Position numbers and translations under genes: made by a program | Shown: positions 1 through 64,000 of the stretch, one piece after another | Position numbering within the stretch: position 1 is the stretch's first letter | Layout: each line of letters starts with the position of its first letter | From: Chloroflexota bacterium | GTDB lineage: Bacteria > Bacteroidota > Ignavibacteria > Kapaibacteriales > UBA2268 | NCBI GenBank assembly: GCA_050260015.1 | Contig: JBLNBN010000022.1 | Coordinates: forward strand, 23,290 to 87,289 | Reading direction: 5' to 3' | DNA: 64,000 nucleotides | The notes under the pieces: model-generated | The model's input: only the letters and a program-made list of their open reading frames with translations | Told to the model about the DNA's origin: nothing | The model's database searches: none

Positions 1-3000
1 TTCGAGCCGTCGATAGCGCTCTTTATGCCTTTAGGCGTTACTGTGACTACCGCCGGTTGGGAGGTAGCGGAGTCGCAATCGTTCTTAATAATCGCTACAT
101 ACGTTCCTTTATGCGTTTCAGCTGCGGAGGCCACGTATAGCGTTTTATTCGTTTCGTTGGCTATAGCTTCGCCATCCTTGTACCATTGGTAGAGCATTGG
201 AGAATCGCTCGTCGCTTCTACAGTGAGCGCGAATTCTTTTTCTTCTTCCACCGTTACGTCCTGGGGTTGGGTAGAAATAGTCGGTCCGTCGTGGAACGTC
301 CAGCTAACTTCGGGAGTCTCCCAAACCTGGCCGCTGGGGAGCATCGTTACGCGCGTCTTTTGGATTTGATTGTCCTTGCTCGACGTCGGGCCCTCGAGAG
401 CGAAGCCCCAGGTATAATTCTGCGGCTGAGCAGTCGAGAAATCGATAGTTTCCTTGTAGCCGTACTTCGGATTCTGAGGATTATCCGTAATGTGTTCGAT
501 TATCACCTTGTCGAATTGGCCGAAGTAATCCAAGTCGACTTCCCATGCGACTGGCTGATCGCTAGCGCATTGGTCGATGTCGGCGTTTAGCTTATTAAAC
601 GTGATGCCCGGCTTGGGAACGAGGTTGATCGGCTTGGAAAATACCTTTCCGCATTGTCCTTCAACTTCGAGCACGTAGCCTAAGCTGCCGTCGTAATAAT
701 CCGCGCCCTGGATGTTCTTAATAAAGAGCTTCGGGGTGTTCGTACCGGTGAATTTGTCGCCGTCGGAAAGCTTAACGTCCGGAGCGCCCACGACCCTCTT
801 GTACCATTGATATTTCTGCTGGAAGAAAGGAGCCGTGATGCCCTTTATGTGCGCTTCGACGCTGAGCGTTGCGTTTTCGCCGTAGCCGGCCATGATAGAT
901 TCGTCCTGGCGAACGATCGAGGTCTTGCCAAGCGTATAAACGACGAGGTCCTTAGTGTCCAGACCCTGCGCTACGTTTGCGGGACCGTAAACGTGGCAGC
1001 GGTAAATGCCGGTGTTTTCCTTCGTTAATACGGGGATGCGGTATACCGACTTCGTTTCGCCGGGTATAGGCTGTCCGTCTTTGTACCATTGGAAGGAAGT
1101 CTCTGCGCCGCCCGTTACCTGGGCTACGACTTTCATCATAAGGTTCGTCGAGCCTTCGCATTCGAGCAATTCTTTTGGTTGCTCGATGATGGCGATCGAG
1201 AGGTTCATACCGTTCGAGCCGGAGTACCAGTAAGCCGTGCGCTCGTTGCCTAAGAAGTCAAACTTCTGGAAATCGGCGTCGACGTCCGCCGGCAATGCAA
1301 GCGGCGTGTTGAATACGATTGCGTCGACGTAGCGGCCGAGCTTCGTGCCAGCTTCTTCGTTGAACGTTATTTTCAGGTTTACCGACGTTTGATCGTTAGT
1401 AAGGTCTTTCCAACGCGTAATATCGTTGGGAACGTCCGTGCCGATCGTGTAGAAGTTATTCTGTGAGCCGGCGATTACCGGGGAGGCTGAATAATCAAAA
1501 GCTTTGCCCTTGCCGCGGTTTACGAAAATATTTCTCGAAGCGTTAAGGGATCCGCCGTTGACGCTCAGTACTGCGTTGGCGTCGCTATTGAGGTTGAACG
1601 TGTTGTAAATGTAATTGATCCCGTTATTGGAGACGTTCATTGCGCCGGTAGCGTTGTTGCCGACAACCGCGTTATCCGCAATGTAACCAGATGCGTTGGA
1701 CGCTTTAATGCCGCTCATAGCGTTACTCGAAGCCGCGGAGTTAACGACGATTTCGTTGTACGCCGCGCGAAGGTCGCCGCCGGCGTAGTTAATAGCCGCG
1801 CCGTTAATAGCGTCCGCGGAGCTGGACACCAATACCTTATTGTTGCGAATGACGGCTTTGGGGCCGGTTACGTAAATACCGTTTACGTTCTCTACGTTGT
1901 TTACTTCATTATTGGAGACAACGGTGGTTCCGGCGTCGAGCGCGGTTACCTTTATGCCCGCGTTAATATCGCCGGGCGAGTGAACTGCGGAGAGATTTTC
2001 AAGCGTGTTTTTCGTGATAGTAGCGCTGTGGCCGCGAACTTCGAACGCAGTGCGGGCGCGGTTCAATTTGTTGTTCATTACCGTGTTCTTCGAAATTTCC
2101 ACCTTATCGGTAGGAGTCGAAGTAGTAGCTTCAAGCAATACGCCCTGACGGGTAAATCCGCTGAATAAGTTGTCCTTAACGAGTAGATTTACCGGTTGGC
2201 CGTCGGCTGCGTCCGCAACTGAAAGCTGGTATGAACCGTTCAGGAATTGGTTGCCCTGGACATCAACGTTTTTCGAGTTCGTAATGCTGACCAAAGCGAA
2301 CTGCTGGGTGGAGCCGGCTACGCCGTTGAATATATTCTTATTCAATTTGAGGCCGTTTACCCCGCTGCCCGCGATAACGAATGCCGGGAAGCCGCTGGGC
2401 TCGACGTAACGGAAATTGATATCCGAAACGGTGATATTATTAGCGTTATTGAGCAAGATCGAATACGGCTGGCTCATCGTAGGAGTAGCCTGCCACGTAA
2501 CGTCGGCGCTCGAACCTGTGGAGGAGCGTATAATTACGTTGTTAGCCGCTTCCGTGTTCTCTATCTTGATTCGCTCGTCGTAGACCCCGGGCTCGATATT
2601 GAACGTAACGCCGCCCGCGCCGACAACGCCGATCACGCTAACGTAATTCGCCATATCCGCCAGCTTCGCAAAGTGCGAATTCGGCTTGCCTACGGAATAT
2701 GTTCCAGGCACGAGAGCCGGGGCTATATACCGATCGGGCGCGGAATTGTTCGAAGTCCATAAGTCGGCTTTGCCGTTGGCTTCGATAACCCATGTTTTGA
2801 ACATGTTCGATTTAATCGGCTTCTCAAATTGGAAATCGAAAGTACCGAGCAAAGCCTCGGCAGTTTGATTTTGGCTTAACGTCCCGAACCAGGTCTTGGG
2901 AGTCTGCTCGACGCCGTCGATGCTCCAACCAATTTTAACGCTGGTAAGCGGCTTACGGGAGTAATTCTTCAAATTTACATAAATATCGTGAACGCCCGTT

Positions 3001-4022
3001 CCGAATTTGCCGGTAGGCTGGGAGATAGCCGTAATTCCGGCGTCGTCCATCGTAGGCGAGGCGTTGGAAGTCTTTACGTCGTTGTTCGGGTCCGCGTCGG
3101 GAGTTCCGTTTGGAGCGCCGTTAATGTTGGTCGCCCATACCCTAATGCTGAACGGATCCCATGGGCCGTCCGGGCCGAACGTGAGGTTGTAATTTCCTAA
3201 AGCAATGTCGGCCGTCTGATTTACGGAGAGCTTGCCGGACCAATTAACCGGTGGCTGTTCCACGCCGTTGACGGACCAATGGACGGTCGCGCTCTTCACG
3301 GAGCCCTTTGAGCCGGAATTTTTAAGCGTCGCCGAGATCGGGTATGTGCCTTCGGAATAGGGCTGCGTCGGGAGAGTGATCGCCGAAATTGAAGCGTCCG
3401 GTATTATAGGCGAAGTTCCCTGGATCAGGACCGCGTCCATATACATATTATTACCGTACTTGCTTATAGCCTTGAAATGTATGTATGCGGCTTCAATCAG
3501 GAACGAATCTGGAATGGTATAGGAATAGTTATACCACCCATTGGCGGAGACGGAAGGCGAAAAATTAATAGCGCGATTTACCCTGCCGAGTAATCGAGCC
3601 CCGTTTACGATGGACGTGTCGTCGTCCACGTATACGTCTATGCATTCGCCGTCGTAACCGCTGGTTTGGTAGCCGTTATCCCTGTACATATAGAAACTGA
3701 CGGTATTTGATGCCATTGAGGAAAAGTCTATAGCGGGCGTCGTTAACCGGCAGGACGTGCCGCTCGACGCGCTGTAGGAATTATACCGGGCCATCGCGGA
3801 GCCGGCATACGGGCTGCAGGACGGCGAGCCGCCGGTCGTAACGCGGTTCCAAACCGTGGAGCTCGGCCCCGATTGAATTACGTTTTTCCATCCGGTCGGG
3901 GGGAAAGTCGTGCTTTCAAATCCCTCGTCGATGTACGTCGTGGTTTGCGAATACGCTAGCGGAGCCATCACAAAGAGAGCTATGATGATCCACCCTATTT
4001 TAAATCGAGTCAATAAACGCAT
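1..4022 (-). CDS. Giant secreted surface protein, N-terminal ~1340 aa (C-terminus lies beyond the left edge). Order: signal peptide, choice-of-anchor-J-like domain, CARDB-like sandwiches, right-handed beta-helix repeats, then an Ig / Ig / variable insert / Ig supermodule
   Basis: Absent from the ORF track because it has no stop in the window. Hand translation from the ATG at 4020-4022 gives MRLLTRFKIGWIIIALFVMAPLAYSQTTTYIDEGFESTTFPPTGWKN. The frame was checked in phase and open at ~2114 (ISKNTVMNN..ITKNTLEN..VSNNEVNN beta-helix-type repeats) and from 1268 to position 3 (IIEQPKELLECEGSTNL..FQWYKDGQPIPGETKSVYRIPVLTKENTGIYRCHV...). The stretch between these was read less carefully. Confidence 0.8.
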   Translation of the reverse strand, partial: MRLLTRFKIGWIIIALFVMAPLAYSQTTTYIDEGFESTTFPPTGWKNVIQSGPSSTVWNRVTTGGSPSCSPYAGSAMARYNSYSASSGTSCRLTTPAIDFSSMASNTVSFYMYRDNGYQTSGYDGECIDVYVDDDTSIVNGARLLGRVNRAINFSPSVSANGWYNYSYTIPDSFLIEAAYIHFKAISKYGNNMYMDAVLIQGTSPIIPDASISAITLPTQPYSEGTYPISATLKNSGSKGSVKSATVHWSVNGVEQPPVNWSGKLSVNQTADIALGNYNLTFGPDGPWDPFSIRVWATNINGAPNGTPDADPNNDVKTSNASPTMDDAGITAISQPTGKFGTGVHDIYVNLKNYSRKPLTSVKIGWSIDGVEQTPKTWFGTLSQNQTAEALLGTFDFQFEKPIKSNMFKTWVIEANGKADLWTSNNSAPDRYIAPALVPGTYSVGKPNSHFAKLADMANYVSVIGVVGAGGVTFNIEPGVYDERIKIENTEAANNVIIRSSTGSSADVTWQATPTMSQPYSILLNNANNITVSDINFRYVEPSGFPAFVIAGSGVNGLKLNKNIFNGVAGSTQQFALVSITNSKNVDVQGNQFLNGSYQLSVADAADGQPVNLLVKDNLFSGFTRQGVLLEATTSTPTDKVEISKNTVMNNKLNRARTAFEVRGHSATITKNTLENLSAVHSPGDINAGIKVTALDAGTTVVSNNEVNNVENVNGIYVTGPKAVIRNNKVLVSSSADAINGAAINYAGGDLRAAYNEIVVNSAASSNAMSGIKASNASGYIADNAVVGNNATGAMNVSNNGINYIYNTFNLNSDANAVLSVNGGSLNASRNIFVNRGKGKAFDYSASPVIAGSQNNFYTIGTDVPNDITRWKDLTNDQTSVNLKITFNEEAGTKLGRYVDAIVFNTPLALPADVDADFQKFDFLGNERTAYWYSGSNGMNLSIAIIEQPKELLECEGSTNLMMKVVAQVTGGAETSFQWYKDGQPIPGETKSVYRIPVLTKENTGIYRCHVYGPANVAQGLDTKDLVVYTLGKTSIVRQDESIMAGYGENATLSVEAHIKGITAPFFQQKYQWYKRVVGAPDVKLSDGDKFTGTNTPKLFIKNIQGADYYDGSLGYVLEVEGQCGKVFSKPINLVPKPGITFNKLNADIDQCASDQPVAWEVDLDYFGQFDKVIIEHITDNPQNPKYGYKETIDFSTAQPQNYTWGFALEGPTSSKDNQIQKTRVTMLPSGQVWETPEVSWTFHDGPTISTQPQDVTVEEEKEFALTVEATSDSPMLYQWYKDGEAIANETNKTLYVASAAETHKGTYVAIIKNDCDSATSQPAVVTVTPKGIKSAIDGS

Positions 4023-4246
4023 AAATACCCTCATATATTGATAATTCTGAAAAGTAGTTTTATCCTTACTTGTTTGTCGCCATTGACGGTGGCGGCACGT
4101 AGTATTACTTGTTACAGATTTTACAAGCAAACGACTACGATGCATATTTAATTTACTTTAAATATTTATAATATGCAAATTTTTTTCAGATTCTATTATA
4201 TGTATTAATTTCGGACGATTACAATCTATTATTTTTTGTTCATCCC

Positions 4247-7138
4247 CTACGGTTTTACTACTACAAACTTTTCGACATACGTTTCAGCGCCGCTTGACAT
4301 CACAATTAAATAGGCCCCGGAGGCGAGACGGGATATATCGCGACGTACGCTTCCCCGGGCCGTTTCCGCTGAAAAGCTCATTACCTCGCGCCCCGAAGCC
4401 TCGAGTATCTTAAAGCGAGCCGGGCCGGCGTCGCCGCTACTGAATGTAATTTCGAGCGCGTCCGAAGCCGGGTTGGGGCCGAGGGAGAGAATGCCGGGAC
4501 CCGCGGACTCGCCCTCCGCGCTCATTATTCCTTTCGGCTTGACCGTTATGTATACTACGTCGGAACCCAGGGGGCCGCATTTGCTGTATAGCTTAACCCA
4601 GTATTTGCCGGCGTCCTCGGCGCGGGCGGATTTGATGGTATAGGCAGTATCGGTCGCGCCGGGGATCTCCTCGCCTTTCCGGAACCACTGGTACGTGCAG
4701 GGCATGCCGGGCTTTTCCTGCTTCACGGTCAGGGTATGATCGCTCCCCTCGGCTACCTCGGCGCTCTGCGGCTGCCGCTCGATCGCCTGGTACCGGTAAT
4801 AGAACGTAGTGTCCGTTCGGCTCTCGAAGACCTCCCCGCCCGGGTAGAACGTAAAGCGCGTCTTGCGTATGTACGGACGGTTCGTTTTTATAAGGGTATC
4901 GTCATAATGAAAGGCATCGGGCCACCAGATACCGAAAAAATCTTTGTATGATTTAATTAATTCGTACGGCAGTTTATCTAAGTCTCTATATGGGGGAGAA
5001 AATGCGCGATTCATTAAAAATGCGGTATCGCCCCAGAACTCTGGCGCGTTATTTATAAATTCTACTTTCGCGGAATCGAAAGAACCGTACACATCGGATT
5101 GAAAGAACCAAACGCAGGGGCCGTCGCCCCCTTTGTGGGGATCCAGTACCTCGCTAAGGCAACGCTCCCTTGCCGAGAGACTTTTGTAGAGGTCCGTATT
5201 GTAACGGAAATAGACCGCGACTTTTGGGCGGAGGTTAATAACCCGGGAGTCTACGTCCGCGCACTGCCCGCTGATACGGAGGAAGTAGCCGTACTCCTCA
5301 AGGTAGCATTCAAGACCGTCGACAGTTTTAATTTTGAGCGCGGGCGTGTTTACGCCGGAGTATTGCTTGTTGTTAACGAGCTTTAGGTCCGGCGCTCCGT
5401 ATTGGCGACGATACCAGTGGTATTTAATCTCATGCGACTGATCGTCGATCCCCTGTAGTTCGGATTCGACTGAGAGAGTCGCGCCGCCGCCGTAGTCCGC
5501 TACAACTAACGTATCCTGCTTCGTTATTACTATCTTCCCGTACATTTTTAGGTCCGCCGAATCGGAGTACATCCCCGCGGGGAACGTCGTCGGCTCCCAA
5601 ACGCGGCACTTATAGCCGCCGGCGCGGTCCGCAGTCAGAACGGGGATTATAAGAGTTTTGTCAGTTTCGCCGGCGAGCGGCGCGCCGTCCTTATACCACT
5701 GGAAGCGGGGCTTGGCGCCGGGGTCCGCGTAAACCTCGACCCTAAGCTTTAGGTCCTTTTCCCCTTCGCAGGCGATCATCGACACGGGATGCTCTATAAT
5801 GTATACGGAAGGCGGGGGTATGACTTTTATTACGGCGGTGTCGGAGCAGATCGTGTCGCACTTGCTGCCCACCTCGACCCAGTATTTCCCCTCGTCGAAG
5901 TAGCCCGCGTTTTTTATCTTGAGTATTTTATCCTTCTGCCCGCGAAGCGGCGCGCCGTCGCGGTACCACTGGTAGGTCAATGGGAAATCGCACTTCGCCT
6001 CGACGGAGAGAGTAAAATTATTTCGCTCGAAGACGGTTTGGCTGCGCGGCTGCTTCGTTATCTCCTGCAGGTCGTGGAATATCCAGTCGGTCTTGACGCT
6101 TTCAAAAACCTCGCCATTTGGATAGAAAGTAATTTTAGTCTGATGAAATTGACTATGCTTACTTGTTGGAGTAAAAGAAAAAATTCCTGAACGCCAAAAC
6201 ATATGTATATCTCTTTTTAAAGCCTTTATTTGATTATATGTATAAGTCGATCGACGTATATTATCTCCTCCCCACTCTTCAAGAGGAGAATGTAGATGCT
6301 CTACTACAATAGAATCAAATACTCCTATTATTTTCGCATAGAAACCGTAGCTCCACCACCTTTGATCAGGATGATGTATTTCACATTCCCAAAAAGGACA
6401 ATCGCTAACTAAGGGGGGATAATCCCATTTAAATTTTACTCCCACTTTCGGACTGACATGCACTAAATCGGAGTATACCTTTCCGCACTGCCCGTCGACC
6501 TCGCAATAGTAGCCCTCGTTCTCGATATAGAATTCGTCGCCGTCGACGCGCTTTATTACGAGTTGGGGCGTTTTCGAGCCGGAGTACTGGTCGTTGTCCA
6601 TTACTTTCTCGTCCCGCTTGCCCTCGACGCGCCGCCACCACTGGTAGCCCTGCTGGAAGAACGGCGCCGAATAGCCTTTCGTATGCGCCTCCACGGTTAG
6701 AATCGCCTCCTTGCCGAAGGGAACTACGACGAGCGTGTCCTGGCGGACGATCGACGTCTTTCCGAGCTGGTAGACCACGGCGTCGCGCGTCTCGACGCTT
6801 TCTAATGGATTTGAAGCGTCCCATACCCGGCAGCGGTATATACCATTGTAGGTCGCGTTCATCTCGGGTATTTTGTAAGAGGATTTAGTTTCGCCCTCGA
6901 GAGCTTTCCCGTCCTTGTACCACTGGTAGCGAGCGACGACGCCCTCGGCGGTCTTCGCCAGCACGCGCAGCTTCAGGTTCTTCGCGCCCTCGCATTCGAG
7001 GAGCTCCTTGGGCTGCTCGATAATCTCGATTCCGGCTGAATACGCTTTTGCGCCCGCTGCTAAAAATAGAAGCGTTATAAGAAATAAAAACGGCGCGCGG
7101 GAGCAAGCGCGCTTGGAAATTGTCCCCATCGATTTCAT
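4247..7138 (-). CDS. Secreted Ig-superfamily repeat protein with a T9SS C-terminal sorting domain. It contains two copies of an [Ig1-Ig2-variable insert-Ig3] supermodule
   Basis: 963-aa ORF with a signal peptide (FLFLITLLFLAAGAKAYS). Ig modules carry C..W..C triads (LECEGAKNLKL..YQWYKDG..GIYRCRV). The C-terminus (LSLGPNPASDALEITF...YLIVMSSGAETYVEKFVVVKP) is typical of Por secretion tails. Confidence 0.9.
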   Translation of the reverse strand: MKSMGTISKRACSRAPFLFLITLLFLAAGAKAYSAGIEIIEQPKELLECEGAKNLKLRVLAKTAEGVVARYQWYKDGKALEGETKSSYKIPEMNATYNGIYRCRVWDASNPLESVETRDAVVYQLGKTSIVRQDTLVVVPFGKEAILTVEAHTKGYSAPFFQQGYQWWRRVEGKRDEKVMDNDQYSGSKTPQLVIKRVDGDEFYIENEGYYCEVDGQCGKVYSDLVHVSPKVGVKFKWDYPPLVSDCPFWECEIHHPDQRWWSYGFYAKIIGVFDSIVVEHLHSPLEEWGGDNIRRSTYTYNQIKALKRDIHMFWRSGIFSFTPTSKHSQFHQTKITFYPNGEVFESVKTDWIFHDLQEITKQPRSQTVFERNNFTLSVEAKCDFPLTYQWYRDGAPLRGQKDKILKIKNAGYFDEGKYWVEVGSKCDTICSDTAVIKVIPPPSVYIIEHPVSMIACEGEKDLKLRVEVYADPGAKPRFQWYKDGAPLAGETDKTLIIPVLTADRAGGYKCRVWEPTTFPAGMYSDSADLKMYGKIVITKQDTLVVADYGGGATLSVESELQGIDDQSHEIKYHWYRRQYGAPDLKLVNNKQYSGVNTPALKIKTVDGLECYLEEYGYFLRISGQCADVDSRVINLRPKVAVYFRYNTDLYKSLSARERCLSEVLDPHKGGDGPCVWFFQSDVYGSFDSAKVEFINNAPEFWGDTAFLMNRAFSPPYRDLDKLPYELIKSYKDFFGIWWPDAFHYDDTLIKTNRPYIRKTRFTFYPGGEVFESRTDTTFYYRYQAIERQPQSAEVAEGSDHTLTVKQEKPGMPCTYQWFRKGEEIPGATDTAYTIKSARAEDAGKYWVKLYSKCGPLGSDVVYITVKPKGIMSAEGESAGPGILSLGPNPASDALEITFSSGDAGPARFKILEASGREVMSFSAETARGSVRRDISRLASGAYLIVMSSGAETYVEKFVVVKP
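6620..6676. repeat. 57-nt tract identical to 8912-8968 in the paralogous gene
   Basis: The string gccctcgacgcgccgccaccactggtagccctgctggaagaacggcgccgaatagcc is present at both positions (it encodes ..FFQQGYQWWRRVEG..). Confidence 0.9.
6975..7021. repeat. 47-nt tract identical to 9258-9304 in the paralogous gene
   Basis: The string aggttcttcgcgccctcgcattcgaggagctccttgggctgctcgat is present at both positions, while flanking codons differ. Confidence 0.9.
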
Positions 7139-7174
7139 TGCATACCCTTTGTTTTATATAATTTACATTCGTTT

Positions 7175-9421
7175 TTACTGAATTATAATAAATTTCTCGA
7201 TGTACCTCTCGCCGCCGGATTCCATTACAAGCCAATACGCTCCCGAAGCGAGCGCGGAAATATCCCGCCGGACGCGCCCTTCGCACGCTTCGGCGGTAAA
7301 GCTCATCACCTCGCGGCCGCTCGCTTCGAGTATTTTAAACGTCGACTCGCGCTCCGGCGAATTAAACTTGATATCTAAGTATTCCGAAGCGGGATTTGGG
7401 CTTGCAGATAGTATCCCGTACGACTGCGAAATGTCGCGCGTTCCGGCTTTACCCTTCGGTTTAATCGTGATTATCGACGTGTCCGGGCGAACTGTATCGC
7501 ACGGAGAGACATGGATAAGATCGGAATATCTTTTCCCGCATTCGTCTTGAATTTCAAGATAATAACCGTCGCCGTCGACTAAATACTCGTTTGAATCGAC
7601 AGTTTTAATAGTCAGTTTCGTAGTATTTGTCCCGCTGTAACGCTCTCCGTCAATAACCTTTATGTCTTCATAACCGGTCTGTTTCCTGAACCATTGGTAT
7701 TCAACCTGATAAGTTGAATCCGTCGGACCTGTTAATTGTGTTTCGACGCTAAGCGTTCCGCTCCCGCCATATTTAAAGATCATCATCGAATCCTGCCTGG
7801 TAATTTCCATCTTGGGATACATCGCGACTTCCACCTCTTCCGAGTATACGCCTTCAAGAAAGGTATATGGGTCCCAGACGTGGCATTTATATTTTCCCAA
7901 CACATCCGGCGTCAAAACCGGTATCTTCAATATTGAATTCTCCTCTCCTATGAGCCTCGTGCCGTCCTTATACCACAGGTAACGAACTATGTCGCTCATC
8001 TCGTTTTCGGCGGATACCGAAAGCGTCAGATCGGCAGCTCCCTCGCATGCTTTAATACTCTTGGGCTGCTTCGTAATTTTAATGGTCGGCCAGGGCTTAA
8101 TCCGGATTATAGCCGTATCCGAGCGCATGGTGTCGCATACATGGCCAATTTCGACCCAATAAGCCCCTTCGTCTATGTAGCACCCCTTCTTAATAGTTAG
8201 CTTATTCTTCTTTTCCCTGTACAAAGTATCGCCGTTGTGAAACCACTGGTAAGTAAGACGATATATACTTTTCGCCTCGACCGATAAAGTGAAATTTTCA
8301 AGTTCGTAAACCGTTTGGCTCTTAGGCTGCTTCGTAATTACCGGTCCGTCGTAGAATATCCAGGTATACCCCTCGCTTTCCTGAACTTCGCCCCCCGGGA
8401 AAAAAGTAACCCGGGTATAATTTCTTTGGCTATGTTTACTTGTAGGTCTATTGGAAAATACAAGCGAACTGTCATAATACGAAATTGTATCATTCCGTTT
8501 TTTAAGAAAGGCTTTGCTAAAAACGCGTTTATAAGGCGTCCAGTAATCCGTCGCCCCTTCCGAGACGCAAACGTGCTCAATTTGCACGGAATCATAATCG
8601 CCCATTATTTTGCAGGTAATTTGATAATTCCAGTACTTCCCTTTCCTTTTTTTATCGTAAAGATATTTTGGGCAACCCTCGTATACAAACGGATAGATAA
8701 ACCCGGTAGAGAATTCGTCGGTAAACTTAACGCCTAAGTTCGGCATTACGCGAATTAACTTCGAATAGACCTTTCCGCATTGCCCGCGAACTTCGAGATA
8801 ATAACCTTCAAAGTTGGAGCAACACAAGTCGCCTTCCACGCGGCTAATATGTAATTGGGGAGATTTCGTACCGGAGTACCGTTCGCCGTCCTCCAACTTT
8901 ACGTCGCGGCGGCCCTCGACGCGCCGCCACCACTGGTAGCCCTGCTGGAAGAACGGCGCCGAATAGCCCTTGGTATGCGTTTCAACTTTCAGAACCGCGG
9001 TTTTACCGAATGGAACTTTAACGAGAGTGTCCTGGCTTAAGATTGCAGTTTTCGCGAGCGTATAGACGGCGACTTCCCGCGAATAGAGATTTTCCGAAGA
9101 CGTCCAAATACGGCAGCGGTATATGCCGTTGTAATTCGAATTCATCTTGGGTATTTTGTAGTAAGATTTCGTGGCGCCGGGAATGGGATTTCCGTCCCTG
9201 TACCACTGGTATTGAACCGCAGTCCCCTCGGGAACTTTAACAAGGACGCGCAGCTTTAGGTTCTTCGCGCCCTCGCATTCGAGGAGCTCCTTGGGCTGCT
9301 CGATTATTTCAATTGCGGCGGAATAGGCATTCGCGCCGGCGGATAAAAATAGAAGTGTAAATAGAAACAAAACCGGCGCGCGGAAAATAACGCGCGCGCA
9401 ATACGTGTCGCAAGTAATCAT
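7175..9421 (-). CDS. Paralogous secreted Ig-superfamily repeat protein with a T9SS C-terminal sorting domain. Its second supermodule lacks the insert and most of Ig3
   Basis: 748-aa ORF. The first ~60 residues after the signal peptide are near-identical to the 4247-7138 product (IEIIEQPKELLECEGAKNLKLRVL). The C-terminus is ILSASPNPASEYLDIKF...YWLVMESGGERYIEKFIIIQ. The gap to the next gene is only 36 nt. Confidence 0.9.
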   Translation of the reverse strand: MITCDTYCARVIFRAPVLFLFTLLFLSAGANAYSAAIEIIEQPKELLECEGAKNLKLRVLVKVPEGTAVQYQWYRDGNPIPGATKSYYKIPKMNSNYNGIYRCRIWTSSENLYSREVAVYTLAKTAILSQDTLVKVPFGKTAVLKVETHTKGYSAPFFQQGYQWWRRVEGRRDVKLEDGERYSGTKSPQLHISRVEGDLCCSNFEGYYLEVRGQCGKVYSKLIRVMPNLGVKFTDEFSTGFIYPFVYEGCPKYLYDKKRKGKYWNYQITCKIMGDYDSVQIEHVCVSEGATDYWTPYKRVFSKAFLKKRNDTISYYDSSLVFSNRPTSKHSQRNYTRVTFFPGGEVQESEGYTWIFYDGPVITKQPKSQTVYELENFTLSVEAKSIYRLTYQWFHNGDTLYREKKNKLTIKKGCYIDEGAYWVEIGHVCDTMRSDTAIIRIKPWPTIKITKQPKSIKACEGAADLTLSVSAENEMSDIVRYLWYKDGTRLIGEENSILKIPVLTPDVLGKYKCHVWDPYTFLEGVYSEEVEVAMYPKMEITRQDSMMIFKYGGSGTLSVETQLTGPTDSTYQVEYQWFRKQTGYEDIKVIDGERYSGTNTTKLTIKTVDSNEYLVDGDGYYLEIQDECGKRYSDLIHVSPCDTVRPDTSIITIKPKGKAGTRDISQSYGILSASPNPASEYLDIKFNSPERESTFKILEASGREVMSFTAEACEGRVRRDISALASGAYWLVMESGGERYIEKFIIIQ

Positions 9422-9783
9422 AACGCCCCTCGATAAAACGCATAAAATTTATATATAAGACAATAGCTTTCAATTTTCCGGGGTCTATAGGGCTAAGCCG
9501 CTCCGTAAGCCGATTCTGCAATTCAATAAAATTTTTGGAAGCCTAACTAATTTTAATCCTGAAATATAGTAAGCTTACTATAAAAATAAATTAAATGAAA
9601 TTATTAATATATCCAAATATTTTTTTGCATTAACCGTAAACTACTCCGCAATTATTAACGTTTTCTTAGTTTCTTTCCCCATAGTTTTTTTATTGCGGCA
9701 AAGGCGCTTAGTTTTGTAGTTTAAAAATAAACGCTTTAATCAATCCAGATATTAATTCATACAGATAACAGGCGGAAAAAGCA

Positions 9784-10995
9784 ATGTCTCAACCGAAGAA
9801 AATCGGAGTAATCACGAGCGGCGGCGATTGCGGCGGTCTAAACGCGGTAATCATCGGCGCGGCTCGAATGGGTTACAATTTAGGTATCGAAGTGTGCCTT
9901 ATACCGAACGGGTACGCAGGCCTTTATAATTTAATAAATCTCGAGCCGGTAATTATCGACATAGTGCGCGCCGATAAGATCCATTCCGGCGTAGCGGGCT
10001 CGGAGGCCGGGCACTCCCGCGTTAAGATCAGCAAAATCCAGGATCCTGACAAGTACACCCGCATCAAGGCCGGTCTCGCCAAGCACAACATCGACGGCCT
10101 CATCATCGCCGGCGGCGACGACACCGGCTCGGTCGTGGTGGACCTCGTCAGCAACGGCATCCGCTGCGTGCACGTCCCGAAGACGATGGACCTCGACCTG
10201 CAGACCTACTCCGTCGGCGGCGACTCGACAATCAACCGCATTGCGAAGTTCACCGACGAGCTCCGCACGACGGGCCTAACGCACAACCGCGCGCTTATAA
10301 TCGAAGTCTTCGGACGCTACGCCGGCCATACCGCCTTCCGCGGCGGCATCGGCGCGGACGCGGACGCGATACTTATCCCGGAAGTAAACGCCGACTATGA
10401 AATCCTCTACAATCACTTTAAGAAAGTTTACATCCAACGCCTGCTCTCGAGCGATATTAAGGGCACGACCTACATAATCGTAGCCGCCGAAGGCGTTAAG
10501 AACAAGGAAGGCAAGCACTTCTCCGACGACATGAGCGGGCAGGACTCCTTCGGGCACGTGCGCCTCTCCGGCGTCGGGCAATATATACGCCAGCAGCTCG
10601 AATTCTACATGAAGCAGGACCGCGATTGGGAATTTATACTGAAGCGCGAGGGCATTTACGTGGACGGCATCTACCAGTTCCCGGAGATCAGGGAAGTACA
10701 GCTCGGGCACCTCGTTCGCGCGGGCGGCACGAGCGCCTACGACGTTACGTTCGGCAAGCAGGCGGGCGGGGCGGCGGTTATGCTGCTGAAGAACGAGGTC
10801 TTCGGCGTGACCGTAGTGGGCGTCGAAGCCGACGAAATTTCCTATATCCCGACGAAGGAAGCCATAAAGCAACGCTACGTCGACGTCGACGAGATCGCAT
10901 TTTACGAGAACATGGGCGTTTGCTTCGGCAGAACTCCTACGCCGTACAACGCTAAATTTAAAGAGCATGAAGGAAAGATCCACAGATACATGTAA
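9784..10995 (+). CDS. pfp: Phosphofructokinase, predicted pyrophosphate-dependent (PFK family)
   Basis: Motifs KKIGVITSGGDCGGLNAVI, GGDDTG and VPKTMDLDL. The Asp in GGDD and the Lys in PKT are the residues associated with PPi rather than ATP use. Confidence 0.85.
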   Translation: MSQPKKIGVITSGGDCGGLNAVIIGAARMGYNLGIEVCLIPNGYAGLYNLINLEPVIIDIVRADKIHSGVAGSEAGHSRVKISKIQDPDKYTRIKAGLAKHNIDGLIIAGGDDTGSVVVDLVSNGIRCVHVPKTMDLDLQTYSVGGDSTINRIAKFTDELRTTGLTHNRALIIEVFGRYAGHTAFRGGIGADADAILIPEVNADYEILYNHFKKVYIQRLLSSDIKGTTYIIVAAEGVKNKEGKHFSDDMSGQDSFGHVRLSGVGQYIRQQLEFYMKQDRDWEFILKREGIYVDGIYQFPEIREVQLGHLVRAGGTSAYDVTFGKQAGGAAVMLLKNEVFGVTVVGVEADEISYIPTKEAIKQRYVDVDEIAFYENMGVCFGRTPTPYNAKFKEHEGKIHRYM

Positions 10996-12217
10996 CCTCG
11001 AAGCGGGGCCGGCGGCGGCGGTCGCCGGTCTCTCGCTCGAGAGCTTCGACTACGACCTGCCTGAAGACCTTATCGCAAAGTATCCGCTCGAGCGGCGCGA
11101 CGAAAGCCGCTTGCTCGTCGCCCGGCGCAGTGGCGGGGAAATAATTGATTCGGTATTTAATCGTATCGGGGAGAGCCTTCCCGCGGACGCCTTTATTGTC
11201 TTGAACTCCACAAAGGTTATCGCGGCGCGCATACCCGCGCTAAAGCCCACGGGCGGGCGGGCGGAAATACTCTGCGTGGCGCCGGTCGAACCCTCCCGCG
11301 ATCCGCAAGTCGCCATGAAGGCGCGCGTCGCGGCGCGCTGGGAGTGCATCCTCGGGGGACGCGCCATTCGCGAAGGCATGACTCTAATTGCGGAAGCGAA
11401 CGCCGATTTTAAGGCTACGGTTATTATAAAGCGCGACGCGGAGTCCGTGATAGAATTCCATTGGGACGAGGGCCGGACGTTCGCCGAAGAGCTTGAAAGC
11501 TTGGGCAAGATACCGCTCCCGCCCTACATTAAGCGCGAGGTCGAGGAGAGCGACAAGGAACGCTACCAAACCGTCTACGCGCGGCTCGAGGGCTCGGTGG
11601 CGGCGCCGACGGCCGGATTGCATTTTACCAAGGAATTAATTGAAAAGCTGGAACGGGAGGGACATTCCTTCGGCGAGGTCGCGCTTCACGTCGGCCCGGG
11701 CACGTTCCAACCGGTCGGCGAGGGCGGCATAGCCAAGCACGCCATGCACTGCGAGCAGTTCTTCGTTAGGCTGGATTTCCTGAAGGAACTGCGGGATAGC
11801 ATATCGCAGGGCAAGCCCGTTATAGCGGCAGGCACTACGAGCGTTCGCACGCTGGAGTCTCTTCCTCTGCTCGCGGAAAATATACTCTCGTTCGGCGAAG
11901 CGAAGCCCGTCGAACAGTGGCAGGCGTACGCGGAGGGCGAAAGGCTCGGCGCGGTGAGCGCGCTTGGAATTTTAATAGATTATTGCGAACGGAATTCAAT
12001 CGATTCGCTCGAGGCGGAAACTTCGTTGCTTATCCTTCCCGGGTTTAAGTTTAAGATGATTAGCGGCATGATAACGAACTTCCACCTGCCGAAGAGCACT
12101 TTATTGCTGCTCGTCTCGGCGTTTCTCGGCGGCGAGCGCTGGCGCGAACTCTACGCTCACGCTATCGAAGCGCGCTACCGGTTCCTGAGCTTCGGCGACG
12201 CCTCGGCGCTTTTATAA
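10967..12217 (+). CDS. queA: S-adenosylmethionine:tRNA ribosyltransferase-isomerase
   Basis: Motifs FDYDLPEDLIAKYPLERRDESRLLV, IPLPPYIKR and RYQTVYA..GSVAAPTAGLHFT. The start is uncertain: the annotated ATG overlaps the pfp end by 29 nt and adds ~20 aa before the conserved N-terminus. Confidence 0.9.
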   Translation: MKERSTDTCNLEAGPAAAVAGLSLESFDYDLPEDLIAKYPLERRDESRLLVARRSGGEIIDSVFNRIGESLPADAFIVLNSTKVIAARIPALKPTGGRAEILCVAPVEPSRDPQVAMKARVAARWECILGGRAIREGMTLIAEANADFKATVIIKRDAESVIEFHWDEGRTFAEELESLGKIPLPPYIKREVEESDKERYQTVYARLEGSVAAPTAGLHFTKELIEKLEREGHSFGEVALHVGPGTFQPVGEGGIAKHAMHCEQFFVRLDFLKELRDSISQGKPVIAAGTTSVRTLESLPLLAENILSFGEAKPVEQWQAYAEGERLGAVSALGILIDYCERNSIDSLEAETSLLILPGFKFKMISGMITNFHLPKSTLLLLVSAFLGGERWRELYAHAIEARYRFLSFGDASALL

Positions 12218-12245
12218 GTTTACAATTACGACGCTTCAAAAAGAA

Positions 12246-12280
12246 AACGCCTTCGCCCGATAAGAGCGAAGGCGTTTATA
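12246..12280. terminator. Bidirectional rho-independent terminator between convergent genes
   Basis: Perfect 11-bp stem aacgccttcgc / gcgaaggcgtt with a 9-nt loop, an A-run before and T-rich sequence after. Confidence 0.7.
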
Positions 12281-12296
12281 ATTTAATCAACAAAGA

Positions 12297-13307
12297 TTAG
12301 TTGAATTTGATAGAGCGAACGGCTTTCTCGAATACGGGAAGGTAATCGGATTCTTCGCCGGTAAACCAGTGCATGGTAATTCTATATATCTTGTCGCCCT
12401 TCTTTGCGAAGTACATACGTCCGCGGACCGTGCCGGTCGGCTGGTAGCTGAACATGTATGCGTCCACCCCGCCGAGCTTGGTCGAGGAAACGGCTTTGCC
12501 GGCCGCGTTTTGGTCGGCGACTTTCTTAACGTCGGCTGTCTTGGAGCCGTCGAGCACGTCGACGATAATGCTGCAGTCCGCGCGGCGTTCGCCGATAAAT
12601 TGCTTGGATTCGATAACACCCTTCGTCGGGCCGCGCTGAGCGGAGAAGTTCTCGGGGATGGAGATCGAGTAGCCGGAGCCGGATTTAGCGACGAGAGTCG
12701 AGGACGGAGGCTCGGCCGCTACCGCGGTGTCCTTCGGGGCGCCGCCTGCGGGAGTCGTGGCAAGCTTGAATGATTTTGCTATTTCCGCGAAGCTGTCGGA
12801 GTATTTATCCCAAAGATTGTCGAAAGCTTCCATTACTAAAACGGTCGCGGTTTTGTTGTCTTTGGTAGCCATAAAGAGTTCGCCCTTAAATTGGCCGCCT
12901 TCGAGGTCGAAAGCGTAGGAAAGCTTCTTGCCCTGGACGCCGTCTATCGTCACGTTGGAGGTCGAGTAGAGATCCTCGCTGAATACTTTGGCTTCCTTCA
13001 GCATAGCGTCTATCGTCGCGCCGGAATCCATCGGGAGTACGTAAACGTCGATTTTCGCGCCGGGAAATCCTTCCGTGTCGTATCTATTGAAACGAGTGCG
13101 AGCCTGCGCGGAGTTAAACACCGAGAGGCGTTCCCCGGTCTTTTTCGTTACGGACCAGTTTTCCGGATATTTAATTGAAAACTTGTAGACCTGGTCCTCG
13201 TAGGATACGAGGTTCTTAATCTCGACGGCTTCCCCGCTCTTTTTGCCGCAGCCAAAAACGAGCGCGACCAATAAAAGCGGTAAGAGCGGCAAGTAATTTT
13301 TCTTCAT
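12297..13307 (-). CDS. Lipoprotein of unknown function, with two internally similar halves (possibly PsbP/DcrB-like folds)
   Basis: The internal ATG at 13305-13307 gives MKKNYLPLLPLLLVALVFGCGKK (lipobox). The two halves start YKFSIKYPENWSV and YSISIPENFSA. The longer ORF-track start (13406) adds a non-signal extension. Confidence 0.7.
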   Translation of the reverse strand: MKKNYLPLLPLLLVALVFGCGKKSGEAVEIKNLVSYEDQVYKFSIKYPENWSVTKKTGERLSVFNSAQARTRFNRYDTEGFPGAKIDVYVLPMDSGATIDAMLKEAKVFSEDLYSTSNVTIDGVQGKKLSYAFDLEGGQFKGELFMATKDNKTATVLVMEAFDNLWDKYSDSFAEIAKSFKLATTPAGGAPKDTAVAAEPPSSTLVAKSGSGYSISIPENFSAQRGPTKGVIESKQFIGERRADCSIIVDVLDGSKTADVKKVADQNAAGKAVSSTKLGGVDAYMFSYQPTGTVRGRMYFAKKGDKIYRITMHWFTGEESDYLPVFEKAVRSIKFN

Positions 13308-13452
13308 GCTTGTCCCCTGTGCAATTTTAATTAGATTATAAAAAGTATTAAAATTCTGAAGGTAAAAATACAAAAAAGCTTGCTTACGGCAAGCGGAATT
13401 TTGCAACCGTGCGGATTAAGATTATTTCACAAGCGCTCGCGGGGCTGGTCGA

Positions 13453-13851
13453 TTACGGTTTAATGAATAAAGCCCCCTCCAACACCCAAACGCGCATACC
13501 GCGGATCTGGTTGTCCGTGCCGCGATAGAGATTCGGCAGTTGCGGATGCGGTAGCCTGGCTTCAATTATCTGGTTCAGCAGGCTGCCGTCGGCATTCCCC
13601 GGGATAACGAGTCCGGGCGTCATGAATATCGCATTGTAAGTCGAGAGATCTATCCCTCCCTGCTTGCTGATTTGATCGTGGCAACCGCCCCAGGCGCACG
13701 TCTGGTTCAAATACCTTTCCACGAGGAGCGAATAGTATACGCCGGTCTCGGGAAAGACCAGGTCGTCGGTGTTCGGCCGGGTCGAGCTGCTGCAGGAAAG
13801 GCCGAAAATAATTACAAATAAAGCAGGCAAAAATTTAAGCGCTTTTCTCAT
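13453..13851 (-). CDS. Small exported lipoprotein with a cytochrome-c-like (PSCyt1-like) segment carrying a CX4CH motif
   Basis: MRKALKFLPALFVIIFGLSCSSS signal/lipobox, then NQTCAWGGCHDQISKQGGIDLSTYNAI..VIPGNADGSLLNQII. An alternative GTG start lies at 13872. Confidence 0.6.
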   Translation of the reverse strand: MRKALKFLPALFVIIFGLSCSSSTRPNTDDLVFPETGVYYSLLVERYLNQTCAWGGCHDQISKQGGIDLSTYNAIFMTPGLVIPGNADGSLLNQIIEARLPHPQLPNLYRGTDNQIRGMRVWVLEGALFIKP

Positions 13852-13868
13852 TTCTGGTCCCAAATATT

Positions 13869-14117
13869 TCACAAAACTCCTCCCCCGATCATAAGCCGGA
13901 TAACGCCAACGACCGCGGCCAGCCCATTCATCCCGAGAGCGGCGGCGATTAAACCGCGGGGCTGGTCCTTACGGCTAACGTAAAGATACAAAGAAAGTAT
14001 TAATCCTATGAACGCCAGCGGAAGATTAAGCCAATTAAACCAACCAAAGCAGGGAATTATCCCGACGAACATTCCCAGGAGCGAGATCACTCCCAAGAGC
14101 AATGCAGTGAAAACCAT
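13869..14117 (-). CDS. Small integral membrane protein (2-3 TM helices), unknown function
   Basis: 82 aa, hydrophobic throughout. A strong AAGGAG sits 6-7 nt upstream of the ATG, inside the end of the preceding gene. Confidence 0.65.
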   Translation of the reverse strand: MVFTALLLGVISLLGMFVGIIPCFGWFNWLNLPLAFIGLILSLYLYVSRKDQPRGLIAAALGMNGLAAVVGVIRLMIGGGVL

Positions 14118-14119
14118 GG

Positions 14120-14458
14120 TTATTCTCCTTTATTTTTTGATCGATAATCATTATATTTCATCTTCGTTTTTCTAACGGCATAGATCCCGGAAGCGATTGT
14201 ATTGATCGAAAAGGCGATCAATACGTATGGGCTTGCGGCGTTCTCGCGCTTGGCGCCGGCAATGTCCCCCGCGGCCGCTTTGTAGAAAGCCGTAGTCATG
14301 CCGCAAGCGGGGCAGGTTTCGCCTCGAAGCTTCGCCTCGCAGCGCGGCAGCGCTTTCCACGTTTCGGCCGGAGCCGCGAAGGCAGCCGCAAGCGCCGCGA
14401 ATATAGCGATCGAGAACAGCGCCCAACCGGTTACGAGAGCTCTTTTAAATTCTTCCAT
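14120..14458 (-). CDS. DUF2752-like membrane protein
   Basis: N-terminal TM helix followed by CEAKLRGETCPACGMTTAF, resembling the CP.CG.TR signature of DUF2752, then a second TM helix. Confidence 0.55.
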   Translation of the reverse strand: MEEFKRALVTGWALFSIAIFAALAAAFAAPAETWKALPRCEAKLRGETCPACGMTTAFYKAAAGDIAGAKRENAASPYVLIAFSINTIASGIYAVRKTKMKYNDYRSKNKGE

Positions 14459-14544
14459 CCGCCAAGGCCCCGCTAACGTAATTAAAAATTAACCTACTAC
14501 CCGGCGCGCCCAGCCTGCGCGCATTACTCTCCGCTCTCTCTTCA

Positions 14545-14573
14545 CAATAAAAGAATTAGCTTTAATTCTATTG
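14545..14573. promoter_or_regulatory. Imperfect palindrome in the divergent promoter region upstream of czcD (candidate operator)
   Basis: caataaaAGAATTAgcttTAATTCTattg. The core 7-bp arms at 14552-14558 and 14563-14569 are perfectly complementary. Confidence 0.25.
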
Positions 14574-14618
14574 TATTTATTTATGCTAAGTATTTTTACT
14601 TAAACCGGAGCAAATTAA

Positions 14619-15659
14619 TTGGATAATAAGAATAATAGCGGCGGACACGACTACGACCAGGAACATTTGCACGAACATTCTCACGATCATGGGCATGGGC
14701 ATGTTCATGATAAAAAGGGCGGACACGCCCACGGCGGCTTGCTCCATAGTCACGGTCGCGCGCATAGCATCGGGGGCGAAGAGAGCGGCGGCGGAAAGCT
14801 TGCCGTCGCGGCCGTAATTAATTCGGCTTTCGCCGCGCTCGAGTTCTTCGGGGGAGCGATCTCGGGATCCCTGGCCCTGATGTCCGACGCGACGCATAAC
14901 GCCGGGGACGCGGCCTCGCTGATAGCGGCGTATTTCGCGTCGAAGATATCTAAACGCAGCTCGAACGAGCAAAAGACGTTCGGTTGGCGCCGCGCGGAGA
15001 TACTAACCGCCCTTTTGAACGCCGCCGCGCTTTTGGCTATTTGCGCGCTCATCGTGCGGGAAGCAATCGTAAGGCTATACTCGAACGACGCGACGATAGA
15101 CCTCGGGATAATGTTTTGGGTGGCCCTCGCCGGGCTGGGAGCTAATTTGTTCTCCGTCTTAATCTTAAGGCATTCGCACGGGCTAAACGAACGCGTCGCG
15201 GTTCTGCACCTTATCGGCGACACGCTCAGCTCCGTAGCGGTAGTTGTCGGCGCCGTAATAATGTATTATACGGGCGTCCGCTGGTTCGACGCAGCTATCT
15301 CGCTAATTATCGCGCTTTATATCGCTTATGAATCCTGGAAAGCCCTGAAGATAACGGCTGATATTTTAATGCAGGCCGCGCCGAAAGGGATCGACCTGGC
15401 GGACATCGAGAGAGAAATGCTTAAGGAAACGGCCATACATAATATTCATCACGTGCACTTTTGGCAGCTTACCGAGACCCGCTACCACTTCGAATGCCAT
15501 ATCGACTTGCGCGAGGATATCCCCGTCAGCGAAACGTGCGAAATCTCCGCCCGGCTTGAGCTCGCGCTCCGTGAAAGATTCGGCATAACCCATTTTACTT
15601 TCCAGTGGGAAACCGATAATTGCATGAATAAGAGCATTATAGCCGGTCGCAAGCAGTAA
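14619..15659 (+). CDS. czcD: Cation diffusion facilitator (Zn/Co/Cd efflux) with a His-rich N-terminal tail
   Basis: Motifs HDYDQEHLHEHSHDHGHGHVHDKKGGHAHGG, SLALMSDATHNAGD and HLIGDTLSS. The start codon is TTG and there is no nearby in-frame ATG. Confidence 0.85.
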   Translation: MDNKNNSGGHDYDQEHLHEHSHDHGHGHVHDKKGGHAHGGLLHSHGRAHSIGGEESGGGKLAVAAVINSAFAALEFFGGAISGSLALMSDATHNAGDAASLIAAYFASKISKRSSNEQKTFGWRRAEILTALLNAAALLAICALIVREAIVRLYSNDATIDLGIMFWVALAGLGANLFSVLILRHSHGLNERVAVLHLIGDTLSSVAVVVGAVIMYYTGVRWFDAAISLIIALYIAYESWKALKITADILMQAAPKGIDLADIEREMLKETAIHNIHHVHFWQLTETRYHFECHIDLREDIPVSETCEISARLELALRERFGITHFTFQWETDNCMNKSIIAGRKQ

Positions 15660-15718
15660 TCGTTAAAAAAGCGCTTGCAGGATTTCGGAATTTTCCTTAA
15701 TTTTGTGGACGTAATCAA

Positions 15719-15791
15719 GCCAATTTAGCTCAGCTGGTAGAGCAGCTCATTCGTAATGAGCAGGTCGCGGGTTCGAGTCCCACAATTGGCT
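15719..15791 (+). tRNA. tRNA-Thr (anticodon CGU)
   Basis: Cloverleaf folded by hand: acceptor gccaatt/aattggc, D arm gctc..gagc, anticodon stem gctca/tgagc with loop ttCGTaa, T arm gcggg-ttcgagt-cccac (one C-A mismatch). No encoded CCA. Confidence 0.9.
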
Positions 15792-15804
15792 CGGAAATTA
15801 AAAA

Positions 15805-15838
15805 GCCTCGTAGCTTATATGCTGCGAGGCTTTGTCTT
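15805..15838 (+). terminator. Rho-independent terminator after tRNA-Thr
   Basis: 10-bp stem gcctcgtagc / gctgcgaggc (one G-U pair), 6-nt loop, followed by tttgtctt. Confidence 0.7.
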
Positions 15839-15914
15839 AGGATCATTTTTCGCTTTTAGAAGTCCTTACCTCTAAGAAAGCCATTTCCTTTATAAACCAA
15901 TAACGGACGCTTTT

Positions 15915-16748
15915 ATGAAAAAAGTCCTTCTCTGCTATGCGTTAGCGGCTTTCGCCGCATTTGTCGGCTGCTCCGACGCCTCTACTTCAGGTCCTGTAAT
16001 TAACCCTCCAAAAACTTATTCCGGCGACAGCGTTCACATCGAGCTTGGCATCCCGACCGACGCCAATCCAAGCGACGATTTCCTCATCTGGCGGCATCAG
16101 TTCGTCATCAGCTACAACCCTACGAAAGGAATACCCAACTGGGTAAGCTACAACCTCGACGAGAATTGGTACGGCGAGGAGCCGCGCTACGACGGTAATT
16201 TTATTTCGGACGTATCCCTACCGAGCGATTTCTACCGAGTCACGCACGACGACTACACCAATTCCGGCTACGACCGCGGCCACATGGTCCGAAGCGAGGA
16301 GCGCACCCGCAATCGCGAGGACAACAAGGCGACCTTCCTGCTGACGAACATCTGCCCCCAGACGCCGGACCTAAACCGCGGCTGCTGGCTCGACTTCGAA
16401 TACTTCTGCGAGGATCTCTGCAAGAAGAATCACAAGGAATTGTTTATAATAACCGGGGTCGTTTCGCATTCAAATAAAACGCTTGGCGGCCTTGGGCATG
16501 TAGTCGTCCCGGATAGCTGCTTTAAGATCGTAGTCGCGCTGGAGAAAGGCCAGAGCGTCGCCTCCCTGACCGCTTTCACCCCAGTCTACGCAGTAGTTAT
16601 GCCGAACGTATCGGGTATCCGTAAGGACGACTGGAAAAAGTACGCGACGACGATCGACAAGATCGAAGCTTTAACGGGTTACGATTTCCTTAATTGGGTA
16701 AAGGAAAGCCTTCAATCGAAGCTTGAAGCGCAAGTTTTTAAATCGTAG
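15915..16748 (+). CDS. Secreted DNA/RNA non-specific endonuclease (Serratia NucA / Endonuclease_NS family) lipoprotein
   Basis: Signal/lipobox ALAAFAAFVGCSD and catalytic signature GYDRGHMVRSEE (DRGH motif). Confidence 0.85.
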   Translation: MKKVLLCYALAAFAAFVGCSDASTSGPVINPPKTYSGDSVHIELGIPTDANPSDDFLIWRHQFVISYNPTKGIPNWVSYNLDENWYGEEPRYDGNFISDVSLPSDFYRVTHDDYTNSGYDRGHMVRSEERTRNREDNKATFLLTNICPQTPDLNRGCWLDFEYFCEDLCKKNHKELFIITGVVSHSNKTLGGLGHVVVPDSCFKIVVALEKGQSVASLTAFTPVYAVVMPNVSGIRKDDWKKYATTIDKIEALTGYDFLNWVKESLQSKLEAQVFKS

Positions 16749-16749
16749 C

Positions 16750-17100
16750 TCAATCCCTTTTGAAATGCGGCATATCCCCGGGTATCTCGAGCGAAAGCTC
16801 GACGAGTCCAAGATACTCGCCGCTTTCTGAAAAGTACGGCGTTTGGTAGATCATCTTCCGGACGCCTTTTTTTTCGATCGTATAGCAGTTCAGGCTCTTT
16901 TGCTCGATTATCTCGTCGAGCTTTTGGCGGGAGTTTTCGCCGTGGCAGTCGTAAATGTTTTTCCCGACTAAGCCTTCTCGGCCGCCGTCGGAGGCGAACG
17001 TGGCGTCGGATTTGTCGTTCATGTAAACAATTTCGCCCGCGGCGTTGGTGACGGTCGCGGCGACGGGCATTTTAGCGGCCCATTCGAATACTTCTTTCAT
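16750..17100 (-). CDS. Stand-alone PAS domain protein
   Basis: 116 aa. The pattern ..TVTNAAGEIVYMNDKSDATF..GKNIYDCHGENS...YLGLVELS is typical of a PAS fold. Confidence 0.65.
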   Translation of the reverse strand: MKEVFEWAAKMPVAATVTNAAGEIVYMNDKSDATFASDGGREGLVGKNIYDCHGENSRQKLDEIIEQKSLNCYTIEKKGVRKMIYQTPYFSESGEYLGLVELSLEIPGDMPHFKRD

Positions 17101-17118
17101 TAATTTCTCTCGGATATT

Positions 17119-17916
17119 TTAAGCGTTACTTACGGCCTGATGTATCTTTTTCAGCATAGCCATATTCTTTACGTTATGTACTCGTATAATATCGATCTTT
17201 TTGGTTAACAGCGCGGCATGCATGAGCGCAGTGGGCAAATCGCGTTCGAGCGGATTCGGCAGCGAGAACATCTTATCGAACATTGATTTGCGGGATATGC
17301 CGAGGAGCAAAGGTATGCCGAGCGCAAGGAATCGATCGTGGTTGCGCAGCAGCTCGAGGTTATGCTCGAGCGACTTGGCGAAACCGATCCCGACGTCGGC
17401 AATAATATTCTTAACTCCGAGCGCGCGCGCAAGCTCGATTCGCTCGGCGAGTTCGCTGTAGACGTCCTCGACTACGTTGTCGTACTTTGGGGAATTCTGC
17501 ATCGTCCTGGGCGTGCCGCGCATGTGCATAAGCACGAGCGAAGCGCCGGTTTCCGCCGAGATCTCGGCGATGCGCGGATCGAACGCGAGCCCGCTGACGT
17601 CGTTAATGATCCTGGCGCCTGCGCCGACTGCGGCCTTAGCGACCTGGAATTTCGTGGTGTCTACGGAAATGGTTAGATTGGGGTAGCGTTTGCCGAGTTC
17701 GGTAATAATGGGAATAACGCGGATCAACTCCTCCTGCACCCCAACTTCCTCGGCGCCGGGACGCGTGCTCTCTCCGCCAATGTCGATAATATCGGCGCCC
17801 TCTTCGACTAGCTTATCCGCGTGGCGCAAAGCGACTTCCCGACCAAAATGCTTGCCTCCGTCGGAGAAGGAGTCCGGAGTAATGTTAAGGATTCCCATTA
17901 TCTTCGGAAACTGCAT
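17119..17916 (-). CDS. folP: Dihydropteroate synthase
   Basis: Motifs IMGILNITPDSFSDGG, DIIDIGGESTRPGA and INDVSG. Confidence 0.9.
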   Translation of the reverse strand: MQFPKIMGILNITPDSFSDGGKHFGREVALRHADKLVEEGADIIDIGGESTRPGAEEVGVQEELIRVIPIITELGKRYPNLTISVDTTKFQVAKAAVGAGARIINDVSGLAFDPRIAEISAETGASLVLMHMRGTPRTMQNSPKYDNVVEDVYSELAERIELARALGVKNIIADVGIGFAKSLEHNLELLRNHDRFLALGIPLLLGISRKSMFDKMFSLPNPLERDLPTALMHAALLTKKIDIIRVHNVKNMAMLKKIHQAVSNA

Positions 17917-17943
17917 AGCGGATGCCCTTTATATTTAATCGAA

Positions 17944-17976
17944 TCGGAGCGCAGGGCTTTTGCCCCGGCTCCGAAT
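17944..17976 (-). terminator. Hairpin downstream of rpsR (possible terminator; weak U-tract)
   Basis: tcggagcgcagggc tttt gccccggctccga forms an extended stem with an internal mismatch region. Confidence 0.4.
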
Positions 17977-18005
17977 GCGAAATATTTTTGGAATTAAACC
18001 TACTA

Positions 18006-18281
18006 TTAGGTAATGTCTTGAGCGACGAATGGCAGCAGAGCTAAATGGCGGGCGTACTTAATTGCGGACGCGATCTGTCTCTGTTGGTAAGCCGTGACTC
18101 CGGTGATCCTGCGGGGCAGAATCTTACCTTGGTCGTTTGTAAAACGGGTCAGGAACTTTCCGTCGAGGTAATCGATAGTTTTCGAATCCTTGAGCGGATT
18201 AACTTTCTTTTTTCCCGTTTTTTTATTCGGACGGAACGTTCCGCCGGTTTGCATCGGGTGTACGGCATTGCTGTAAGCCAT
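18006..18281 (-). CDS. rpsR: 30S ribosomal protein S18 (no Cys motif)
   Basis: [33 protein letters not shown]. The start overlaps the rpmE stop (TAATG). Confidence 0.9.
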
Positions 18282-18517
18282 TACTTCGTCCTCCTGGATT
18301 GCATTATTTGCTGAGCTTTCTCAAAGCGTTTATTGAATCTGTCGACGCGGCCGGCGGTATCGATTAAGACCTGCTTGCCGGTGAAAAACGGGTGCGATTT
18401 CGAATCGATTTCGAGCACCATACGGTCGTTCTTGTAGCAAGAGCGGGTCTGGAACGTCGTGCCGTCCGTCATTACTACGTCAACCGTTCTGTAGTACGGG
18501 TGGATTCCCTTCTTCAT
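18281..18517 (-). CDS. rpmE: 50S ribosomal protein L31, type B (lacks the CxxC zinc ribbon)
   Basis: MKKGIHPYY...[27 protein letters not shown]. There is no CxxC pair. Confidence 0.9.
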
Positions 18518-18531
18518 TGTATCGTTTTACC

Positions 18532-18705
18532 TTATCTGTTAATATCAACTTTTTCTACTTGGGCTATATCGTCGAGCTTTACGAATTGCTCGAGAAAGCG
18601 GGTCGTGCCGTCATCGCTGCGGTAACCTTTTATTACCTTTACCATGACTTTCTCTTCTTGTTTTTTCTTCTTCAGCTTATCGCCGAACGTTTGGGTTTTA
18701 GCCAT
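18532..18705 (-). CDS. Small Lys-rich protein (57 aa) heading the rpmE-rpsR operon, possibly related to the small basic proteins (DUF4295-like) encoded next to r-protein genes in Bacteroidota
   Basis: Below the ORF-track size cutoff. Hand translation gives MAKTQTFGDKLKKKKQEEKVMVKVIKGYRSDDGTTRFLEQFVKLDDIAQVEKVDINR. It ends 14 nt before the rpmE start. Confidence 0.5.
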   Translation of the reverse strand: MAKTQTFGDKLKKKKQEEKVMVKVIKGYRSDDGTTRFLEQFVKLDDIAQVEKVDINR

Positions 18706-18721
18706 TTTCCGCTCTTCCGAT

Positions 18722-18750
18722 TAGATTACAAAATTTAGGATTACAAAATT
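18722..18750. repeat. Tandem direct repeat TAG(G)ATTACAAAATT x2 in the leader/promoter of the small-ORF-rpmE-rpsR operon
   Basis: tagattacaaaatt (18722-18735) is immediately followed by taggattacaaaatt (18736-18750). The reverse complement contains TAATTTTG, matching the Bacteroidota -7 motif TAnnTTTG. Confidence 0.6.
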
Positions 18751-18783
18751 AAAATATTTTTTGGATTTTCCAAAACAATTATT

Positions 18784-21513
18784 CTATTTCCCGTTTAAAA
18801 GGAAGTCCTTAGCCCGTTCGATCGCCTCGTCGCGGCCTTCAATTAAGTCCTTCGCGCTTGTCTCCACCGCGACGTCGGGCCTGACGGGGCGTCCGAAGAG
18901 GCTCTCGCCGCGGTCGGAGTATCCCTGCACGACGGAGGTAGTAAAGAATAATCCCCCGGGAAGGCGCGTCGCAAAAACGTCCCCCATGCCGCCGGCGGTT
19001 TCGGAGCCGATTATTTTCGCGATCGAGCGCTCCCTCGCAAGCCACAGTATAGCCTCGGAGTAGCCTAACGAACGCTCGGAGGCCAGGAATACCCGGGGCG
19101 TCTCCTTGAGAGCCTTTAAGGGGTTTATAGAGGCCTTTATCGTATTGTATGAGCCGGGGCCGCCAGGACGCGTAAAGATCGGCATTTTCCAGGAGACGGA
19201 CGCCATCGTGCTATCGGTAAAATATCCCAGGAAATGCTCGCTCATTGAAGTCGAGCCGCGCGCGTCGAAGATAACGCCTTTAGCGCCCACAAGCCTCGGG
19301 GCGAATTTCTTAAGCTCGGCGTCCGTGGCGACCGTCATGTCGACGTAATAGATCCCGCCGCCTATATCGGAGAAGCTCTCGGGGCGAGCCAAACCAAAGT
19401 CCGCGGGCACGTACGTTCTTTTTAAGGCAACGCTCTTCGTTCCTTTATCCGATTTAGCTTTTACCTGTATTTCGCTGCCCTCGACGCCCGAGCGAACCAG
19501 GAACAGCGCGCGCGTCAGGTTCCAATTCTTTGAGCCGGCGAACCTGGCGGAATAGTCCTTTAGAACGTCCGCCGAAGCTTTTCCGTCGATCTCCGTTACT
19601 TCGTCTCCCGCCGTCAAGCCGGATTCCTTGGAGGCCGAGGTTATAATTATTTTTCCTTTTTCCAAAGTCCAATCGAACGGCGGCAGGAATTCAATGCTGA
19701 GCGAGGAACTCCAAACCCGGGATTCCGCGTCGCCGAAGTAAGCGACGAGCCTGCGCAACGTTTCGAGGAATTCGCGTTCGGAATCGCTTTCGGCAGCCGA
19801 CCGGAGCGCAGCGGTTAGCGCGGCGTTGAGTTCCTTGTCGCGCAAGCCCGTTACGTTGAAATGCCGCAAAATGTTCCACGCGAGGATCGAAATCGCCAGC
19901 CGGGAATTTCTGTCGGACATGTGGTAGATAGCCCCGCCGGCGGGAAGCGGCTTAGTCGCGTGCGGCAGCGTCCCCGCGCTGTCGGCGTAAAGCGTAAGGG
20001 GGAAGCTAAGCTCGTAATCGCCCGAGACGCGCTCCGAATAACGCTCGCCGGGTTCGGGCAATCGGATCCTGCCCGACGTGTCGGATTCGAACGTCAGCAT
20101 ATTCCCCTCCGTGCCCATATCCGATTTTGCTAGCTTCGGCGCGTAACCGGCCTCGCGCACCGTACCGGGAACAACCCAGCCGCGGCTTAATTCGCTACGC
20201 TCGCCTTCCTCGAAGCCCGGATTGGAAATTTCTATGGATATCAAGCTTTTTCCGTCGACTAATTCCAGCCGCGCGTCGTCGAATTTTCCCTTTCCCTCGC
20301 CGATAAACACAAGCCCGAGCCTGAGTATGGTCGCGTCCTCCGGGATATCTCCCTCGAGGAAAATTCTCTCCGGCTTGCCGCTTTTATCCGGTTTATTCTC
20401 CTGGCGCAGCATAAAGGCGACGCGGCCTTCCTCGCGGTCGCAACGCATCCAGATCTCGGAGTGAGAACCGGGCTGAGCGGCGTCGGAGTTCGCCAGGGCT
20501 GAAAATCTTACTTTTTTCCCGCGCAAAGGCTTTGCGTCAATATTTTGAATAGCCGCCGCCTCGCGTTTACGTTGTGATTCAAACACGTTTACCGTGTCGC
20601 TATTGACTAATTCGCTCGGGTTCGAAGTGCCAATCCCGTTATGCACGTATGCGATGGCAAGATTCTTTAACGCGTCCGCAGGAGCAACCTCGTTCGGTTC
20701 GGCTTTCATCCTGGCGCGGGCAAACTTCGCCGAGGGCGCGACTGGAGCGAAAACGCTTTGCAGGGTATCTATAAACGCCTCCCCGTCGCCGGCGGAAACG
20801 ACCGAGCGCACCCCGCGCAGCGCGAGCGACTCCCAATCCGCGGCGAGCGCTTCGCTCGTCGGGTGGAAGTACCGCAGGTCTCCGTAAACTTTCGCAAACG
20901 CGGCCAGGCGCTCCAATTCTTTGTCGGTTAGCCTGGAGGCGGGGGTAGGCTGCACGTCCGGTTCGGGGGCGACAATGCTTATCTCGTCGATCCATACGAC
21001 GGCGCGCTCGTTCGTAGCGATACCAAAGCTGACCGATTCCGCTTCCGCAGGTATTTCCAGATCCGCTTCGGCCATCTGCCAATCGGTTGACGCTACTTTT
21101 ACGACGGCCATTACGTCGGCGTCGCCCTTGTAGGAGCGGGGCATGGTAAGCGTAACGTAAAAGAAGGAGTCGGCCGTGTCGCCCGTCGAGGAGCGGACCG
21201 CCGCCCGCGCCTTAAAGCTGCGCCCGCGGTACGGGGTCGCGTCGAGCGTCATCGAGGCTGCGGCGTAGCCTATCGAATCGGTTTGGAAAGTATTTGTTTT
21301 GCCGAGCTCGCCGCACATCCTGCCGGCCGCGGGGTTTTGCGCGCCCGCCAGGAAGTACCACCCCTTATCGGGCTGCAAATCCCAACCGAAGGGGCGCTCG
21401 CCGACGCGCGTTTGCTCGAAGCCCAAATTCACTGGGCTGAGCAAGTACTGCGCGGGAAGCCGCGTAGAAAATGCGAATAATATTAAAGCCGCTACGGCCG
21501 ATATTTTTAACAT
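18784..21513 (-). CDS. Large secreted S41-family (tail-specific/tricorn-like) peptidase with a PDZ-like segment and N-terminal carbohydrate-binding-like modules
   Basis: Signal peptide, GDEVTEIDGKSA (PDZ-like), GVIFDARGSTS and FLASERSLGYSEAILWLARERSIAKIIGSETAGG (S41 catalytic region pattern). Confidence 0.75.
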   Translation of the reverse strand: MLKISAVAALILFAFSTRLPAQYLLSPVNLGFEQTRVGERPFGWDLQPDKGWYFLAGAQNPAAGRMCGELGKTNTFQTDSIGYAAASMTLDATPYRGRSFKARAAVRSSTGDTADSFFYVTLTMPRSYKGDADVMAVVKVASTDWQMAEADLEIPAEAESVSFGIATNERAVVWIDEISIVAPEPDVQPTPASRLTDKELERLAAFAKVYGDLRYFHPTSEALAADWESLALRGVRSVVSAGDGEAFIDTLQSVFAPVAPSAKFARARMKAEPNEVAPADALKNLAIAYVHNGIGTSNPSELVNSDTVNVFESQRKREAAAIQNIDAKPLRGKKVRFSALANSDAAQPGSHSEIWMRCDREEGRVAFMLRQENKPDKSGKPERIFLEGDIPEDATILRLGLVFIGEGKGKFDDARLELVDGKSLISIEISNPGFEEGERSELSRGWVVPGTVREAGYAPKLAKSDMGTEGNMLTFESDTSGRIRLPEPGERYSERVSGDYELSFPLTLYADSAGTLPHATKPLPAGGAIYHMSDRNSRLAISILAWNILRHFNVTGLRDKELNAALTAALRSAAESDSEREFLETLRRLVAYFGDAESRVWSSSLSIEFLPPFDWTLEKGKIIITSASKESGLTAGDEVTEIDGKASADVLKDYSARFAGSKNWNLTRALFLVRSGVEGSEIQVKAKSDKGTKSVALKRTYVPADFGLARPESFSDIGGGIYYVDMTVATDAELKKFAPRLVGAKGVIFDARGSTSMSEHFLGYFTDSTMASVSWKMPIFTRPGGPGSYNTIKASINPLKALKETPRVFLASERSLGYSEAILWLARERSIAKIIGSETAGGMGDVFATRLPGGLFFTTSVVQGYSDRGESLFGRPVRPDVAVETSAKDLIEGRDEAIERAKDFLLNGK

Positions 21514-21651
21514 AATTAAACCTGAGTTTCAATAAATAAATCAATCGCCAGGAGCGAATGTTGCGCGCATCAAGCCGAAAAAAGATGCAATATTTAAAGC
21601 TTTCTTTCATCTTATTTAATAGTATATTAATTAACTATTAAAGGCGCGCCA

Positions 21652-22347
21652 ATGAACGTTAAAAGCAAATATACCTCGAACGATCCAAACATACTTACCG
21701 CGTACGAGAGCGAGGTCTCCGGCGACTACGCCGCCGCCATCGAGCATTATAAAAAAGCTCTTGAGGCCGACCCCTCGCTCGTTATCGTTTACAAGCACCT
21801 CGGCAACGTCTACTACCGGCTCGGAATGATGAACAAAGCCGTTGAAAGCCTTAAAAAGGCAGTAGAGGCCATGCCGGACTACCCCACCGCGCAGTTCGAG
21901 CTGGGGCTTGCCTATTTCCGCCAGGGTCTCATAGGGGACGGCCTTAAATGCATGGAGCAAGTGATAGCGACGGATCCTGATTTTACGATCGCCCGCTACT
22001 GGGCCGGGATAATGACCTATCACCTTGGCAAATTGCACGAATCAAAAAAACATTTCGAGATCGTCACGCAACGCTCCCCGGAGTTCGCTATCGCGTTCTT
22101 CCACTTAGGCGTCACCAATCTTCGGCTCGGATACTTTACCGAAGCTATCGTCGCGTTGAAGGCTCTTTTGGAGAAGAATCCGGAAAATCCTACCGCGCAC
22201 TCCCTTTTAGGCGAAGCCTACCTGAACGTCGAAAAGCGATTCGAGGCGCGGGAATGCTTCCGACGCGCTCTGGAGCTTGACCCGGACGACCAGAAAGCGA
22301 AAAAGGGCTTGTCGATAGTCGTGGACGACAAAGAATCAATTATTTGA
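21652..22347 (+). CDS. Tetratricopeptide (TPR) repeat protein
   Basis: Repeated A..Y.KAL..DP...A...LG..Y 34-aa units throughout. Confidence 0.8.
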   Translation: MNVKSKYTSNDPNILTAYESEVSGDYAAAIEHYKKALEADPSLVIVYKHLGNVYYRLGMMNKAVESLKKAVEAMPDYPTAQFELGLAYFRQGLIGDGLKCMEQVIATDPDFTIARYWAGIMTYHLGKLHESKKHFEIVTQRSPEFAIAFFHLGVTNLRLGYFTEAIVALKALLEKNPENPTAHSLLGEAYLNVEKRFEARECFRRALELDPDDQKAKKGLSIVVDDKESII

Positions 22348-23454
22348 CCTGGGCTTAGGCTTCCGGGTGTTTTCAGCCGGGGCCGGGGCGCGCCAAACAA
22401 TTTTATTAAGCCGGAGATCGACGACTACGATCGCGTTCTTCGGGAGCGTAATTTCAAATTCGCCGGCCGGATTTAGAAAGCCGCGCTTACCTGTTTTCGC
22501 GTCCTCGGCCCAGGCCAGTCCCCCCGAAAACGAGCCGGCCGTCGCATAGAGGCCGTTGATAACCGGTTCGCCGTAGTAATCGATAAATATCCACCCGGAA
22601 TCGGTTAACGCGGGCGCGATCCCGCCGGAGAACTGGCCGTGGTCATGGAATTTCGTCATGCAGGCGACTTGCCCTTTTTGGTTGATCACTCCCCAGAGAG
22701 GCTTAAACGCGCTGTCCGGCATGCCGGCCCAGGCAAATCCTTCGCGATAGTCGTCGGCGTAGTAAATATGCGGCTCTACGACGAATTTTCCCGTCGTGTC
22801 GATATAGCCGTAATAGCCCTCGTAATTAACCCGCGCAATTCCTTCGGAGAATTCGTTCGCCTCGTCGAATTTAAAGGGGATCCGGGATTTCCCGGTTTTA
22901 TCTATATAGCCGCTTCTGCCTGCGGAATCCGCATAGGAGGCGAATCCCTCGCTGAATTTGCGGCCAAACCCAAAGGGCATTGGCAGGACGAATTTACCTT
23001 TCTTATCTATATAGCCTCGCTCGCTTTTGTTCATTACGAAAGCAAGCCCCTCGCTGAAGTTAGATATATCGAGGTAGTGCGGCTCGACGGCAATTTCGCC
23101 GGAGGTATTGACGAAGCCGTAATAGTAGAGCGAATCCTTGCGGTTAAGCGCCGAGAAGGCGGCCATACCATCGGAGAAACCGTAAACCATAACGGCTCCG
23201 GGCGGCGCGCCCATCTGCCTCTGAAGGTTGACAAATCCCCACAGAGTGTCCTTGCCGAAGGCTTTCCGAACGCGGAAGTACCCGTCGCTGTAGCCGCCGA
23301 CTATTTCCACGTCGAGCGGTTTAAAAATTTCCTTCCCCCGGTCGTCGATTATACGCCAAAGTCCGCCCGAAAGATAAGCCGCCAGCGGTTCGGCTGATTG
23401 CGCGGCCCCGGCCGTAGCCAGTATCGCCGCTAATAAGATTAAATATTTACGCAT
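22336..23454 (-). CDS. WG/KWG-repeat secreted protein
   Basis: Signal peptide, then repeated units G(Y/F)(I/V)(D/N)..GK.V..P.(Y/F)....FSEG(L/F/I)A. Confidence 0.75.
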   Translation of the reverse strand: MRKYLILLAAILATAGAAQSAEPLAAYLSGGLWRIIDDRGKEIFKPLDVEIVGGYSDGYFRVRKAFGKDTLWGFVNLQRQMGAPPGAVMVYGFSDGMAAFSALNRKDSLYYYGFVNTSGEIAVEPHYLDISNFSEGLAFVMNKSERGYIDKKGKFVLPMPFGFGRKFSEGFASYADSAGRSGYIDKTGKSRIPFKFDEANEFSEGIARVNYEGYYGYIDTTGKFVVEPHIYYADDYREGFAWAGMPDSAFKPLWGVINQKGQVACMTKFHDHGQFSGGIAPALTDSGWIFIDYYGEPVINGLYATAGSFSGGLAWAEDAKTGKRGFLNPAGEFEITLPKNAIVVVDLRLNKIVWRAPAPAENTRKPKPRSNN

Positions 23455-23938
23455 TATGCTTTGCTATGCCTACGTTTACAATGTTTAAGTCCAGCGCTTT
23501 TTCCAGGTCTTCAGTCTTCATTTCGAGAATAAATCCTTGCTTGCCGCCGTTTATATAAATTTTTTCGCCTTCGAGAGCGCTCTCCTCGCAGTATACTTTC
23601 ATTCGCTTCCTCGTCCCGAAGGGGCTCGTGCCCCCGAACTGGTAGCCGGTGGCGCGCGTGGCGGTCGCCGGGTCGCAAGGCTCCACTTTCTTCGCGCCGA
23701 TTATCCTGGCCATTTCTTTCGTCGAGACGTTCTGGTCGCCGCGCATTAGAGTGATAAATATCTCTCCGGCGTCGTCCATTAGTACGATGGTTTTAATTAC
23801 GGAGCTCTCCGGTACTTTTAGTATGCGCGCAGTTTGCGCGGTTCCGCCCTTTTCTTCGTATTCGTATTCGTGCGGTATAAAGTCAATTTTCTTTTGGCGC
23901 AGTTCCCTAACCGCCGTCGTCATTGGGTAATCCGGCAT
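23447..23938 (-). CDS. ybaK: Cys-tRNA(Pro)/Cys-tRNA(Cys) deacylase, YbaK/EbsC family
   Basis: TTAVRELRQKKIDFIPHEYEYE...KTIVLMDD...TGYQFGGTSPFG. Confidence 0.8.
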   Translation of the reverse strand: MPDYPMTTAVRELRQKKIDFIPHEYEYEEKGGTAQTARILKVPESSVIKTIVLMDDAGEIFITLMRGDQNVSTKEMARIIGAKKVEPCDPATATRATGYQFGGTSPFGTRKRMKVYCEESALEGEKIYINGGKQGFILEMKTEDLEKALDLNIVNVGIAKHNA

Positions 23939-24002
23939 AATCTCTTTCTTTTATTCTTACTTAATCCACATTTGCATATAATTGGAAAAACGTTTTTATA
24001 TT

Positions 24003-24338
24003 TTACGTCTTTCTCGTTATTCTAAGAGTAAATTCTTCGATATTTGTTACAAGAATTTTTTCGCCGGAGCGAATTTTTTCATTGGAGACGGCGTCCCAGA
24101 TCTCCCCCATTAGGAATGCCTTGCCGGGCATGCCCGGTTCGAAGTCCGTTATCGCCTTGCCCGAATGACCAATCAGAGCTTCCTTGCCCGCCGTAACGCG
24201 CCGCTTATGAACTTTAATGCCGAGAGCCACGGTGGCGACTACGAACGCTACGGCGGCGAGAATAACCAGGAAAGTCGTTACGGGGAACTCGCGGGCGAAA
24301 GCCTCGCAGAAGCTTATCTCCTCTCTAATTAATATCAT
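24003..24338 (-). CDS. Short NfeD-family membrane protein (C-terminal OB domain)
   Basis: TM helix followed by GKAFLMGEIWDAVSNEKIRSGEKILVTNIEEFTLRI. Confidence 0.65.
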   Translation of the reverse strand: MILIREEISFCEAFAREFPVTTFLVILAAVAFVVATVALGIKVHKRRVTAGKEALIGHSGKAITDFEPGMPGKAFLMGEIWDAVSNEKIRSGEKILVTNIEEFTLRITRKT

Positions 24339-24420
24339 TTGAGCCTCTCCTTATATTTATCAACGTGCAATTTAATCGTTTTTCGGCAAAGTTAAAAATT
24401 AACCGTTCGTTCAAAAGAAA

Positions 24421-24455
24421 AAGCTTTCCACGGGGCAGCCCGCGGAAAGCTTTTT
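24421..24455. terminator. Bidirectional hairpin terminator
   Basis: aagctttccacggggcagcccgcggaaagctt, flanked by aaaagaaaa upstream and tttttaaa downstream. Confidence 0.6.
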
Positions 24456-24505
24456 AAATTAACAATCTACGCCCGCCGCATTGGATGCGAGCGGAGCGAC
24501 GGGAA

Positions 24506-27151
24506 TTATTTCCTGATAACTAAAGGAACCGTCTGGCGAGCGCCTCCGCTTACTATAGCTATGCGGTAAGCTCCCGAAGGCAAGCCCTTCAAGTCGAGCG
24601 GGAGCGTCGCTTTGCCTGCGCTCATAGCGCCGTCGTAAACTGTCGCCGCGCGTAATCCGCGCGCGTCATAAATCTCCACCTTAACCGCGCCGCCGGACGG
24701 AAGCTCGAACTGCAACGAGGCCGCCAGGTTGGCGGGATTCGGCGAAATAAACGCGTGGAAATCAGCTTCAGCGTCGCGGGCGGATGTCTTAACGCCGGTG
24801 GAGAACGTGAATACGTCCGACCAAGGGGCCGATCCGCCGTCGTTCCAACCGCGAACGCGCCAGTAGTACGTCTTGTTCGTATCCAGAAGCGTAATGAACT
24901 TAAACGCGCTCCATACGTGGGTCGAATTGAATGCAAAAGTTCCTTCCTGGAAGCTCGAGCTGGTTGCGACCTGCAGTTCGTAACCCTCCGCCTGGGGAAC
25001 TTCCTGCCACGTTAGCAGAACGTTGATCGGCTGATCCTGCGCGCCGTTTTCAGGCGAGAGAAGGGTAGCCTTAACGGTAGGCGGAAGCGGAGCGGTACGG
25101 AACGTAAACGTCGAGCTCCATTCGCTCGTGTGGTATTGGTTGCTTGCCTGAACGCGCCAGTAGTAATCCGCCCCTGGGGTTAGATTGGTTATTCGAAGCG
25201 AGTCCATTTCCGTTTGCGGATTATTTACGATTATAACGCTGTCGATCAATAAGTTCGAAAACGCATTGTCGGCGGCGAGCTGCACATGGTAAGAGGTTGC
25301 CGTCGGCGCCTCGTTCCATTTTAGGTAAACTAAGCCTGCGGGGATTTTACTCGATTCGTTAGCCGGGGAAACCAGCGTAATTTCTCCAAAGTCGCGAAGA
25401 CCGGTCGTAAAGCGTTGGGTCTTCGACCAGGCGCCTTCTTTGCCGGTTCCGGCGGTAGCGCGCACGCGCCAGAAGTAAGTGGTCAATTCGTCAAATTCGG
25501 GGAAGATCACCATATTGGTCTTGACGTCGTTTTCAAATCTAACGACGGTCTTGAACTGGGAATCGAGAGCGACGACGATATCGTAGCCGATAGCTTCAGG
25601 CGTTTTATTCCATTTGAATGTCGGGCGCACGCTTACTTTAGTAGCGGAATCCGCCGGGACGAGCCCGGTAACCGGCTGGAGTTGCGTCGAGATAGCCGTG
25701 GGCAAGCTCCACCCGCTTTCGCAAGCGCCGATTAGTTGCTTAACCCTCCAGTAGTAGGTGTGGTTGTACTCGGGAAGAACAATATTTAAATTGGGAACCG
25801 CGATACCCGTTGCATTTACGAGCAGGGTATCGAAATTCGAATGCCTGGAAACCTGGACGGAATAAAGAGCCGAAGCGTTGATCTCGTTCCAGGTTAACTG
25901 GTAGTTCAGCGGGATCGAGGTCAGGTTATCCGTCGGGGTAACGGGCGCGTTATACGTAGTAACGAAAGTTCTCGGAGCGCTCCAGAAGCCCGCGTTGAGT
26001 GAATCCTCCGCGCGAACGCGCCAGAAGTAAGTCAGGGAGCCTTCCTGGAAATCAGTTAGGTATGTCGTATCCGAAACAATCGCGTTGTAAGTCATGGATC
26101 CGGGAGTAAAGTTCGCATCGCGGGCGACCTGAACGCGGTACTTAAACGCCGGGATCTTATTCCAGCGCAGCAGGCTCTGCGTCGGCAGGCATTGCGCGTT
26201 GTTATCGGGATATACCAGGCGGGTCGAATCGTACGGGGTCTTGAACGTGCGGGCCGCGCCGAAGTCGGACCAACACCCGTTATTGAATAGCGCGCGAACG
26301 CGCCAGAAGTATCTTTGATTGGAAGCGAACGGGAAAGTTTGCACGCGGAACGAATCGGTCAAATCGACTGAAGTGGGATTGGTAAACGCCGGATTCGTCG
26401 CGAATTGAATATTATAAAGCGTAGCCGTTGGGAGAGAATCCCAAACGAAACGGCCGGAGAAATTGGCGTCGGAGAAAATCGTTACGCTCTGCGCGGAATC
26501 GGCCGGCGAAATGAGAGCCGGGGCCGCCTGCTTCGTCGTGAAGCCGTTCGGAACGGACCAATCAGTCTCGCATCCGCCGACGTTTGCGCGCACGCGCCAG
26601 TAGTACGTGGCGCCTCTTTTCGATAAAGGTATCGTGTCGTAGAGCCTGGTTATGCCGGAGCGAATGAAAAGAGGATTTGCGAAATCCTGGGTTTCCGCCA
26701 CCTGGACGGAGTATCCGCCCGCCCCGGGAGTAGCGTTCCAATCAAGCCGAACGGCGAGCCCAAGGCATGTCGCGCCGTTAGCCGGGGAAACGAGAGTCGG
26801 CGTTAGCTCCTTGGTGTGGAACCCGAACGTGCCGGATGTAATGCTAACGTCCGGGTAAACGGTCGTCACTTTCCAATAATAGAATTTATTGGGCTCGAGC
26901 GCAACGGGCAAAAAGTTCGTTAGGACGCCGGTCGTATCGACGACAACCGTAGAAGCGTCGAAATCGCTTGATTTGGCGACTACGACGTCGTAGGAAACGG
27001 CGTTGAGCATGGGTTGCCATTGCAGCGTAAGGTTATACGGGATGCAAACGGAGCCGTTAGTCGGGTAGATCGGCGAAGTGGATTGCGCGTTCGCGCCTAT
27101 TACGCCGATCACGAAAACCAAAGCGGCAAGCATGGTTTTCCATAATTTCAT
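24506..27151 (-). CDS. Secreted protein with eight tandem ~95-aa FN3/Ig-like beta-sandwich repeats and a T9SS C-terminal sorting domain
   Basis: The internal ATG at 27149-27151 gives MKLWKTMLAALVFVIGVIGANAQ. Eight repeats end in (Y/F)(Y/F)W(R/K)V...WS..F.T. The C-terminus is FISPNPANLAASLQFEL..GAYRIAIVSGGARQTVPLVIRK. Confidence 0.85.
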   Translation of the reverse strand: MKLWKTMLAALVFVIGVIGANAQSTSPIYPTNGSVCIPYNLTLQWQPMLNAVSYDVVVAKSSDFDASTVVVDTTGVLTNFLPVALEPNKFYYWKVTTVYPDVSITSGTFGFHTKELTPTLVSPANGATCLGLAVRLDWNATPGAGGYSVQVAETQDFANPLFIRSGITRLYDTIPLSKRGATYYWRVRANVGGCETDWSVPNGFTTKQAAPALISPADSAQSVTIFSDANFSGRFVWDSLPTATLYNIQFATNPAFTNPTSVDLTDSFRVQTFPFASNQRYFWRVRALFNNGCWSDFGAARTFKTPYDSTRLVYPDNNAQCLPTQSLLRWNKIPAFKYRVQVARDANFTPGSMTYNAIVSDTTYLTDFQEGSLTYFWRVRAEDSLNAGFWSAPRTFVTTYNAPVTPTDNLTSIPLNYQLTWNEINASALYSVQVSRHSNFDTLLVNATGIAVPNLNIVLPEYNHTYYWRVKQLIGACESGWSLPTAISTQLQPVTGLVPADSATKVSVRPTFKWNKTPEAIGYDIVVALDSQFKTVVRFENDVKTNMVIFPEFDELTTYFWRVRATAGTGKEGAWSKTQRFTTGLRDFGEITLVSPANESSKIPAGLVYLKWNEAPTATSYHVQLAADNAFSNLLIDSVIIVNNPQTEMDSLRITNLTPGADYYWRVQASNQYHTSEWSSTFTFRTAPLPPTVKATLLSPENGAQDQPINVLLTWQEVPQAEGYELQVATSSSFQEGTFAFNSTHVWSAFKFITLLDTNKTYYWRVRGWNDGGSAPWSDVFTFSTGVKTSARDAEADFHAFISPNPANLAASLQFELPSGGAVKVEIYDARGLRAATVYDGAMSAGKATLPLDLKGLPSGAYRIAIVSGGARQTVPLVIRK

Positions 27152-27310
27152 GGTAATCATATAAATGAACCGTTTATAGTACAAAATATCAATTTCAGCG
27201 ATTAGGAATAATTAATTAATAACGCGGCAAAGTTAAGTAATTTTTTGGAATAATCGTGTAGCTTTTTGAAGAGAAAAACTTAACGGAAAGCGATTATGGA
27301 CTGAGAATTA

Positions 27311-27351
27311 CTTAATATTAAAAGGCAGCTTACGTTTACGCGTAAGCTGCC
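27311..27351 (-). terminator. Rho-independent terminator after rplY
   Basis: Perfect 11-bp stem ggcagcttacg / cgtaagctgcc, followed on the minus strand by UUUUAAUAUU. Confidence 0.75.
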
Positions 27352-27373
27352 TTAAATAAATTTAAATCAATTA

Positions 27374-27964
27374 TTAGCCTTCTTTGGATGCTTCGCCTGC
27401 CGCGTCGGCAGCTGTGTTGCGTCCGCCTGCGACGGAGACAAGAAGCGAATCGCCGGGTATTTCAAATTCCACGCCTTCGTAAGCGAGGTCGCGAACGTGG
27501 ACGGAGTCGCCTAACTTAAGGCCGGTGATATCGATTTCGATAGCTTGCGGGATATTGGTCGGCAAGCATGAGATAGCGATTTTGTGCATCGTCTGCTGGA
27601 GAACGCCGCCGGTGCGAACCGCTTCGGAAACGCCGCGGGTAACGACGGGAACTTCGATATTGATCTTCTGGCCTTCGTGCAAGCCGATGAGGTCGAAATG
27701 CAAAAGCGCGTCGGTTACCGGGTCGAACTGTACGTCCTTCAATACGCAATTGAGCGATTTGCTTTCGCCTTCGATTTCCATACGAACGAGCTTAGTGTGG
27801 CCGGTATAAACGATAGAGCGCAGCGAGAGCGGATCGCTGAGGATAGGAATGGGGGTCTCGCCTTTAACGTAGTAAATGCCGGGCACTTTGCCTGCGGTGC
27901 GGGCGTCTTTTGCGCCTCTTCTACCGGGCTCGCGCCTCGTTACTTTGAGCGCTACTTCTTTCAT
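27374..27964 (-). CDS. rplY: 50S ribosomal protein L25 / general stress protein Ctc
   Basis: Long-form L25 pattern: ...RRGAKDARTAGKVPGIYYVKGE...LKDVQFDPVTDALLHFDL.. with an acidic/Ala-rich tail. Confidence 0.85.
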   Translation of the reverse strand: MKEVALKVTRREPGRRGAKDARTAGKVPGIYYVKGETPIPILSDPLSLRSIVYTGHTKLVRMEIEGESKSLNCVLKDVQFDPVTDALLHFDLIGLHEGQKINIEVPVVTRGVSEAVRTGGVLQQTMHKIAISCLPTNIPQAIEIDITGLKLGDSVHVRDLAYEGVEFEIPGDSLLVSVAGGRNTAADAAGEASKEG

Positions 27965-28012
27965 AGAAATTTATTCCTTATATCTTATATATTTATATTT
28001 CTAATTCAATTA

Positions 28013-28951
28013 CTATCTTTCTAACTCGAAGAGCGAGCTTATCGAGCGGTTATCATGCGTTCTGATGATAGCCTCGGCAAGCATTTCGGCGACGGAGATC
28101 ACTTCGATTTTCTCCGAATAACGCGCCTGCGGTATCGTGTCGGTCACGAAAACAGTCTTTATAGCCTCGCTTGCGTCGATCCTATCGAGCGCGGAGCCGG
28201 AGAACACCGGGTGCACGCAGATACCGGTAATGTCGAGCGCGCCTTTTTGCTTTAAGGCTTCGGCGCATTGCACGAACGTCGAGCCGGTGTCGATCATGTC
28301 GTCGACTACAAGTATGTGCTTGCCCTCGACCTCGCCGATAATATTCATTATCTCGGCGACGTTATGCTGCGGGCGGCGTTTATCGACCAAAACGAGATCC
28401 GCCGAAAGGCGCTTAGCGTACGCGCGGGCGGTCTTAACTCCGCCGACGTCGGGCGAAGCCACCGCGAGCGGATTCGATAGACGCTGCTTTAATTTCTTAA
28501 TCAGCACTGGCGAAGCGTAAAGGTGGTCCAGCGGAATATCGAAGAACCCCTGGATCTGCGACGAGTGCAAATCGATAGTAATGATTCTGTCCGCGCCGGC
28601 GCGCACAAGTAAATTTGCAATGAGCTTTGCCGTCACGCTGACCCGCGGCTGGTCCTTGCGGTCCTGGCGAGCGTAGCCGAAGTACGGGATTACCGCGGTG
28701 ACTCGCTTCGCCGAAGCGCGCTTTGCGGCGTCGATGAGCATTAACAGCTCCATTATATTGTCCGACGGCGCGAATGTCGATTGGATGATGAACAGGTCTA
28801 CTCCGCGTACGTTGTCTTCGTATTTGACCCAAATTTCGCCGTCGCTAAAGTTGCGAATTTTGGTTTCGGATAGATTTATACCTAAATTTGCCGCTACTTT
28901 ATCCGCTAATGCTAAGTTACTTCTGCCGGCGGCTATCTTAAATTCGTTCAT
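28013..28951 (-). CDS. prs: Ribose-phosphate pyrophosphokinase
   Basis: Motifs FSDGEIWVKYEDNVRG, IPYFGYARQDRK and VVDDMIDTGST. Confidence 0.92.
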   Translation of the reverse strand: MNEFKIAAGRSNLALADKVAANLGINLSETKIRNFSDGEIWVKYEDNVRGVDLFIIQSTFAPSDNIMELLMLIDAAKRASAKRVTAVIPYFGYARQDRKDQPRVSVTAKLIANLLVRAGADRIITIDLHSSQIQGFFDIPLDHLYASPVLIKKLKQRLSNPLAVASPDVGGVKTARAYAKRLSADLVLVDKRRPQHNVAEIMNIIGEVEGKHILVVDDMIDTGSTFVQCAEALKQKGALDITGICVHPVFSGSALDRIDASEAIKTVFVTDTIPQARYSEKIEVISVAEMLAEAIIRTHDNRSISSLFELER

Positions 28952-28973
28952 CTTATTCCATAAATAAAAATCG

Positions 28974-29045
28974 CTGGGGCGGCAGGATTCGAACCTGCGA
29001 ATGCCGGACCCAAAACCCGGTGCCTTACCACTTGGCGACGCCCCA
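28974..29045 (-). tRNA. tRNA-Gln (anticodon UUG)
   Basis: The reverse complement tggggcgtcgccaagtggtaaggcaccgggttttgggtccggcattcgcaggttcgaatcctgccgccccag folds as a cloverleaf. Anticodon stem is ccggg/tccgg with loop ttTTGgg. It closely resembles canonical bacterial tRNA-Gln. Confidence 0.9.
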
Positions 29046-29187
29046 TTGTGTTCAAAATTAAGAATACAAAATTACGGAGTTTTTACGTTTTACGCAAGAA
29101 TTTTTTTTAATATTTTCCAAACGTAACTTTTTCGCCGGAGATTCGTCTTTTGCAAATTGTAAATTTCATTATTTATTTGGACAAATT

Positions 29188-30606
29188 GTGGGCTCGACAA
29201 ATTTTTTAGAACACGATAAGATTTCATCTCTTATATTAAAGTTCTCGCTTCCGGCGATAACGGGCATGCTCGTTAACGCTTCCTATAATGTCGTCGGGCG
29301 CGTATTCGTTGGCAGGGCCGTCGGCTCGCTCGGTATCTCCGGCATATCCTTAACTTTCCCCATCGTTATTATAGTATTAGCATTCGCGATGCTCGTCGGC
29401 ATAGGAGCCGTCGCCCTCGTCTCCATAAAATTAGGGGAAAAGGATCAGCCCGGGGCGGAACTCATCGCGGGCAACGCTTTAACGTTAAGCGTAGCCGCCT
29501 CCTTCTTCCTTATCGCGATTTTCTATTTCTTTATGGATCCGCTGTTAGGGCTGTTCGGCGGCTCCGGCTCGATGCTTGTTTACGCTAAGACGTACCTTCA
29601 CGTTATGCTGTGGGGCATCCCCTTCCAGCTCGTCGCCTTTGCGATGAATAATATTATTCGTGGCCAGGGCGATCCGAAAACGGCAATGTACACAATGATA
29701 CTCGGCGCGCTGCTAAATATAGTTTTCGATTCGATTTTCGTAATGATCCTTCATTGGGGTATGGTCGGAGCAGGCCTTGGAGCGGTGCTATCGCAATTCT
29801 GCAGCGCCGTATGGGTCGTCTGGTATTATTACTCCGGCAAGAGCCTGATAAAGCTGAGGCCGAGGAATATGGCCCTGCAGGCGCATGTCGTCAAGCAGAT
29901 ATTCACCGTCGGCATGGCGTCTTTCGTTATGCAATTAACGGCCAGCGTGGTTTCCTTCTTATTTAATAAAACGTTAATGCGCTACGGCGGCGAGGTCGCA
30001 GTGGCGGCAATGGGGGTCATCTACAGCGTAGGCATGATGCTCCTCATGCCGATATTCGGATTAAACCAGGGCGTGCAGCCGATCATAGGCTATAATTACG
30101 GAGCCAAGAGGTACGACAGGGTACGGGAAGCCTTAAAGTTAGGTATGCTTTCCGCCACGGCGATATGCGTCTTCGGGTTCGTCGTCGTGATGCTGTTCTC
30201 GAACCAGATAATCGGGATATTTACGACCAGCGACAACCAATTGATCAGCGTGGGCGGGAAGGGTTTAAGGTACTTTATTACGATGCTTCCGATCGTAGGC
30301 TATCAGATAATCGGCTCGGCGTACTTCCAGGCCCGTAAGCGCCCCGCGGCTTCGCTTCTGCTTACTTCCACGCGGCAGGTGGGATTGCTGATCCCCTGTT
30401 TATTTATCCTTCCGCCAATATTCGGGCTTGACGGCATTTGGGCTGCGATGCCGGTGTCGGACGGATTAAGCGCGGTCGTCGCGGCATTCTTACTTATTTC
30501 GGAGTGGAAGCGCCTCAAGCATATGCAGAGCGAGCGCGATTCCCTATCGGTAAATAATAATTTAACCCAGGAAAAAAATATTATCGTGGCAGGCGAAACT
30601 TTATAA
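29188..30606 (+). CDS. MATE family multidrug/toxin efflux transporter
   Basis: 12-TM profile with LKFSLPAITGMLVNASYNVVGRVFVGR and a second-half repeat. GTG start. Confidence 0.85.
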   Translation: MGSTNFLEHDKISSLILKFSLPAITGMLVNASYNVVGRVFVGRAVGSLGISGISLTFPIVIIVLAFAMLVGIGAVALVSIKLGEKDQPGAELIAGNALTLSVAASFFLIAIFYFFMDPLLGLFGGSGSMLVYAKTYLHVMLWGIPFQLVAFAMNNIIRGQGDPKTAMYTMILGALLNIVFDSIFVMILHWGMVGAGLGAVLSQFCSAVWVVWYYYSGKSLIKLRPRNMALQAHVVKQIFTVGMASFVMQLTASVVSFLFNKTLMRYGGEVAVAAMGVIYSVGMMLLMPIFGLNQGVQPIIGYNYGAKRYDRVREALKLGMLSATAICVFGFVVVMLFSNQIIGIFTTSDNQLISVGGKGLRYFITMLPIVGYQIIGSAYFQARKRPAASLLLTSTRQVGLLIPCLFILPPIFGLDGIWAAMPVSDGLSAVVAAFLLISEWKRLKHMQSERDSLSVNNNLTQEKNIIVAGETL

Positions 30607-30656
30607 AAAAGATTTCGTAATACAAGAGAACTCCATTAGTAAGAACACACCCTCTG

Positions 30657-30694
30657 ACGCCCGCGTTGCATCCCTCGCGGGCGTTTTTTATTTT
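30657..30694 (+). terminator. Rho-independent terminator after the MATE gene
   Basis: Perfect 9-bp stem acgcccgcg / cgcgggcgt, 10-nt loop, T6 run. Confidence 0.8.
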
Positions 30695-30700
30695 ACGCCG

Positions 30701-32482
30701 TTATTTATAATCGTAATCCTGGGCCAGAAGCATGCGAACGAGCTTTACAGCCTCTTCCGTTTCGCCGTCGATGTAGGTCTCTACCTTGTTCTTGATCTCG
30801 AGCTTCATCATCGTGTCCTCGGTCAATTCCGCGGTGTCGGATTCGCCATAGGCGGAGCCGCGGGTCGCTAAGGAACCGGTAGAGCCTTCAAGGCTCAATC
30901 CTTCGCCGGAATCGTCGCTATTGTAGTACTCGCGCTCGCCTTCCAGCAGGAGTTGTTCGGGGAGGTCCGCGGGCAATAGGGCGAGCCCGTCCTTCATTTC
31001 AAAGTCGTCGAACGCGTCGAAGTTCTCTTCCTTCTCTTCCTCGAGCAGAATATCCTCGGCGACCTTGTCGTCGTCTATCGAGACCTTGGCGGGCAGGGAC
31101 AGGGCGATGCGGACGCGTTCCTTTATGTGCCTGGAGCTGAACAGCCTCCACATGATAAGCATGGCCATCAGCATCGCTACGGCCAGCGCTATTAGCTTTT
31201 GATTGCCGGGCTTAGTCCACCAATCCACCGGCTTGGAATCCTCGAGCTCCTGCTCCTGCCAGCTCGCGTCGAAGGGCACGTTTAGAACGGATATCTGGTC
31301 GTTGCGGTTCGGATCGTAACCGACGGCGTTCTTCACGGCAAGATCGAGCTGGTCCATCTCTTCCTTAGGACGGGGAATATACCTGAGCGATTTAACGCCC
31401 TGCCCGTTCTCGACCACCTTGTTGGTCCCGTTAACGAGCACGGAAACTGAAAGTCTCTTAACGTTGCCCACGCCCTGGATGATATGCTCTACCGTTTTGG
31501 ATATTTCATAATTCGAAATTACGTTGGATTGATCTTTGCTCTGGTTTACAGCCGGGTAGCTCAAGGAATCGGAGGAAACGCTTCGCTCCTGCAGGTTTTG
31601 CTCGCTGCGAATCACCTGCCTTTCCGGGTCGAAATCGGTGCGGGTCTGTTCGATCTTAGTAAAATCGAGATCGGCGTTGACGCGAACGGCCGCGTTGTCG
31701 GGCCCGACGACGCCGTTTAGAAGGGTTTGAACTTTATCGGCAATGTAACGCTCGACTTTCTGCTGCTGCTCGTGTTGGCTGGCCGTAAGCCCTGCGACGG
31801 AATTTTCGTCGAGCGCGGCTTCGCTCAGGGCTTTTCCCCGAGAGTCTATTATCATTACGTTATCGGGGGACATGCCCTCGATCGAGCTTGCGACTAAATT
31901 TTGTATGCCGCGCACGGAGGAGCGCTGAAGCGTCCTACCGGATTTCAGGTGAAGCGCCACGGAGGCCGTGGGCGGCTTTTCGTCTTCCTTGAATAAAGTT
32001 TTCTCCGGGGTGACTATATGTACGCGGACCTTTTTAATTTCCTCGATGGAGCCTATCGTCTTTTGAAGCTCGCCTTCGAGCGCGCGCTGGTGATTCAGCT
32101 TTTGAACGTACTCGCTCATGCCTAAATTGGCCTGGTCGAAGAGCTCGTAGCCGACCGTGCCGGAGCCGGGCAGCCCTTCGCCGGCCAGGGCTATGCGCGC
32201 TTCGTAGAGCTTTTCCCTGTCGACCATAATTCGCGAGCCGTTGTCCTCGAGTTGGTAGGCAATTTTATTTTCTTTTAGGTAATCTACGATTTTGGCGGCG
32301 TCCGCGCCTTCGACTTCGGAGTAAAGCGTACCGTATTCCGTCTTGTCGCCGGAGAGCGCGACGAGCAGGAGAATTACTCCAACGCCGAGCGCTACCGTGA
32401 CGATTAAGGCCGAGACCTTTTGCGCCGTAGATAATTTTCCGAAGAATCCCTTCGCCTGTTCGATTATTTTTCCGTTTGCCAT
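30701..32482 (-). CDS. fliF: Flagellar M-ring protein
   Basis: 593 aa. N-terminal TM helix, YSEVEGADAAKIVDYLKENKIAY, GLPGSGTVGYELFD, second TM helix near residue 440, acidic C-terminus. Confidence 0.9.
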   Translation of the reverse strand: MANGKIIEQAKGFFGKLSTAQKVSALIVTVALGVGVILLLVALSGDKTEYGTLYSEVEGADAAKIVDYLKENKIAYQLEDNGSRIMVDREKLYEARIALAGEGLPGSGTVGYELFDQANLGMSEYVQKLNHQRALEGELQKTIGSIEEIKKVRVHIVTPEKTLFKEDEKPPTASVALHLKSGRTLQRSSVRGIQNLVASSIEGMSPDNVMIIDSRGKALSEAALDENSVAGLTASQHEQQQKVERYIADKVQTLLNGVVGPDNAAVRVNADLDFTKIEQTRTDFDPERQVIRSEQNLQERSVSSDSLSYPAVNQSKDQSNVISNYEISKTVEHIIQGVGNVKRLSVSVLVNGTNKVVENGQGVKSLRYIPRPKEEMDQLDLAVKNAVGYDPNRNDQISVLNVPFDASWQEQELEDSKPVDWWTKPGNQKLIALAVAMLMAMLIMWRLFSSRHIKERVRIALSLPAKVSIDDDKVAEDILLEEEKEENFDAFDDFEMKDGLALLPADLPEQLLLEGEREYYNSDDSGEGLSLEGSTGSLATRGSAYGESDTAELTEDTMMKLEIKNKVETYIDGETEEAVKLVRMLLAQDYDYK

Positions 32483-32517
32483 TGGCGCTAGCCGAGAATT
32501 TTACAAAAATGAGGAAA

Positions 32518-32817
32518 TCAGATGGGTAGCCGCAATACTTCGCGGTAGAGCTCGAGACCTTTGTTTCTCAATTCCATTAGCAATTGGAAGCTGGTCTTGG
32601 CTTTTTCCGCCGAGATCATAACGTCGTGGATGTCGACCGGTTCGCCTTTAATAAGGCTTTCAGTTAAGCCGGCGGACTCTACCTGCATAGAGTTGACGTC
32701 GGAGATCAGCTCGCCGAGCGCGTCCGCAAAGCTTGCCCCCTGGGGCGAGTTTTGCTCGACACGCGGATCGAGCAGCGGCTTATATTTATTCGATTGATCT
32801 AATTCAGATATTTTCAT
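32518..32817 (-). CDS. fliE: Flagellar hook-basal body complex protein FliE
   Basis: SFADALGELISDVNSMQ...DIHDVMISAEKAKTSFQLLMELRNK. The ATG at 32815-32817 is preceded by AAGGAG with a 6-nt spacer, and the longer TTG start (32841) contains that RBS. Confidence 0.88.
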   Translation of the reverse strand: MKISELDQSNKYKPLLDPRVEQNSPQGASFADALGELISDVNSMQVESAGLTESLIKGEPVDIHDVMISAEKAKTSFQLLMELRNKGLELYREVLRLPI

Positions 32818-32871
32818 TTCGAACTCCTTTCGAAAAGGCAAATCCTTTGCAAAGAAAAAGAACGATCCGCA

Positions 32872-33174
32872 TTACGCAAGACCGTCGAGCAACACTCCCT
32901 TGGCGGCGTAAGCCGGTTGAAGCCTGCCGTTACGGTTAAATATCACGTGATTTTGAATTCTCTCGCCGCTCTCCGGGAACAGCTTAACGAAGAAGTCCCG
33001 TTCGGGCTTCGAGATAATCTGTTGCGGGTTCTCAAGCCAGGAACGATCGGGAGCGGCAGCGCTTTCGGACTGCAGCGCGCCGGCGGTCGTTTTCCTTGTT
33101 GTCGCAGTTGAAGCGGCCTGCGAAGCCGAGTTTACGTATGGTTGCCTGTAGGCGTTTAGGGCTTGTACTTTCAT
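32872..33174 (-). CDS. Hypothetical 100-aa protein inserted between flgC and fliE
   Basis: ORF MKVQALNAYRQPYVNSASQAAST...ISKPERDFFVKLFPESGERIQNHVIFNRNG. No family recognised. Its coding status rests only on position, orientation and length. Confidence 0.45.
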   Translation of the reverse strand: MKVQALNAYRQPYVNSASQAASTATTRKTTAGALQSESAAAPDRSWLENPQQIISKPERDFFVKLFPESGERIQNHVIFNRNGRLQPAYAAKGVLLDGLA

Positions 33175-33207
33175 TCTTAGTCCAGTATTTTATTCCGTTT
33201 TCCAAAT

Positions 33208-33223
33208 TGCAATTATCAGACCA
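33208..33223 (-). promoter_or_regulatory. Candidate sigma-54 promoter (-24/-12) upstream of the 32872-33174 ORF
   Basis: The minus strand reads TGGTCTGATAATTGCA, with GG and GC at the canonical 12-nt register (consensus TGGCACG-N4-TTGCW). The -12 GC lies ~35 nt upstream of the ATG. Confidence 0.4.
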
Positions 33224-33265
33224 AATTGCGCTATTCGTCAAAAACTTTTCAACAATTCCGTAAAG

Positions 33266-33751
33266 CTATATCTCAAGCGCGTTTCGAGCCATTCCCTTGG
33301 CGGCCTCGACCACCTGCGTATTGGCTTCGAAGGCGCGCTGCGCCGTAATCATTTCCACCATTTCAGTCACTACGTTAACGTTGGGCATCTTTACGTAGCC
33401 GTTTTCGTCCGCCTCGGGATGCCCGGGCTCGTAAACGAGCCGAGGGGGAGTGTTGTCGAAAGCAGTCCTGGCCTTTAGAACGGAAACTTCCGGGGGATAG
33501 TCGCCGTTGCGCGCGGCCTGCCCGTGCTCGGCGGAAGTCCTTTCCATCGGCAATTGCGCCTGCATAGCGCGTTCGAACGGGGTGTCGGGCGCGGCCCTAA
33601 CTACGACGACTTCGCGCTTGTAGGGCTCCCCGTCGGGGCCTTTCGTCACGTTTGCGTTAGCGATGTTTCGCGCCGTCGCCGAAAGCCGCATGCGCTGCAC
33701 GCTTAAGCCTTGTCCGCTGATCGCGAACGATGAAAATATGTTTTCAGCCAT
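33266..33751 (-). CDS. flgC: Flagellar basal-body rod protein FlgC
   Basis: SGQGLSVQRMRLSATARNIANANVT and C-terminal VNVVTEMVEMITAQRAFEAN. Confidence 0.92.
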   Translation of the reverse strand: MAENIFSSFAISGQGLSVQRMRLSATARNIANANVTKGPDGEPYKREVVVVRAAPDTPFERAMQAQLPMERTSAEHGQAARNGDYPPEVSVLKARTAFDNTPPRLVYEPGHPEADENGYVKMPNVNVVTEMVEMITAQRAFEANTQVVEAAKGMARNALEI

Positions 33752-33823
33752 TTTAACCGCTAATTTTTAACTTATAAAACTATTAGTTATTGCGCCGCTA
33801 ATGCCGGCCAGGCCGGCTCGCCG

Positions 33824-34249
33824 CTAGTAATTGCCCGACCCGGTAATCGAGGAGCTCAGCCCCTTGAAATACTTCCCCATCATCTGGGAAGCGAAACGAT
33901 ACTTGATTTGATTCTGCGCGAGCGCGGACATTTCCTTATCTATATTCACGTGCGTCTCGCCGGAGAAATAGATTTCAGGCTCCGGCACGGCGGCGTCAGT
34001 TTTTTCGGCGGATACAGCTTCATCGTTTATCCTGCCGATCGGGATGCTCTCGCCTTCGCTCTGGGCGCCGCTTAAAACGACCTCTCCCTCGTCGAAGAGC
34101 TCCTCGAACTTCACGGCCTCGGGCCGGAAGTGCGGGCTGTCCGCGTTTGCGATATTGCGCGACGCGACCTGCTGCCGGAGCGAATATGCGCCAAGCGCCT
34201 TGCTCATTAGGGGAACTCTCTCCCCGAATAAATGATCCTTGAATATCAT
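33824..34249 (-). CDS. flgB: Flagellar basal-body rod protein FlgB
   Basis: YSLRQQVASRNIANADSPHFRP and C-terminal IDKEMSALAQNQIKYRF. AGGAAG RBS lies upstream. Confidence 0.9.
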   Translation of the reverse strand: MIFKDHLFGERVPLMSKALGAYSLRQQVASRNIANADSPHFRPEAVKFEELFDEGEVVLSGAQSEGESIPIGRINDEAVSAEKTDAAVPEPEIYFSGETHVNIDKEMSALAQNQIKYRFASQMMGKYFKGLSSSITGSGNY

Positions 34250-34284
34250 GCGTTCGCTTCCTAGAATTATTCAATCGCCAAAAC

Positions 34285-34299
34285 GCAAAAAGAGCGCCA
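34285..34299 (-). promoter_or_regulatory. Sigma-54 type promoter upstream of flgB
   Basis: The minus strand reads TGGCGCTCTTTTTGC, a close match to TGGCAC-N5-TTGC with exact GG/GC spacing. The -12 element lies ~36 nt upstream of the flgB ATG. Confidence 0.6.
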
Positions 34300-34423
34300 T
34301 TTGCGCCCCCAAAAATGATAAGAAATTAAGTCTTTTGATGTATAACGGATTTAAGTAAAATTTCGTAGATGAAACTTTAATAATTTTTTGGCTAATATTG
34401 GCTATTGCATTAATAAAGCCAGG

Positions 34424-35164
34424 CTACTCGCCGTATGCTGTTAAAAATTCTTCAACCGGCATAAGTTTAAGCTCCCCGCCGTCGAACGTAGCGCAATGCG
34501 GGCTGCGCAGCCACTCGCCCAGGTTGCAGTACCAGCCGCCGGCGATCGGCTCGAGCTTTGCGACGTGCCTGTGCCCCATTACGACGTAGTCGAAGCCTTC
34601 GCGCAATTTTCGCTCCGCGAAGTCCCGCTGCCCGTCGCGCGAGCCGAAGTCCCGGGCGTCCGTGTAATTGCGGCTTTTCTTCGAGCTAGTTCGCGCCATA
34701 TTAATAGCCCAGTCCGGGTGGAGCTTGCGGTAGAGGAATTGATTGAGCCGGCTGCGGAGGATTTTCTTGAGTATCTTATACCCGAGGTCGTTGTAGGCCT
34801 TCCCGTCGCCGTGCGAGATATAGAACTTTTTACCATCGAGCGTTATCTCCAAATCCCCGGGCAAGGGATCTATCCCCAATTCTTTCGAGAAGAAGTCGTA
34901 ATGCCCGAAGTCGTGGTTCCCGATCAGGTAATAAATGTTAACGCCGCGCCCGCGCAGTTCCGATAAAGCGGCGAGCGTGCGATAAAATTCCCGCGGGACG
35001 ACGCTTTTATAATCGAACCAGAAATCGAACAGGTCGCCCACGATGAAAACTTCCGTCGCGCGCCGGCCGGCCGCGCGCAATACGTCGAGCAGCAAATCCT
35101 CGCGCCGGCGGTCGCGGTCGCGCTCAAAAAAACCGAGATGAGAGTCCGATAAAAATAATCGCAT
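34424..35164 (-). CDS. lpxH: UDP-2,3-diacylglucosamine diphosphatase (LpxH-type metallophosphoesterase)
   Basis: Motifs FLSDSHLG, FIVGDLFDFWFDY, GNHDF, SHGDG and MGHRH, in the order seen in E. coli LpxH. Confidence 0.75.
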   Translation of the reverse strand: MRLFLSDSHLGFFERDRDRRREDLLLDVLRAAGRRATEVFIVGDLFDFWFDYKSVVPREFYRTLAALSELRGRGVNIYYLIGNHDFGHYDFFSKELGIDPLPGDLEITLDGKKFYISHGDGKAYNDLGYKILKKILRSRLNQFLYRKLHPDWAINMARTSSKKSRNYTDARDFGSRDGQRDFAERKLREGFDYVVMGHRHVAKLEPIAGGWYCNLGEWLRSPHCATFDGGELKLMPVEEFLTAYGE

Positions 35165-35316
35165 CGCTTTGACTGAGTGAATTACGTATTAGATTGCAAA
35201 GATAAGCAATTCCCCGGCGTGAAGAAAAAGGCGATTTTGCCTTTTATGCTATTTTTAAGCAATTCATTTAAAGATAATCCGTTTTAAATAATGTTATTAT
35301 GCATATGGCGTCGAAT

Positions 35317-35985
35317 ATGAAAAATATCTTTCCCTTTTTTATTCTTATAGTCTTAACGGGTTGTATAAACTTAAAAGACGAGTACCCGGAAATAACGTAC
35401 TATACGCTAAAGCAGGAGCCTAACACGCTGCAGTTTGGCGACACGCTCAACTATTGCCTCCAGATCCGCGACTTTACTATAAGCGACGCATACTCGAGCG
35501 AGCATATTTTCGCAAATTTGGACAAGGGCATCGTCGACCGATACTACTATCACCGTTGGCAGACGGACTTCAACGACATGGCGACGGACTTCCTGACGCT
35601 GCGGTTCAACACGGTGAACCTCTTCCGATTGGGAGTCGTCAGTTCAGGCTCGCTTGCGATGCCGGACTATATCCTGGAAGGACAAATACTCGAGATATTC
35701 GCCAAAACGAGCGACAGCAAGGAAACGGGCGCCAATTACGTTAATTTAATAATTAAGATAAACCTGCTCGAGCGCACGACGACTACCGCCGATCTCCCAA
35801 TCGCGCTGACGAAGGTTTACGAGCAAAAAATTCAGCGCCAATCGAATTCCATAGCTTCCATACCGGAAGCCTACGGGAAGGCTCTCTCCTTTATTGCCGA
35901 CCGAATGCTGGCCGACATATACGCCGCGATCGACAAATCCCGGATTGAGAAACAAAGCGCGCTCGCCCCGACGGAGAACAGATGA
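35317..35985 (+). CDS. Lipoprotein, possibly ABC-transport auxiliary component (PqiC/DUF330-like)
   Basis: The internal ATG gives MKNIFPFFILIVLTGC (lipobox). The family call rests on size and pattern only. Confidence 0.4.
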   Translation: MKNIFPFFILIVLTGCINLKDEYPEITYYTLKQEPNTLQFGDTLNYCLQIRDFTISDAYSSEHIFANLDKGIVDRYYYHRWQTDFNDMATDFLTLRFNTVNLFRLGVVSSGSLAMPDYILEGQILEIFAKTSDSKETGANYVNLIIKINLLERTTTTADLPIALTKVYEQKIQRQSNSIASIPEAYGKALSFIADRMLADIYAAIDKSRIEKQSALAPTENR

Positions 35986-36740
35986 CGAAGATAATCAAGC
36001 TCGTCGAAACGAGCTCGACCAACGACGTCGCGCGGGAAGCTCTCCGGGAGAGCGGCGCCGACAGGGTCGCCGTCATAGCAGGTTTCCAGACGGCGGGACG
36101 CGGGCGGAACAAGAACGTATGGCTGGGCGCGCCGGGACAAAACGTTTACTTTTCCTATGGCATTAAGTGGGGAACGCCGCCGCCGGAACTGGAGCGGCTC
36201 GTTTCGCTGCAGGGAGCGGCTTGCCTGGCCGTCAAGGCCGCGCTGTCCCGGTTCGCGCCGGAAGCCTTTTTCCGTATTAAATATCCGAACGACGCTTACG
36301 CTCTATCGCCCGACGGGAAGGCCCGCAAGATAAGCGGCTCGCTTGTCGAGCATAGCTTTTTGGGCGAGGGTTGCGAAAACAGCATAATAGGAATAGGCAT
36401 AAACGTCGCCCAAACGGAATTCCCGGTTGAAATCGACGCCGCTTCGCTTGCGACGCTCGGCGCGCGCGCAATCCCGGCGGACGTTGCGCAAGCTCTGCTC
36501 GAAGAGCTGGAGCTCGCGCTCGGGGCCGGGGCCGGGGAGATTATGAACCGGTGGCGCAGGGAGCTCGCGCTCGACGGAAAGCTGATCGCAATATTAGCTT
36601 CCGGCGAAAAGGCGCTAGCGGAAGAGATCATGCCGGACGGCAGGCTTCGGGCGGTCGCAATTGGCTCGGGCAGGGAGATTTTTATCGACAACGGCGACTC
36701 CGTCCGTTACGATATGTTCGCGGAAGGCGCCGCTCAATGA
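35982..36740 (+). CDS. birA: Biotin--[acetyl-CoA-carboxylase] ligase, class I (no HTH)
   Basis: ETSSTNDVARE...AGFQTAGRGRNKNVW. ATGA overlap with the preceding gene. Confidence 0.85.
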   Translation: MTKIIKLVETSSTNDVAREALRESGADRVAVIAGFQTAGRGRNKNVWLGAPGQNVYFSYGIKWGTPPPELERLVSLQGAACLAVKAALSRFAPEAFFRIKYPNDAYALSPDGKARKISGSLVEHSFLGEGCENSIIGIGINVAQTEFPVEIDAASLATLGARAIPADVAQALLEELELALGAGAGEIMNRWRRELALDGKLIAILASGEKALAEEIMPDGRLRAVAIGSGREIFIDNGDSVRYDMFAEGAAQ

Positions 36741-37477
36741 TCGCAGCCATAGACATAGGCAACTCCCGTACTAAAATCAAGATCGGAGGCAAGCTGCTTT
36801 GCCTGCGCTACGTGGAGGCGGACTGGCGTCGCCGCGCCGCTCAATTCCTGCAGGAGGCGGACTACGCGGCCATCTCCGAGGTAAACGCCTGGGCGGCGGA
36901 GGAAACTCTTCAACTCCTGCCGGGCGGCGCGAAGCCGCTTTACGCCAGGGAGCTGATCGCCTCGCAAAAGACGATTGATTTTTCCCGGATAAAGGGAATG
37001 GGCGCGGACCGCGCATTAGGTTTATTAGGGGCCGTCGCGGAATTTGAACCGCCCTTGATAACGATTGATTGCGGCACCGCGCTGACCATAAACGCGCTGG
37101 ATTCCGATAGAATTTGCCGCGGCGGCGCCATACTCCCGGGCGCGTTCACGCAGTCGCGCTCCCTGGCCGACTACACTTCCAAGCTTCCGCTCGCAAGGCT
37201 GGAGTCCACCCGCAATCCAATCGGAGAAGAAACGCTCGAGGCGATAAAATCAGGAATTATGCATGGATTAGTCGGGGCCATTGAAAATATCTCGAAGGAG
37301 ATAGAGCGGGACATATTTAAACGTCCGGCTAAAAGAATAATCACCGGCGGATGGTCGCGGCTAGCGATAGAGTCCGGCGCCGCCGGGCTTGAAACAAGGC
37401 CGACCCTCGTTTGCGACGGGTTGCTCGCTTGCGCGCGCGAATTTATAAATGGCGGGAAATATGCTTCCGGCGCATAA
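36737..37477 (+). CDS. coaX: Type III pantothenate kinase
   Basis: MIAAIDIGNSRTKI, GADR and IDCGTALTINALD. The ATG at 36737 overlaps the birA stop (ATGA), and the longer ORF-track start is an out-of-context Arg-rich extension. Confidence 0.88.
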   Translation: MIAAIDIGNSRTKIKIGGKLLCLRYVEADWRRRAAQFLQEADYAAISEVNAWAAEETLQLLPGGAKPLYARELIASQKTIDFSRIKGMGADRALGLLGAVAEFEPPLITIDCGTALTINALDSDRICRGGAILPGAFTQSRSLADYTSKLPLARLESTRNPIGEETLEAIKSGIMHGLVGAIENISKEIERDIFKRPAKRIITGGWSRLAIESGAAGLETRPTLVCDGLLACAREFINGGKYASGA

Positions 37478-38531
37478 AGTCGATTAATTCCTTTACGTCG
37501 TTGCTCTGGCCGCGCTTGCAGATCAGGAGCGCCTCGTCGCTGTCCACCACTATAACGTCCTCCATCCCGATTATTCCTATCAATTTGCCCCCCGCTATGA
37601 TAAGGCTTCTCGAAGTATCGACCGTTATAACCTCGCCCTCGATTACGTTGAACCGCGCGTCCTTCCTCGAGAGCATATAGAGCTCGTCCCAGGTGGCGAG
37701 ATCGCTCCAGAAGAAAGTCGCGAGCACGCAGTAGACGTTGTTCGCCTTTTCAAGTATTCCGTAGTCGAGCGATATCGAGTTGATTTGCCTGTAGATGTTA
37801 GCCGCTTCCTCGCTAAATTCCTCGGGCCTTAAGTTGTTCTCCAACTTTTTAAACAGGTCGGAGTGATCGGGCATATGCTTGTCGAGCGCCGCGAGGAATG
37901 CGTCGAGCCGCGCGACGAAGATGCCGCTGTTCCAAAGGAAATCGCCCGATTCGACGAAGCGCCTGGCAGTTCCCTTGTCGGGCTTTTCGGCGAACGTGGA
38001 GCACTTCCGAACGCCCTGCGCGAAGAGATCGCCGGCGCCGTTGGGTTCGTCCTGCACCTGTATATATCCGAAGTGAGTTTCCGCGCGGGTGGGCTCCACC
38101 CCGATCGTGACGATAGCGCCTAGCGTGTAGGCGGCTTTGCACGCAAGGTCGAGACTGCTGTAAAATTCGCCAAGATTAAATATAACCTGGTCCGCCGGGA
38201 AGGCCATGATCACAATATCCTGCGAATAGCGCTTGCGGAGAGTAAAGCTGGTAAGTGTGACGCAGGCGGCGGTGTTTCGCGCGAACGGCTCGAAGATAAA
38301 ATTTTCCGGTTTGGCGTCGGGCAATTGCTCCCTAACGGAATTTCGCCAGATTTCGCTCGTTACGACGAAGATATCCTCCAGTGGGAAGTAGTTCTTAAGC
38401 CGATCGAACGTATTCTGGATCATAGTCCCGTCGCCGAGAAAATACCCGAATTGTTTTGGCGATTGTTCAGTCGAGCGGGGCCAGAATTTATTTCCTAAAC
38501 CGCCCGCCATTATTATAGCAATTTTTTTCAT
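37443..38531 (-). CDS. Mannose-1-phosphate guanylyltransferase-like sugar nucleotidyltransferase
   Basis: MKKIAIIMAGGLGNKFWPRST...PKQF, FPADQV and SIDYGILEK. Confidence 0.8.
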   Translation of the reverse strand: MKKIAIIMAGGLGNKFWPRSTEQSPKQFGYFLGDGTMIQNTFDRLKNYFPLEDIFVVTSEIWRNSVREQLPDAKPENFIFEPFARNTAACVTLTSFTLRKRYSQDIVIMAFPADQVIFNLGEFYSSLDLACKAAYTLGAIVTIGVEPTRAETHFGYIQVQDEPNGAGDLFAQGVRKCSTFAEKPDKGTARRFVESGDFLWNSGIFVARLDAFLAALDKHMPDHSDLFKKLENNLRPEEFSEEAANIYRQINSISLDYGILEKANNVYCVLATFFWSDLATWDELYMLSRKDARFNVIEGEVITVDTSRSLIIAGGKLIGIIGMEDVIVVDSDEALLICKRGQSNDVKELIDFMRRKHISRHL

Positions 38532-38658
38532 CCTGCTGCAATTTCATTATGCCGCTTCTTTTTTAAAAGTTCCCGGCTCTTCAATAAATACGAATACAAA
38601 ATTACAAATAATCGATTAATGCGGCGGCAGAATATTCCTTAAATAATAACTACGGGGG

Positions 38659-39873
38659 CTACATTACCGTTTCACAACGAACGTATATTTTGCCAATTAT
38701 CGGGTCGGACTTGGAAATATTTATTATTTTCTCAATTATTTCCTCGCGGAGCACCGCCCCGGCGCCGACGAGCTTAAGGCCGGAATTGGTCATGATATTG
38801 CGCGTTAAAGTCATCCCGTCGCGAATTTCCCTAAGCTTGATAGGCTCTTCCTTCCCGCGCTTGCCCATTAATTCGGCGGACTGCTTCCAGGCCGAATATT
38901 GGTCTAAGTAGGCGACGACGCGCGGATCGTACAGCCTTTTTGATTCGTGGTAGAGCAGCTCGATGACTTTGCCGTCGTTTTGATACTTTGCGAAAAGGTC
39001 TTCGTAATCCATCGCGACCCGAAGTATGCGCGAGCTTAGAGGGATTTCCCAGGATTGCAGGCCGTCGGGTATACCCGTCCCGTCGAAGTTTTCATAAATA
39101 TGCTCAAGCGTGTTGCAAATTTTTTCAAAGGCCTCTATGCCGCCAAGCAACTGGCGCGTATAGGCGGGGACGCCCCGCATATGCTCGTTGGAGATCATGC
39201 CGCTCGAGAAGACCGGCTTATAGATCAAGCTGTCGCTTAGGAAGAGCCTGCCGCAGTAGCAGATGGGCCCGGCTTCCTCGACGTCCTGCGCTTCGTGCTC
39301 GCCGTCGCTGATTATCTTGGCGATCCAGCTTGAGACTTCCGTAATTCGGCGCAACCTGGGAATAAAATCCGGGATCTTGGAGTTCTGATAGAGTTCTATT
39401 AATTGCTTTACCTGGGCGTAATTCGCTTTCACCTGCTTATTAAGCGAATCAATTTCGGCCAGCAGGCTCTTTTCTTTGTATTGCTGGGAAACGACGCGCG
39501 TCGCGGCGCGAAGCTTAGTGATAATATTCTCAACGGAAAAAGGCTTGCCAAGCACGTCGTCAGCCCCGGCCTGCAGCGCTTTCAGGGCTGTGTCGGAATC
39601 TTTAATCGGCGCAAGCAACAGGACGTAATTATTCCTCAGATTCTCTTTTTGCCTGATGATCCTAAGCAGGGCAAGCCCGCTTACCTGCTCGGTATTTAAA
39701 TCGGCAAGCACAATCGAGGGGCGTTCCACGTCTTCCACGGCCCTCAGTCCTTGCTTGCCGTCAAAGATAGGCTCGACGCTCGCCCCGGGGTAGAGCTTTC
39801 GAACTATTCGCTCGAGCGAGGCGACGGATTGCTCGTCGCTATCTATTATAAAAATGGGAATTGCTACTTCCAT
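38659..39873 (-). CDS. Response regulator: receiver domain fused to a degenerate HD-GYP-like domain
   Basis: The receiver has IIDSDE..VLADLN..GKPF. The C-terminal domain has HIYENFDGTGIPDGL (GYP replaced by GIP), and no clear HD dyad is seen. Confidence 0.7.
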   Translation of the reverse strand: MEVAIPIFIIDSDEQSVASLERIVRKLYPGASVEPIFDGKQGLRAVEDVERPSIVLADLNTEQVSGLALLRIIRQKENLRNNYVLLLAPIKDSDTALKALQAGADDVLGKPFSVENIITKLRAATRVVSQQYKEKSLLAEIDSLNKQVKANYAQVKQLIELYQNSKIPDFIPRLRRITEVSSWIAKIISDGEHEAQDVEEAGPICYCGRLFLSDSLIYKPVFSSGMISNEHMRGVPAYTRQLLGGIEAFEKICNTLEHIYENFDGTGIPDGLQSWEIPLSSRILRVAMDYEDLFAKYQNDGKVIELLYHESKRLYDPRVVAYLDQYSAWKQSAELMGKRGKEEPIKLREIRDGMTLTRNIMTNSGLKLVGAGAVLREEIIEKIINISKSDPIIGKIYVRCETVM

Positions 39874-39931
39874 ACCGCGTCCTATTAGTCAATAGCACAC
39901 CTACAAATATCGTGCCTGTTTTCCCTATTAG

Positions 39932-42574
39932 TTAACGTAACTTCAGTAACTCGTTAAATACCTTTTCGGGGGAAAAGGGTTTGATTAAGAAACCGTTTAA
40001 ATTATTCGATACGTAAAGGGACGATTTTTCAGGGACATAGAGCGAGCTGTAAGCGATTATCTTAGTGGATCGCGTCGCGTTCAGCCGCAGAGTTTCCGCC
40101 AATTCGGATATGCGCGGGCTGCGCGGATCGAGCGCGCTAACGAAGACGAGCTCCGGCGCGTAATCGGCGAGCGCTCTAAGAGCTTCCTCCTCGGTATGCA
40201 CCGTCATGCATTTAAGGTCCAGCATGCTTAGCGAAGCGATCAAGTCGTTGGGAGTTTGGAAGTTATCGTCGATTATTAAAACCGCCCCGCTTTCCGTCTT
40301 CACCGGGCAGGTCAGCGGCCGGCGGTGCAAAGACTCCTCCTTCAATGGAATTATAACGGATATCTTCGTGCCGGTCGGGTATATTCTCTCGACTTTAATC
40401 CCCCCGTAGTGCAGGTCGACCAGCTTAAGCGCGAGCGCCAGCCCTATGCCGGAGCCTTCGAAGTTCCGGGCCAACCCGGATTCGCTCTGTGAAAACGGTT
40501 GGAAGAGGTCGTATATCTTGTCGAGATCGATCCCGACCCCGCTGTCCCATACGACGAAGTTGATCTCCTGCGCGTCGGAGTTGTACCATACTTCTATCCC
40601 GATCTCCCCGCCGGACGGCGTGAACTTAATCGCATTGTCCAAAAGGGTGATAAGTATCTGCCTGAACTTGTCCCTGTCCACGTTGACGGCGAGCGTCAGG
40701 CCGTTGGAGTTGAAGTGCGTCGTGATCTTCTTTTTCGCTGCGGCTGCGGCGGCTGTTTGCAGGGCGGAGCGCGCTATCATATCCGCGGAAATTTTTCTCG
40801 GGTTGTATTCGATATAGCCCGAATCGATCTTGGAATAGTCGAGCATCGAGGTGATCATTTCCAAAAGCTTTTGCCCGTTGTCGAATATTGTCATCAGCGC
40901 GTCGCTCTGCTTTTCGTTGAGCGAATTTTTCAATTGCTTAATAAGCGATTCGCTAAGGCCAATAACGGCGCTTAACGGGGTACGAAGCTCGTGCGAAACG
41001 GTGGCCAATATATCGCTGCGAACGCGGCTTGCGCGCCGGAGCTCGGCGTTTAGCGCGGCAAGCTCCGAATCGCTTCGCATGATTCGCTCGCCGAGAAGCA
41101 TTCGCTCGGTAAGCAGCTTTTTTTCCGTCTCCTTTAGGTTGCTCAGATCGATAGCGAAAATTAACGCCGAGGGCAGCTCGCCCGCGCCGTTCTCGATCGG
41201 GAGTATCATAAGGTAAGCCGGGAACGCGGAGCCGTCCGCCTTCTTTATATCGCACTCGAGCGAGAGCTCGCCGTGAGAGCCTTCGATTGAATCCAGCGCC
41301 ATATAAACTTTTCTGGCGCAGTCCTGTTCGAAAAGAATCGAAACGTCCCTGCGCAGCGCGTCGATTTTAGATAAATCAGTAAAGCGTTCCGCGCCGGGGC
41401 TAAACTCCGCGATCAAATACCGATCGTCGCGCTTTTCTACGATAACGATGATAATCTGGCTGGCCGCCCGGAATATCGCTTCCATTATTGATTTCGAATA
41501 TGCCAGGGCTTCCTTGGCAAGCTTTTGCTCGTGGATGTCGAGAGTGATACCGTCGACCCTTAGCGTGCCTTCCTCGTCGAGCCAATACATAGCAAGCTGG
41601 TGCGCCCAGCGCACGCGGCCGTCCCGCGTCTTTATCCTCGTCTCCCAATCCCTGAACTTTTTGTATGGCTCCTTCGAGAGCATTTCCTTTATTTTCTCTT
41701 CTGCATCCTCATCGTCCGGGGCGCTGATAAGAGTGAGCCCGCTGTAGAAATCGTTGTAAAAAAAGGAGGGCGGGTAGCCTGTGACGGCTTCGACCGAATC
41801 GGAGAAAAATACCGTCAGGACTTCCCCGGAACGCCCTATGGTAAAGCTCCAGATGTACCCGTTGAGGGAATCTATTATCCTGGTTATCTGCCCGGAGGTG
41901 AGGCGCAATTCGCGGGCGCTCTCCTCGAATTCGCTTATTTGCCGGATCATTTCCCGGGTGCGCGCGGCAATGCTCTCCTCGAGCGTTTGCGAAAGCCTGA
42001 GTATTTCCCTCTCGCTCTCAATTTTGTACGTTACGTCCTGTATGGCGGTATGCAGCAGCTTCTCCTGCGTCTCTTCGTCTACGAAGGGGACGCTCGTAAT
42101 TTCGAGATATACGGTTTTAGAGAAGCCGGACCGGGCTTTAATTACAGTCGTAGACTTAAAATTTGTCTCGTAGCTCCTCGTAAGGTGATACTCGAACGAA
42201 TCGAGCGAGTCTGGGGAGACAAAATCTGCAAGCAATCTATCGAGCAGCTCTTCCTTCGGCTCGCCGAGTATGGTCGTCGTCGTGCTGTTGACGTTCAGTA
42301 TGCGGGAATCTCTATTGAGCGTAAGGAAACCGACGGGGGCGAGTTCATAAAGAAAGGCGTGCTTACGTCTCGAGCGTTCAAGCTCCGACTGCGCGTTAAT
42401 CGCCTCCTCGTTGCGCCTGTCCAACTCTTCCTGGTAGGAAGCAAGTTCCGCCAGGACGGAGTTTAACTCCTCTTTTATGGGATTATGACCGTTGTCCCCT
42501 CTGGATTCAGCGAGCTTTTCCGCCCGTTCTATCAGATTTTTGAATTTCTCGTTCAATACTATCCCGTTAAACAA
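39932..42574 (-). CDS. Multi-PAS hybrid sensor histidine kinase with a C-terminal pseudo-receiver
   Basis: Coiled coil, PAS units, TVSHELRTPLSAVIG (H-box), DNAIKFT and GSGIGLALA. The terminal receiver-like domain reads ELVFVSALDP where the phospho-Asp is expected. Confidence 0.85.
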   Translation of the reverse strand: MFNGIVLNEKFKNLIERAEKLAESRGDNGHNPIKEELNSVLAELASYQEELDRRNEEAINAQSELERSRRKHAFLYELAPVGFLTLNRDSRILNVNSTTTTILGEPKEELLDRLLADFVSPDSLDSFEYHLTRSYETNFKSTTVIKARSGFSKTVYLEITSVPFVDEETQEKLLHTAIQDVTYKIESEREILRLSQTLEESIAARTREMIRQISEFEESARELRLTSGQITRIIDSLNGYIWSFTIGRSGEVLTVFFSDSVEAVTGYPPSFFYNDFYSGLTLISAPDDEDAEEKIKEMLSKEPYKKFRDWETRIKTRDGRVRWAHQLAMYWLDEEGTLRVDGITLDIHEQKLAKEALAYSKSIMEAIFRAASQIIIVIVEKRDDRYLIAEFSPGAERFTDLSKIDALRRDVSILFEQDCARKVYMALDSIEGSHGELSLECDIKKADGSAFPAYLMILPIENGAGELPSALIFAIDLSNLKETEKKLLTERMLLGERIMRSDSELAALNAELRRASRVRSDILATVSHELRTPLSAVIGLSESLIKQLKNSLNEKQSDALMTIFDNGQKLLEMITSMLDYSKIDSGYIEYNPRKISADMIARSALQTAAAAAAKKKITTHFNSNGLTLAVNVDRDKFRQILITLLDNAIKFTPSGGEIGIEVWYNSDAQEINFVVWDSGVGIDLDKIYDLFQPFSQSESGLARNFEGSGIGLALALKLVDLHYGGIKVERIYPTGTKISVIIPLKEESLHRRPLTCPVKTESGAVLIIDDNFQTPNDLIASLSMLDLKCMTVHTEEEALRALADYAPELVFVSALDPRSPRISELAETLRLNATRSTKIIAYSSLYVPEKSSLYVSNNLNGFLIKPFSPEKVFNELLKLR

Positions 42575-42835
42575 AAATGAAAATATAGCTCTTTCCCCAT
42601 AAAAAAGGGTATCGGCAAATATTATTTATTATTTAACATATACCGATGTTCGAATATAAATAAATTTTAATCTAAATGAAAATTAAAATTTATTTCGGGC
42701 ATAATAATTTTTTTTGAGATTAAACGTAAAAGCAAGAAATTGACATTCCAATGTTGATTTACCAAAAAAATAAAAACTACGATAGTCGTTTATACGTTAA
42801 GTTTTTAGCAGTTTAACAATAAATCAGAGGAAGTT

Positions 42836-43180
42836 ATGACACTTAAAAATGAACTCGCTCATATCGGTTCGCCGGAGTGCTCGCTTGCGGCGCTCGGATT
42901 CCCGAAGGAAGCTTTTGACATCCTGCCCTTCTTTGCCTTCGGCGAAGGAATTGCATTGGACTACATCGCTATCCGCAGCCAGAAGGAAGACGAATTCGAA
43001 GAAGATTTCGACGACGATCTCGACGACGATGAAGAGTTTGACGACGACGAAGAATACCTGGACGATGAAGAGTTTGAGTTGGACGACGAAGAATTGGAAT
43101 ATGACGAACCCATAGAAGAAGAATTCGAAATCGACGACGACGAAGAGGAACTCGAGGACGAAGAGGACGAGACCCCGTAA
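42836..43180 (+). CDS. Small, extremely acidic protein: ~48-aa N-domain plus ~65-aa D/E tail
   Basis: MTLKNELAHIGSPECSLAALGFPKEAFDILPFFAFGEGIALDYIAIRSQKEDEFEEDFDDDLDDDEEFDDDEEYLDDEEFELDDEE.... AGAGGAAG RBS, with a hairpin plus T-run downstream. Confidence 0.6.
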   Translation: MTLKNELAHIGSPECSLAALGFPKEAFDILPFFAFGEGIALDYIAIRSQKEDEFEEDFDDDLDDDEEFDDDEEYLDDEEFELDDEELEYDEPIEEEFEIDDDEEELEDEEDETP

Positions 43181-43200
43181 TTAATTCCTTTAATATTTAT

Positions 43201-43252
43201 TAAACGCCCTGCGTGCGGCCGCTATTACGCGCCCCTTGCAAGGCGTTTTTGA
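43201..43252 (+). terminator. Probable terminator after the acidic-protein gene
   Basis: Stem aacgcc(c)tgc ... gca(a)ggcgtt with a long loop, followed by ttttt. Confidence 0.45.
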
Positions 43253-43359
43253 TATGACTAAAATAGTTTTATCGGGAATAAAATATTTTTTCAATTTTAG
43301 AAATTATTAAGTTAAATTGCGCTATCGGTATTAATAAATTTTTGAAAGTCGAGGAGAGC

Positions 43360-43812
43360 ATGAGAAAACCCTTCATTCTCGTTGTAGATGACAACAAAAT
43401 AACAACCAAACTGCTTAGAAGATATCTGGAAGCAAACGGTTACGAAGCTAAAGAGGCCTACGACGGCGTAGATTGTTTGGAAAAAGTCGAGGAAAAAGCC
43501 CCCGACGCTATCGTGCTCGACGTTATGATGCCGCGCATGGACGGCTACGAGACCGTTCGCAGACTTAAGGAGCAAGCGCATACGAAGCAAATCCCGGTCG
43601 TCATCGTAACGGCGCTAAACGACGTCGCTAATCAATTAAAATCTATCGAAGCCGGGGCCGACGACTTCCTGAGCAAACCTATCGAGGAAAAATTGCTTAT
43701 CGCAAAGGTAAAGCTGCTTTCGAGCCTGAGCCTTGCAAACGAACGCTCGCGCATGCTCGAAACGACGCTTCGCGAATTCATGCCCGACGCCGCGAAGACC
43801 ATAGAAAACTAA
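43360..43812 (+). CDS. Single-domain CheY-like response regulator with a short C-terminal helix
   Basis: ILVVDDN...AIVLDVMMPRMDG...VVIVTA...GADDFLSKP. The ATG at 43360 is preceded by GAGGAG. Confidence 0.88.
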   Translation: MRKPFILVVDDNKITTKLLRRYLEANGYEAKEAYDGVDCLEKVEEKAPDAIVLDVMMPRMDGYETVRRLKEQAHTKQIPVVIVTALNDVANQLKSIEAGADDFLSKPIEEKLLIAKVKLLSSLSLANERSRMLETTLREFMPDAAKTIEN

Positions 43813-43911
43813 CGGCTTGCGAATTACGACGATTTTTCGGACTTTTCTAACAATATTAAGCCGCTTTTAGCTTCTTGAATCTGTATTTCATTACTTATTT
43901 AAGAGATTAAA

Positions 43912-44556
43912 ATGCGCTTTAAAGGTTTATTGCGAGGATTAGCGGTCGCGCTTATTTCCGTTCTTGTCTTCAACGGATGCTCGGCTCTCAAGGACGTCTC
44001 GAAAACTATCGGGAACTTACAAAAACTTAAATTTAAGCTCGACAACGTCTCCGGCTTCAGGCTCGCGGGCGTCAACCTGTCGAATAAATCAAGACTTTCG
44101 GACATCTCCGTCTCCGACGCGCTAAACTTAACGCGCGCGTTCGGATCGAAAAGGCTTCCGGCGGAATTTACTTTAAACGTCGCCGCGCTCAATCCCGCCG
44201 AGAGCGGCGGCGCGACCCAGCCGACTAAAAGCTCCGCGAGCGGCGCCCGGCTCGTCGGGCTGGATTGGCGGCTCTTTATCGATAACGTCGAAACGGTCTC
44301 CGGCGACATCTCCTCCCCCGTTACCATACCTAACGCAGGCGAGCAAACCATAATTCCAATCCGTATTAATCTCGATTTGATGAGCTTTTTCGGCAATCAG
44401 GACTACGAACGCCTGATCAATCTCGCGCTCGCGCTCGGCGGCCAGGGCGGTTCGGCTGCGCGCCTTAAGCTCGATGCGCGACCGACTATTTCGACCTCGT
44501 TCGGAAATTTCACCTATCCAAATCGGATTACGATCGTAAATACTGAATTCAGATAA
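43912..44556 (+). CDS. Lipoprotein, possibly LEA type-2 / water-stress-domain-like
   Basis: Lipobox LVFNGCS. The beta-rich pattern is compatible with LEA_2, but the family call is weak. Confidence 0.4.
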
Positions 44557-44557
44557 T

Positions 44558-45358
44558 ATGGAGCAAAACTTATTAGCGGCGATCCTGCTTACCGCGTTCG
44601 CCGGGCTATCGACGGGCGTCGGCAGCGCGATCGCCTTTTTCTCCAGGAAAACGAATAAGAACTTTTTAGCTGTTGCGCTCGGCTTTTCAGCGGGCGTAAT
44701 GATCTTCGTCTCCTTCGTCGAAATTTATTTTAAGGGGCAACGCGCCCTCGTCGAAGTCTACGGCGACGTTCCGGGCAAATGGATGACAATGGCGGCGTTC
44801 TTCGCCGGGATATTTATTATCCTGATCATCGATAAGCTAATACCGAGCTACGAGAACCCCCACGAGCCTGTCCTGATCGAGAACGCGGAGCGGCCGACCA
44901 ACGATATGAAGCTTCATCGAATGGGTTTGTTTACCGCGTTGGCTATAGCTATACATAACTTTCCCGAGGGGCTTGCGACCTTTACCGCGGCCCTGACGGA
45001 CCCCGCGCTCGGCGCTTCAATCGCCGTCGCCATCGCCATACATAACATCCCCGAAGGCATAGCGGTCTCCGTGCCGATCTACTACGCCACGGGCAGCAGG
45101 AAGAAGGCCTTCTGGCTATCCGCCCTCTCCGGGCTCGCGGAGCCTGTCGGGGCCGCCATTGGATACTTCGTCTTTATGAAGTATTTTACTCCCTCCACCT
45201 ACGGGTTTATGTTCGCCGGCGTTGCGGGCATTATGGTGTTTATTTCGCTCGACGAGCTATTGCCCACCGCGCGCGAATACGGCTCGGGTCACAACGCGAT
45301 CTATGGCATGATTGCCGGCATGATGGTTATGGCGTTCAGCCTCGGCCTTTTCTTTTAG
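44558..45358 (+). CDS. zupT: ZIP-family zinc transporter
   Basis: [10 protein letters not shown] and [24 protein letters not shown]. Starts 1 nt after the preceding stop. Confidence 0.9.
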
Positions 45359-45380
45359 AATTTTCGACTTATAAAAAATA

Positions 45381-45408
45381 AGAAGCCCCGCCGGATAGCG
45401 GGGCTTCT
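45381..45408. terminator. Bidirectional rho-independent terminator (zupT / pepD convergent)
   Basis: Perfect 11-bp stem agaagccccgc / gcggggcttct, 6-nt loop, an A-run before and T-rich sequence after. Confidence 0.8.
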
Positions 45409-45432
45409 TTGCTATAATAACAGATTATAACG

Positions 45433-46902
45433 TTACGCTTTGGGAGCTTCGGGAATGTTCTCAAGAATGCCCAAAAGCAAGCGCCAGATCCTCTGCGTGC
45501 TGGAGATCTGGATCATCTCGTCCGGCGAGTGAACGTCCTTTAAGTTCGGACCGAATGAGAGCATATCCATGCCCGGGTATTTCTCGCCGATAAGGCCGCA
45601 CTCGAGACCGGCGTGTATCGCTTCGATCTTGGGCTCATGGCCGTACTGCGATTTGAAGACGCCCTTCGCCATATTGAGTATCGGCGAAGCAACGTTGGGC
45701 TCCCATGCCGGGTAGCCGTCGCCGGAGGTTACTACGGCGCCGCCGAGCTCGAAGGCGAGCTTAACCATTTGGCCCATGTGCATCTTCTCGCTTTCGACGG
45801 AGCTGCGCTGGCTCGTTAGAACATATACTTCAGCTTCGCGGGTTTCGACGATAGCGAAGTTGGTCGAGGTTTGAACTAAGCCTGCGATATCGGGGCTCAT
45901 ACGCATAACGCCGTGCGGGCATACGTAGAAGCTCATCAGGAGGCGCTTCTGGAATTCTGCGTCCATAACGCGCGAGACGTTCCCGGCGGCTTCAGCGGAA
46001 ATCATTAAATTCGGCTCTTTCGTGCGGTACTCGATTTGAAGCGTTTTATTAAACTCTTCGACGTATTTGTTGAAATCTACCGCGGAGCCTTCAGGAACGG
46101 TAATAGTGGCGAACGCTTCGCGCGGAATGGCGTTGTGCTTGTTGCCGCTGTTGAAGTCGGAGAGCGAGATATGGAACATTTCGGTCAGGTTCCAGAGCAA
46201 CCGGGTCATAACCTTTGCGGCGTTTGCGCGACCGTCGTGGATCTCGATGCCGGAGTGCCCGCCGCGCAATCCTTTAACGGAGAGCTTGAAGGCCTTCGAG
46301 CCGGGATGAGCTTCGCCGGCCTTGTAGGCGTAGCTGGCGGCGGTGTTGAGCCCGCCCGCGCACCCGATGGTGAAGGCGCCGTCCTCTTCGGAGTCGAGGT
46401 TGATCATGATCTTAGCCTGCAGCAGGTCCGTACCGAGCTGTTGCGCGCCGGTTAAGCCGGTTTCCTCGTCGAGCGTGCAGAGCAATTCAATCGGGGGGTG
46501 CTTAACGCCTTCGGCGGTCATAGCGGCCATACCCATAGCGATGCCGATACCGTTGTCGGCGCCGAGCGTCGTTCCGCGGGCCTTTATCCAATCGCCGTCG
46601 ATATAGGGTTGGATCGGGTCGTTGTCGAAATCGAATTCGACGTCGCTGTTCTTCTCGGCGACCATGTCGAGGTGGCCCTGTATCGCGACGGGAGTGCGGT
46701 TTTCGTAGCCGTGCGAGGCCGGCTTGCGAACGACGACGTTGCCTAACGCGTCTCTTTGCGATTCAAATCCCTGTTCCTTTGCCCAATTGACCATAAATTC
46801 AGCGATGCGCTCTTCCTTTTTCGAGGGGCGCGGCACTTGCGTAATCTGCTCAAAATACTCCCAAACGAGAGCCGGTTCGATGCCGGTTAATATCTTAGCC
46901 AT
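45433..46902 (-). CDS. pepD: Xaa-His (aminoacyl-histidine) dipeptidase, M20C family
   Basis: LEPALVWEYFEQITQVPRPSKKEERI, HLDMV, LGADNGIG and LDEETGLTGA. Confidence 0.88.
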   Translation of the reverse strand: MAKILTGIEPALVWEYFEQITQVPRPSKKEERIAEFMVNWAKEQGFESQRDALGNVVVRKPASHGYENRTPVAIQGHLDMVAEKNSDVEFDFDNDPIQPYIDGDWIKARGTTLGADNGIGIAMGMAAMTAEGVKHPPIELLCTLDEETGLTGAQQLGTDLLQAKIMINLDSEEDGAFTIGCAGGLNTAASYAYKAGEAHPGSKAFKLSVKGLRGGHSGIEIHDGRANAAKVMTRLLWNLTEMFHISLSDFNSGNKHNAIPREAFATITVPEGSAVDFNKYVEEFNKTLQIEYRTKEPNLMISAEAAGNVSRVMDAEFQKRLLMSFYVCPHGVMRMSPDIAGLVQTSTNFAIVETREAEVYVLTSQRSSVESEKMHMGQMVKLAFELGGAVVTSGDGYPAWEPNVASPILNMAKGVFKSQYGHEPKIEAIHAGLECGLIGEKYPGMDMLSFGPNLKDVHSPDEMIQISSTQRIWRLLLGILENIPEAPKA

Positions 46903-46912
46903 TCAATCACCT

Positions 46913-47269
46913 TTATAATTCTTTAAAATTTATAAAACCGTTCTTGTAGAGTTGCGTAAGGAATGCGGTGAGGCGGTCGTAGACGGGCTCGATTTCCTCG
47001 CCGAATCTCGCGCGTAGCGTTGCGGCGATAGCGTCGACGTTGTTTTTACCGTCGATGAGCTCCCACGCCGCGCTGCCGAGCGCGTCCAGGTTGGCTTTAA
47101 TGTATTTATTCCGCAGCCGCGGCTGAAGCAGCTTGCCGAAGACCTTGTCGGTAAATCGCGGGACGAGCACGTCAATCAGTCCCTTTTCGTTTAGTTCGTG
47201 CTCATAGAGCCGATTTGGAGTGAGTTCCAGGTAGTTAATATCCTCGCCCTTCTTCTTCTTTGCAAGCAT
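46913..47269 (-). CDS. PqqD-family (RiPP-recognition-element-like) small protein
   Basis: The pattern ANLDALGSAAWELIDGKNNVDAIAATLRARFGEEIEPVYDRLTAFLTQLYKNGFI follows the PqqD winged-helix pattern. Confidence 0.65.
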   Translation of the reverse strand: MLAKKKKGEDINYLELTPNRLYEHELNEKGLIDVLVPRFTDKVFGKLLQPRLRNKYIKANLDALGSAAWELIDGKNNVDAIAATLRARFGEEIEPVYDRLTAFLTQLYKNGFINFKEL

Positions 47270-47327
47270 AGATTTTTGCCAACTTTTTTAAAACATTAGA
47301 AAATGCAATTTATTAAAATTTTATAAC

Positions 47328-48779
47328 TTAACCTAATAATTCTTTTCTGCTTACGCCGATTGGCGAAACTCCGCCCGAGGGCCTGAGCATGTAAGTTAAG
47401 TAGCAAAATGCGTCGACCTGGTCGTCGTGGGCTCCGTTCGGAAATGAAAGCAGCTCGCTTTCGAACGTATCGAGCCAATCGGCCTCCTTCAACAGGTAAA
47501 CCGTACCGGCTTCCACCCGGGCGGCCATATCGAGCGAGCGGGCGAACTTGTCGCCTTTCGGCCTTAAATCCTTTACGGGTAGCCCGGCCCGGCGCGCGCT
47601 CTGTACGAGCGACAGCTGGTATTGTGAGCTTTCTACGCCAATCGCCGACGGCGCCCAATCGTCAAATATTTTCTTTAAAAACTCGAGATGGTCGGCAGCC
47701 TCGAGTTGGAGCCGAATCATCTTAAGCAGCGCAATTTCCCCTTTCGGGGCGATCGCGGCCACGGCGCAAGCTGTGTAATCGTTTCGCTCGCCAATTTTTA
47801 CCGCCAGGTCCACAGCGGCGATTATTTTGCATTCGCCGAGCGAAACGGGGGCGAACCCTCCGGCAGTATCCAAGAGGCAGCCCGGCGAGAGCAGTCGTAT
47901 GACGCTCCCTTCCGACTCGAAGTACCGCAGGTCCTTCCTTCGGAACGCGGCGCCCGAGCGCGGCTGCGGCGACTGCTGGTACATAGCCTCGAACCAATAC
48001 GAGCCGAGCTCCGCCCGGAATTCGCCAAGCTTATCCTCGTCGAACCGCTCCGGCCAAAGCGCCCGGCCTTCTTCGCGGCCCAGCGGATCGTTCTTTGAGG
48101 CGAAGGCGGGCAACGAAAGCGCCTTCCACTTATCGCCCCTTTTAGCGAGCTCGCCGGCGAGGTCGTCCTCGCTCCAGCGCGTCATAACGAGTATGGCCGC
48201 TCCGTTCGGTTCGAGCCTGGTGTAGGCGGTGCTGCGGAACCAATCGAGCAGCCCGCGCATAAAGTCGGGTTTATGCAGCCGTAAATTATTCTTTATCGGG
48301 TCGTCGATTATCAGCAAGTCGGCCCCGCGCCCTGTAATGGAGCCACCGGCCCCGACGGCGAACATTCCTCCGCCGTAATCCTTAAGCGCGAATTCCCCGG
48401 CGCGGCGCGAGCCGCGTTTCAATTCGAGCGAGAGGCGCTCCCCGCTCTCTTCTATTATATCGCGAACCGAGCGTGAAAAGTTGCGCGCAAATTCCGCGGC
48501 ATAAGAAATTAATATAATTCTCCGCTCGGGGAAGAGCGTCAGGTACCAAACGGGGAAGTACTTGGAAATAAATTCTGATTTGCCGTGCCTTGGCGGTATA
48601 CTAATTATTTGAAAGCGTTCGGCCCCGGCGGCGAGCTCCGCAAGGCGAATCCCGAGAAACTGTAAATGCTTCGCAGGGCGCCACCTGCCCCCGCTTAGCT
48701 CCTTCGCTAATGCGGCAGGCTGCGCAAACTCGCTCTCCCTGCCTGCGAGGAATATCCCTTTTTTGCTATAAGTTTTCAT
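47328..48779 (-). CDS. Phage terminase large subunit (TerL)-like ATPase-nuclease, orphan copy
   Basis: 483 aa. Walker A-like PPRHGKSEF, Walker B ADLLIIDDP, MTRWSEDDL coupling motif, and a C-terminal RNaseH-like nuclease with IIAAVDLA ... GAHDDQVDAF. Uninterrupted ORF. Confidence 0.75.
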   Translation of the reverse strand: MKTYSKKGIFLAGRESEFAQPAALAKELSGGRWRPAKHLQFLGIRLAELAAGAERFQIISIPPRHGKSEFISKYFPVWYLTLFPERRIILISYAAEFARNFSRSVRDIIEESGERLSLELKRGSRRAGEFALKDYGGGMFAVGAGGSITGRGADLLIIDDPIKNNLRLHKPDFMRGLLDWFRSTAYTRLEPNGAAILVMTRWSEDDLAGELAKRGDKWKALSLPAFASKNDPLGREEGRALWPERFDEDKLGEFRAELGSYWFEAMYQQSPQPRSGAAFRRKDLRYFESEGSVIRLLSPGCLLDTAGGFAPVSLGECKIIAAVDLAVKIGERNDYTACAVAAIAPKGEIALLKMIRLQLEAADHLEFLKKIFDDWAPSAIGVESSQYQLSLVQSARRAGLPVKDLRPKGDKFARSLDMAARVEAGTVYLLKEADWLDTFESELLSFPNGAHDDQVDAFCYLTYMLRPSGGVSPIGVSRKELLG

Positions 48780-48859
48780 TTCCGCCTTTTTTACGGAAAA
48801 TTACAGCGGACTGCGGGACATCCCAAATAAATATTTAATAGGATTGATCCTGCGCTTAT

Positions 48860-49168
48860 CTATTTCTCGGTTTGCCGAGAGGCGCGGTTGCGGATAGTAT
48901 CCATCATGCGAATAAAATCGTCCTTGTCCTGCGCGAATTTTATAAATTCTTCGCGGAAACTCTGCTCGGTGAAGCCGTTCTTCTGAAGAATTTTTTGAAC
49001 CTCTTCTTCGGCGCGAAGGGAATCCGAGTGTAATTCGCGGGCGATTAAAACTTCCTGGTATATTCTCATAAAGCGTTCACGGTCGCGATTTGCGTCCGCG
49101 CACGCAACGACTATGACGACTCCGATTGCCAGGGCAGCCGTCAACAAAACTTTTTTGCTTATTCTCAT
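48860..49168 (-). CDS. Small exported helical protein (102 aa), unknown function
   Basis: The internal ATG at 49166-49168 gives MRISKKVLLTAALAIGVVIVVACAD (signal/lipobox), then a charged helical region. The longer ORF-track start overlaps the upstream gene. Confidence 0.5.
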   Translation of the reverse strand: MRISKKVLLTAALAIGVVIVVACADANRDRERFMRIYQEVLIARELHSDSLRAEEEVQKILQKNGFTEQSFREEFIKFAQDKDDFIRMMDTIRNRASRQTEK

Positions 49169-49233
49169 CGTTTTCCTTTTACTTTCGCAAAAAGCAAATT
49201 TAATTATTCTGCGGCAACGAGGCAAGCTTTTTT

Positions 49234-50550
49234 TCATATAACCTGCATGGAGCCTTTTTGCCAGAAGAACTTCTCGCCTTCGGCAGGACGAAGTTCCGAG
49301 ATCCACACAGCTTTCGGGTCATATTTTGCGAAAAACGGTATATTGACCATTTCCGGGTCGCGCGCCTGCGTAAAATGCATAGCCATGCGCTTTTCACCCG
49401 CTATTTCGGCGACGCCGTCAAAAATAATCTTACCCGGAGCGGCGGACATAGTCGGTCCGCGCGCCGTTCTGCATAATCCGCTTACTGACGATTGAGCTTC
49501 CTTGAATATTTCCCAGGCCCGCTCGAGCGGCACGGAAAAGTAGTGGTTGGGGCCCGTATCGCGCGCGACAAAGAAGTAATAGGGTACCATTCCAAGAATA
49601 ATTTCGCTGCGCCATTTTTCCGCCCAGAGGTCCGCGCTGTCGTTTATGCCGCGGAGCACGGGCGACTGCGTTCGTATTTGGGCGCCGGAGCTCAATATTC
49701 TCTTAACGGCGGCGTGCGCGGCCGGCGAGGACAGCTCGCAGTGGTGATTGACGTGCGCCATTATAGAAAGGTGCAGCCCCCTCTTACCGATGGATTCGAA
49801 ATAGCGGAGGTAATGGTCCGTGTCGGGATCGGAAAGAAATTTATATGGCCAGTAAGTAAGCGCCTTGGTGCCGATACGTATAGTTTTTATGCACGTCCTG
49901 GCAATATTGTTGAGTATTGGATCGAGGAATTCGGAGAACCGTTTAAAGTTCATTATCAAAGGATCCCCGCCGGTGATCAGTAAATCGACTATTTCCTTAT
50001 GCTCGATTAAATATTCGAGTATAAGAGAGGAGTCCTTTGCGGAGAACTTTTTCTCCGGCATAGAGGTAAATTGGGGCCACCGGAAACAGAAGCTGCAAAA
50101 GGCGTGGCAACTCTGCCCATGAGCGGGAAAGGCGAGGGCAGTTTCACGGTATTTGTGCTGAATTCCCTCGAGAGGCGCGCCCCGGAAACGCGGCACGTTG
50201 AGCTCTATTTGAGATGCCGGATGGGGATTTAATTTAAGTCGTATTTCGTGGACTAAATTCTCCGCCGCCGCGCTCATGCCTGCGGCGCGCAACTTCGAAA
50301 GCTCCGTAAAATCGCCGACGGAAAGCATATCCCTGCGTGGAAAGGTCATGGCGTAGATCGGGTCCTCGGCGTAATTTGCCCAATCGATGAGGTGCTCGGC
50401 GACGTAGTTGTTTACTTTAAAAGGCAACACTTGCGAGACGATCTCTATCGCTCGCTTCTCGTGCTCGTCGACGTTCACCATTTGCGGCATAAGCCGGAAA
50501 TTTCCCGCGTTGTAGGCGCGGTACTTTACCGGGGGATAAACTGGCTTCAT
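49234..50550 (-). CDS. KamA-family radical SAM protein (lysine-2,3-aminomutase-like)
   Basis: CHAFCSFCFRW (CX3CX2C), LITGGDPL, IRIGTK and SPVLRGIND, in the KamA family order. Confidence 0.8.
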   Translation of the reverse strand: MKPVYPPVKYRAYNAGNFRLMPQMVNVDEHEKRAIEIVSQVLPFKVNNYVAEHLIDWANYAEDPIYAMTFPRRDMLSVGDFTELSKLRAAGMSAAAENLVHEIRLKLNPHPASQIELNVPRFRGAPLEGIQHKYRETALAFPAHGQSCHAFCSFCFRWPQFTSMPEKKFSAKDSSLILEYLIEHKEIVDLLITGGDPLIMNFKRFSEFLDPILNNIARTCIKTIRIGTKALTYWPYKFLSDPDTDHYLRYFESIGKRGLHLSIMAHVNHHCELSSPAAHAAVKRILSSGAQIRTQSPVLRGINDSADLWAEKWRSEIILGMVPYYFFVARDTGPNHYFSVPLERAWEIFKEAQSSVSGLCRTARGPTMSAAPGKIIFDGVAEIAGEKRMAMHFTQARDPEMVNIPFFAKYDPKAVWISELRPAEGEKFFWQKGSMQVI

Positions 50551-50799
50551 GCTTACTCCGTCGATTAAATTTCTACAATTCCGCCTCCGTTATTCCGCGC
50601 GTAAGGAGCTGCGTAGAGCCCCGCGCGAAAGAAAGAAGTTAAACATACTTATAATATAATATACATTTTATTTATTTAATTCGCAAATTTTCTTTTCGTT
50701 CCGCTCCCCATCTTATTTTACAATGATTTTATTAAAGATTTTTTTAGTTATATTTGAATGAATAGTGCAATGAGCGATAACATAAAATATAGAGGTTAT

Positions 50800-53505
50800 A
50801 TGAGAAATTCACTTACTTTGTTAATTGCGATTTTTGCGGCATTCTCCGGCTTAAGTGCGCAAACTGAGTTTCATGAACTTACGCCTAAGCCTACGGTCGC
50901 ATACGGTCGCGACTACGTGAGCGCGATATTCACGCTCTCAAGCCAGCTCCAGAAGATATTTCTTGACTCGAACAACCCGGCCTACGAAGCGGCCTACGAG
51001 CTAAACGCGCTTTTGCGCGCGGGCGGTTTCGACACTTTGGCCATTAGGCTAGCTTACCCGACGGACTCCTCGGGAATTATCCTCGGCGTCAAGTCGGACT
51101 ATCTAATTGGAGTAATTAACGCGGCGCCCGACCAGCGGTTCGCCCCGGAAAATTTATCGGACCCGGAATCATACGCGATAGACGTCACGCCGAAAAGAGT
51201 CGTCGTTGCCGGGGGCGGTACGAGAGGTTTGCATTACGGCATGCAAACGCTTAAAAAGCTGCTTTTGCCGGGCGACGCCGTCGCTTCTCTCCGAGCGTGC
51301 CGCGTGGTCGATATGCCGGACTTCCCGATCCGCTGGCTCTACTATCCGCATAATCATTTGCCCGACGCAAACTCCGCTAAAGCCCGCGACGTTTGGAAGC
51401 AGGCGGCAGATTATCGTTTTAACGGCGTGCTGATCGGCGACTATAAATTCGACTTCATAACGGATATGCCGCAAAAGTTCTATGATTCGGTCTCTTCGCT
51501 CGCCGACTACGCCCGCTCGCAATACTTAGACTATGTGCTCGCCACTATGAACTTCGGCTACTCCAACGGCTTACTATACTTTAATCCCAATTTCGCGGCG
51601 GGCATGCCCGTCAGAACCCAGAAATTTGTCGTCAAGGACGATATCGCCCGCCCGGCTGGCGAAGGGATTAACCTGCTTCCAAACGGCGGCTTCGAAAGCT
51701 CCGCAGGCGATAATTTCCAAAATTTCGTTTTCATCGACGGGGCCGGCACACAGAGCTTCGCCGATAAGCAAACAAAGCACGGCGGCGCGCAATCTATCCG
51801 GTTTGAGAACTTCAACGGCGCCAACGCGCGCGTTTGCGCCCGAGCCGTGCTTAAGCCCTTTACCCAGTACCATGTTTCTTCGTACGTAAAGACCGAGAAC
51901 GTCTCGCCCCGCCCCGAACTAAAAGTGATAGGCGCCGAGGGCAGGGTCTTAACGCATTACAACTTTAATATCCCCGCTACGACCGACGGCTGGCAAAGGG
52001 TCAATTACACGTTCAATACGCTCGAGGCCGACACGGTAAACATTTACTGGGGCATCTGGGGGGCGGACAAAGGTAAGATATGGTGGGACGACCTGTCGCT
52101 CGAGGAGACCGCGTTCGTTAACATGGTGCGCCGCGACGGTACGCCTCTTGTCGTTTCGCACCCGATACTTAATATTTCATACGTCGAGGGCCAGGACTAT
52201 TATCCGCTGATCGATCAATATTTGGGGAAAGCCAGCCCATGGCTCGGCGACTTCGACGCATGGCACGCGCCGCCGGAATTAAAAATAAAGCCCGGCTCCG
52301 CAATCCACAACGGCGACACCATTATCGTTAGCTATTACCATACTCAATACATCTACGACGGGCAGGTTATGGCCGCCGTGAGCGAACCGAAGCTCTACGA
52401 GCAGATCGAGAGGCAGCATCGAATCGTCGACAGCCTGACCAAGCCCGACTACTATTTCCTCGGCCACGACGAGATCCGCATGCTCAATTGGGAGGCGGGG
52501 GACGAAGCGGTAGCCGGCGGCGACGCAAGTAAGCTGCTGGCGTACAACGTAAAGAAATGCGTCGAAATATTAAAGAAGTACAATCCCAACGCTAAGATCT
52601 GGGCTTGGAACGATATGTTCGACATCTACCACAACGCGCGCGACCCGTTCTATTACCTCGTGAACGGCAGCCTAAAAGGCGTCGCGGATTCCCTGCCGAA
52701 GGATATTGGCATAACGAACTGGAACAGCCAGGCGGGCGTCACAGAAAAAAGCTTGAAGTACTTCGCCGACCTCGGATTTAAGCAAATCTCCGCGCCCTAT
52801 TACGACCAGGACGAGAACAACATACGGGAGTGGAAGGAAACTACTCAATTCCTTCCGAAGGAAAGCTTCCTCGGGATGCTCTATACGACCTGGATCGGTA
52901 AATACGCCCACGTCCGACACTTCGGCGAGTACGCCTGGGGGCATGCTCCCTACGTATATCATACTCCTCCGGTCGCCGGCGGCACGGTTAATAAAAAGTT
53001 TGCGCTCTCGGCAAAGATACTTGGCGACGATTGGGACGCCGACTGGAAGCTTACAAAAGCCACGCTTTATTTAGCTACGGGACATGGATTGCTTCAATCG
53101 ACCAACGGAAAGCTAAAGGACGGCGAGTATGTCTTTGACTTTGACTTCCAGGATCAGCCGAAGTACATCGAATACTACATAATAGCCCAGGACAATAAAG
53201 GCTGGACGAAACGGGCGCCCGCCTACGGGACCTACTTAATTGGAACGAAAACTACTTCGGCGAGCGAGACGGACCTTTGCGGTACGCTCGAAATTTTTCC
53301 AAACCCAGTAACGGACCGTATGATTATTCATTCTGCGAACGGCGGCGAGCTCGAGATACTCGACGCCCTGGGTAATCGGTTATTCGTCCAAAGCGCGGCG
53401 CAAGGCGAAACAATCGTCCCCGTAGCGGAACTCCCTGCGGGAGTTTATTTTGCCCGCATATTCGACGGCAAATCCTACCGATTCGGGAAGTTCGTAAAAA
53501 GGTAA
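50800..53505 (+). CDS. Secreted glycoside-hydrolase-like protein (GH20b-like N-domain, CBM4/9-like insert) with a T9SS C-terminal sorting domain
   Basis: Signal MRNSLTLLIAIFAAFSGLSAQ, YAIDVTPKRVVVAGGGTRGLHYGMQTL..VVDMPDFPIRW, LLPNGGFES, and C-terminus LEIFPNPVTDRMIIH..GVYFARIFDGKSYRFGKFVKR. Confidence 0.7.
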   Translation: MRNSLTLLIAIFAAFSGLSAQTEFHELTPKPTVAYGRDYVSAIFTLSSQLQKIFLDSNNPAYEAAYELNALLRAGGFDTLAIRLAYPTDSSGIILGVKSDYLIGVINAAPDQRFAPENLSDPESYAIDVTPKRVVVAGGGTRGLHYGMQTLKKLLLPGDAVASLRACRVVDMPDFPIRWLYYPHNHLPDANSAKARDVWKQAADYRFNGVLIGDYKFDFITDMPQKFYDSVSSLADYARSQYLDYVLATMNFGYSNGLLYFNPNFAAGMPVRTQKFVVKDDIARPAGEGINLLPNGGFESSAGDNFQNFVFIDGAGTQSFADKQTKHGGAQSIRFENFNGANARVCARAVLKPFTQYHVSSYVKTENVSPRPELKVIGAEGRVLTHYNFNIPATTDGWQRVNYTFNTLEADTVNIYWGIWGADKGKIWWDDLSLEETAFVNMVRRDGTPLVVSHPILNISYVEGQDYYPLIDQYLGKASPWLGDFDAWHAPPELKIKPGSAIHNGDTIIVSYYHTQYIYDGQVMAAVSEPKLYEQIERQHRIVDSLTKPDYYFLGHDEIRMLNWEAGDEAVAGGDASKLLAYNVKKCVEILKKYNPNAKIWAWNDMFDIYHNARDPFYYLVNGSLKGVADSLPKDIGITNWNSQAGVTEKSLKYFADLGFKQISAPYYDQDENNIREWKETTQFLPKESFLGMLYTTWIGKYAHVRHFGEYAWGHAPYVYHTPPVAGGTVNKKFALSAKILGDDWDADWKLTKATLYLATGHGLLQSTNGKLKDGEYVFDFDFQDQPKYIEYYIIAQDNKGWTKRAPAYGTYLIGTKTTSASETDLCGTLEIFPNPVTDRMIIHSANGGELEILDALGNRLFVQSAAQGETIVPVAELPAGVYFARIFDGKSYRFGKFVKR

Positions 53506-53538
53506 TTCAAAAAGACAGGTATGTATGGATAAATCAAA

Positions 53539-53572
53539 AACCCCTTCGCGATGTAGTCGCGGAGGGGTTTCG
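53539..53572 (+). terminator. Terminator hairpin after the 50800-53505 gene
   Basis: 13-bp stem aaccccttcgcga / tcgcggaggggtt (one G-U pair), 5-nt loop, T-rich tail. Confidence 0.6.
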
Positions 53573-53668
53573 CCTTCTTAAGGAGTAATTCCATCGGTCC
53601 AGTTCGAAAAAAAGCGGAGCGCGCTTTAGCCGCCCCGCTTACGCCCTTCCCAATGATTACTTGTAGAG

Positions 53669-54052
53669 TTAATTCATGGAAAGAAAAATCGTATTGCGGG
53701 AGCCCTTGATTGATTCAATAATGCTTAAGAACTCTACCCACTTCGTCTTGAAGACTTCCCAACTTTCGTGGAACGCCTCCGGATCGTCTTCGTATATATC
53801 CCAATTCTGCTGAACAATGCTAAAATAAAACATCAATTCCTTTTTGTTCGTCTCCTGTCTTTGCCCCGTGATTAATATATCGGGAAGAAGATTCAGCACT
53901 TTCCGCATGAATTTGAATATTTCGCTAATTGTATTGTATATTGTATCGCTTAGCGTTGTATTCTTCTTCAATATAATTGTCAAATCCGAAGTGGACTTAA
54001 CTATCGTGTTTATCAGGTTCATCTGATTGTCGAACGTTATATTCGTATTCAT
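53669..54052 (-). CDS. Orphan hypothetical protein (127 aa, predicted all-helical) in an AT-rich island
   Basis: ORF MNTNITFDNQMNLINTIVKST...WEVFKTKWVEFLSIIESIKG. Its codon usage is visibly A/T-biased, unlike all neighbours, and no family is recognised. Confidence 0.5.
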   Translation of the reverse strand: MNTNITFDNQMNLINTIVKSTSDLTIILKKNTTLSDTIYNTISEIFKFMRKVLNLLPDILITGQRQETNKKELMFYFSIVQQNWDIYEDDPEAFHESWEVFKTKWVEFLSIIESIKGSRNTIFLSMN

Positions 54053-54236
54053 TTCGGTTATCTCCTTTTTAGGATATTAAACGAAGTTAATTTTCAAAAA
54101 TTGTATTTTATGTATTGAAAATTAATCTTAACTTAAACGAAATTTATCGTTTTTAATATAACTTGATTTTTGATTTGATTAAAAACTTTTTACGTAGTAA
54201 ATTGGACTTTTCTTTATCGCCTTTTCTCTATTTTAG

Positions 54237-55211
54237 ATGGACACTACAGACATATTTAAGCCCGTCGAGGGCAAACTCAAAGAATTTAACGGCTTCTTTA
54301 AGGCGCAGATGAGCACGAAAGTGGCGCTGCTGGATCTGATACTTCGGTACATGACCCGTCGCAGCGGCAAGCAGGTTCGTCCGGGCATCGTATTCCTTGC
54401 CGCCGAGCTTTGCGGCGAGCTGAACGAGCGCGCCTTCGTGGGCGCGGCCATGGTCGAATTGCTGCATACGGCGACCTTGATCCACGACGACGTCGTCGAC
54501 TCGGCTAAGGAGCGGCGCGGCATCGCGTCGATCAACGCCGAATGGAACAACAAGATCGCGGTGCTCGTCGGCGATTACCTGCTTTCGCGCGGGCTGATGT
54601 CCGCCGTCGAGCGCGACGAATTCGACTTCCTAAAGGTATGCTCGCGCGCCGTTAAGAGAATAAGCGAAGGCGAATTGCTCTCCATGCAAGCGAGCCGCAA
54701 GCCCGACACCGACGAAGAGCTTTACTTTAGAATAATAGCCGACAAGACCGCCTCGCTGATTTCCGCGTGCTCGGAAATTGGAGCTATCGCCACCGACGCC
54801 AGCCCGGAACGGCGCGCCGCAATGCGGGACTATGGCGAATACGTCGGGATAGCCTTCCAGATAAAGGACGACGTCCTCGATTACACATCAAAGACAAAGC
54901 TGCTTGGCAAGCCGGTCGGCAACGATATTAAGGAAAAGAAAATTACGCTTCCGCTGCTGTACTTTTTAAAGAACTCGGCGGACGGCGAGGCCGCGGATAT
55001 AATTAAATCCATAAAGAAGGGAAAGCTATCGGGCGCGGAAATCGCCAACCTGATCAATAGAGTTATTAAATCCGGGGGGATTGATTACGCGGAGAAAAAG
55101 GCGCGCGAATACGGCGAAGCGGCTAAGAATTTATTAAAAGACTTTCCCGCGAGCGAAGCTAAGGATTCGCTTATTCGGCTGGCGGATTTCGTAACGCTGC
55201 GCGATAAGTAA
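54237..55211 (+). CDS. Long-chain trans-polyprenyl diphosphate synthase (IspB-like)
   Basis: LIHDDVVDSAKERRG (first DDxxD) and FQIKDDVLDY (second). Product chain length cannot be determined from the sequence. Confidence 0.85.
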   Translation: MDTTDIFKPVEGKLKEFNGFFKAQMSTKVALLDLILRYMTRRSGKQVRPGIVFLAAELCGELNERAFVGAAMVELLHTATLIHDDVVDSAKERRGIASINAEWNNKIAVLVGDYLLSRGLMSAVERDEFDFLKVCSRAVKRISEGELLSMQASRKPDTDEELYFRIIADKTASLISACSEIGAIATDASPERRAAMRDYGEYVGIAFQIKDDVLDYTSKTKLLGKPVGNDIKEKKITLPLLYFLKNSADGEAADIIKSIKKGKLSGAEIANLINRVIKSGGIDYAEKKAREYGEAAKNLLKDFPASEAKDSLIRLADFVTLRDK

Positions 55212-55283
55212 CTTTCAATAAATTAGCTTATTCGTTGTCTCTTGTTATAAATTGCTTTACTTGTTTATTACGGTATAAATAAA

Positions 55284-56000
55284 ATGAAATCGAGTTTTGA
55301 TCAATCCGTGGAGAAAGCCTACGGACGCGCCATGAATACGGACGCGGTTAGAGATTTTATGACAAAGGTATACGGCTGGATGGTAGGCGGCTTGCTTTTA
55401 ACTGGCGGCACGGCTTACTTTACTGCAGCCTCGGGACTTTGGCAGTACTTCGTCGGCGGCCCCTTGATGTGGCTCGTTATTATAGCTCAATTCGGGCTCG
55501 TATTGGCCCTTTCGGCAGGCGTCATGAAGATGAGCTCCGCGGTCGCCACCGCGGCGTTCCTGGGATATTCCGCGCTTACCGGCCTGACTTTTTCCGCGCT
55601 GCTGATCGTCTTTGCCGAAGAAACTATATACCAGACTTTCTTTATAACGGCCGGCATGTTCGCCGCGCTCAGCTTCTGGGGCTACGTTACTAAGAAGAAC
55701 CTCACTGGGCTTGGCAGCTTTATGATTATGGGACTGGTGGGCATTATTATTACTATGGTCGTTAACGTGTTTTTTAGAAGCTCGGCGTTGCAGTTCTTGA
55801 TAAACTTTATCGGGGTCGTAGTTTTCGCAGGCCTAACGGCTTACGACACGCAGAGGATAAAGGAGCTCTACGAAGTGCAGTACGAAGGAACTGAAATGAC
55901 GAGAAAGGTCGCAATAATCGGCGCGCTCTCGTTGTACCTTGATTTTATTAACTTATTCCTCTTCCTGCTGCGCTTTGCCGGCGGATCCAACCGCGATTAA
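55284..56000 (+). CDS. Bax inhibitor-1 / YccA family membrane protein
   Basis: Seven TM segments, FMTKVYGWM, AYDTQRIKE and LYLDFINLFLFLLR. Confidence 0.85.
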   Translation: MKSSFDQSVEKAYGRAMNTDAVRDFMTKVYGWMVGGLLLTGGTAYFTAASGLWQYFVGGPLMWLVIIAQFGLVLALSAGVMKMSSAVATAAFLGYSALTGLTFSALLIVFAEETIYQTFFITAGMFAALSFWGYVTKKNLTGLGSFMIMGLVGIIITMVVNVFFRSSALQFLINFIGVVVFAGLTAYDTQRIKELYEVQYEGTEMTRKVAIIGALSLYLDFINLFLFLLRFAGGSNRD

Positions 56001-56041
56001 ACGCGGCCAAATTGACGAAGGATGATTATTAGGATGATAGA

Positions 56042-57139
56042 ATGCAACCGATAAGCCCGCTCTTTGCAGTCGAAGCGGAAAAATTAATAGCGGATGGCCA
56101 AATCTCCGATGCGATAGAACTCTGCCGCCGCGGACTTGAATTATTCCCGGGGTACGCGGCGGGAGTCGTAGCGCTAGCTAAGGCCCTGGCCGCCGCCGGC
56201 GACTCCAAATCGGCAAACGAAGAGCTTCAAAACGCATTCCAGGAGTCCTCCGGCTTTAAGGCTTTCCAAACGGATTTAGAAGTCGTCCATGATATTTTCT
56301 CGGCCGTAGATCCTTCGGAAAGCTTTAGAGTGATCGACGTCGTAGGCGACGAGGATGCGGAACAGGTAGCCCGCGAAGACGAAATGCCCGAAGAAATTGC
56401 GTTCGCGGACGAAATACCCGAAGAAACTGGAAGCGCCCCCGTGGAAGTTAAGGAGACGGTTTTCGAGCAAGACAGCGCCGTCGTAATAGACAACGAAGAC
56501 GAGATACCGCAATCCGCCCAAACGGCGCAGTTCGACGAAACTTTATTTTTAGAAGAGTTAGATCCCGCTTTCGTGACCGAAGAAGCTAACCCTGGAGATA
56601 TTCAAATTGAAATCGACGTTGAGCATGGATTTGAGAGCGCGGGTCCGCATATCGACGAACAAGACAGCGAGGAGGAATTCCCTATGGATTTAGAGCCCCC
56701 GCCAATTGAAGTTGAAGACGAAACGGAAGACGTCCCCAAATACTTCGCTAACGATTTCGATTTAATCTCCGGGCTTGAATTTTTCAGGTTCGAGGGAAAA
56801 TTCCGTCGCAACGACTACATGCGCGGGCTGCCCCTGGAAGCTTTCGACTTTCGCGCCCCGGGCGATCTCGACGCGTTGGCGTCGTCGCTTCGGAATGCAA
56901 GCGTTCCCCCGGCGCGGCGCACCCCCGTGGATAGCTTCGGGGAAGAACCTGTAAAAGCGCCCCCGTTTATGACGGAAACCATAGCCAACCTCTACGTGCT
57001 GCAGGGAGAGCTCGAGCAGGCGCGCGAAGCCTTTTTGCGACTTGCCGGGAGCGCCACGTCCCCTGAAAAGTCCGCTGAATACCTCGGGAAAGCGGAGGAG
57101 CTTCGCTTTCAGATAGAGATGCGCAAAGCCAACGAATAA
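56042..57139 (+). CDS. Hypothetical protein with TPR-like ends and a long acidic central region
   Basis: N-terminus AIELCRRGLELFPGYAAG, centre rich in D/E (EDEMPEEIAFADEIPEE), C-terminus ANLYVLQGELEQAREAF. Confidence 0.6.
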   Translation: MQPISPLFAVEAEKLIADGQISDAIELCRRGLELFPGYAAGVVALAKALAAAGDSKSANEELQNAFQESSGFKAFQTDLEVVHDIFSAVDPSESFRVIDVVGDEDAEQVAREDEMPEEIAFADEIPEETGSAPVEVKETVFEQDSAVVIDNEDEIPQSAQTAQFDETLFLEELDPAFVTEEANPGDIQIEIDVEHGFESAGPHIDEQDSEEEFPMDLEPPPIEVEDETEDVPKYFANDFDLISGLEFFRFEGKFRRNDYMRGLPLEAFDFRAPGDLDALASSLRNASVPPARRTPVDSFGEEPVKAPPFMTETIANLYVLQGELEQAREAFLRLAGSATSPEKSAEYLGKAEELRFQIEMRKANE

Positions 57140-57223
57140 GCCTGGAAAATAGCGATTTAGACTAACAACAATTAACGTTCGTTAATTGTTTTATATTGTT
57201 TATTTTAATACTCGAGGTTTGGT

Positions 57224-57859
57224 ATGGCTGAGGGAATCACTAAAACTGTTACCGTACGAGGAAAGGCGGATGAGATTTATAAGATTTGGGAGAACTTTGA
57301 GAATTTCCCCAACTTCATGAATAATATTAAATCGGTCACGAAAACGGGCGACCGGACAAGCCATTGGGTAATGGGCGGGCCTATGGGCTCCGATCTTGAA
57401 TGGGACGCGATAACGACCGACGTTAACGAAGGCAAGTGGATTTCCTGGAAAAGCTCGCAGGGCGACATTGGAACTCACGGGCACGTCTCCTTTAGCGAAC
57501 AGGAGGACGGCAATACTATCGTTTCCGTTCGAATGCACTACGATCCGCCGGCCGGCATACTAGGCGACGCTATAGCCAAGCTCTTCGCCAATCCCGAGGG
57601 GACGCTTGAAGAGGATCTGCAAAACTTTAAAAGATACGCGGAAGCGCAATTACAAAAATCCTCGGGCGGGAACGTCTCGACCTCGGCTGGAACTGGCATA
57701 GGCGCGACTACGACGCACACGGACGTCGATACGAGCACGACCGGCATGGGAGTTTCCGACGCGGGGCTAAGAACTGGCACGAGCGGCTTAGGCTCGATAA
57801 CCACCGGCAGGGGCTCGATGGGGACCGGCATCGCTTCGCAGGACGACCGGGACATATAA
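57224..57859 (+). CDS. SRPBCC (cyclase/dehydrase-like) protein with a Gly/Thr/Ser-rich tail
   Basis: VTVRGKADEIYKIWENFENFPNFMNNIKSV...WDAITTDVNEGKWISWKS, then a low-complexity C-terminus. Confidence 0.7.
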   Translation: MAEGITKTVTVRGKADEIYKIWENFENFPNFMNNIKSVTKTGDRTSHWVMGGPMGSDLEWDAITTDVNEGKWISWKSSQGDIGTHGHVSFSEQEDGNTIVSVRMHYDPPAGILGDAIAKLFANPEGTLEEDLQNFKRYAEAQLQKSSGGNVSTSAGTGIGATTTHTDVDTSTTGMGVSDAGLRTGTSGLGSITTGRGSMGTGIASQDDRDI

Positions 57860-57886
57860 TCAATTATCAATGATCAATGATCAATT
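57859..57886. repeat. Four tandem copies of the heptamer ATCAAT(T/G)
   Basis: atcaatt atcaatg atcaatg atcaatt, beginning at the stop codon of the SRPBCC gene. Confidence 0.8.
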
Positions 57887-57909
57887 CCGTTCAGAATTAT
57901 TCAACGCAA

Positions 57910-57939
57910 AAGACCTTCCTGGCATCCCGGGAAGGTCTT
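57910..57939. terminator. Hairpin terminator between convergent genes
   Basis: Perfect 10-bp stem aagaccttcc / ggaaggtctt, followed by atatatttt. Confidence 0.65.
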
Positions 57940-57970
57940 ATATATTTTAAGCAAAGTTATTTATTAATAA

Positions 57971-58411
57971 TTACTTTGCGGAGGTTTTAATCGTTTTGTC
58001 CTTGCATTCGGTTTTCATCTTAGCTTCGCCCGCTTTAGCTTTACCGCCGCAGCAACCGGCGCCAGCTTTCTTGCCTTCGAGTTCGCACTCTTTATTGGCC
58101 TTTACCTTGATGGGCTGATTTTTAACTACGTCCGCCTGGTAACCGAGATCCGATATATTTTTAGTGATAGCTTTTACGTTCGTTAAGTCCGCGTCGTATT
58201 TTACTAAAACGACTTTGGATTTCAAGTCTGATTGCGTTTCGAGCACGCCGTTTAGCTTTTTAAGGCTGCCGTCGATCTTCGTCTTGCAGGATTCGCAAGT
58301 CATGTTGGTTTGGACTTTCGTTTCTTTAATCGTCTTAGCTTCCGCTGCGCCGTAGGCAAGGGCGAGAGTCAAAAGTAACGCGAAAAGCTTCACTGAAACT
58401 GATTTCAACAT
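57971..58411 (-). CDS. Exported heavy-metal-associated (HMA) domain protein with a Cys/Lys-rich tail
   Basis: Signal peptide, NMTCESCKTKIDGSLKKLNGV (MxCxxC) and tail ECELEGKKAGAGCCGGKAKAGEAKMKTECKDK. Confidence 0.75.
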   Translation of the reverse strand: MLKSVSVKLFALLLTLALAYGAAEAKTIKETKVQTNMTCESCKTKIDGSLKKLNGVLETQSDLKSKVVLVKYDADLTNVKAITKNISDLGYQADVVKNQPIKVKANKECELEGKKAGAGCCGGKAKAGEAKMKTECKDKTIKTSAK

Positions 58412-58464
58412 AATTAACCTTTTTATAAAATGGATAAACTATATACAAATATAGGTAAAAATTA

Positions 58465-59148
58465 TCAATTAATATGTTTAGTTTTAACTAAGAGCTCGTT
58501 GATGAAACTCTGCTCGCTAATAAGTTCTTTTTGAATATTTTTAAGCGTTTCGGGGTTTATTCTCTCTTGCGTTACAACTTCGGCTCCAGCTTCGCGGACG
58601 GCGTCTAAAGTTTCCTGAACGTTGGCGTGCAGGTTCCTCAAAGCGACGAGCGCTTCGCAATGCGGGCGCAGCATTTCGCCGACGAGTTCCTTTTCAAAGG
58701 CGCCGCTCATAGTTTTAAATAATTCGACCACAGGCGTAAATCGCTTAACGTTCCAATCCTCGGTCACGGAAAGCAATGCGACCTTGCCGTGCTTAGAACC
58801 GTTGCCGTTAGTTTTGAACGGGACGTTCATGAGCGGCTCGAGCCTGTCGAGCAAGTTTCGGAGCTGGCGCATCGCATGCTCGTTGTTCAGGGAGAATGCG
58901 AATATCCAGGCCTCGCTCGAACGCATATGCGGGTAAACCGATATCATATCGTCGTGCTGGCGGCATTCGCCGTCGCTCGAAAAAAATAAGTCGTCCGTGC
59001 AGCCAAGGCAGGGATTGATCTTCAATTCGTGGACGTTCAGTCGAACGCATTCGGCCCCGGCCCCTTCCGCGCCGCTTACGAACGCGTCTATCATCAGGTT
59101 AAGAGATGCATGGCCAGGATTGTCGAAATTTATTATGAGAATTTTCAT
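58465..59148 (-). CDS. Flavodoxin-fold NAD(P)H-dependent FMN reductase / iron-sulfur flavoprotein-like
   Basis: MKILIINFDNPGH.., INPCLGCTDDLFF and WIFAFSL. Confidence 0.6.
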   Translation of the reverse strand: MKILIINFDNPGHASLNLMIDAFVSGAEGAGAECVRLNVHELKINPCLGCTDDLFFSSDGECRQHDDMISVYPHMRSSEAWIFAFSLNNEHAMRQLRNLLDRLEPLMNVPFKTNGNGSKHGKVALLSVTEDWNVKRFTPVVELFKTMSGAFEKELVGEMLRPHCEALVALRNLHANVQETLDAVREAGAEVVTQERINPETLKNIQKELISEQSFINELLVKTKHIN

Positions 59149-59232
59149 CGGCCTTTCATATTAATATAAATTGCTTTTTTGTTTCGTATAACGGTTAAAT
59201 TAAAAAATAATTGGAACTGGTACGAATATCCT

Positions 59233-60108
59233 TTACGGTTGATTTTTTAAAATAAAAAATGTGTCCCTCAGCGCGTACGCAGACGTAAAAGCGCCTATAG
59301 CGGAGCCTTTCATATTGCCTAAAAGCGGATCGTACGCGGCTTTAGTAGCATACTGCTGGAACCACCTAAGGTAGCTGTAGCTCGGGGAATAAACCGTTAC
59401 TGAATGCAGCCCGTAACGCCTGAAAAAGGTCCAAACCACCGGTACTTTCGTCGAGAGAACGAACGTCATTGCCGATCTCTCGCGGAATTGATAATCCTCG
59501 GACCATGGACGATAAATGCGGCGGTTCATTTCGTTTGTCGGGGGATCGAGATATTTCCCATACCCGAGAGTGTCGAGGCATGCAATCGAGATTATGTACC
59601 ACGGCATGTCCGGATTGCGAGTCCATTCTATATAGAGCGAATCGGGCGTCTTTAGATTGACGGAATCAAGCGGATAACGCGCCATCCGCGGAGGCCTCCG
59701 CACCCAATCAATACGTCCCGGCGTAGTGTCGCTCGCGAAGGCGCGCGAACCGTCGGCGAACGTAATGTCTATATCGTAGCGCGTATGGGGCTTTACTTTG
59801 TAGCTTGTGTCGGGGAAAAGCCAGCCTCGCTCGCCCTCGCGATCGATTACGAGCTCGAATTCCCTGCCGTCCCCGCGCACGATCACCTTGGCGTCCCGTA
59901 TTAGCGCGCGCTCGTAGGAGAATGAATCCAGCGGCGGCTGGGACCGCATTATTATAATATTTTGAATGGGTTCGTCGACGAGCAAAAACGCCTCGACGAA
60001 GTTCTGCGGCTCGTAGTCCTTCGGCACGGCGTCCTCGCAGCCCCAGGACGCAATCGCGCAGACAATCGCGCAAGCGGCGAAGGTCCGTATTGATCTTAAT
60101 CTCTTCAT
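59233..60108 (-). CDS. DUF4249-like lipoprotein (usual partner of CarboxypepD_reg TonB receptors)
   Basis: Lipobox IASWGCED, size, and position 1 nt downstream of the receptor gene. Confidence 0.55.
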   Translation of the reverse strand: MKRLRSIRTFAACAIVCAIASWGCEDAVPKDYEPQNFVEAFLLVDEPIQNIIIMRSQPPLDSFSYERALIRDAKVIVRGDGREFELVIDREGERGWLFPDTSYKVKPHTRYDIDITFADGSRAFASDTTPGRIDWVRRPPRMARYPLDSVNLKTPDSLYIEWTRNPDMPWYIISIACLDTLGYGKYLDPPTNEMNRRIYRPWSEDYQFRERSAMTFVLSTKVPVVWTFFRRYGLHSVTVYSPSYSYLRWFQQYATKAAYDPLLGNMKGSAIGAFTSAYALRDTFFILKNQP

Positions 60109-60109
60109 A

Positions 60110-62368
60110 TTAAAACTTCGCCTCGATTGATATTGTGGGTAGAATCGGCAGTAGCAGCACGTCGTTTACGACAGTTTGATCCTCGCGAACGTTATAGTAG
60201 CGGAACCAAATGTCGCGCCTGTTGTACACGTTGTAAACGTCCAGGATAATTCGCCAATCTATGCCTAAGTAATCGAATCCGTAGCCCGCGTTCACGTTTA
60301 GCTGGTGCGACGGCGGCAGCCTAAGCCCGTAACGCTGCGTTTGCACGATCTTCCCGCGCCCGTAATTTTGCCCCGGGAACCGGGATTGAAACCGCGAGCC
60401 GGCGCCCGTATAGGATTGGCCCGTCTGGAAAGTAAAGTTCGCGCCGACGTTGAATTTTTCGTTGAAATCGTATTGAGCGACTATTTTAAAGTCATGCCGG
60501 CGGTCGTACTTGGGGCGGAACGCCCGGCCGTAATTAATGCTGTCGAATTTTGATTCGATGAATCCAAGCGCGTAGCCCACCCATCCCGTTAGCTTGCCCG
60601 ATTTCTTTTGTACGAATATTTCAGCGCCCCATGAGCGCGCGTTACCGACGTAGAACACTTCCCGCACCTTCGTCGCGCCGAGCACGTTCATATTCAGCTC
60701 GCTTACGTTATGCATGGTCTTCGCGTAAATATCGAAGTTAAAGTCGTAATCGCGCAGGAAAGTAGTCTCGAGGCTGAGGATATAATGCTCCGCCCGGCTT
60801 GCGGGCATGGTCGAATCCGTCGGCAGCCAGGTGTCGAAGAACGAAAAGTCCGGTTGCGAGGCGAGGCGCAGGTTTTGATGGTAAATGCCGAACGCCGCTT
60901 TTATAGCTATGTTTTCAGTCAATTGATCTTTTACGGCTAGCCTCGGATCGAGCGTAAACTTCTGCGACAAAGTCCAGTATGACGCGCGCAGCCCAGCCTG
61001 CACGGAGAACAACTCGGTCAATCGCAGGTTCCCCTGCGCGAACGCGCTATGGTTAAAGTCCGAAACGGCGATCCTCGGCGGCTGAGCGTTCGTCCCTTTA
61101 TTTATTAAGGAGTCGCGGTTGCCGGTAAAGTTCTGAAGGAATTCAAAATCGTAGAGCGAGCTCTCGAAGCCGAACTTATACGTCTGCCTATCGCTGGCGA
61201 ACCATTCCATTTGGGACTTCAGCGTATAGTCCGCTATCGAGTTCTCCAGCTGAAATTCGTAGCCGCCCTGGTCGCCGGTGAAACTGTTGAAGTAGGAACT
61301 GTAGCTGAAGTTGCTAACCAAAAAGATCGAACCGTTGATGATATGCGTCCAGGACGCAGCGGCAAGCCGATTTCCAATTTCTATCGTAAACGAGCTACCG
61401 TAGCTAGCTTGGGTTAATTTATCGGAGCTTAAAAAGCCGCTCGTTGAAATTTTATCATTTTCGCCAAAGTTTTGAGTTATTTTCCCGTTGAGGTCGTAGA
61501 ATCTAAAGTCAGGCAGCGGGTTCTTAGGGTCTTTAGGCAGGAACTCCTTGACGATCTCGAAATACGTTCTGCGGCCGCCAAAGAACCAGGAGCCGTTGAA
61601 GAGAGGCCCTTCGAGCGACGCCCGCGAGGAAATTACTCCGAGCGAAGCCGAACCTCCAATCCTGGAGCGATCCCCCTCCTTCTGCTCGATAGCCAGGGCA
61701 GCCGAGAGCCGCCCGCCGTATTCCGCCTGGAATCCGCCGCGGTATAGTTCGACGTCCTTTACCGCGTCGGCGTTGAACGTGGAAATAAACCCGAAGAGGT
61801 GCGTAGGATTGTATACGGTAGAACCGTCCAGGAGGACTAAATTCTGATCGGGCGATCCCCCGCGTACGAAGAGGCCGCTCGATATCTGGGAGGAAGTCAA
61901 TATGCCCGGAAGGAATTGCAGAGAGCGGAAGACGTCGCTCTCGCCGCCGATCCTGATTTCGCGGATCGTCTCGACCGGCACGTTCACTTTGCTAATCGTG
62001 ATCTCTCGCTTCTCCACCTCCCGTTCGGCGTCGACGTAGACCTCTTCGGTCTCGACGGAACCGGATTTAAGCGCGAAGTCCTTTCTGAGGGAATGATCCG
62101 CCGGGATCGTAATTTCCGTCGTATAGCGTTCATATCCTAGGAAGGAGACAACGACCTTATACTTTCCTGCGGGGAGATTGGCGACGGCGTAGAAGCCGCT
62201 TTTATTAGTCCTCGCGCCGTACTTGGCGCCGACTATTACGACGTTGGCTCCAATCAGGGGCTCGCCGTCCGCCGAATCGCGAACGAAGCCGCTCAGCGAA
62301 ACGTTAGCCGCAGTGGAATCGATCGCCGTAAGCGTTAAGATTGCAAATATAATTAGAAAGAGACGCAT
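60110..62368 (-). CDS. TonB-dependent outer-membrane receptor with an N-terminal carboxypeptidase-regulatory-like domain
   Basis: LSGFVRDSADGEPLIGANVVIVG...TNKSGFYAVANLPAGKYKVVVSFLGYE, a plug region, and a C-terminal beta-barrel ending ..ISIEAKF. Confidence 0.85.
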   Translation of the reverse strand: MRLFLIIFAILTLTAIDSTAANVSLSGFVRDSADGEPLIGANVVIVGAKYGARTNKSGFYAVANLPAGKYKVVVSFLGYERYTTEITIPADHSLRKDFALKSGSVETEEVYVDAEREVEKREITISKVNVPVETIREIRIGGESDVFRSLQFLPGILTSSQISSGLFVRGGSPDQNLVLLDGSTVYNPTHLFGFISTFNADAVKDVELYRGGFQAEYGGRLSAALAIEQKEGDRSRIGGSASLGVISSRASLEGPLFNGSWFFGGRRTYFEIVKEFLPKDPKNPLPDFRFYDLNGKITQNFGENDKISTSGFLSSDKLTQASYGSSFTIEIGNRLAAASWTHIINGSIFLVSNFSYSSYFNSFTGDQGGYEFQLENSIADYTLKSQMEWFASDRQTYKFGFESSLYDFEFLQNFTGNRDSLINKGTNAQPPRIAVSDFNHSAFAQGNLRLTELFSVQAGLRASYWTLSQKFTLDPRLAVKDQLTENIAIKAAFGIYHQNLRLASQPDFSFFDTWLPTDSTMPASRAEHYILSLETTFLRDYDFNFDIYAKTMHNVSELNMNVLGATKVREVFYVGNARSWGAEIFVQKKSGKLTGWVGYALGFIESKFDSINYGRAFRPKYDRRHDFKIVAQYDFNEKFNVGANFTFQTGQSYTGAGSRFQSRFPGQNYGRGKIVQTQRYGLRLPPSHQLNVNAGYGFDYLGIDWRIILDVYNVYNRRDIWFRYYNVREDQTVVNDVLLLPILPTISIEAKF

Positions 62369-62430
62369 TGATCAGCCGCGTTACTCGCTTCGCATGGCGC
62401 GGAGGCGCAAGCGAATAGATTGAGATTACA

Positions 62431-63006
62431 TTACTTAATTGAGTCGCAATTAGCGACCTGGATATAAATCGAACGCGGATACTCCGTCTTTAGTTTATCG
62501 AAGAAAGATGCGGCCCGCGACGGGTTCCCCATATAGCAATGGAGCTGGCCGATCCGCACGAGCAGCTTTTCCCGGACGGCGCCGATAAGACTTCGCTCCG
62601 CGAAGAGCGATTCGAAAATACTCATCGCCGAAGCGGCCTTGCCTCGCGCTATGTCGCATTCCCCGAGCATAAAGATCGCTTCTTGCCGGAGCGAATCCTC
62701 GTCGGCAAGCGTCTCGGAGTATATCCTGAACTTTGGGCAAGCGGCGTCGTAATCGCCGGAGTCGAACGTCGCGACGGCGGCGGCGAACTCCCGTTCGGCT
62801 TCGTTGGGAGGCTTGCCCGCGCTTTCGGACTTAATGTCCGGCAGGCGCACGACGGCCGTATCGCCAAGAGCGCGTTCGGGCGCGCCGTAAACGTTTTTTT
62901 GAATTTTGGACGCGCGCGCTTTACCGGGCGCGACCCTGCCCGCCTGGCAGCCCGCAAGGCCCGCTAAAACCGATAAGCTAAAAAGGATCCGGAAAATATT
63001 GTTCAT
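62431..63006 (-). CDS. TPR-like lipoprotein
   Basis: Lipobox LAGLAGCQ and helical repeat content (BamD/YbgF-like pattern). Confidence 0.6.
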   Translation of the reverse strand: MNNIFRILFSLSVLAGLAGCQAGRVAPGKARASKIQKNVYGAPERALGDTAVVRLPDIKSESAGKPPNEAEREFAAAVATFDSGDYDAACPKFRIYSETLADEDSLRQEAIFMLGECDIARGKAASAMSIFESLFAERSLIGAVREKLLVRIGQLHCYMGNPSRAASFFDKLKTEYPRSIYIQVANCDSIK

Positions 63007-63142
63007 CTGTGAATTCGTAGTTTTCTTTGAATAGAGCCATATCGAATTATAACACGAATTTTTTTTGTAAAAAGTATAATTATTTTTGAGACTTTTTGCT
63101 AATTTATGTGTCTTATAGTAAATGATTTGACGCGAGGTGGAA

Positions 63143-64000
63143 ATGAAAAAAGCGACGTATGCAATATTGATATTATTTATAGGCTTTACGGGAGCTTTCG
63201 GTTCGGAAGAAATCGAAAAATCGCTTCAATCGGCCAACATGGGTTCGGAATTTTGGCTCACAGTCCCGCCGTGCCCGGAGAGCGAATACTCCTCGAATAC
63301 GAATCGCATAAAGCTCTTCGTAACGTCGTACGTTTCCACGCGAGTGCGCGCGGAAGCCGCCGACGGAACTCTCTTCCAGGAGATCGACCTACCTGCGGGG
63401 ATAACCCGCTCGATAGAGCTTTACCCGGAACAGGCTCAACCGTTTATCTCGACTTATTACTCCAACCAGTTCGCCAACCGCGTCTACCCCGGCTCGGCCT
63501 TCCGCGTGGTCGCGGACGATCCTATCGCGCTTTTTGTCGTGCTCAGCTTCCGCACGGATAGCGAAGGCTACCTCGCGCTGCCGACGAGCGCGCTCGGAAC
63601 GGATTACAGGGTTTCCTCGTACAGCGACGCGGCCGGCCAATACGGCGAAAACGTGTCCTATCCTTCTCTCGCAGGCATCGTGGCCGCGTTCGACAATACA
63701 GTCGTGCGTATGTTGCCATGCTCCGAGCACAACACCTTTAAGCCCTATCCGTCGCCGCAGGCCGACACTGTAACAAAGACGCTAAATCGCGGAGACGTAT
63801 GGGTGTTCTCCTCCAGAGGCGGCGAGAGCGACCTCTCGGGCAGCTCTATACAAACTAATTTCCCCGTCGCCGTTATTACCGCCAATCAATGCGCTAACGT
63901 GCCTCTTAAGAATAAATCCTGCGAATATATTACGGAAATGGAAAGCCCCGTCGTTAGCTGGGGCAAAACGTACTTCGCTTCAAAGATATTCGGCAGGAAA
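63143..64000 (+). CDS. Secreted protein, N-terminal part (runs off the right edge), IgGFc-binding-protein-N-terminal-like domain
   Basis: Absent from the ORF track because it has no stop. Hand translation from the ATG at 63143 (AGGTGG RBS) gives MKKATYAILILFIGFTGAFGSEE..GSEFWLTVPP...GTDYRVSSY..IQTNFPVAVITANQCANVP..SCEYITEMESPVVSWGKTYF, open for all 286 codons. Confidence 0.75.
   Translation, partial: MKKATYAILILFIGFTGAFGSEEIEKSLQSANMGSEFWLTVPPCPESEYSSNTNRIKLFVTSYVSTRVRAEAADGTLFQEIDLPAGITRSIELYPEQAQPFISTYYSNQFANRVYPGSAFRVVADDPIALFVVLSFRTDSEGYLALPTSALGTDYRVSSYSDAAGQYGENVSYPSLAGIVAAFDNTVVRMLPCSEHNTFKPYPSPQADTVTKTLNRGDVWVFSSRGGESDLSGSSIQTNFPVAVITANQCANVPLKNKSCEYITEMESPVVSWGKTYFASKIFGRK

Follow-up and report, generated by a model that had tools for sequence, protein, structure and literature searches.

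The locus at the start of the window, by which we mean the whole stretch of 64,000 nucleotides analysed, raises the question of why neighbouring surface-protein genes of one bacterium carry, inside recognisable immunoglobulin-like (Ig) modules, segments that are divergent between copies and in part AT-rich. The earlier note on this DNA had read these segments as variable inserts between Ig2 and Ig3, of the kind that cassette exchange or strong diversifying selection on a ligand-binding module would produce. The segment in question is called domain X below.

Module genes at the start of the window

The Ig1-Ig2-insert-Ig3 supermodule that had been described is present in three minus-strand genes, and its coordinates hold:

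3..4022, minus strand: gene 1 (g1), with about 86 C-terminal amino acids lying beyond the window start
288..617, minus strand: g1 copy of domain X, 110 aa (GC 0.53, GC3 0.69)
4035..4246: g2/g1 intergenic spacer, AT-rich (GC about 0.29), similar in composition to the synonymous sites of g2 insA
4247..7138, minus strand: gene 2 (g2; P0001, 963 aa), with signal peptide, the Ig1-Ig2-X-Ig3 supermodule twice and a sorting domain (Por_Secre_tail) of the type IX secretion system (T9SS)
4796..5227, minus strand: g2 C-terminal domain X copy (insB), aa 638-781, 144 aa, overall GC3 0.56
6074..6451, minus strand: g2 N-terminal domain X copy (insA), aa 230-355, GC1/2/3 0.44/0.38/0.27
7175..9421, minus strand: gene 3 (g3; P0002, 748 aa), with signal peptide, a complete supermodule followed by a partial one, and a T9SS sorting domain; GC3 0.55
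7442..7504, minus strand: g3 deletion junction, at which the Ig2b end 'HVSP' is joined to an orphan Ig3 F/G-strand remnant 'CDTVRPDTSIITIKPKG'
8348..8743, minus strand: g3 copy of domain X (g3 insA), aa 227-358, 132 aa

The full-length g1 protein (P0008, 1426 aa) consists of a choice-of-anchor J N-terminus, a long central region for which no family match was found, one Ig1-Ig2-X-Ig3 module and a T9SS C-terminal sorting domain, while the second supermodule of g3 lacks domain X and most of Ig3. Profile searches returned Ig_3, Ig_2 and I-set matches in the module genes along with two sorting-domain families: PF18962 (Por_Secre_tail), at 39.0 bits in g2 and 40.6 bits in g3 (cut-off 27) and also present in P0008, and TIGR04183, at 31.7 and 25.4 bits, respectively (cut-off 23). 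The signal peptide, read by eye, shows a basic N-region, the hydrophobic core 'FLFLITLLFLAAGA' and AKA/ANA-YS. Sorting domain and predicted N-terminal Sec signal peptide together point to g2 and g3 as T9SS type A cargo, and g1 has the sorting domain as well. The module is present in at least four paralogous T9SS cargo genes of this one genome, with five domain X copies. A further Por_Secre_tail protein is found at 50758-53505 in the window.

Homology, fold and divergence of domain X

The segments had been called almost unalignable between copies, which overstates their divergence: they are mutually homologous, with tblastn E-values of 1e-15 to 1e-3, 25-36% identity and 12 invariant columns over lengths of 110-145 aa. 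Both border motifs proposed for them were found in all copies, with P-[KN]-x-[GA]-[VI]-x-F at the entry and T-[KR]-x-T-[FM]-x-P-x-G-[EQ]-V-x-E-[ST]...F-[HY]-[DR] at the exit. The nearest copy to that of g3 is g2 insA (33-35% identity, with a PTSKHSQ motif common to both), and the g1 copy is 71% identical to that of paralog P0005.

The term "insert" proved misleading. All 19 homologs that were inspected on other contigs, representing 18 other clusters at 90% identity, have a canonical Ig of ~95 aa in the same slot, which follows the 'GQCG' terminus of Ig2 and precedes the last Ig; g1 keeps the distance between the A-strand F and the Cys unchanged. The segments thus make up the third domain in a module of four, Ig1-Ig2-X-Ig3, with no insertion involved.

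A domain X profile run against 1.84 billion representative proteins matched only paralogs on this contig, and no relatives were found in JGI metagenome contigs or viral contigs. Pfam returned nothing at E <= 1 except DUF1102 at E 0.1, PDB sequences gave no match, and hhalign comparison with the canonical third Ig fell short of significance (probability 0.1%, or 14% when flanks were included). Domain X is an orphan domain of ~110-145 aa restricted to this lineage among the collections searched.

AlphaFold2 models of two domain X copies, of medium confidence and built from an input alignment of five sequences, show 7-8 strands (pLDDT 66 and 70.5, pTM 0.65-0.66). Among the top Foldseek matches listed for these models, Ig/FN3-type folds predominate, with V-set, GH2 and C3-type sandwiches also present (E 3e-3 to 5e-2, TM 0.36-0.55). 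The models suggest an Ig-like beta-sandwich whose loops are enlarged as the most likely fold of domain X; the ancestral Ig would either have diverged past sequence recognition or have been replaced. Domain X is plausibly the exposed or ligand-facing part of these adhesin-like T9SS surface proteins, and a candidate module for ligand binding.

As for the flanks, the conservation ascribed to them holds for the border motifs, present in all copies, and is otherwise only moderate: flanking Ig domains share 32-68% of their amino acids overall (40-68% within g2/g3 pairs), with 52-74% nucleotide identity between paralogs and dS of at least 0.8. Between g2 and g3, dS is about 0.8-1.2 over signal-Ig1a-Ig2a and saturated elsewhere. 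The dN values are 0.66-0.88 in domain X versus 0.21-0.67 in the flanking Ig, the two ranges touching only at g1 Ig3. Amino-acid change in domain X is faster than in most neighbouring Ig, 2-3 fold in comparison with the best-conserved ones, with dS saturated.

Base composition and strain comparison

Three of the four cores are AT-rich, as had been claimed. Their GC of 0.343 (6120-6440), 0.386 (8400-8720) and 0.392 (4925-5110) lies below every same-size coding window of 36 other ORFs (about 1,050-1,200 windows, mean 0.553, sd 0.038-0.048; z = -5.5, -4.4 and -3.3, respectively), and the g1 copy, with GC3 0.69, shows no dip. The dip is found mainly at third codon positions, that is, at synonymous sites; 45-codon windows of the other ORFs have a mean GC3 of 0.69 (sd 0.083, minimum 0.40). 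The low-GC3 segments are:

4886..5104, minus strand: insB low-GC3 core, aa 679-751, GC3 0.40, CAI-like score 0.57
6101..6469, minus strand: g2 maximal low-GC3 tract, aa 224-346, GC3 0.23 (0.13 in aa 271-340), CAI-like score 0.46
7490..7744, minus strand: g3 Ig2b low-GC3 tract, outside any insert, GC3 0.39
8402..8536, minus strand: g3 domain X low-GC3 core, aa 296-340, GC3 0.24

The g2 tract over aa 224-346 stands against flanks with GC3 of about 0.77 (LLR of the segment 56.8). Four-fold sites in g2 insA (A.38, C.10, G.12, T.40; background A.10, C.42, G.32, T.15) match intergenic composition. At each of the two conserved border motifs, it takes only a few codons for codon usage to switch between GC3 of ~0.8 and ~0.15, and the conserved motif codons inside the tract are AT-shifted as well. 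Because these codons shift too and the borders are abrupt, the AT shift is a property of the tract and not a by-product of variable residues. Reading frame and conserved motifs run unbroken across the borders. The g2 tract has the atypical, sharply bordered composition expected of a recombinant segment.

The low-GC3 cores of g2 insA, g2 insB and the g3 copy occupy an equivalent sub-region of domain X, with CAI-like scores of 0.46-0.57 versus 0.67-0.80 for other genes. The pattern of compositionally distinct cores in a conserved scaffold is real, but in g3 low GC3 spreads beyond the insert. It is also seen in g1 Ig3, and since Ig2b of g3 (7490-7744) reaches 0.39 without being an insert, domain X is not alone in its GC3 patchiness.

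Within its AT-rich clade the host stands out as a GC-rich exception (GC3 about 0.7). Loci of 50 relatives have GC of 0.29-0.48, the GC3 of PFK is 0.76 here versus a median of 0.32 in the 25 closest relatives, and clade members and their module genes have GC3 of about 0.2-0.3 (0.23 and 0.27 for the homologous module genes P0052 and P0036). AT-rich relatives with the module carry the canonical Ig at the domain X position. The placement found here is Kapabacteria-like, contradicting the NCBI label 'Chloroflexota' on a protein of the same contig.

The only second strain available, L084 (Logan assembly, SRR24085902), ends inside Ig2a. It differs from the window at 22/6,649 sites (99.67% identity) and carries both g2 tracts with both junctions. 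No SNP falls in the 810 bp of g2 insA and insB versus six in the remaining 1,590 bp of g2 that the assembly spans, and the g1 copy holds one of the 15 SNPs of g1. There is no excess polymorphism in the inserts, a comparison to which one close strain pair lends little power. The earlier note had held that inserts conserved between strains with no excess polymorphism would speak against exchange or diversifying selection, and this single pair goes part of the way in that direction. In the second strain the neighbour of g1 shares only 62% identity with P0005 (first 407 aa) versus 99.7% for g2 and g1, which hints at replacements at the locus.

Origin of the low-GC3 tracts

The reading we favour, at a probability of about 0.5, combines duplication of the domain X module with old recombination mosaics. 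The four-domain module would have been duplicated among paralogous T9SS cargo genes, and homologous recombination, with the conserved entry and exit motifs as its anchors, would leave AT-rich compositional mosaics. The AT-rich tract (GC3 0.13-0.25) would either have been imported, the donor being an AT-rich allele or relative, or have diverged too far to be homogenised and GC-enriched with its flanks, on an evolutionary time scale and with no programmed switching. The abrupt codon-usage flip in g2 insA looks like a recombination tract, which makes exchange or non-homogenisation over evolutionary time plausible, and given a GC-rich outlier host in an AT-rich clade, the AT-rich segment may have been imported or never homogenised. 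What the data show directly is the architecture, the homology of the copies, their composition and sharp borders, the restriction to one lineage, the lack of donors in the window and the identity between strains; origin by recombination, direction of transfer and function are what we infer. Of the cassette exchange suggested earlier, the part that survives is this sharp-border pattern, which fits exchange over evolutionary time; of an operating system there is no trace in the scanned regions (no donors, repeats, reverse transcriptase or recombinase).

Several points count against the mosaic. No donor is known among the 1.84 billion representatives, the JGI metagenome and the viral contigs, and since AT-rich relatives bearing the module have the canonical Ig, import would need an unsampled AT-rich lineage with domain X. 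The paralog Ig flanks have not been recently homogenised (dS at least 0.8), so that an "unconverted residue" would need long-lasting sharp borders. That the low-GC3 cores coincide in position although the three copies diverged long ago might instead be due to some force acting persistently on this domain. If the mosaic reading is true, the locus is a clean domain-scale case of surface-protein paralog diversification in an uncultured FCB-group lineage, and its single ORF with GC3 of about 0.8 and about 0.15 bears on the debate over bacterial GC, in which recombination or gene conversion, selection and mutation are set against each other; if the tract is merely an old recombination scar, it is an ordinary mosaic gene.

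Mosaic surface antigens such as flagellin (fliC, central region) and pneumococcal pspA have an atypical variable segment between conserved ends that act as recombination anchors. Conserved flanks, a divergent centre of lower GC and inferred exchange by homologous recombination are common to them and the present genes, whereas here no alternative alleles or donor were observed, the clade is uncultured and the GC3 contrast is unusually extreme (0.13-0.23 versus about 0.77).

A somewhat unlikely, though substantial, alternative needs no import: the tracts would have escaped GC enrichment locally. While GC-biased gene conversion or selection, acting through inter-strain homologous recombination, raised the GC3 of the lineage, the synonymous sites of domain X alleles too divergent to recombine would have stayed at, or relaxed to, the AT-biased mutational equilibrium that intergenic DNA displays. 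The intergenic-like four-fold sites of g2 insA agree with such an equilibrium, as do the AT-rich clade with the present genome as its outlier and the low GC3 of non-insert g3 and of g1 Ig3. Conserved domain X of the g1/P0005 type has normal GC3 and the divergent copies are AT-rich; along the g2-g3 alignment, amino-acid identity correlates with GC3 (rho 0.53, p 0.014). For bacteria such a connection was documented by Lassalle et al. 2015 (PMC4450053), who tied GC content to evidence of intragenic recombination in explaining compositional heterogeneity within genomes; their analysis is at gene scale across genomes, whereas ours is at domain scale within one ORF and concerns GC only. However, declining recombination would be expected to produce a gradient, and GC3 instead falls from ~0.8 to ~0.15 within a few codons, motif codons included. 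Domain X would, moreover, have to be a recombination cold spot, and the two strains are identical in the g2 domain X copies.

It is more doubtful that strains swap whole third-domain alleles, together with neighbouring paralog segments, via the conserved Ig flanks, AT-rich relatives included. In the collections searched, no donor or alternative allele of domain X was identified outside this contig. Were allele swapping the cause, the locus would be a natural experiment in which GC enrichment tracks recombination or homogenisation rather than mutation.

Selected codon bias is improbable, whether as rare AT-ending codons that would slow translation and so aid folding or export of domain X, or as AT-rich DNA or RNA acting as a regulatory signal (internal promoter, low-structure mRNA). 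The homologous positions of the low-GC3 cores in three copies with otherwise saturated synonymous sites argue for it, as do CAI-like scores down to 0.46-0.57. Against it, the g1 copy is unbiased, there is no Rfam match (E up to 0.1), and the only tandem-repeat calls are three marginal ones, all outside inserts. A tract of 123 consecutive codons also far exceeds typical rare-codon clusters.

Very improbable is an assembly artefact in which the homologous segment of an AT-rich organism was joined in through the conserved Ig flanks. The contig does come from a metagenome-assembled genome with conflicting 'Chloroflexota' and Kapabacteria-like assignments, paralogous repeats break assemblies and L084 itself stops inside Ig2a; but the Logan assembly reproduces both g2 tracts and their junctions unchanged with 22 differences elsewhere, frame and conserved motifs are continuous over the borders, and no other organism with domain X appears in the collections searched.

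Programmed diversification of domain X by silent-cassette gene conversion, a diversity-generating retroelement (DGR) or site-specific inversion is largely refuted, the one feature in its favour being the conserved-flank, variable-core layout in surface-protein paralogs. Silent-cassette variation was rejected on the lack of donor copies in 64 kb, where blastn (word size 7) and tblastn with the four inserts returned only the four expressed copies at the DNA or protein level, and on 0 differences in 810 bp of g2 inserts in the one strain pair, 0.33% apart. A DGR target was discarded with no reverse transcriptase among 30 ORFs scanned (9,784-55,211) and no repeat of any insert, hence no template repeat, in the sequence searched; an invertible or shufflon-type switch, with no inverted repeats of at least 25 nt in 1-9800 and no recombinase among the same ORFs. 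Neisseria pilE/pilS, Borrelia vlsE and DGRs resemble the locus as surface proteins with a variable core and constant flanks, and differ in their silent cassettes, template repeat or reverse transcriptase, absent from the scanned sequence here, where moreover the g2 inserts are invariant between two strains.

Set beside described systems, the locus is a variant of an already known phenomenon. In the segmentally variable genes of Zheng, Roberts & Kasif (2004, PMC387263), well-conserved regions enclose a variable one of 70 aa or more, for which a binding function is suggested. With domain X at 25-36% identity between flanks at 32-68%, the present genes belong to this class and, like its other members, are environment-facing; here, in contrast, paralogs of one genome are compared and synonymous sites set the variable segment apart in composition too. 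With T9SS Ig-repeat cargo of Bacteroidota/FCB the locus has in common the signal peptide, the Ig_3/I-set repeats and the C-terminal sorting domain. Closer still in architecture is a family of ~1,380-aa proteins with GEVED, four Ig and a sorting domain (P0036, P0052 and others), whose full architecture is shared by g1 and P0005 with 35-41% identity in the Ig modules. Unlike in that family, the third Ig is here domain X, without sequence relatives, and the module is also found in the shorter g2 and g3, which lack the N-terminal region.

Architecture of the paralogs and of domain X

Three genes, all on the minus strand, lie in the leading 9.4 kb of the window. Each product has a signal peptide together with Ig_3/Ig_2/I-set repeats and the C-terminal sorting domain of type IX secretion system (T9SS) cargo (PF18962, 39-41 bits; TIGR04183, 25-32 bits):

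3-4022, minus strand: gene 1 (g1), C-terminus beyond the window start
4247-7138, minus strand: gene 2 (g2), 963 aa
7175-9421, minus strand: gene 3 (g3), 748 aa

Judged by domain content, in which every testable membership feature is present, the three products are predicted to be T9SS type A cargo with Ig-like repeats. On the full 123 kb contig g1 is complete, with a product of 1426 aa (P0008), and a fourth paralog of 1407 aa (P0005) is recorded there as well. A unit of Ig1, Ig2, insert and Ig3 occurs once in g1, once in P0005 and twice in g2, while g3 carries one complete unit and one partial, without the insert and without most of Ig3. The four insert ranges proposed in the earlier note agree with the insert boundaries to the codon. 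At g3 aa 640-660 (window 7442-7504), the end of the second Ig2 domain, Ig2b ('...LIHVSP'), is directly joined to an orphan remnant of the Ig3 F/G strand (CDTVRPDTSIITIKPKG), followed by the sorting domain, a junction that looks like an in-frame deletion.

The word insert is itself inaccurate. In all 19 homologs inspected on other contigs, most of them from a family of ~1,380 aa with GEVED, four Ig domains and a sorting domain, an ordinary Ig domain of ~95 aa occupies exactly the same slot, and the distance between the A-strand Phe and the Cys equals that in g1. The segment, hereafter domain X, is thus the third domain of a four-domain module and no insertion. One of the canonical-Ig homologs, P0052, adjoins phage-like genes encoding RhuM, an ORF6N antirepressor-like protein and a Mu-type portal (L081:1067-2256, L082:6186-7232, both loci of relatives), so at least one family member lies beside a prophage.

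Pfam and PDB sequence searches with X returned no relatives, and an exhaustive search of 1.84 billion representative proteins with a five-copy profile matched only the paralogs of this contig. No relative was found among JGI metagenome and viral contigs, nor was any homolog of X detected by synteny in the 10 kb upstream of the phosphofructokinase (PFK) gene in 80 relatives, where canonical Ig modules appear in only two loci. X is therefore described here as a lineage-restricted orphan domain, and its presence instead of a canonical Ig is new. For the g2 and g1 copies AlphaFold2 predicts 7-8 beta-strands (pLDDT 66 and 70.5; pTM 0.65-0.66), and the Foldseek matches of these models, all weak (E 3e-3 to 5e-2, TM 0.36-0.55), are mostly sandwich domains of the Ig, FN3, V-set, GH2 and complement-MG types; going by these models, X probably folds as an Ig-like sandwich whose loops are enlarged. 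Descent from a canonical Ig was also sought by profile-profile comparison, in which the match was not significant (hhalign probability 0.1% without flanks, 14% with them).

Divergence and base composition of domain X

Earlier called almost unalignable, the copies of X are clearly homologous: tblastn E-values run from 1e-15 to 1e-3 at 25-36% identity, with 12 invariant columns that include C, G.FDS..VEH, PTS and T.TF.P.GEV.ES. X does evolve faster than most adjacent Ig domains, with dN of 0.66-0.88 vs 0.21-0.67 in the flanking domains, ranges that meet only at g1 Ig3. Since dS is saturated in the inserts, dN/dS is uninformative on positive selection.

The AT-rich cores reported for three of the four inserts (g1 288-617, g2 insA 6074-6451, g2 insB 4796-5227, g3 insA 8348-8743) hold up well. 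Their GC contents of 0.343 (g2 insA), 0.386 (g3 insA) and 0.392 (g2 insB), with z = -5.5, -4.4 and -3.3, lie below every one of ~1,050-1,200 same-size coding windows from 36 other ORFs, whose mean is 0.553. The drop is mainly at synonymous sites: GC1/GC2/GC3 are 0.44/0.38/0.27 in g2 insA, vs a GC3 of 0.77-0.78 in its flanks. The maximal low-GC3 segment covers g2 aa 224-346 (6101-6469; GC3 0.23, down to 0.13 at aa 271-340), followed by the cores of g3 insA (8402-8536; 0.24) and g2 insB (4886-5104; 0.40); 45-codon windows in other ORFs never fall below 0.40 (mean 0.69, sd 0.083). All three low-GC3 cores share one sub-region of X, from the VEH strand to the KTRVTF strand, and the g1 insert has normal composition (GC3 0.69).

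Four-fold sites in g2 insA shift from a background of A.10, C.42, G.32, T.15 to A.38, C.10, G.12, T.40, similar to local intergenic DNA. Codon choice switches within a few codons at both borders (~aa 219-224 and ~aa 346), which fall within the conserved motifs of entry and exit, and conserved motif residues are likewise encoded by A/T-ending codons; the low GC is consequently a property of the tract, not a by-product of variable residues or amino-acid composition. The latter is ruled out as a source of the AT-richness by the unchanged GC2, the flipped four-fold sites and the AT-ending motif codons.

In g3, contrary to the earlier description, low GC3 extends beyond the insert: a tract with GC3 0.39 at 7490-7744 lies in an ordinary Ig domain, g3 Ig2b, which indicates compositional patchiness across the paralog cluster and not in the inserts alone. 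The GC3 of g3 as a whole (7175-9421) is 0.55, the lowest among the large ORFs of the window, the next lowest being 0.59. Antisense ORFs over the inserts (186-590, 5789-6190 and 8315-8737, plus strand; 133-140 aa) were judged to be frame artefacts and not genes, since each is read in the frame that exactly mirrors the sense codons. A mirror frame contains no stop as long as TTA, CTA and TCA are not used on the sense strand.

Origin of the AT-rich tracts

A contig from a second strain (L084; Logan, SRR24085902) aligns without gaps to window positions 1-6649, from which it differs by 22 SNPs (99.67% identity). There are no SNPs in g2 insA and insB (810 bp) vs 6 in the remaining 1,590 bp of g2 covered, and 15 in g1, of which one is inside the insert. 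The excess of polymorphism in the inserts that the earlier note had set as its own test is thus not seen, in a comparison of one close strain pair with little power. Seven amino-acid differences separate the two g1 proteins, 4/7 of them within the last 80 residues. The gene downstream of g1 in the second strain (L084:7225-8445), at a position just past the window start, encodes a P0005-like GEVED protein whose first 407 aa are only 62% identical to P0005, vs 99.67% for g2 and g1, which suggests that an allele may have been replaced at strain level, the breakpoint lying close to the 3′ end of g1.

We favor, with a probability of about 0.5, a mosaic produced by recombination, for which the conserved flanks would have served as anchors. 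The tract would then be part of an AT-rich allele that was imported, or else would have diverged too far to undergo homogenisation or GC enrichment alongside its flanks. The history of the paralog cluster is mosaic: the 5′ part common to g2 and g3 is younger (dS 0.8-1.2) than the remainder, where dS is saturated, g3 has its domain deletion, and the second strain has the 62% neighbour gene. Flagellin and PspA are surface antigens whose mosaic genes have a central region of low GC, and by analogy the locus may be compared with them. Its conserved-variable-conserved layout matches that of segmentally variable genes (PMC387263). The main weakness of the mosaic reading is that no donor or alternative allele was found in the collections searched.

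A tentative and rather unlikely explanation is that nothing was imported and the tract locally escaped a GC enrichment linked to recombination; it agrees with the tie between GC content and recombination reported by Lassalle et al. (PMC4450053), and the sharp tract borders count against it. A selected rare-codon or regulatory bias is improbable considering that the g1 copy of X has normal composition. An assembly chimera is very improbable because the second strain reproduces both junctions of both g2 tracts.

Programmed diversification is the least credible explanation: in the regions searched, the locus shows none of the defining features of silent-cassette antigenic variation, of diversity-generating retroelements and of invertible switches. 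Searches of the 64 kb window with each insert (blastn and tblastn) returned only the four copies; no inverted repeats were found in 1-9800, an Rfam search of the locus gave no match at E ≤ 0.1, and the three tandem repeat calls in the locus are marginal and all outside the inserts. Pfam scans of 30 ORFs (9,784-55,211) gave housekeeping, flagellar, two-component and other T9SS genes plus one terminase, with neither reverse transcriptase nor recombinase. The cassette exchange originally proposed therefore survives only in part, as an evolutionary-scale mosaic, in keeping with the sharp compositional borders, but is rejected as an active system, there being no donor copies, inverted repeats or machinery in the regions searched.

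Host lineage and neighbourhood

The PFK encoded next to the cluster (9784-10995) shares 82% identity with its counterpart in Candidatus Kapabacteria metagenome-assembled genomes (MAGs), which points to a Kapabacteria-like member of the FCB group as host. P0005 (MGE5479287.1), the sole named protein from the contig, is labelled 'Chloroflexota bacterium' by NCBI, in conflict with this placement. PFK similarity and T9SS sorting domains argue together against the label, and the MAG is probably mislabelled or misbinned.

Within its clade the host genome is a GC-rich outlier: its PFK has a GC3 of 0.76 vs a median of 0.32 (range 0.17-0.66) in the 25 closest relatives, and window GC is 0.52, compared with 0.29-0.48 in 50 loci of relatives. 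Among the homologous module genes, GC3 is 0.23 throughout P0052 and 0.27 throughout P0036. Given the low GC3 of the relatives, the g2 tract has a composition typical of the clade, and what is new is the extreme domain-scale GC3 contrast within a GC-rich outlier lineage. Intergenic spacers in the window are very AT-rich despite the GC-rich host (GC 0.21-0.37).

A lone ORF for a phage terminase large subunit (Terminase_6N, Terminase_6C; 47328-48779, minus strand) is surrounded by chromosomal genes; it may represent what is left of a prophage, or an element resembling a gene transfer agent. Flagellar genes, here for a FliF M-ring and a FlgB/C-type rod protein (30701-32482 and 33266-33751, minus strand), also occur in this T9SS-bearing FCB-group genome.

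Follow-up and report, generated by a model that had tools for sequence, protein, structure and literature searches.

A Solitary Terminase Large Subunit Gene Among Cellular Genes: A Possible Packaging Enzyme of a Dispersed Gene Transfer Agent-Like Element in the Kapabacteria/Ignavibacteria

Results

A Terminase Gene Without Phage Neighbors

The stretch of DNA analyzed here (64 kb, hereafter the window) contains a string of five co-directional open reading frames, separated by gaps of 10–80 nt, in which a gene for a terminase large subunit (TerL) lies between cellular genes (table 1). An earlier note, made from the sequence alone, had assigned the four neighbors to the same families and coordinates, and these assignments were confirmed with the qualification that the KamA-like protein scores 113.9 bits against TIGR00238, under the cut-off of 199.2 bits; the DUF4296 match of the 102-aa ORF is likewise below cut-off. 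The pepD gene starts 10 nt past the stop codon of the PqqD-like gene, and the hairpin behind pepD is the sole convincing terminator of the string (terminator-like sites in the region were in total no more numerous than in shuffled sequences, and only the strong one was recorded). AT-rich spacers precede both the TerL gene and the PqqD-like gene, so that each could have its own promoter.

Table 1. Genes and Terminator-Like Site of the Five-Gene String (Window Coordinates).
Feature	Coordinates	Strand	Basis
Intrinsic-terminator-like hairpin after pepD	45380..45409	(-)	13-bp stem, 8 G-C pairs, T-run
pepD-like M20-family dipeptidase	45433..46902	(-)	Pfam Peptidase_M20 and M20_dimer
PqqD-like (RRE-type) small protein	46913..47269	(-)	Pfam PqqD PF05402, 1.2e-11
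TerL, 483 aa	47328..48779	(-)	phrog_38, Pfam, NCBIfam, AlphaFold2 and Foldseek
102-aa predicted lipoprotein	48860..49168	(-)	Signal sequence ending VVAC, then helical; DUF4296, 0.0048
KamA-family radical-SAM protein, 438 aa	49234..50550	(-)	TIGR00238, 7.4e-33

The TerL gene is a single open frame of 1452 nt, free of stops and frameshifts. Its product matches Terminase_6N (3.9e-10) and Terminase_6C (7.3e-08) of Pfam, both above the curated cut-offs, NCBIfam TIGR01630 (57.9 bits, cut-off 41.65) and phrog_38 "terminase large subunit" (5.9e-100, covering residues 33–470). The translation bears out the full TerL motif set that had been reported for the uninterrupted ORF: an N-terminal ASCE ATPase domain with Walker A (PPRHGKS, residues 62–68), Walker B (LLIIDDP, 155–161) and the coupling motif TRW (200–202), and a C-terminal RNase H-like nuclease domain with D324, E383 and HDDQVDA (451–457). 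A Foldseek comparison, which the earlier note had proposed as a check of the fold, matched the AlphaFold2 model (mean pLDDT 86.3) to the solved TerL structures of PhiV-1 (E = 7.6e-22), D6E, T4 gp17, HK97, and Sf6. The gene product is therefore a genuine TerL whose catalytic residues are intact. Such enzymes are ATP-driven DNA translocases and endonucleases that fill HK97-type phage capsids through the portal. The window protein shares the two-domain fold and catalytic motifs of the phage enzymes (T7/PhiV-1 gp19, D6E, T4 gp17, HK97, Sf6), but in phage genomes the TerL gene adjoins those for the small terminase and the portal, whereas the window gene stands alone among cellular genes.

Apart from TerL itself, the ORFs of the 64-kb window bear no resemblance to those on 80 TerL-bearing IMG/VR contigs or to any protein of the head modules described below, and no small terminase candidate is evident in the window. 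The cellular genes within about 15 kb of TerL encode FliF, pantothenate kinase, a sensor kinase, a ZIP transporter, GH20, a polyprenyl synthase, Bax1-I, and a TonB-dependent receptor, and the remaining ORFs within that distance have no PHROG match. The claim that phage genes are missing within 15 kb of TerL thus holds for the whole window, in which TerL is an orphan, separated from all other phage genes. The host-like codon bias, previously judged by eye, was also found by calculation (rank 11 of 51 window genes, GC3 0.68). No att-like repeats flanking TerL were found in the window, and its tRNAs occupy two positions only (15.7 and 29.0 kb), neither of which adjoins TerL. Together, codon usage, the lack of repeats, and the lack of an adjacent tRNA suggest long residence or host adaptation of the gene.

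In each of the 10 conspecific contigs (one per sequencing run, 10 runs) that extend past the upstream end of the PqqD-like gene, TerL lies directly there. The gene table gives an uninterrupted 483-aa ORF for the four contigs that span the whole gene (L085, L086, L087, and L089) and for L090; TerL is fixed in the population. Three of the five SNPs in the gene are synonymous and two non-synonymous. The closest relative of the protein is 48% identical and the nearest deposited phage TerL 38.7% (MW202426.1). Because there is no close orthologue, selection on the window gene was inferred from its relatives and the five SNPs. In an alignment of 34 TerLs, 59 columns do not vary among the 33 relatives, and the window protein matches 57 of them; the 57 columns invariant over all 34 include Walker A and B, TRW, and the nuclease acidic residues. 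Overall, it replaces 11 of 108 family-conserved residues (window residues S102, L168, K170, M174, L178, S203, E210, M266, L284, A337, and L429), among them the invariant S170 and F284 and the near-invariant R174, W178, H203, and R210; four of the replacements cluster just past Walker B. The protein is among the four most divergent of the alignment. The replacements are compatible with relaxed constraint and also with a change of partner.

The Flanking Genes Are Not Linked to TerL Elsewhere

The earlier note had raised the idea of one system that combines the KamA-type protein, the small exported protein, TerL, and the PqqD-like protein. In such a system PqqD would be the chaperone for the radical-SAM protein, and TerL would be the effector. 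The shared direction, the short gaps, and the single strong terminator after pepD agree with this proposal, and every conspecific contig extending to the block has it in identical form, although conservation inside one species is uninformative on function. When the window proteins were searched by tblastn against all collected loci (up to 10 kb around TerL), none of the 167 loci of TerL relatives from other species contained a homologue of KamA, PqqD, or the small ORF. The PqqD-like gene lies 2–6 nt upstream of an M20 dipeptidase gene in all eight loci from other Kapabacteria, with neither TerL nor KamA near it in any of the eight, and its own upstream neighbor varies (a GWxTD protein, a PBP-like protein, or ribosomal L31/S18); the pepD orthologues are 62–70% identical and invariably downstream. 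In one MAG (JBAYPL01) TerL (L021) and PqqD-pepD (L185) are on different contigs. Homologues of the KamA-like protein (about 8000 at 52–56% identity, across phyla) form a widespread stand-alone clade, and the gene is solitary in three of three loci (L100–L102, at least two genomes, 52–56% identity). Homologues of the 102-aa ORF are confined to contigs of the same species among the collected loci, where none was found beside any other TerL or KamA gene. The AT-rich spacers allow separate promoters.

A block of KamA, small ORF, TerL, and PqqD therefore recurs in no other species examined, and the one-system proposal, which we consider scarcely credible, is refuted as far as conserved linkage goes. 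In the genomes compared, the PqqD-like gene has pepD as its conserved partner; it is a neighbor only, outside the TerL feature, and the KamA-like gene and the 102-aa ORF are likewise neighbors without linkage to TerL elsewhere. TerL lies between the KamA-type gene and PqqD-pepD by chance, in a gene order particular to this lineage, and the string is not a functional unit. A PqqD-fold gene (PF05402) and a radical-SAM gene within 3.3 kb on one strand do recall the RiPP systems (PqqD-PqqE, lasso/sactipeptide-type RRE), but no precursor peptide was identified in the window, the radical-SAM protein is KamA-type (aminomutase-like) rather than SPASM/PqqE type, and the two genes are unlinked in all other genomes examined, with the M20 dipeptidase as the partner of the PqqD-like protein.

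A Clade of Chromosomal TerLs in the Kapabacteria/Ignavibacteria

In a simple neighbor-joining tree, computed without support values, the window TerL groups with chromosomal TerLs of Kapabacteria/Ignavibacteria (FCB group), within which identities are 41–48%. No head-module gene was present in the flanks of 39 of the 45 clade loci (up to 10 kb per side; about two dozen loci have at least 9 kb on each side), and at most of the loci no neighbor resembles any ORF on the 80 viral contigs. Homologues are thus not restricted to recognizable prophages. One gene order, GT2/TPR-TerL-GT4-RmuC-YchF, recurs across deep divergence, and TerL identity tracks that of the neighboring GT2/TPR gene (r = 0.93, 45 pairs); this synteny and co-divergence with cellular neighbors argue for vertical descent in the relatives. 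The window TerL is not at the GT2/TPR-linked site of many relatives. Contexts vary across genomes, with mostly glycosyltransferases or secreted proteins as neighbors. Some orphan relatives adjoin DNA-metabolism genes (RadC and RmuC in L004) or lie near them (a Schlafen-like ATPase and RtcB, L001), and one (L003) lies in an island with an integrase, an HTH protein, a DUF3631 protein (possibly primase-associated), and an integrase fragment. More distant relatives (L053–L084) show a TerL-portal-head morphogenesis arrangement.

The dN/dS estimates that the earlier note had called for are available for orphan relatives in shared chromosomal contexts and range from 0.03 to 0.18: 0.086 for the pair L024/L027 (dS 0.59) and 0.18, 0.09, and 0.03 for the others, with dS near saturation in the last two; dS was saturated for most TerL pairs. 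None of the TerLs in the 45-locus set is interrupted by a stop, and one (L025) lacks the N-terminus. Outside this set, the break in L039 is only a run of N in the record, and L218 contains two in-frame stops. Most TerLs of the clade thus stand alone, are vertically inherited at fixed chromosomal sites, and are under purifying selection.

TerL-Less Head Modules in the Same Bacterial Group

Bacteria of the same group carry a compact head module of about 6–7 kb between housekeeping genes (annotated with PHROGs and Pfam), in the order protease, major capsid protein, cement protein, Mu-Gp36-like head-tail adaptor, small membrane protein, CHAP hydrolase, two or three small proteins, and portal. Integrase genes, replication genes, and a recognizable tail tube or tape measure are absent from the module. 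At least 10 metagenome loci have the portal as the last gene of the module and lack a TerL in the 3.5–10 kb flanks on each side. Flanking genes include fliM and cydAB with a chemoreceptor gene on one side, and in another locus those for DnaB and adenylosuccinate lyase. Two loci with the module at the same site (L210 and L211) have a dS of about 1.1 for protease, capsid, and portal and 0.9–1.1 for the flanking cydAB, with an omega of 0.06–0.09 for the three module genes. The module is therefore vertically inherited under purifying selection, usually without an adjacent TerL. The capsid family has only three matches in IMG/VR.

Intermediate arrangements link TerL and the module: portal and TerL are adjacent in four loci (L013, L014, L029, and L200), TerL lies about 8 kb from the portal on one contig (L060), divergent from the protease gene (L191), or directly upstream of it (L219). 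No head module was found within the 64-kb window.

Discussion

Decaying prophages normally lose their terminase genes preferentially (PMC7744054), and widespread intact orphan TerLs therefore need an explanation. We tentatively favor, at slightly less than an even chance, that the window TerL has been retained as a packaging enzyme acting in trans, within a dispersed element (viriform) that resembles a gene transfer agent (GTA). The lone TerL would act in trans on capsids from a head module encoded elsewhere in the genome, dock on their portal, and package DNA, and the whole would constitute a dispersed, host-maintained, GTA-like system. Under this reading we infer that the window copy is active, that the organism has a head module, that the two cooperate, and that particles are made. 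Among the options raised earlier, a domesticated packaging ATPase/nuclease with a GTA-like function is favored by the comparative data, and the combination with KamA and PqqD is not supported.

A serious rival, if on balance an unlikely one, is an inert relic: the sole remnant of a decayed prophage or other capsid-forming element, still open by chance or because of recent origin and useless to the cell. The absence of partner genes in 64 kb and of a close orthologue, the replaced family-conserved residues including S170 and F284, the two non-synonymous SNPs among five, a chromosomal site unlike that of the relatives, and the decayed family copies L218 and L025 all fit such a relic. Against it stand the intact 1452-nt frame with all catalytic residues, the lack of stop-interrupted genes in the 45-locus set, the low dN/dS of the orphan pairs, and the usual early loss of terminases (PMC7744054); host-like codons and the absence of insertion scars oppose a recent arrival, if weakly, as a phage of the same host could match the codons. 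Improbable, in our view, is an exaptation as a capsid-independent ATPase-nuclease, for example in anti-phage or anti-plasmid defense through interference with incoming packaging, or as an enzyme that processes or repairs DNA. Purifying selection on orphans without nearby capsid genes, the DNA-metabolism genes beside some of them (L004, L001), and the changed conserved surface residues past Walker B, expectable after a change of partner, would agree with this; PADLOC, however, returned no matches for TerL or its neighbors, the heterogeneous neighborhoods contain no recurring defense partner, and the selected TerL-less head modules in the same taxa are the more direct explanation. To our knowledge no stand-alone TerL defense system has been described, and none was found on searching. 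That the gene belongs to an unrecognized mobile element whose remaining genes have diverged beyond detection, such as a minimal satellite carrying only TerL, is very improbable: the island of L003 and the many different TerL contexts are compatible with it, but the window contains no integrase, tRNA target, or flanking repeats, conserved cellular genes directly surround TerL, and the relatives point to vertical descent.

A dispersed GTA-like element has precedents. Brachyspira genomes contain a single conserved terL outside the BhGTA (VSH-1) cluster, which is maintained throughout the host lineage, differs from the TerLs of known phages, and is proposed to package DNA into particles whose structural genes lie elsewhere (PMC9662315); the present TerL is likewise conserved and distinct, and its role, too, is a proposal. 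The host differs (FCB-group Kapabacteria/Ignavibacteria versus Spirochaetes), as does the TerL lineage (Terminase_6/phrog_38, unrelated to that of BhGTA), and the divergence is far deeper (41–48% identity versus 81–100% in Brachyspira). No particles or gene transfer have been observed for the present group, no GTA-like particles from Kapabacteria/Ignavibacteria being known in the open-access full-text literature, and no structural module was found in the window. The RcGTA of Rhodobacter capsulatus similarly consists of phage-derived head and packaging genes kept by the host, vertically inherited under purifying selection, without integrase or replication genes, and its "genome" is spread over five loci (PMC5026251). 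Its terL (g2), however, is inside the main head-tail cluster, which spans about 15 kb and includes a complete tail, and its protein families differ from those found here. Compact chromosomal clusters with capsid, protease, portal, adaptor, and packaging genes but no tails are also known from cf-PICIs and other satellites, which carry integrase, regulators, and replication genes and move horizontally. In contrast, the window contains no capsid, protease, portal, or adaptor genes, and the head modules of the Kapabacteria/Ignavibacteria have housekeeping flanks, carry no integrase, and co-diverge with their flanking genes.

A complete terminase large subunit among cellular genes

The 483-residue product of the third gene in a head-to-tail string of five (KamA-like gene, 102-aa ORF, TerL, PqqD-like gene and pepD, with gaps of 65, 80, 58 and 10 nt; see table) is a complete terminase large subunit (TerL) whose ATPase and nuclease sites are intact. 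It matches the Pfam models Terminase_6N (3.9e-10) and Terminase_6C (7.3e-08), both above their cut-offs, the NCBIfam model TIGR01630 (57.9 bits, cut-off 41.65) and, over residues 33-470, phrog_38 (5.9e-100). All motifs quoted in an earlier note on this DNA are present in the translation; PPRHGKS (Walker A), LLIIDDP (Walker B) and TRW (coupling motif) are invariant in the family alignment, as are the nuclease residues D324, E383, D452, D453 and D456, and all catalytic residues are invariant across 34 aligned TerLs. A PDB sequence search gave no more than weak matches in the N-terminal part, to T7-like TerL (both Walker motifs aligned to 8dgc/4bij), and a fold search was therefore needed. The best PDB matches of an AlphaFold2 model (mean pLDDT 86.3, pTM 0.79) in Foldseek are full-length TerLs (E 7.6e-22 to 1e-12), among them those of PhiV-1, D6E, T4 (gp17), HK97 and Sf6; TerL nuclease domains and RuvC are also found. 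Since every defining sequence and fold feature was tested and found, the protein is assigned to the TerL family, and the intact reading frame and TerL fold proposed in the earlier note were both borne out.

Eleven of the 108 family-conserved positions are altered in the window TerL, which is thus among the more divergent family members. Four of the changes cluster at residues 168-178, just after Walker B (A168L, S170K, R174M, and W178L, at otherwise invariant or near-invariant sites), and H203S and R210E affect further conserved sites; these changes could reflect either an altered interaction surface or relaxed constraint.

No phage-like ORF besides TerL was found in the 64-kb window in a comparison with the ORFs of 80 TerL-bearing IMG/VR contigs. 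No window ORF resembles a protein of the head module (a capsid gene cluster, running from protease to portal, of related bacteria), and portal and capsid genes are absent from the entire 64 kb. The orphan status claimed for 15 kb around TerL thus extends to the whole window, where the lack of phage-like ORFs rules out a prophage concealed within the gene string or right next to it; phage structural genes just past the string, which by the earlier note would have refuted its idea, are not there. The lack of adjacent portal, capsid and small terminase genes places TerL outside any phage packaging module, unlike the distant TerL clades (Dehalococcoidia, Paenibacillus, archaea) in ordinary prophages, where TerL is followed by a portal (phrog_113 or phrog_12) and a head-morphogenesis protein. 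The genes within approximately 15 kb of TerL include those for FliF, a metallophosphoesterase, pantothenate kinase, a nucleotidyl transferase, response regulators, a PAS-histidine kinase, a ZIP transporter, GH20, a polyprenyl synthase, Bax1-I and a TonB-dependent receptor, all cellular, and the unannotated genes in this range have no PHROG match. The only tRNA genes in the window lie at least 18 kb from TerL, and no att-like repeats bracket it, the short repeats found being at chance level. The codon usage of TerL lies within the host range (rank 11 of 51 window genes, GC3 0.68), in agreement with the host-like bias described previously. TerL and the PqqD-like gene each have an AT-rich spacer in front of them; a promoter and terminator scan, which does not cover FCB-type promoters, gave the same counts as shuffled sequence, the one noteworthy site being a strong terminator hairpin after pepD. 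A known anti-phage defence system was rejected because PADLOC-DB v2 returned no match for TerL, the KamA-like protein or the small ORF, and a match of the PqqD-like protein to BrxC (E 0.0053) that is at chance level.

Positions of the features discussed, in the window and in comparison loci (L-numbers)
Feature	Locus	Position	Strand	Basis
KamA-like gene	window	49234-50550	-	ORF call
102-aa ORF	window	48860-49168	-	ORF call
TerL	window	47328-48779	-	ORF call, Terminase_6N/6C, phrog_38, fold
PqqD-like gene	window	46913-47269	-	ORF call, PF05402
pepD, M20 dipeptidase gene	window	45433-46902	-	ORF call
PqqD-M20 gene pair	window	45433-47269	-	
127-aa AT-rich ORF	window	53669-54052	-	
114-aa acidic ORF	window	42836-43180	+	
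Flagellar gene cluster	window	30701-34249	-	Pfam (FliF); by eye
Island with TerL relative	L003	4601-12879		
TerL pseudogene	L218	13783-15141		
Head module	L210	9073-14908		Kapabacteria/Ignavibacteria-type contig
Head module	L211	9073-14910		Kapabacteria/Ignavibacteria-type contig
Head module	L209	9121-14907		Kapabacteria/Ignavibacteria-type contig
Head module	L193	3382-10747		Kapabacteria/Ignavibacteria-type contig
Head module	L014	1688-8601		Kapabacteria/Ignavibacteria-type contig
TerL-less head modules	L188, L193, L194, L197, L199, L204, L209, L210, L211, L216			capsid-alignment loci

The KamA-like, PqqD-like and pepD neighbours

The earlier note had proposed that KamA, the small ORF, TerL and PqqD might form one system. 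By Pfam, the PqqD-like protein belongs to PF05402 (1.2e-11); for the radical-SAM protein the only matches are to KamA-family models (TIGR00238, TIGR03822, and TIGR03820, all below their cut-offs), and the 102-aa ORF is lipoprotein-like with a sub-threshold match to DUF4296. Relatives of TerL were gathered from 185,579 species-representative genomes (80 loci), from IMG/VR (80 loci) and from individual contigs; none of the 167 TerL loci from other species has a homologue of KamA, PqqD or the small ORF within up to 10 kb per side. The block recurs solely within the species of the window, where its conservation carries no information on function; sequencing runs with reads of this species are SRR24085898-916, SRR34056328 and SRR28145611.

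Homologues of the PqqD-like protein in Kapabacteria metagenome-assembled genomes (MAGs) are 50-70% identical, and in all eight Kapabacteria loci the gene lies 2-6 nt upstream of an orthologous M20 dipeptidase gene (62-70% identity). The genes upstream of this pair are unrelated among loci (GWxTD protein, PBP-like protein, ribosomal L31/S18), no TerL or KamA gene was found near it in the eight loci, and no radical-SAM gene accompanies it in the Kapabacteria loci examined other than those of the window species. In the MAG JBAYPL01, TerL and PqqD-pepD are located on separate contigs. Given the pairing in eight of eight loci and the lack of linkage to TerL or KamA in other species, gene order identifies PqqD-pepD as the conserved unit and the juxtaposition with TerL and KamA as lineage-specific. 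Pairs of a PqqD-fold (RRE-type) protein gene and an M20 gene, 2-10 nt apart, were observed in the window and in L095, L097, L099, L183, L184, and L185. The pairing of a PqqD-like protein with a peptidase is unusual, and the protein may deliver peptides to the peptidase.

The KamA-like protein has approximately 8000 homologues at E ≤ 1e-10, the best 120 of which are 51-56% identical and come from sources including Saprospiraceae, Sphingobacterium, Anaerolineae, Thiobacillus and even Nitrosotenuis. Its gene stands alone in all three loci inspected (L100-L102), and the protein is, judged by its sequence, probably an uncharacterised aminomutase-type enzyme. The KamA-like clade spans Bacteroidota, Chloroflexota, Proteobacteria and Thaumarchaeota, and most members lack a precomputed Pfam match. 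A PqqD/RRE-radical-SAM peptide-modification system was rejected because PqqD and KamA are not linked outside the species, and a role as RiPP-maturase partner of PqqD because the enzyme matches KamA-family models and not the SPASM/PqqE type; no precursor peptide was identified in the ORF listing. Whether or not it is a single transcript, the five-gene string is no evidence for a system.

Orphan TerLs in related bacteria

More than 3000 homologues of the window TerL were found, the best being 47-48% identical, with 38.7% identity for the closest deposited phage TerL and 42% for the best IMG/VR contig. In a neighbor-joining tree the protein falls in a large clade whose other TerLs belong to Kapabacteria, Ignavibacteria, Chlorobiota and "FCB group" MAGs; several are encoded on Mb-scale contigs. 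The same clade includes TerLs of MAGs titled "uncultured Hyphomicrobiales bacterium" (L005, L008, L010, L025, L030, L033, L034, L049, L071), labels that may be wrong, the clade consisting mostly of Kapabacteria/Ignavibacteria MAGs.

Of 45 clade loci, 39 carry no head-module gene in flanks of up to 10 kb per side (at least 9 kb on both sides in about two dozen), and the homologues are therefore not confined to recognisable prophages, as they would be under a refuting condition of the earlier note. Most clade TerLs lack any neighbour resembling the ORFs of viral contigs and are surrounded by genes for glycosyltransferases, T9SS-sorted proteins, RmuC, YchF, SIS isomerase and similar proteins. One relative (46% identity) lies in a small island of a 5.9-Mb genome (L003) together with an integrase, HTH_17, a DUF3631 protein (possibly primase-associated), two small ORFs and an integrase fragment; this island looks like a phage-satellite-type element, since it has no capsid genes, and the integrase/att/tRNA pattern of satellites that it displays is absent at the window TerL.

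In six deeply diverged genomes (L015, L017, L023, L024, L027, L042) the gene upstream of TerL, at a distance of 76-101 bp, is a divergent GT2/TPR glycosyltransferase gene, which is found nearby in further genomes; GT4, RmuC and YchF recur downstream. The identities of TerL and of its GT2/TPR neighbour are correlated (r = 0.93, 45 pairs, near-identical pairs included; mean identity 45% for TerL and 41% for the neighbour). For orphan TerL pairs in the same cellular context dN/dS is 0.086 (L024/L027, dS 0.59), 0.18 (L020/L026), 0.09 (L007/L070) and 0.03 (L006/L028), dS of the last two pairs being near saturation. No TerL in the 45-locus set is interrupted by a stop codon, and one (L025) lacks the N-terminus; the apparent break of a TerL outside this set (L039) corresponds to a stretch of N in the record and does not mark a pseudogene. 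Overall, the clade is dominated by vertically inherited, selected orphan TerLs. Incomplete prophages lose terminase genes preferentially (PMC7744054), and intact orphan TerLs are the opposite of this general trend. The dN/dS estimate suggested in the earlier note gave the above values for the relatives; for the window copy it is uninformative, because synonymous sites are saturated against the nearest relatives (pS about 0.83), and indecisive within the population, because five SNPs (three synonymous, two non-synonymous) are too few.

A head module separated from TerL

In five clade loci (L013, L014, L018, L029, L031) TerL closes a compact gene cluster, all in one direction, that encodes, in order, a head maturation protease, a major head protein (phrog_1005, 7.9e-91), a 113-aa cement/scaffold-like protein (PF09956 / phrog_673), a head-tail adaptor (phrog_195 / Mu Gp36), a small membrane protein, a CHAP-domain protein and two or three small proteins. 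A portal (phrog_113, 6.2e-90) ends the module in L013, L014, and L029, adjoining TerL. A search of metagenome contigs with a capsid alignment yielded 33 loci with strongly conserved module order, and in at least ten of them (see table) the module ends at the portal without TerL in flanks of 3.5-10 kb per side; L202 repeats the arrangement of L199. Among the other arrangements, TerL adjoins the module in L200, is divergent from the protease gene in L191, and lies 8 kb from the portal end in L060, with T9SS-type genes between. In L218 the TerL right after the portal is a pseudogene (two in-frame stops at approximately residue 216), and this module may rely on a TerL gene at another site. The capsid family of the module has three short matches in 2.9 million IMG/VR contigs, one of them with TerL directly upstream of the protease gene.

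Two of the modules have housekeeping flanks and no integrase: L193, between DnaB and adenylosuccinate lyase, and L210, where one flank holds FliM, cytochrome bd oxidase I/II and a chemoreceptor, and the opposite flank DUF6994 and an epimerase. L211 shares the upstream gene layout of L210 by ORF length and its cydAB genes are 96-98% identical, the module being at the same chromosomal site in both. Between the two loci, protease, capsid and portal have dS values of 1.07-1.16, on a par with the 0.88-1.12 of the flanking cydAB, and omega values of 0.06-0.09, compared with 0.2-0.35 in the small proteins. The module usually comes without TerL, and such TerL-less modules, themselves under selection, occur in the taxa that also have orphan TerLs. 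Taken together, the orphan TerLs, the TerL-less modules and the intermediate arrangements suggest that an ancestral TerL-plus-head cluster was repeatedly pulled apart, with both parts apparently still under selection.

Possible roles of the window TerL

The reading that we favour, with a probability that falls somewhat short of even, is that the window TerL is the retained, trans-acting TerL of a dispersed element resembling a gene transfer agent (GTA). The orphan TerL would act in trans on a module encoded elsewhere in the genome, docking on the portal of the module-made capsids and translocating DNA, and the CHAP protein and small membrane proteins would give release. A wider proposal, possible and clearly less probable, is that the Kapabacteria/Ignavibacteria (FCB group) keep a GTA-like viriform with the head-lysis module at one site and TerL at another, both under vertical inheritance and purifying selection, and with the window TerL as its motor. 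The module of this viriform, known from relatives, would be very compact (approximately 6-7 kb: protease, HK97-type capsid, cement, adaptor, CHAP hydrolase, portal). Of the traits of GTAs and viriforms, a structural cluster without integrase between housekeeping genes is seen in relatives (L193 and L210), and vertical inheritance with purifying selection is reflected in the values for relatives' TerL (0.03-0.18) and module (0.06-0.09), set against five SNPs and the lack of a close orthologue for the window copy. For a third trait, TerL and structural genes in one genome, the support is anecdotal: the two are 8 kb apart in L060 and next to each other in L013, L014 and L029.

The idea that TerL is an inert but still-open relic, in which case it would be an ordinary prophage remnant and its KamA/PqqD neighbourhood a coincidence, is less probable than the favoured reading and nonetheless a serious alternative, because the 64-kb window holds no head module, the protein has no close orthologue, its gene occupies a site other than the GT2/TPR-linked one, 11 of 108 conserved positions are changed (four of them at 168-178) and the SNPs stand at three synonymous versus two non-synonymous. 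Improbable, at a lower level, is a capsid-independent exaptation of TerL. An integrative island or phage satellite was rejected, all neighbours being cellular with no adjacent tRNA and no flanking repeats, and an unrecognised mobile element carrying TerL is very improbable. A KamA/PqqD-TerL system has next to no probability, since the linkage is absent from the other-species loci; of the reading in the earlier note, the orphan, intact and possibly domesticated TerL stands and the system with KamA and PqqD does not.

Precedents exist for dispersed packaging genes. The genome of RcGTA is spread over five loci (PMC5026251), and Brachyspira carries, away from the BhGTA cluster, one conserved terL that was proposed, and not validated, as the packaging enzyme (PMC9662315, on viriform classification). 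The window TerL resembles this off-cluster terL in genomic logic, with the difference that the window case is known from TerL alone and the structural cluster from relatives, and it can be placed within the known theme of domesticated, dispersed phage packaging genes. No description of orphan or domesticated terminases or of GTAs in Kapabacteria/Ignavibacteria was found in open-access full text. If the comparative pattern holds, it would represent a fourth or fifth independent domestication of the tailed-phage packaging machine, in a phylum-level group without a reported GTA and with an unusually small, split architecture, and the second case after Brachyspira of a terL apart from its capsid genes. 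It would also provide a testable route of horizontal gene exchange in abundant, mostly uncultured environmental bacteria and a natural system in which to study the recognition of portal and DNA substrate by a terminase that has no small terminase next to it. A lone "phage terminase" match is widely taken as a prophage marker, which in these taxa would lead to false prophage calls.

Other features of the window

The AT-rich island of the earlier note is a 127-aa ORF (37% GC in an approximately 52% GC genome, no PHROG match) that is found at the same place in two conspecific contigs (L085 and L086). Another ORF, of 114 aa and also without PHROG match, is nearly all Asp/Glu over its C-terminal two-thirds and is likewise kept in conspecific contigs. 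The flagellar gene cluster comprises FliF, identified by Pfam, and small rod/hook-basal-body-like genes recognised by eye, and indicates a flagellated member of the Kapabacteria/Ignavibacteria group.
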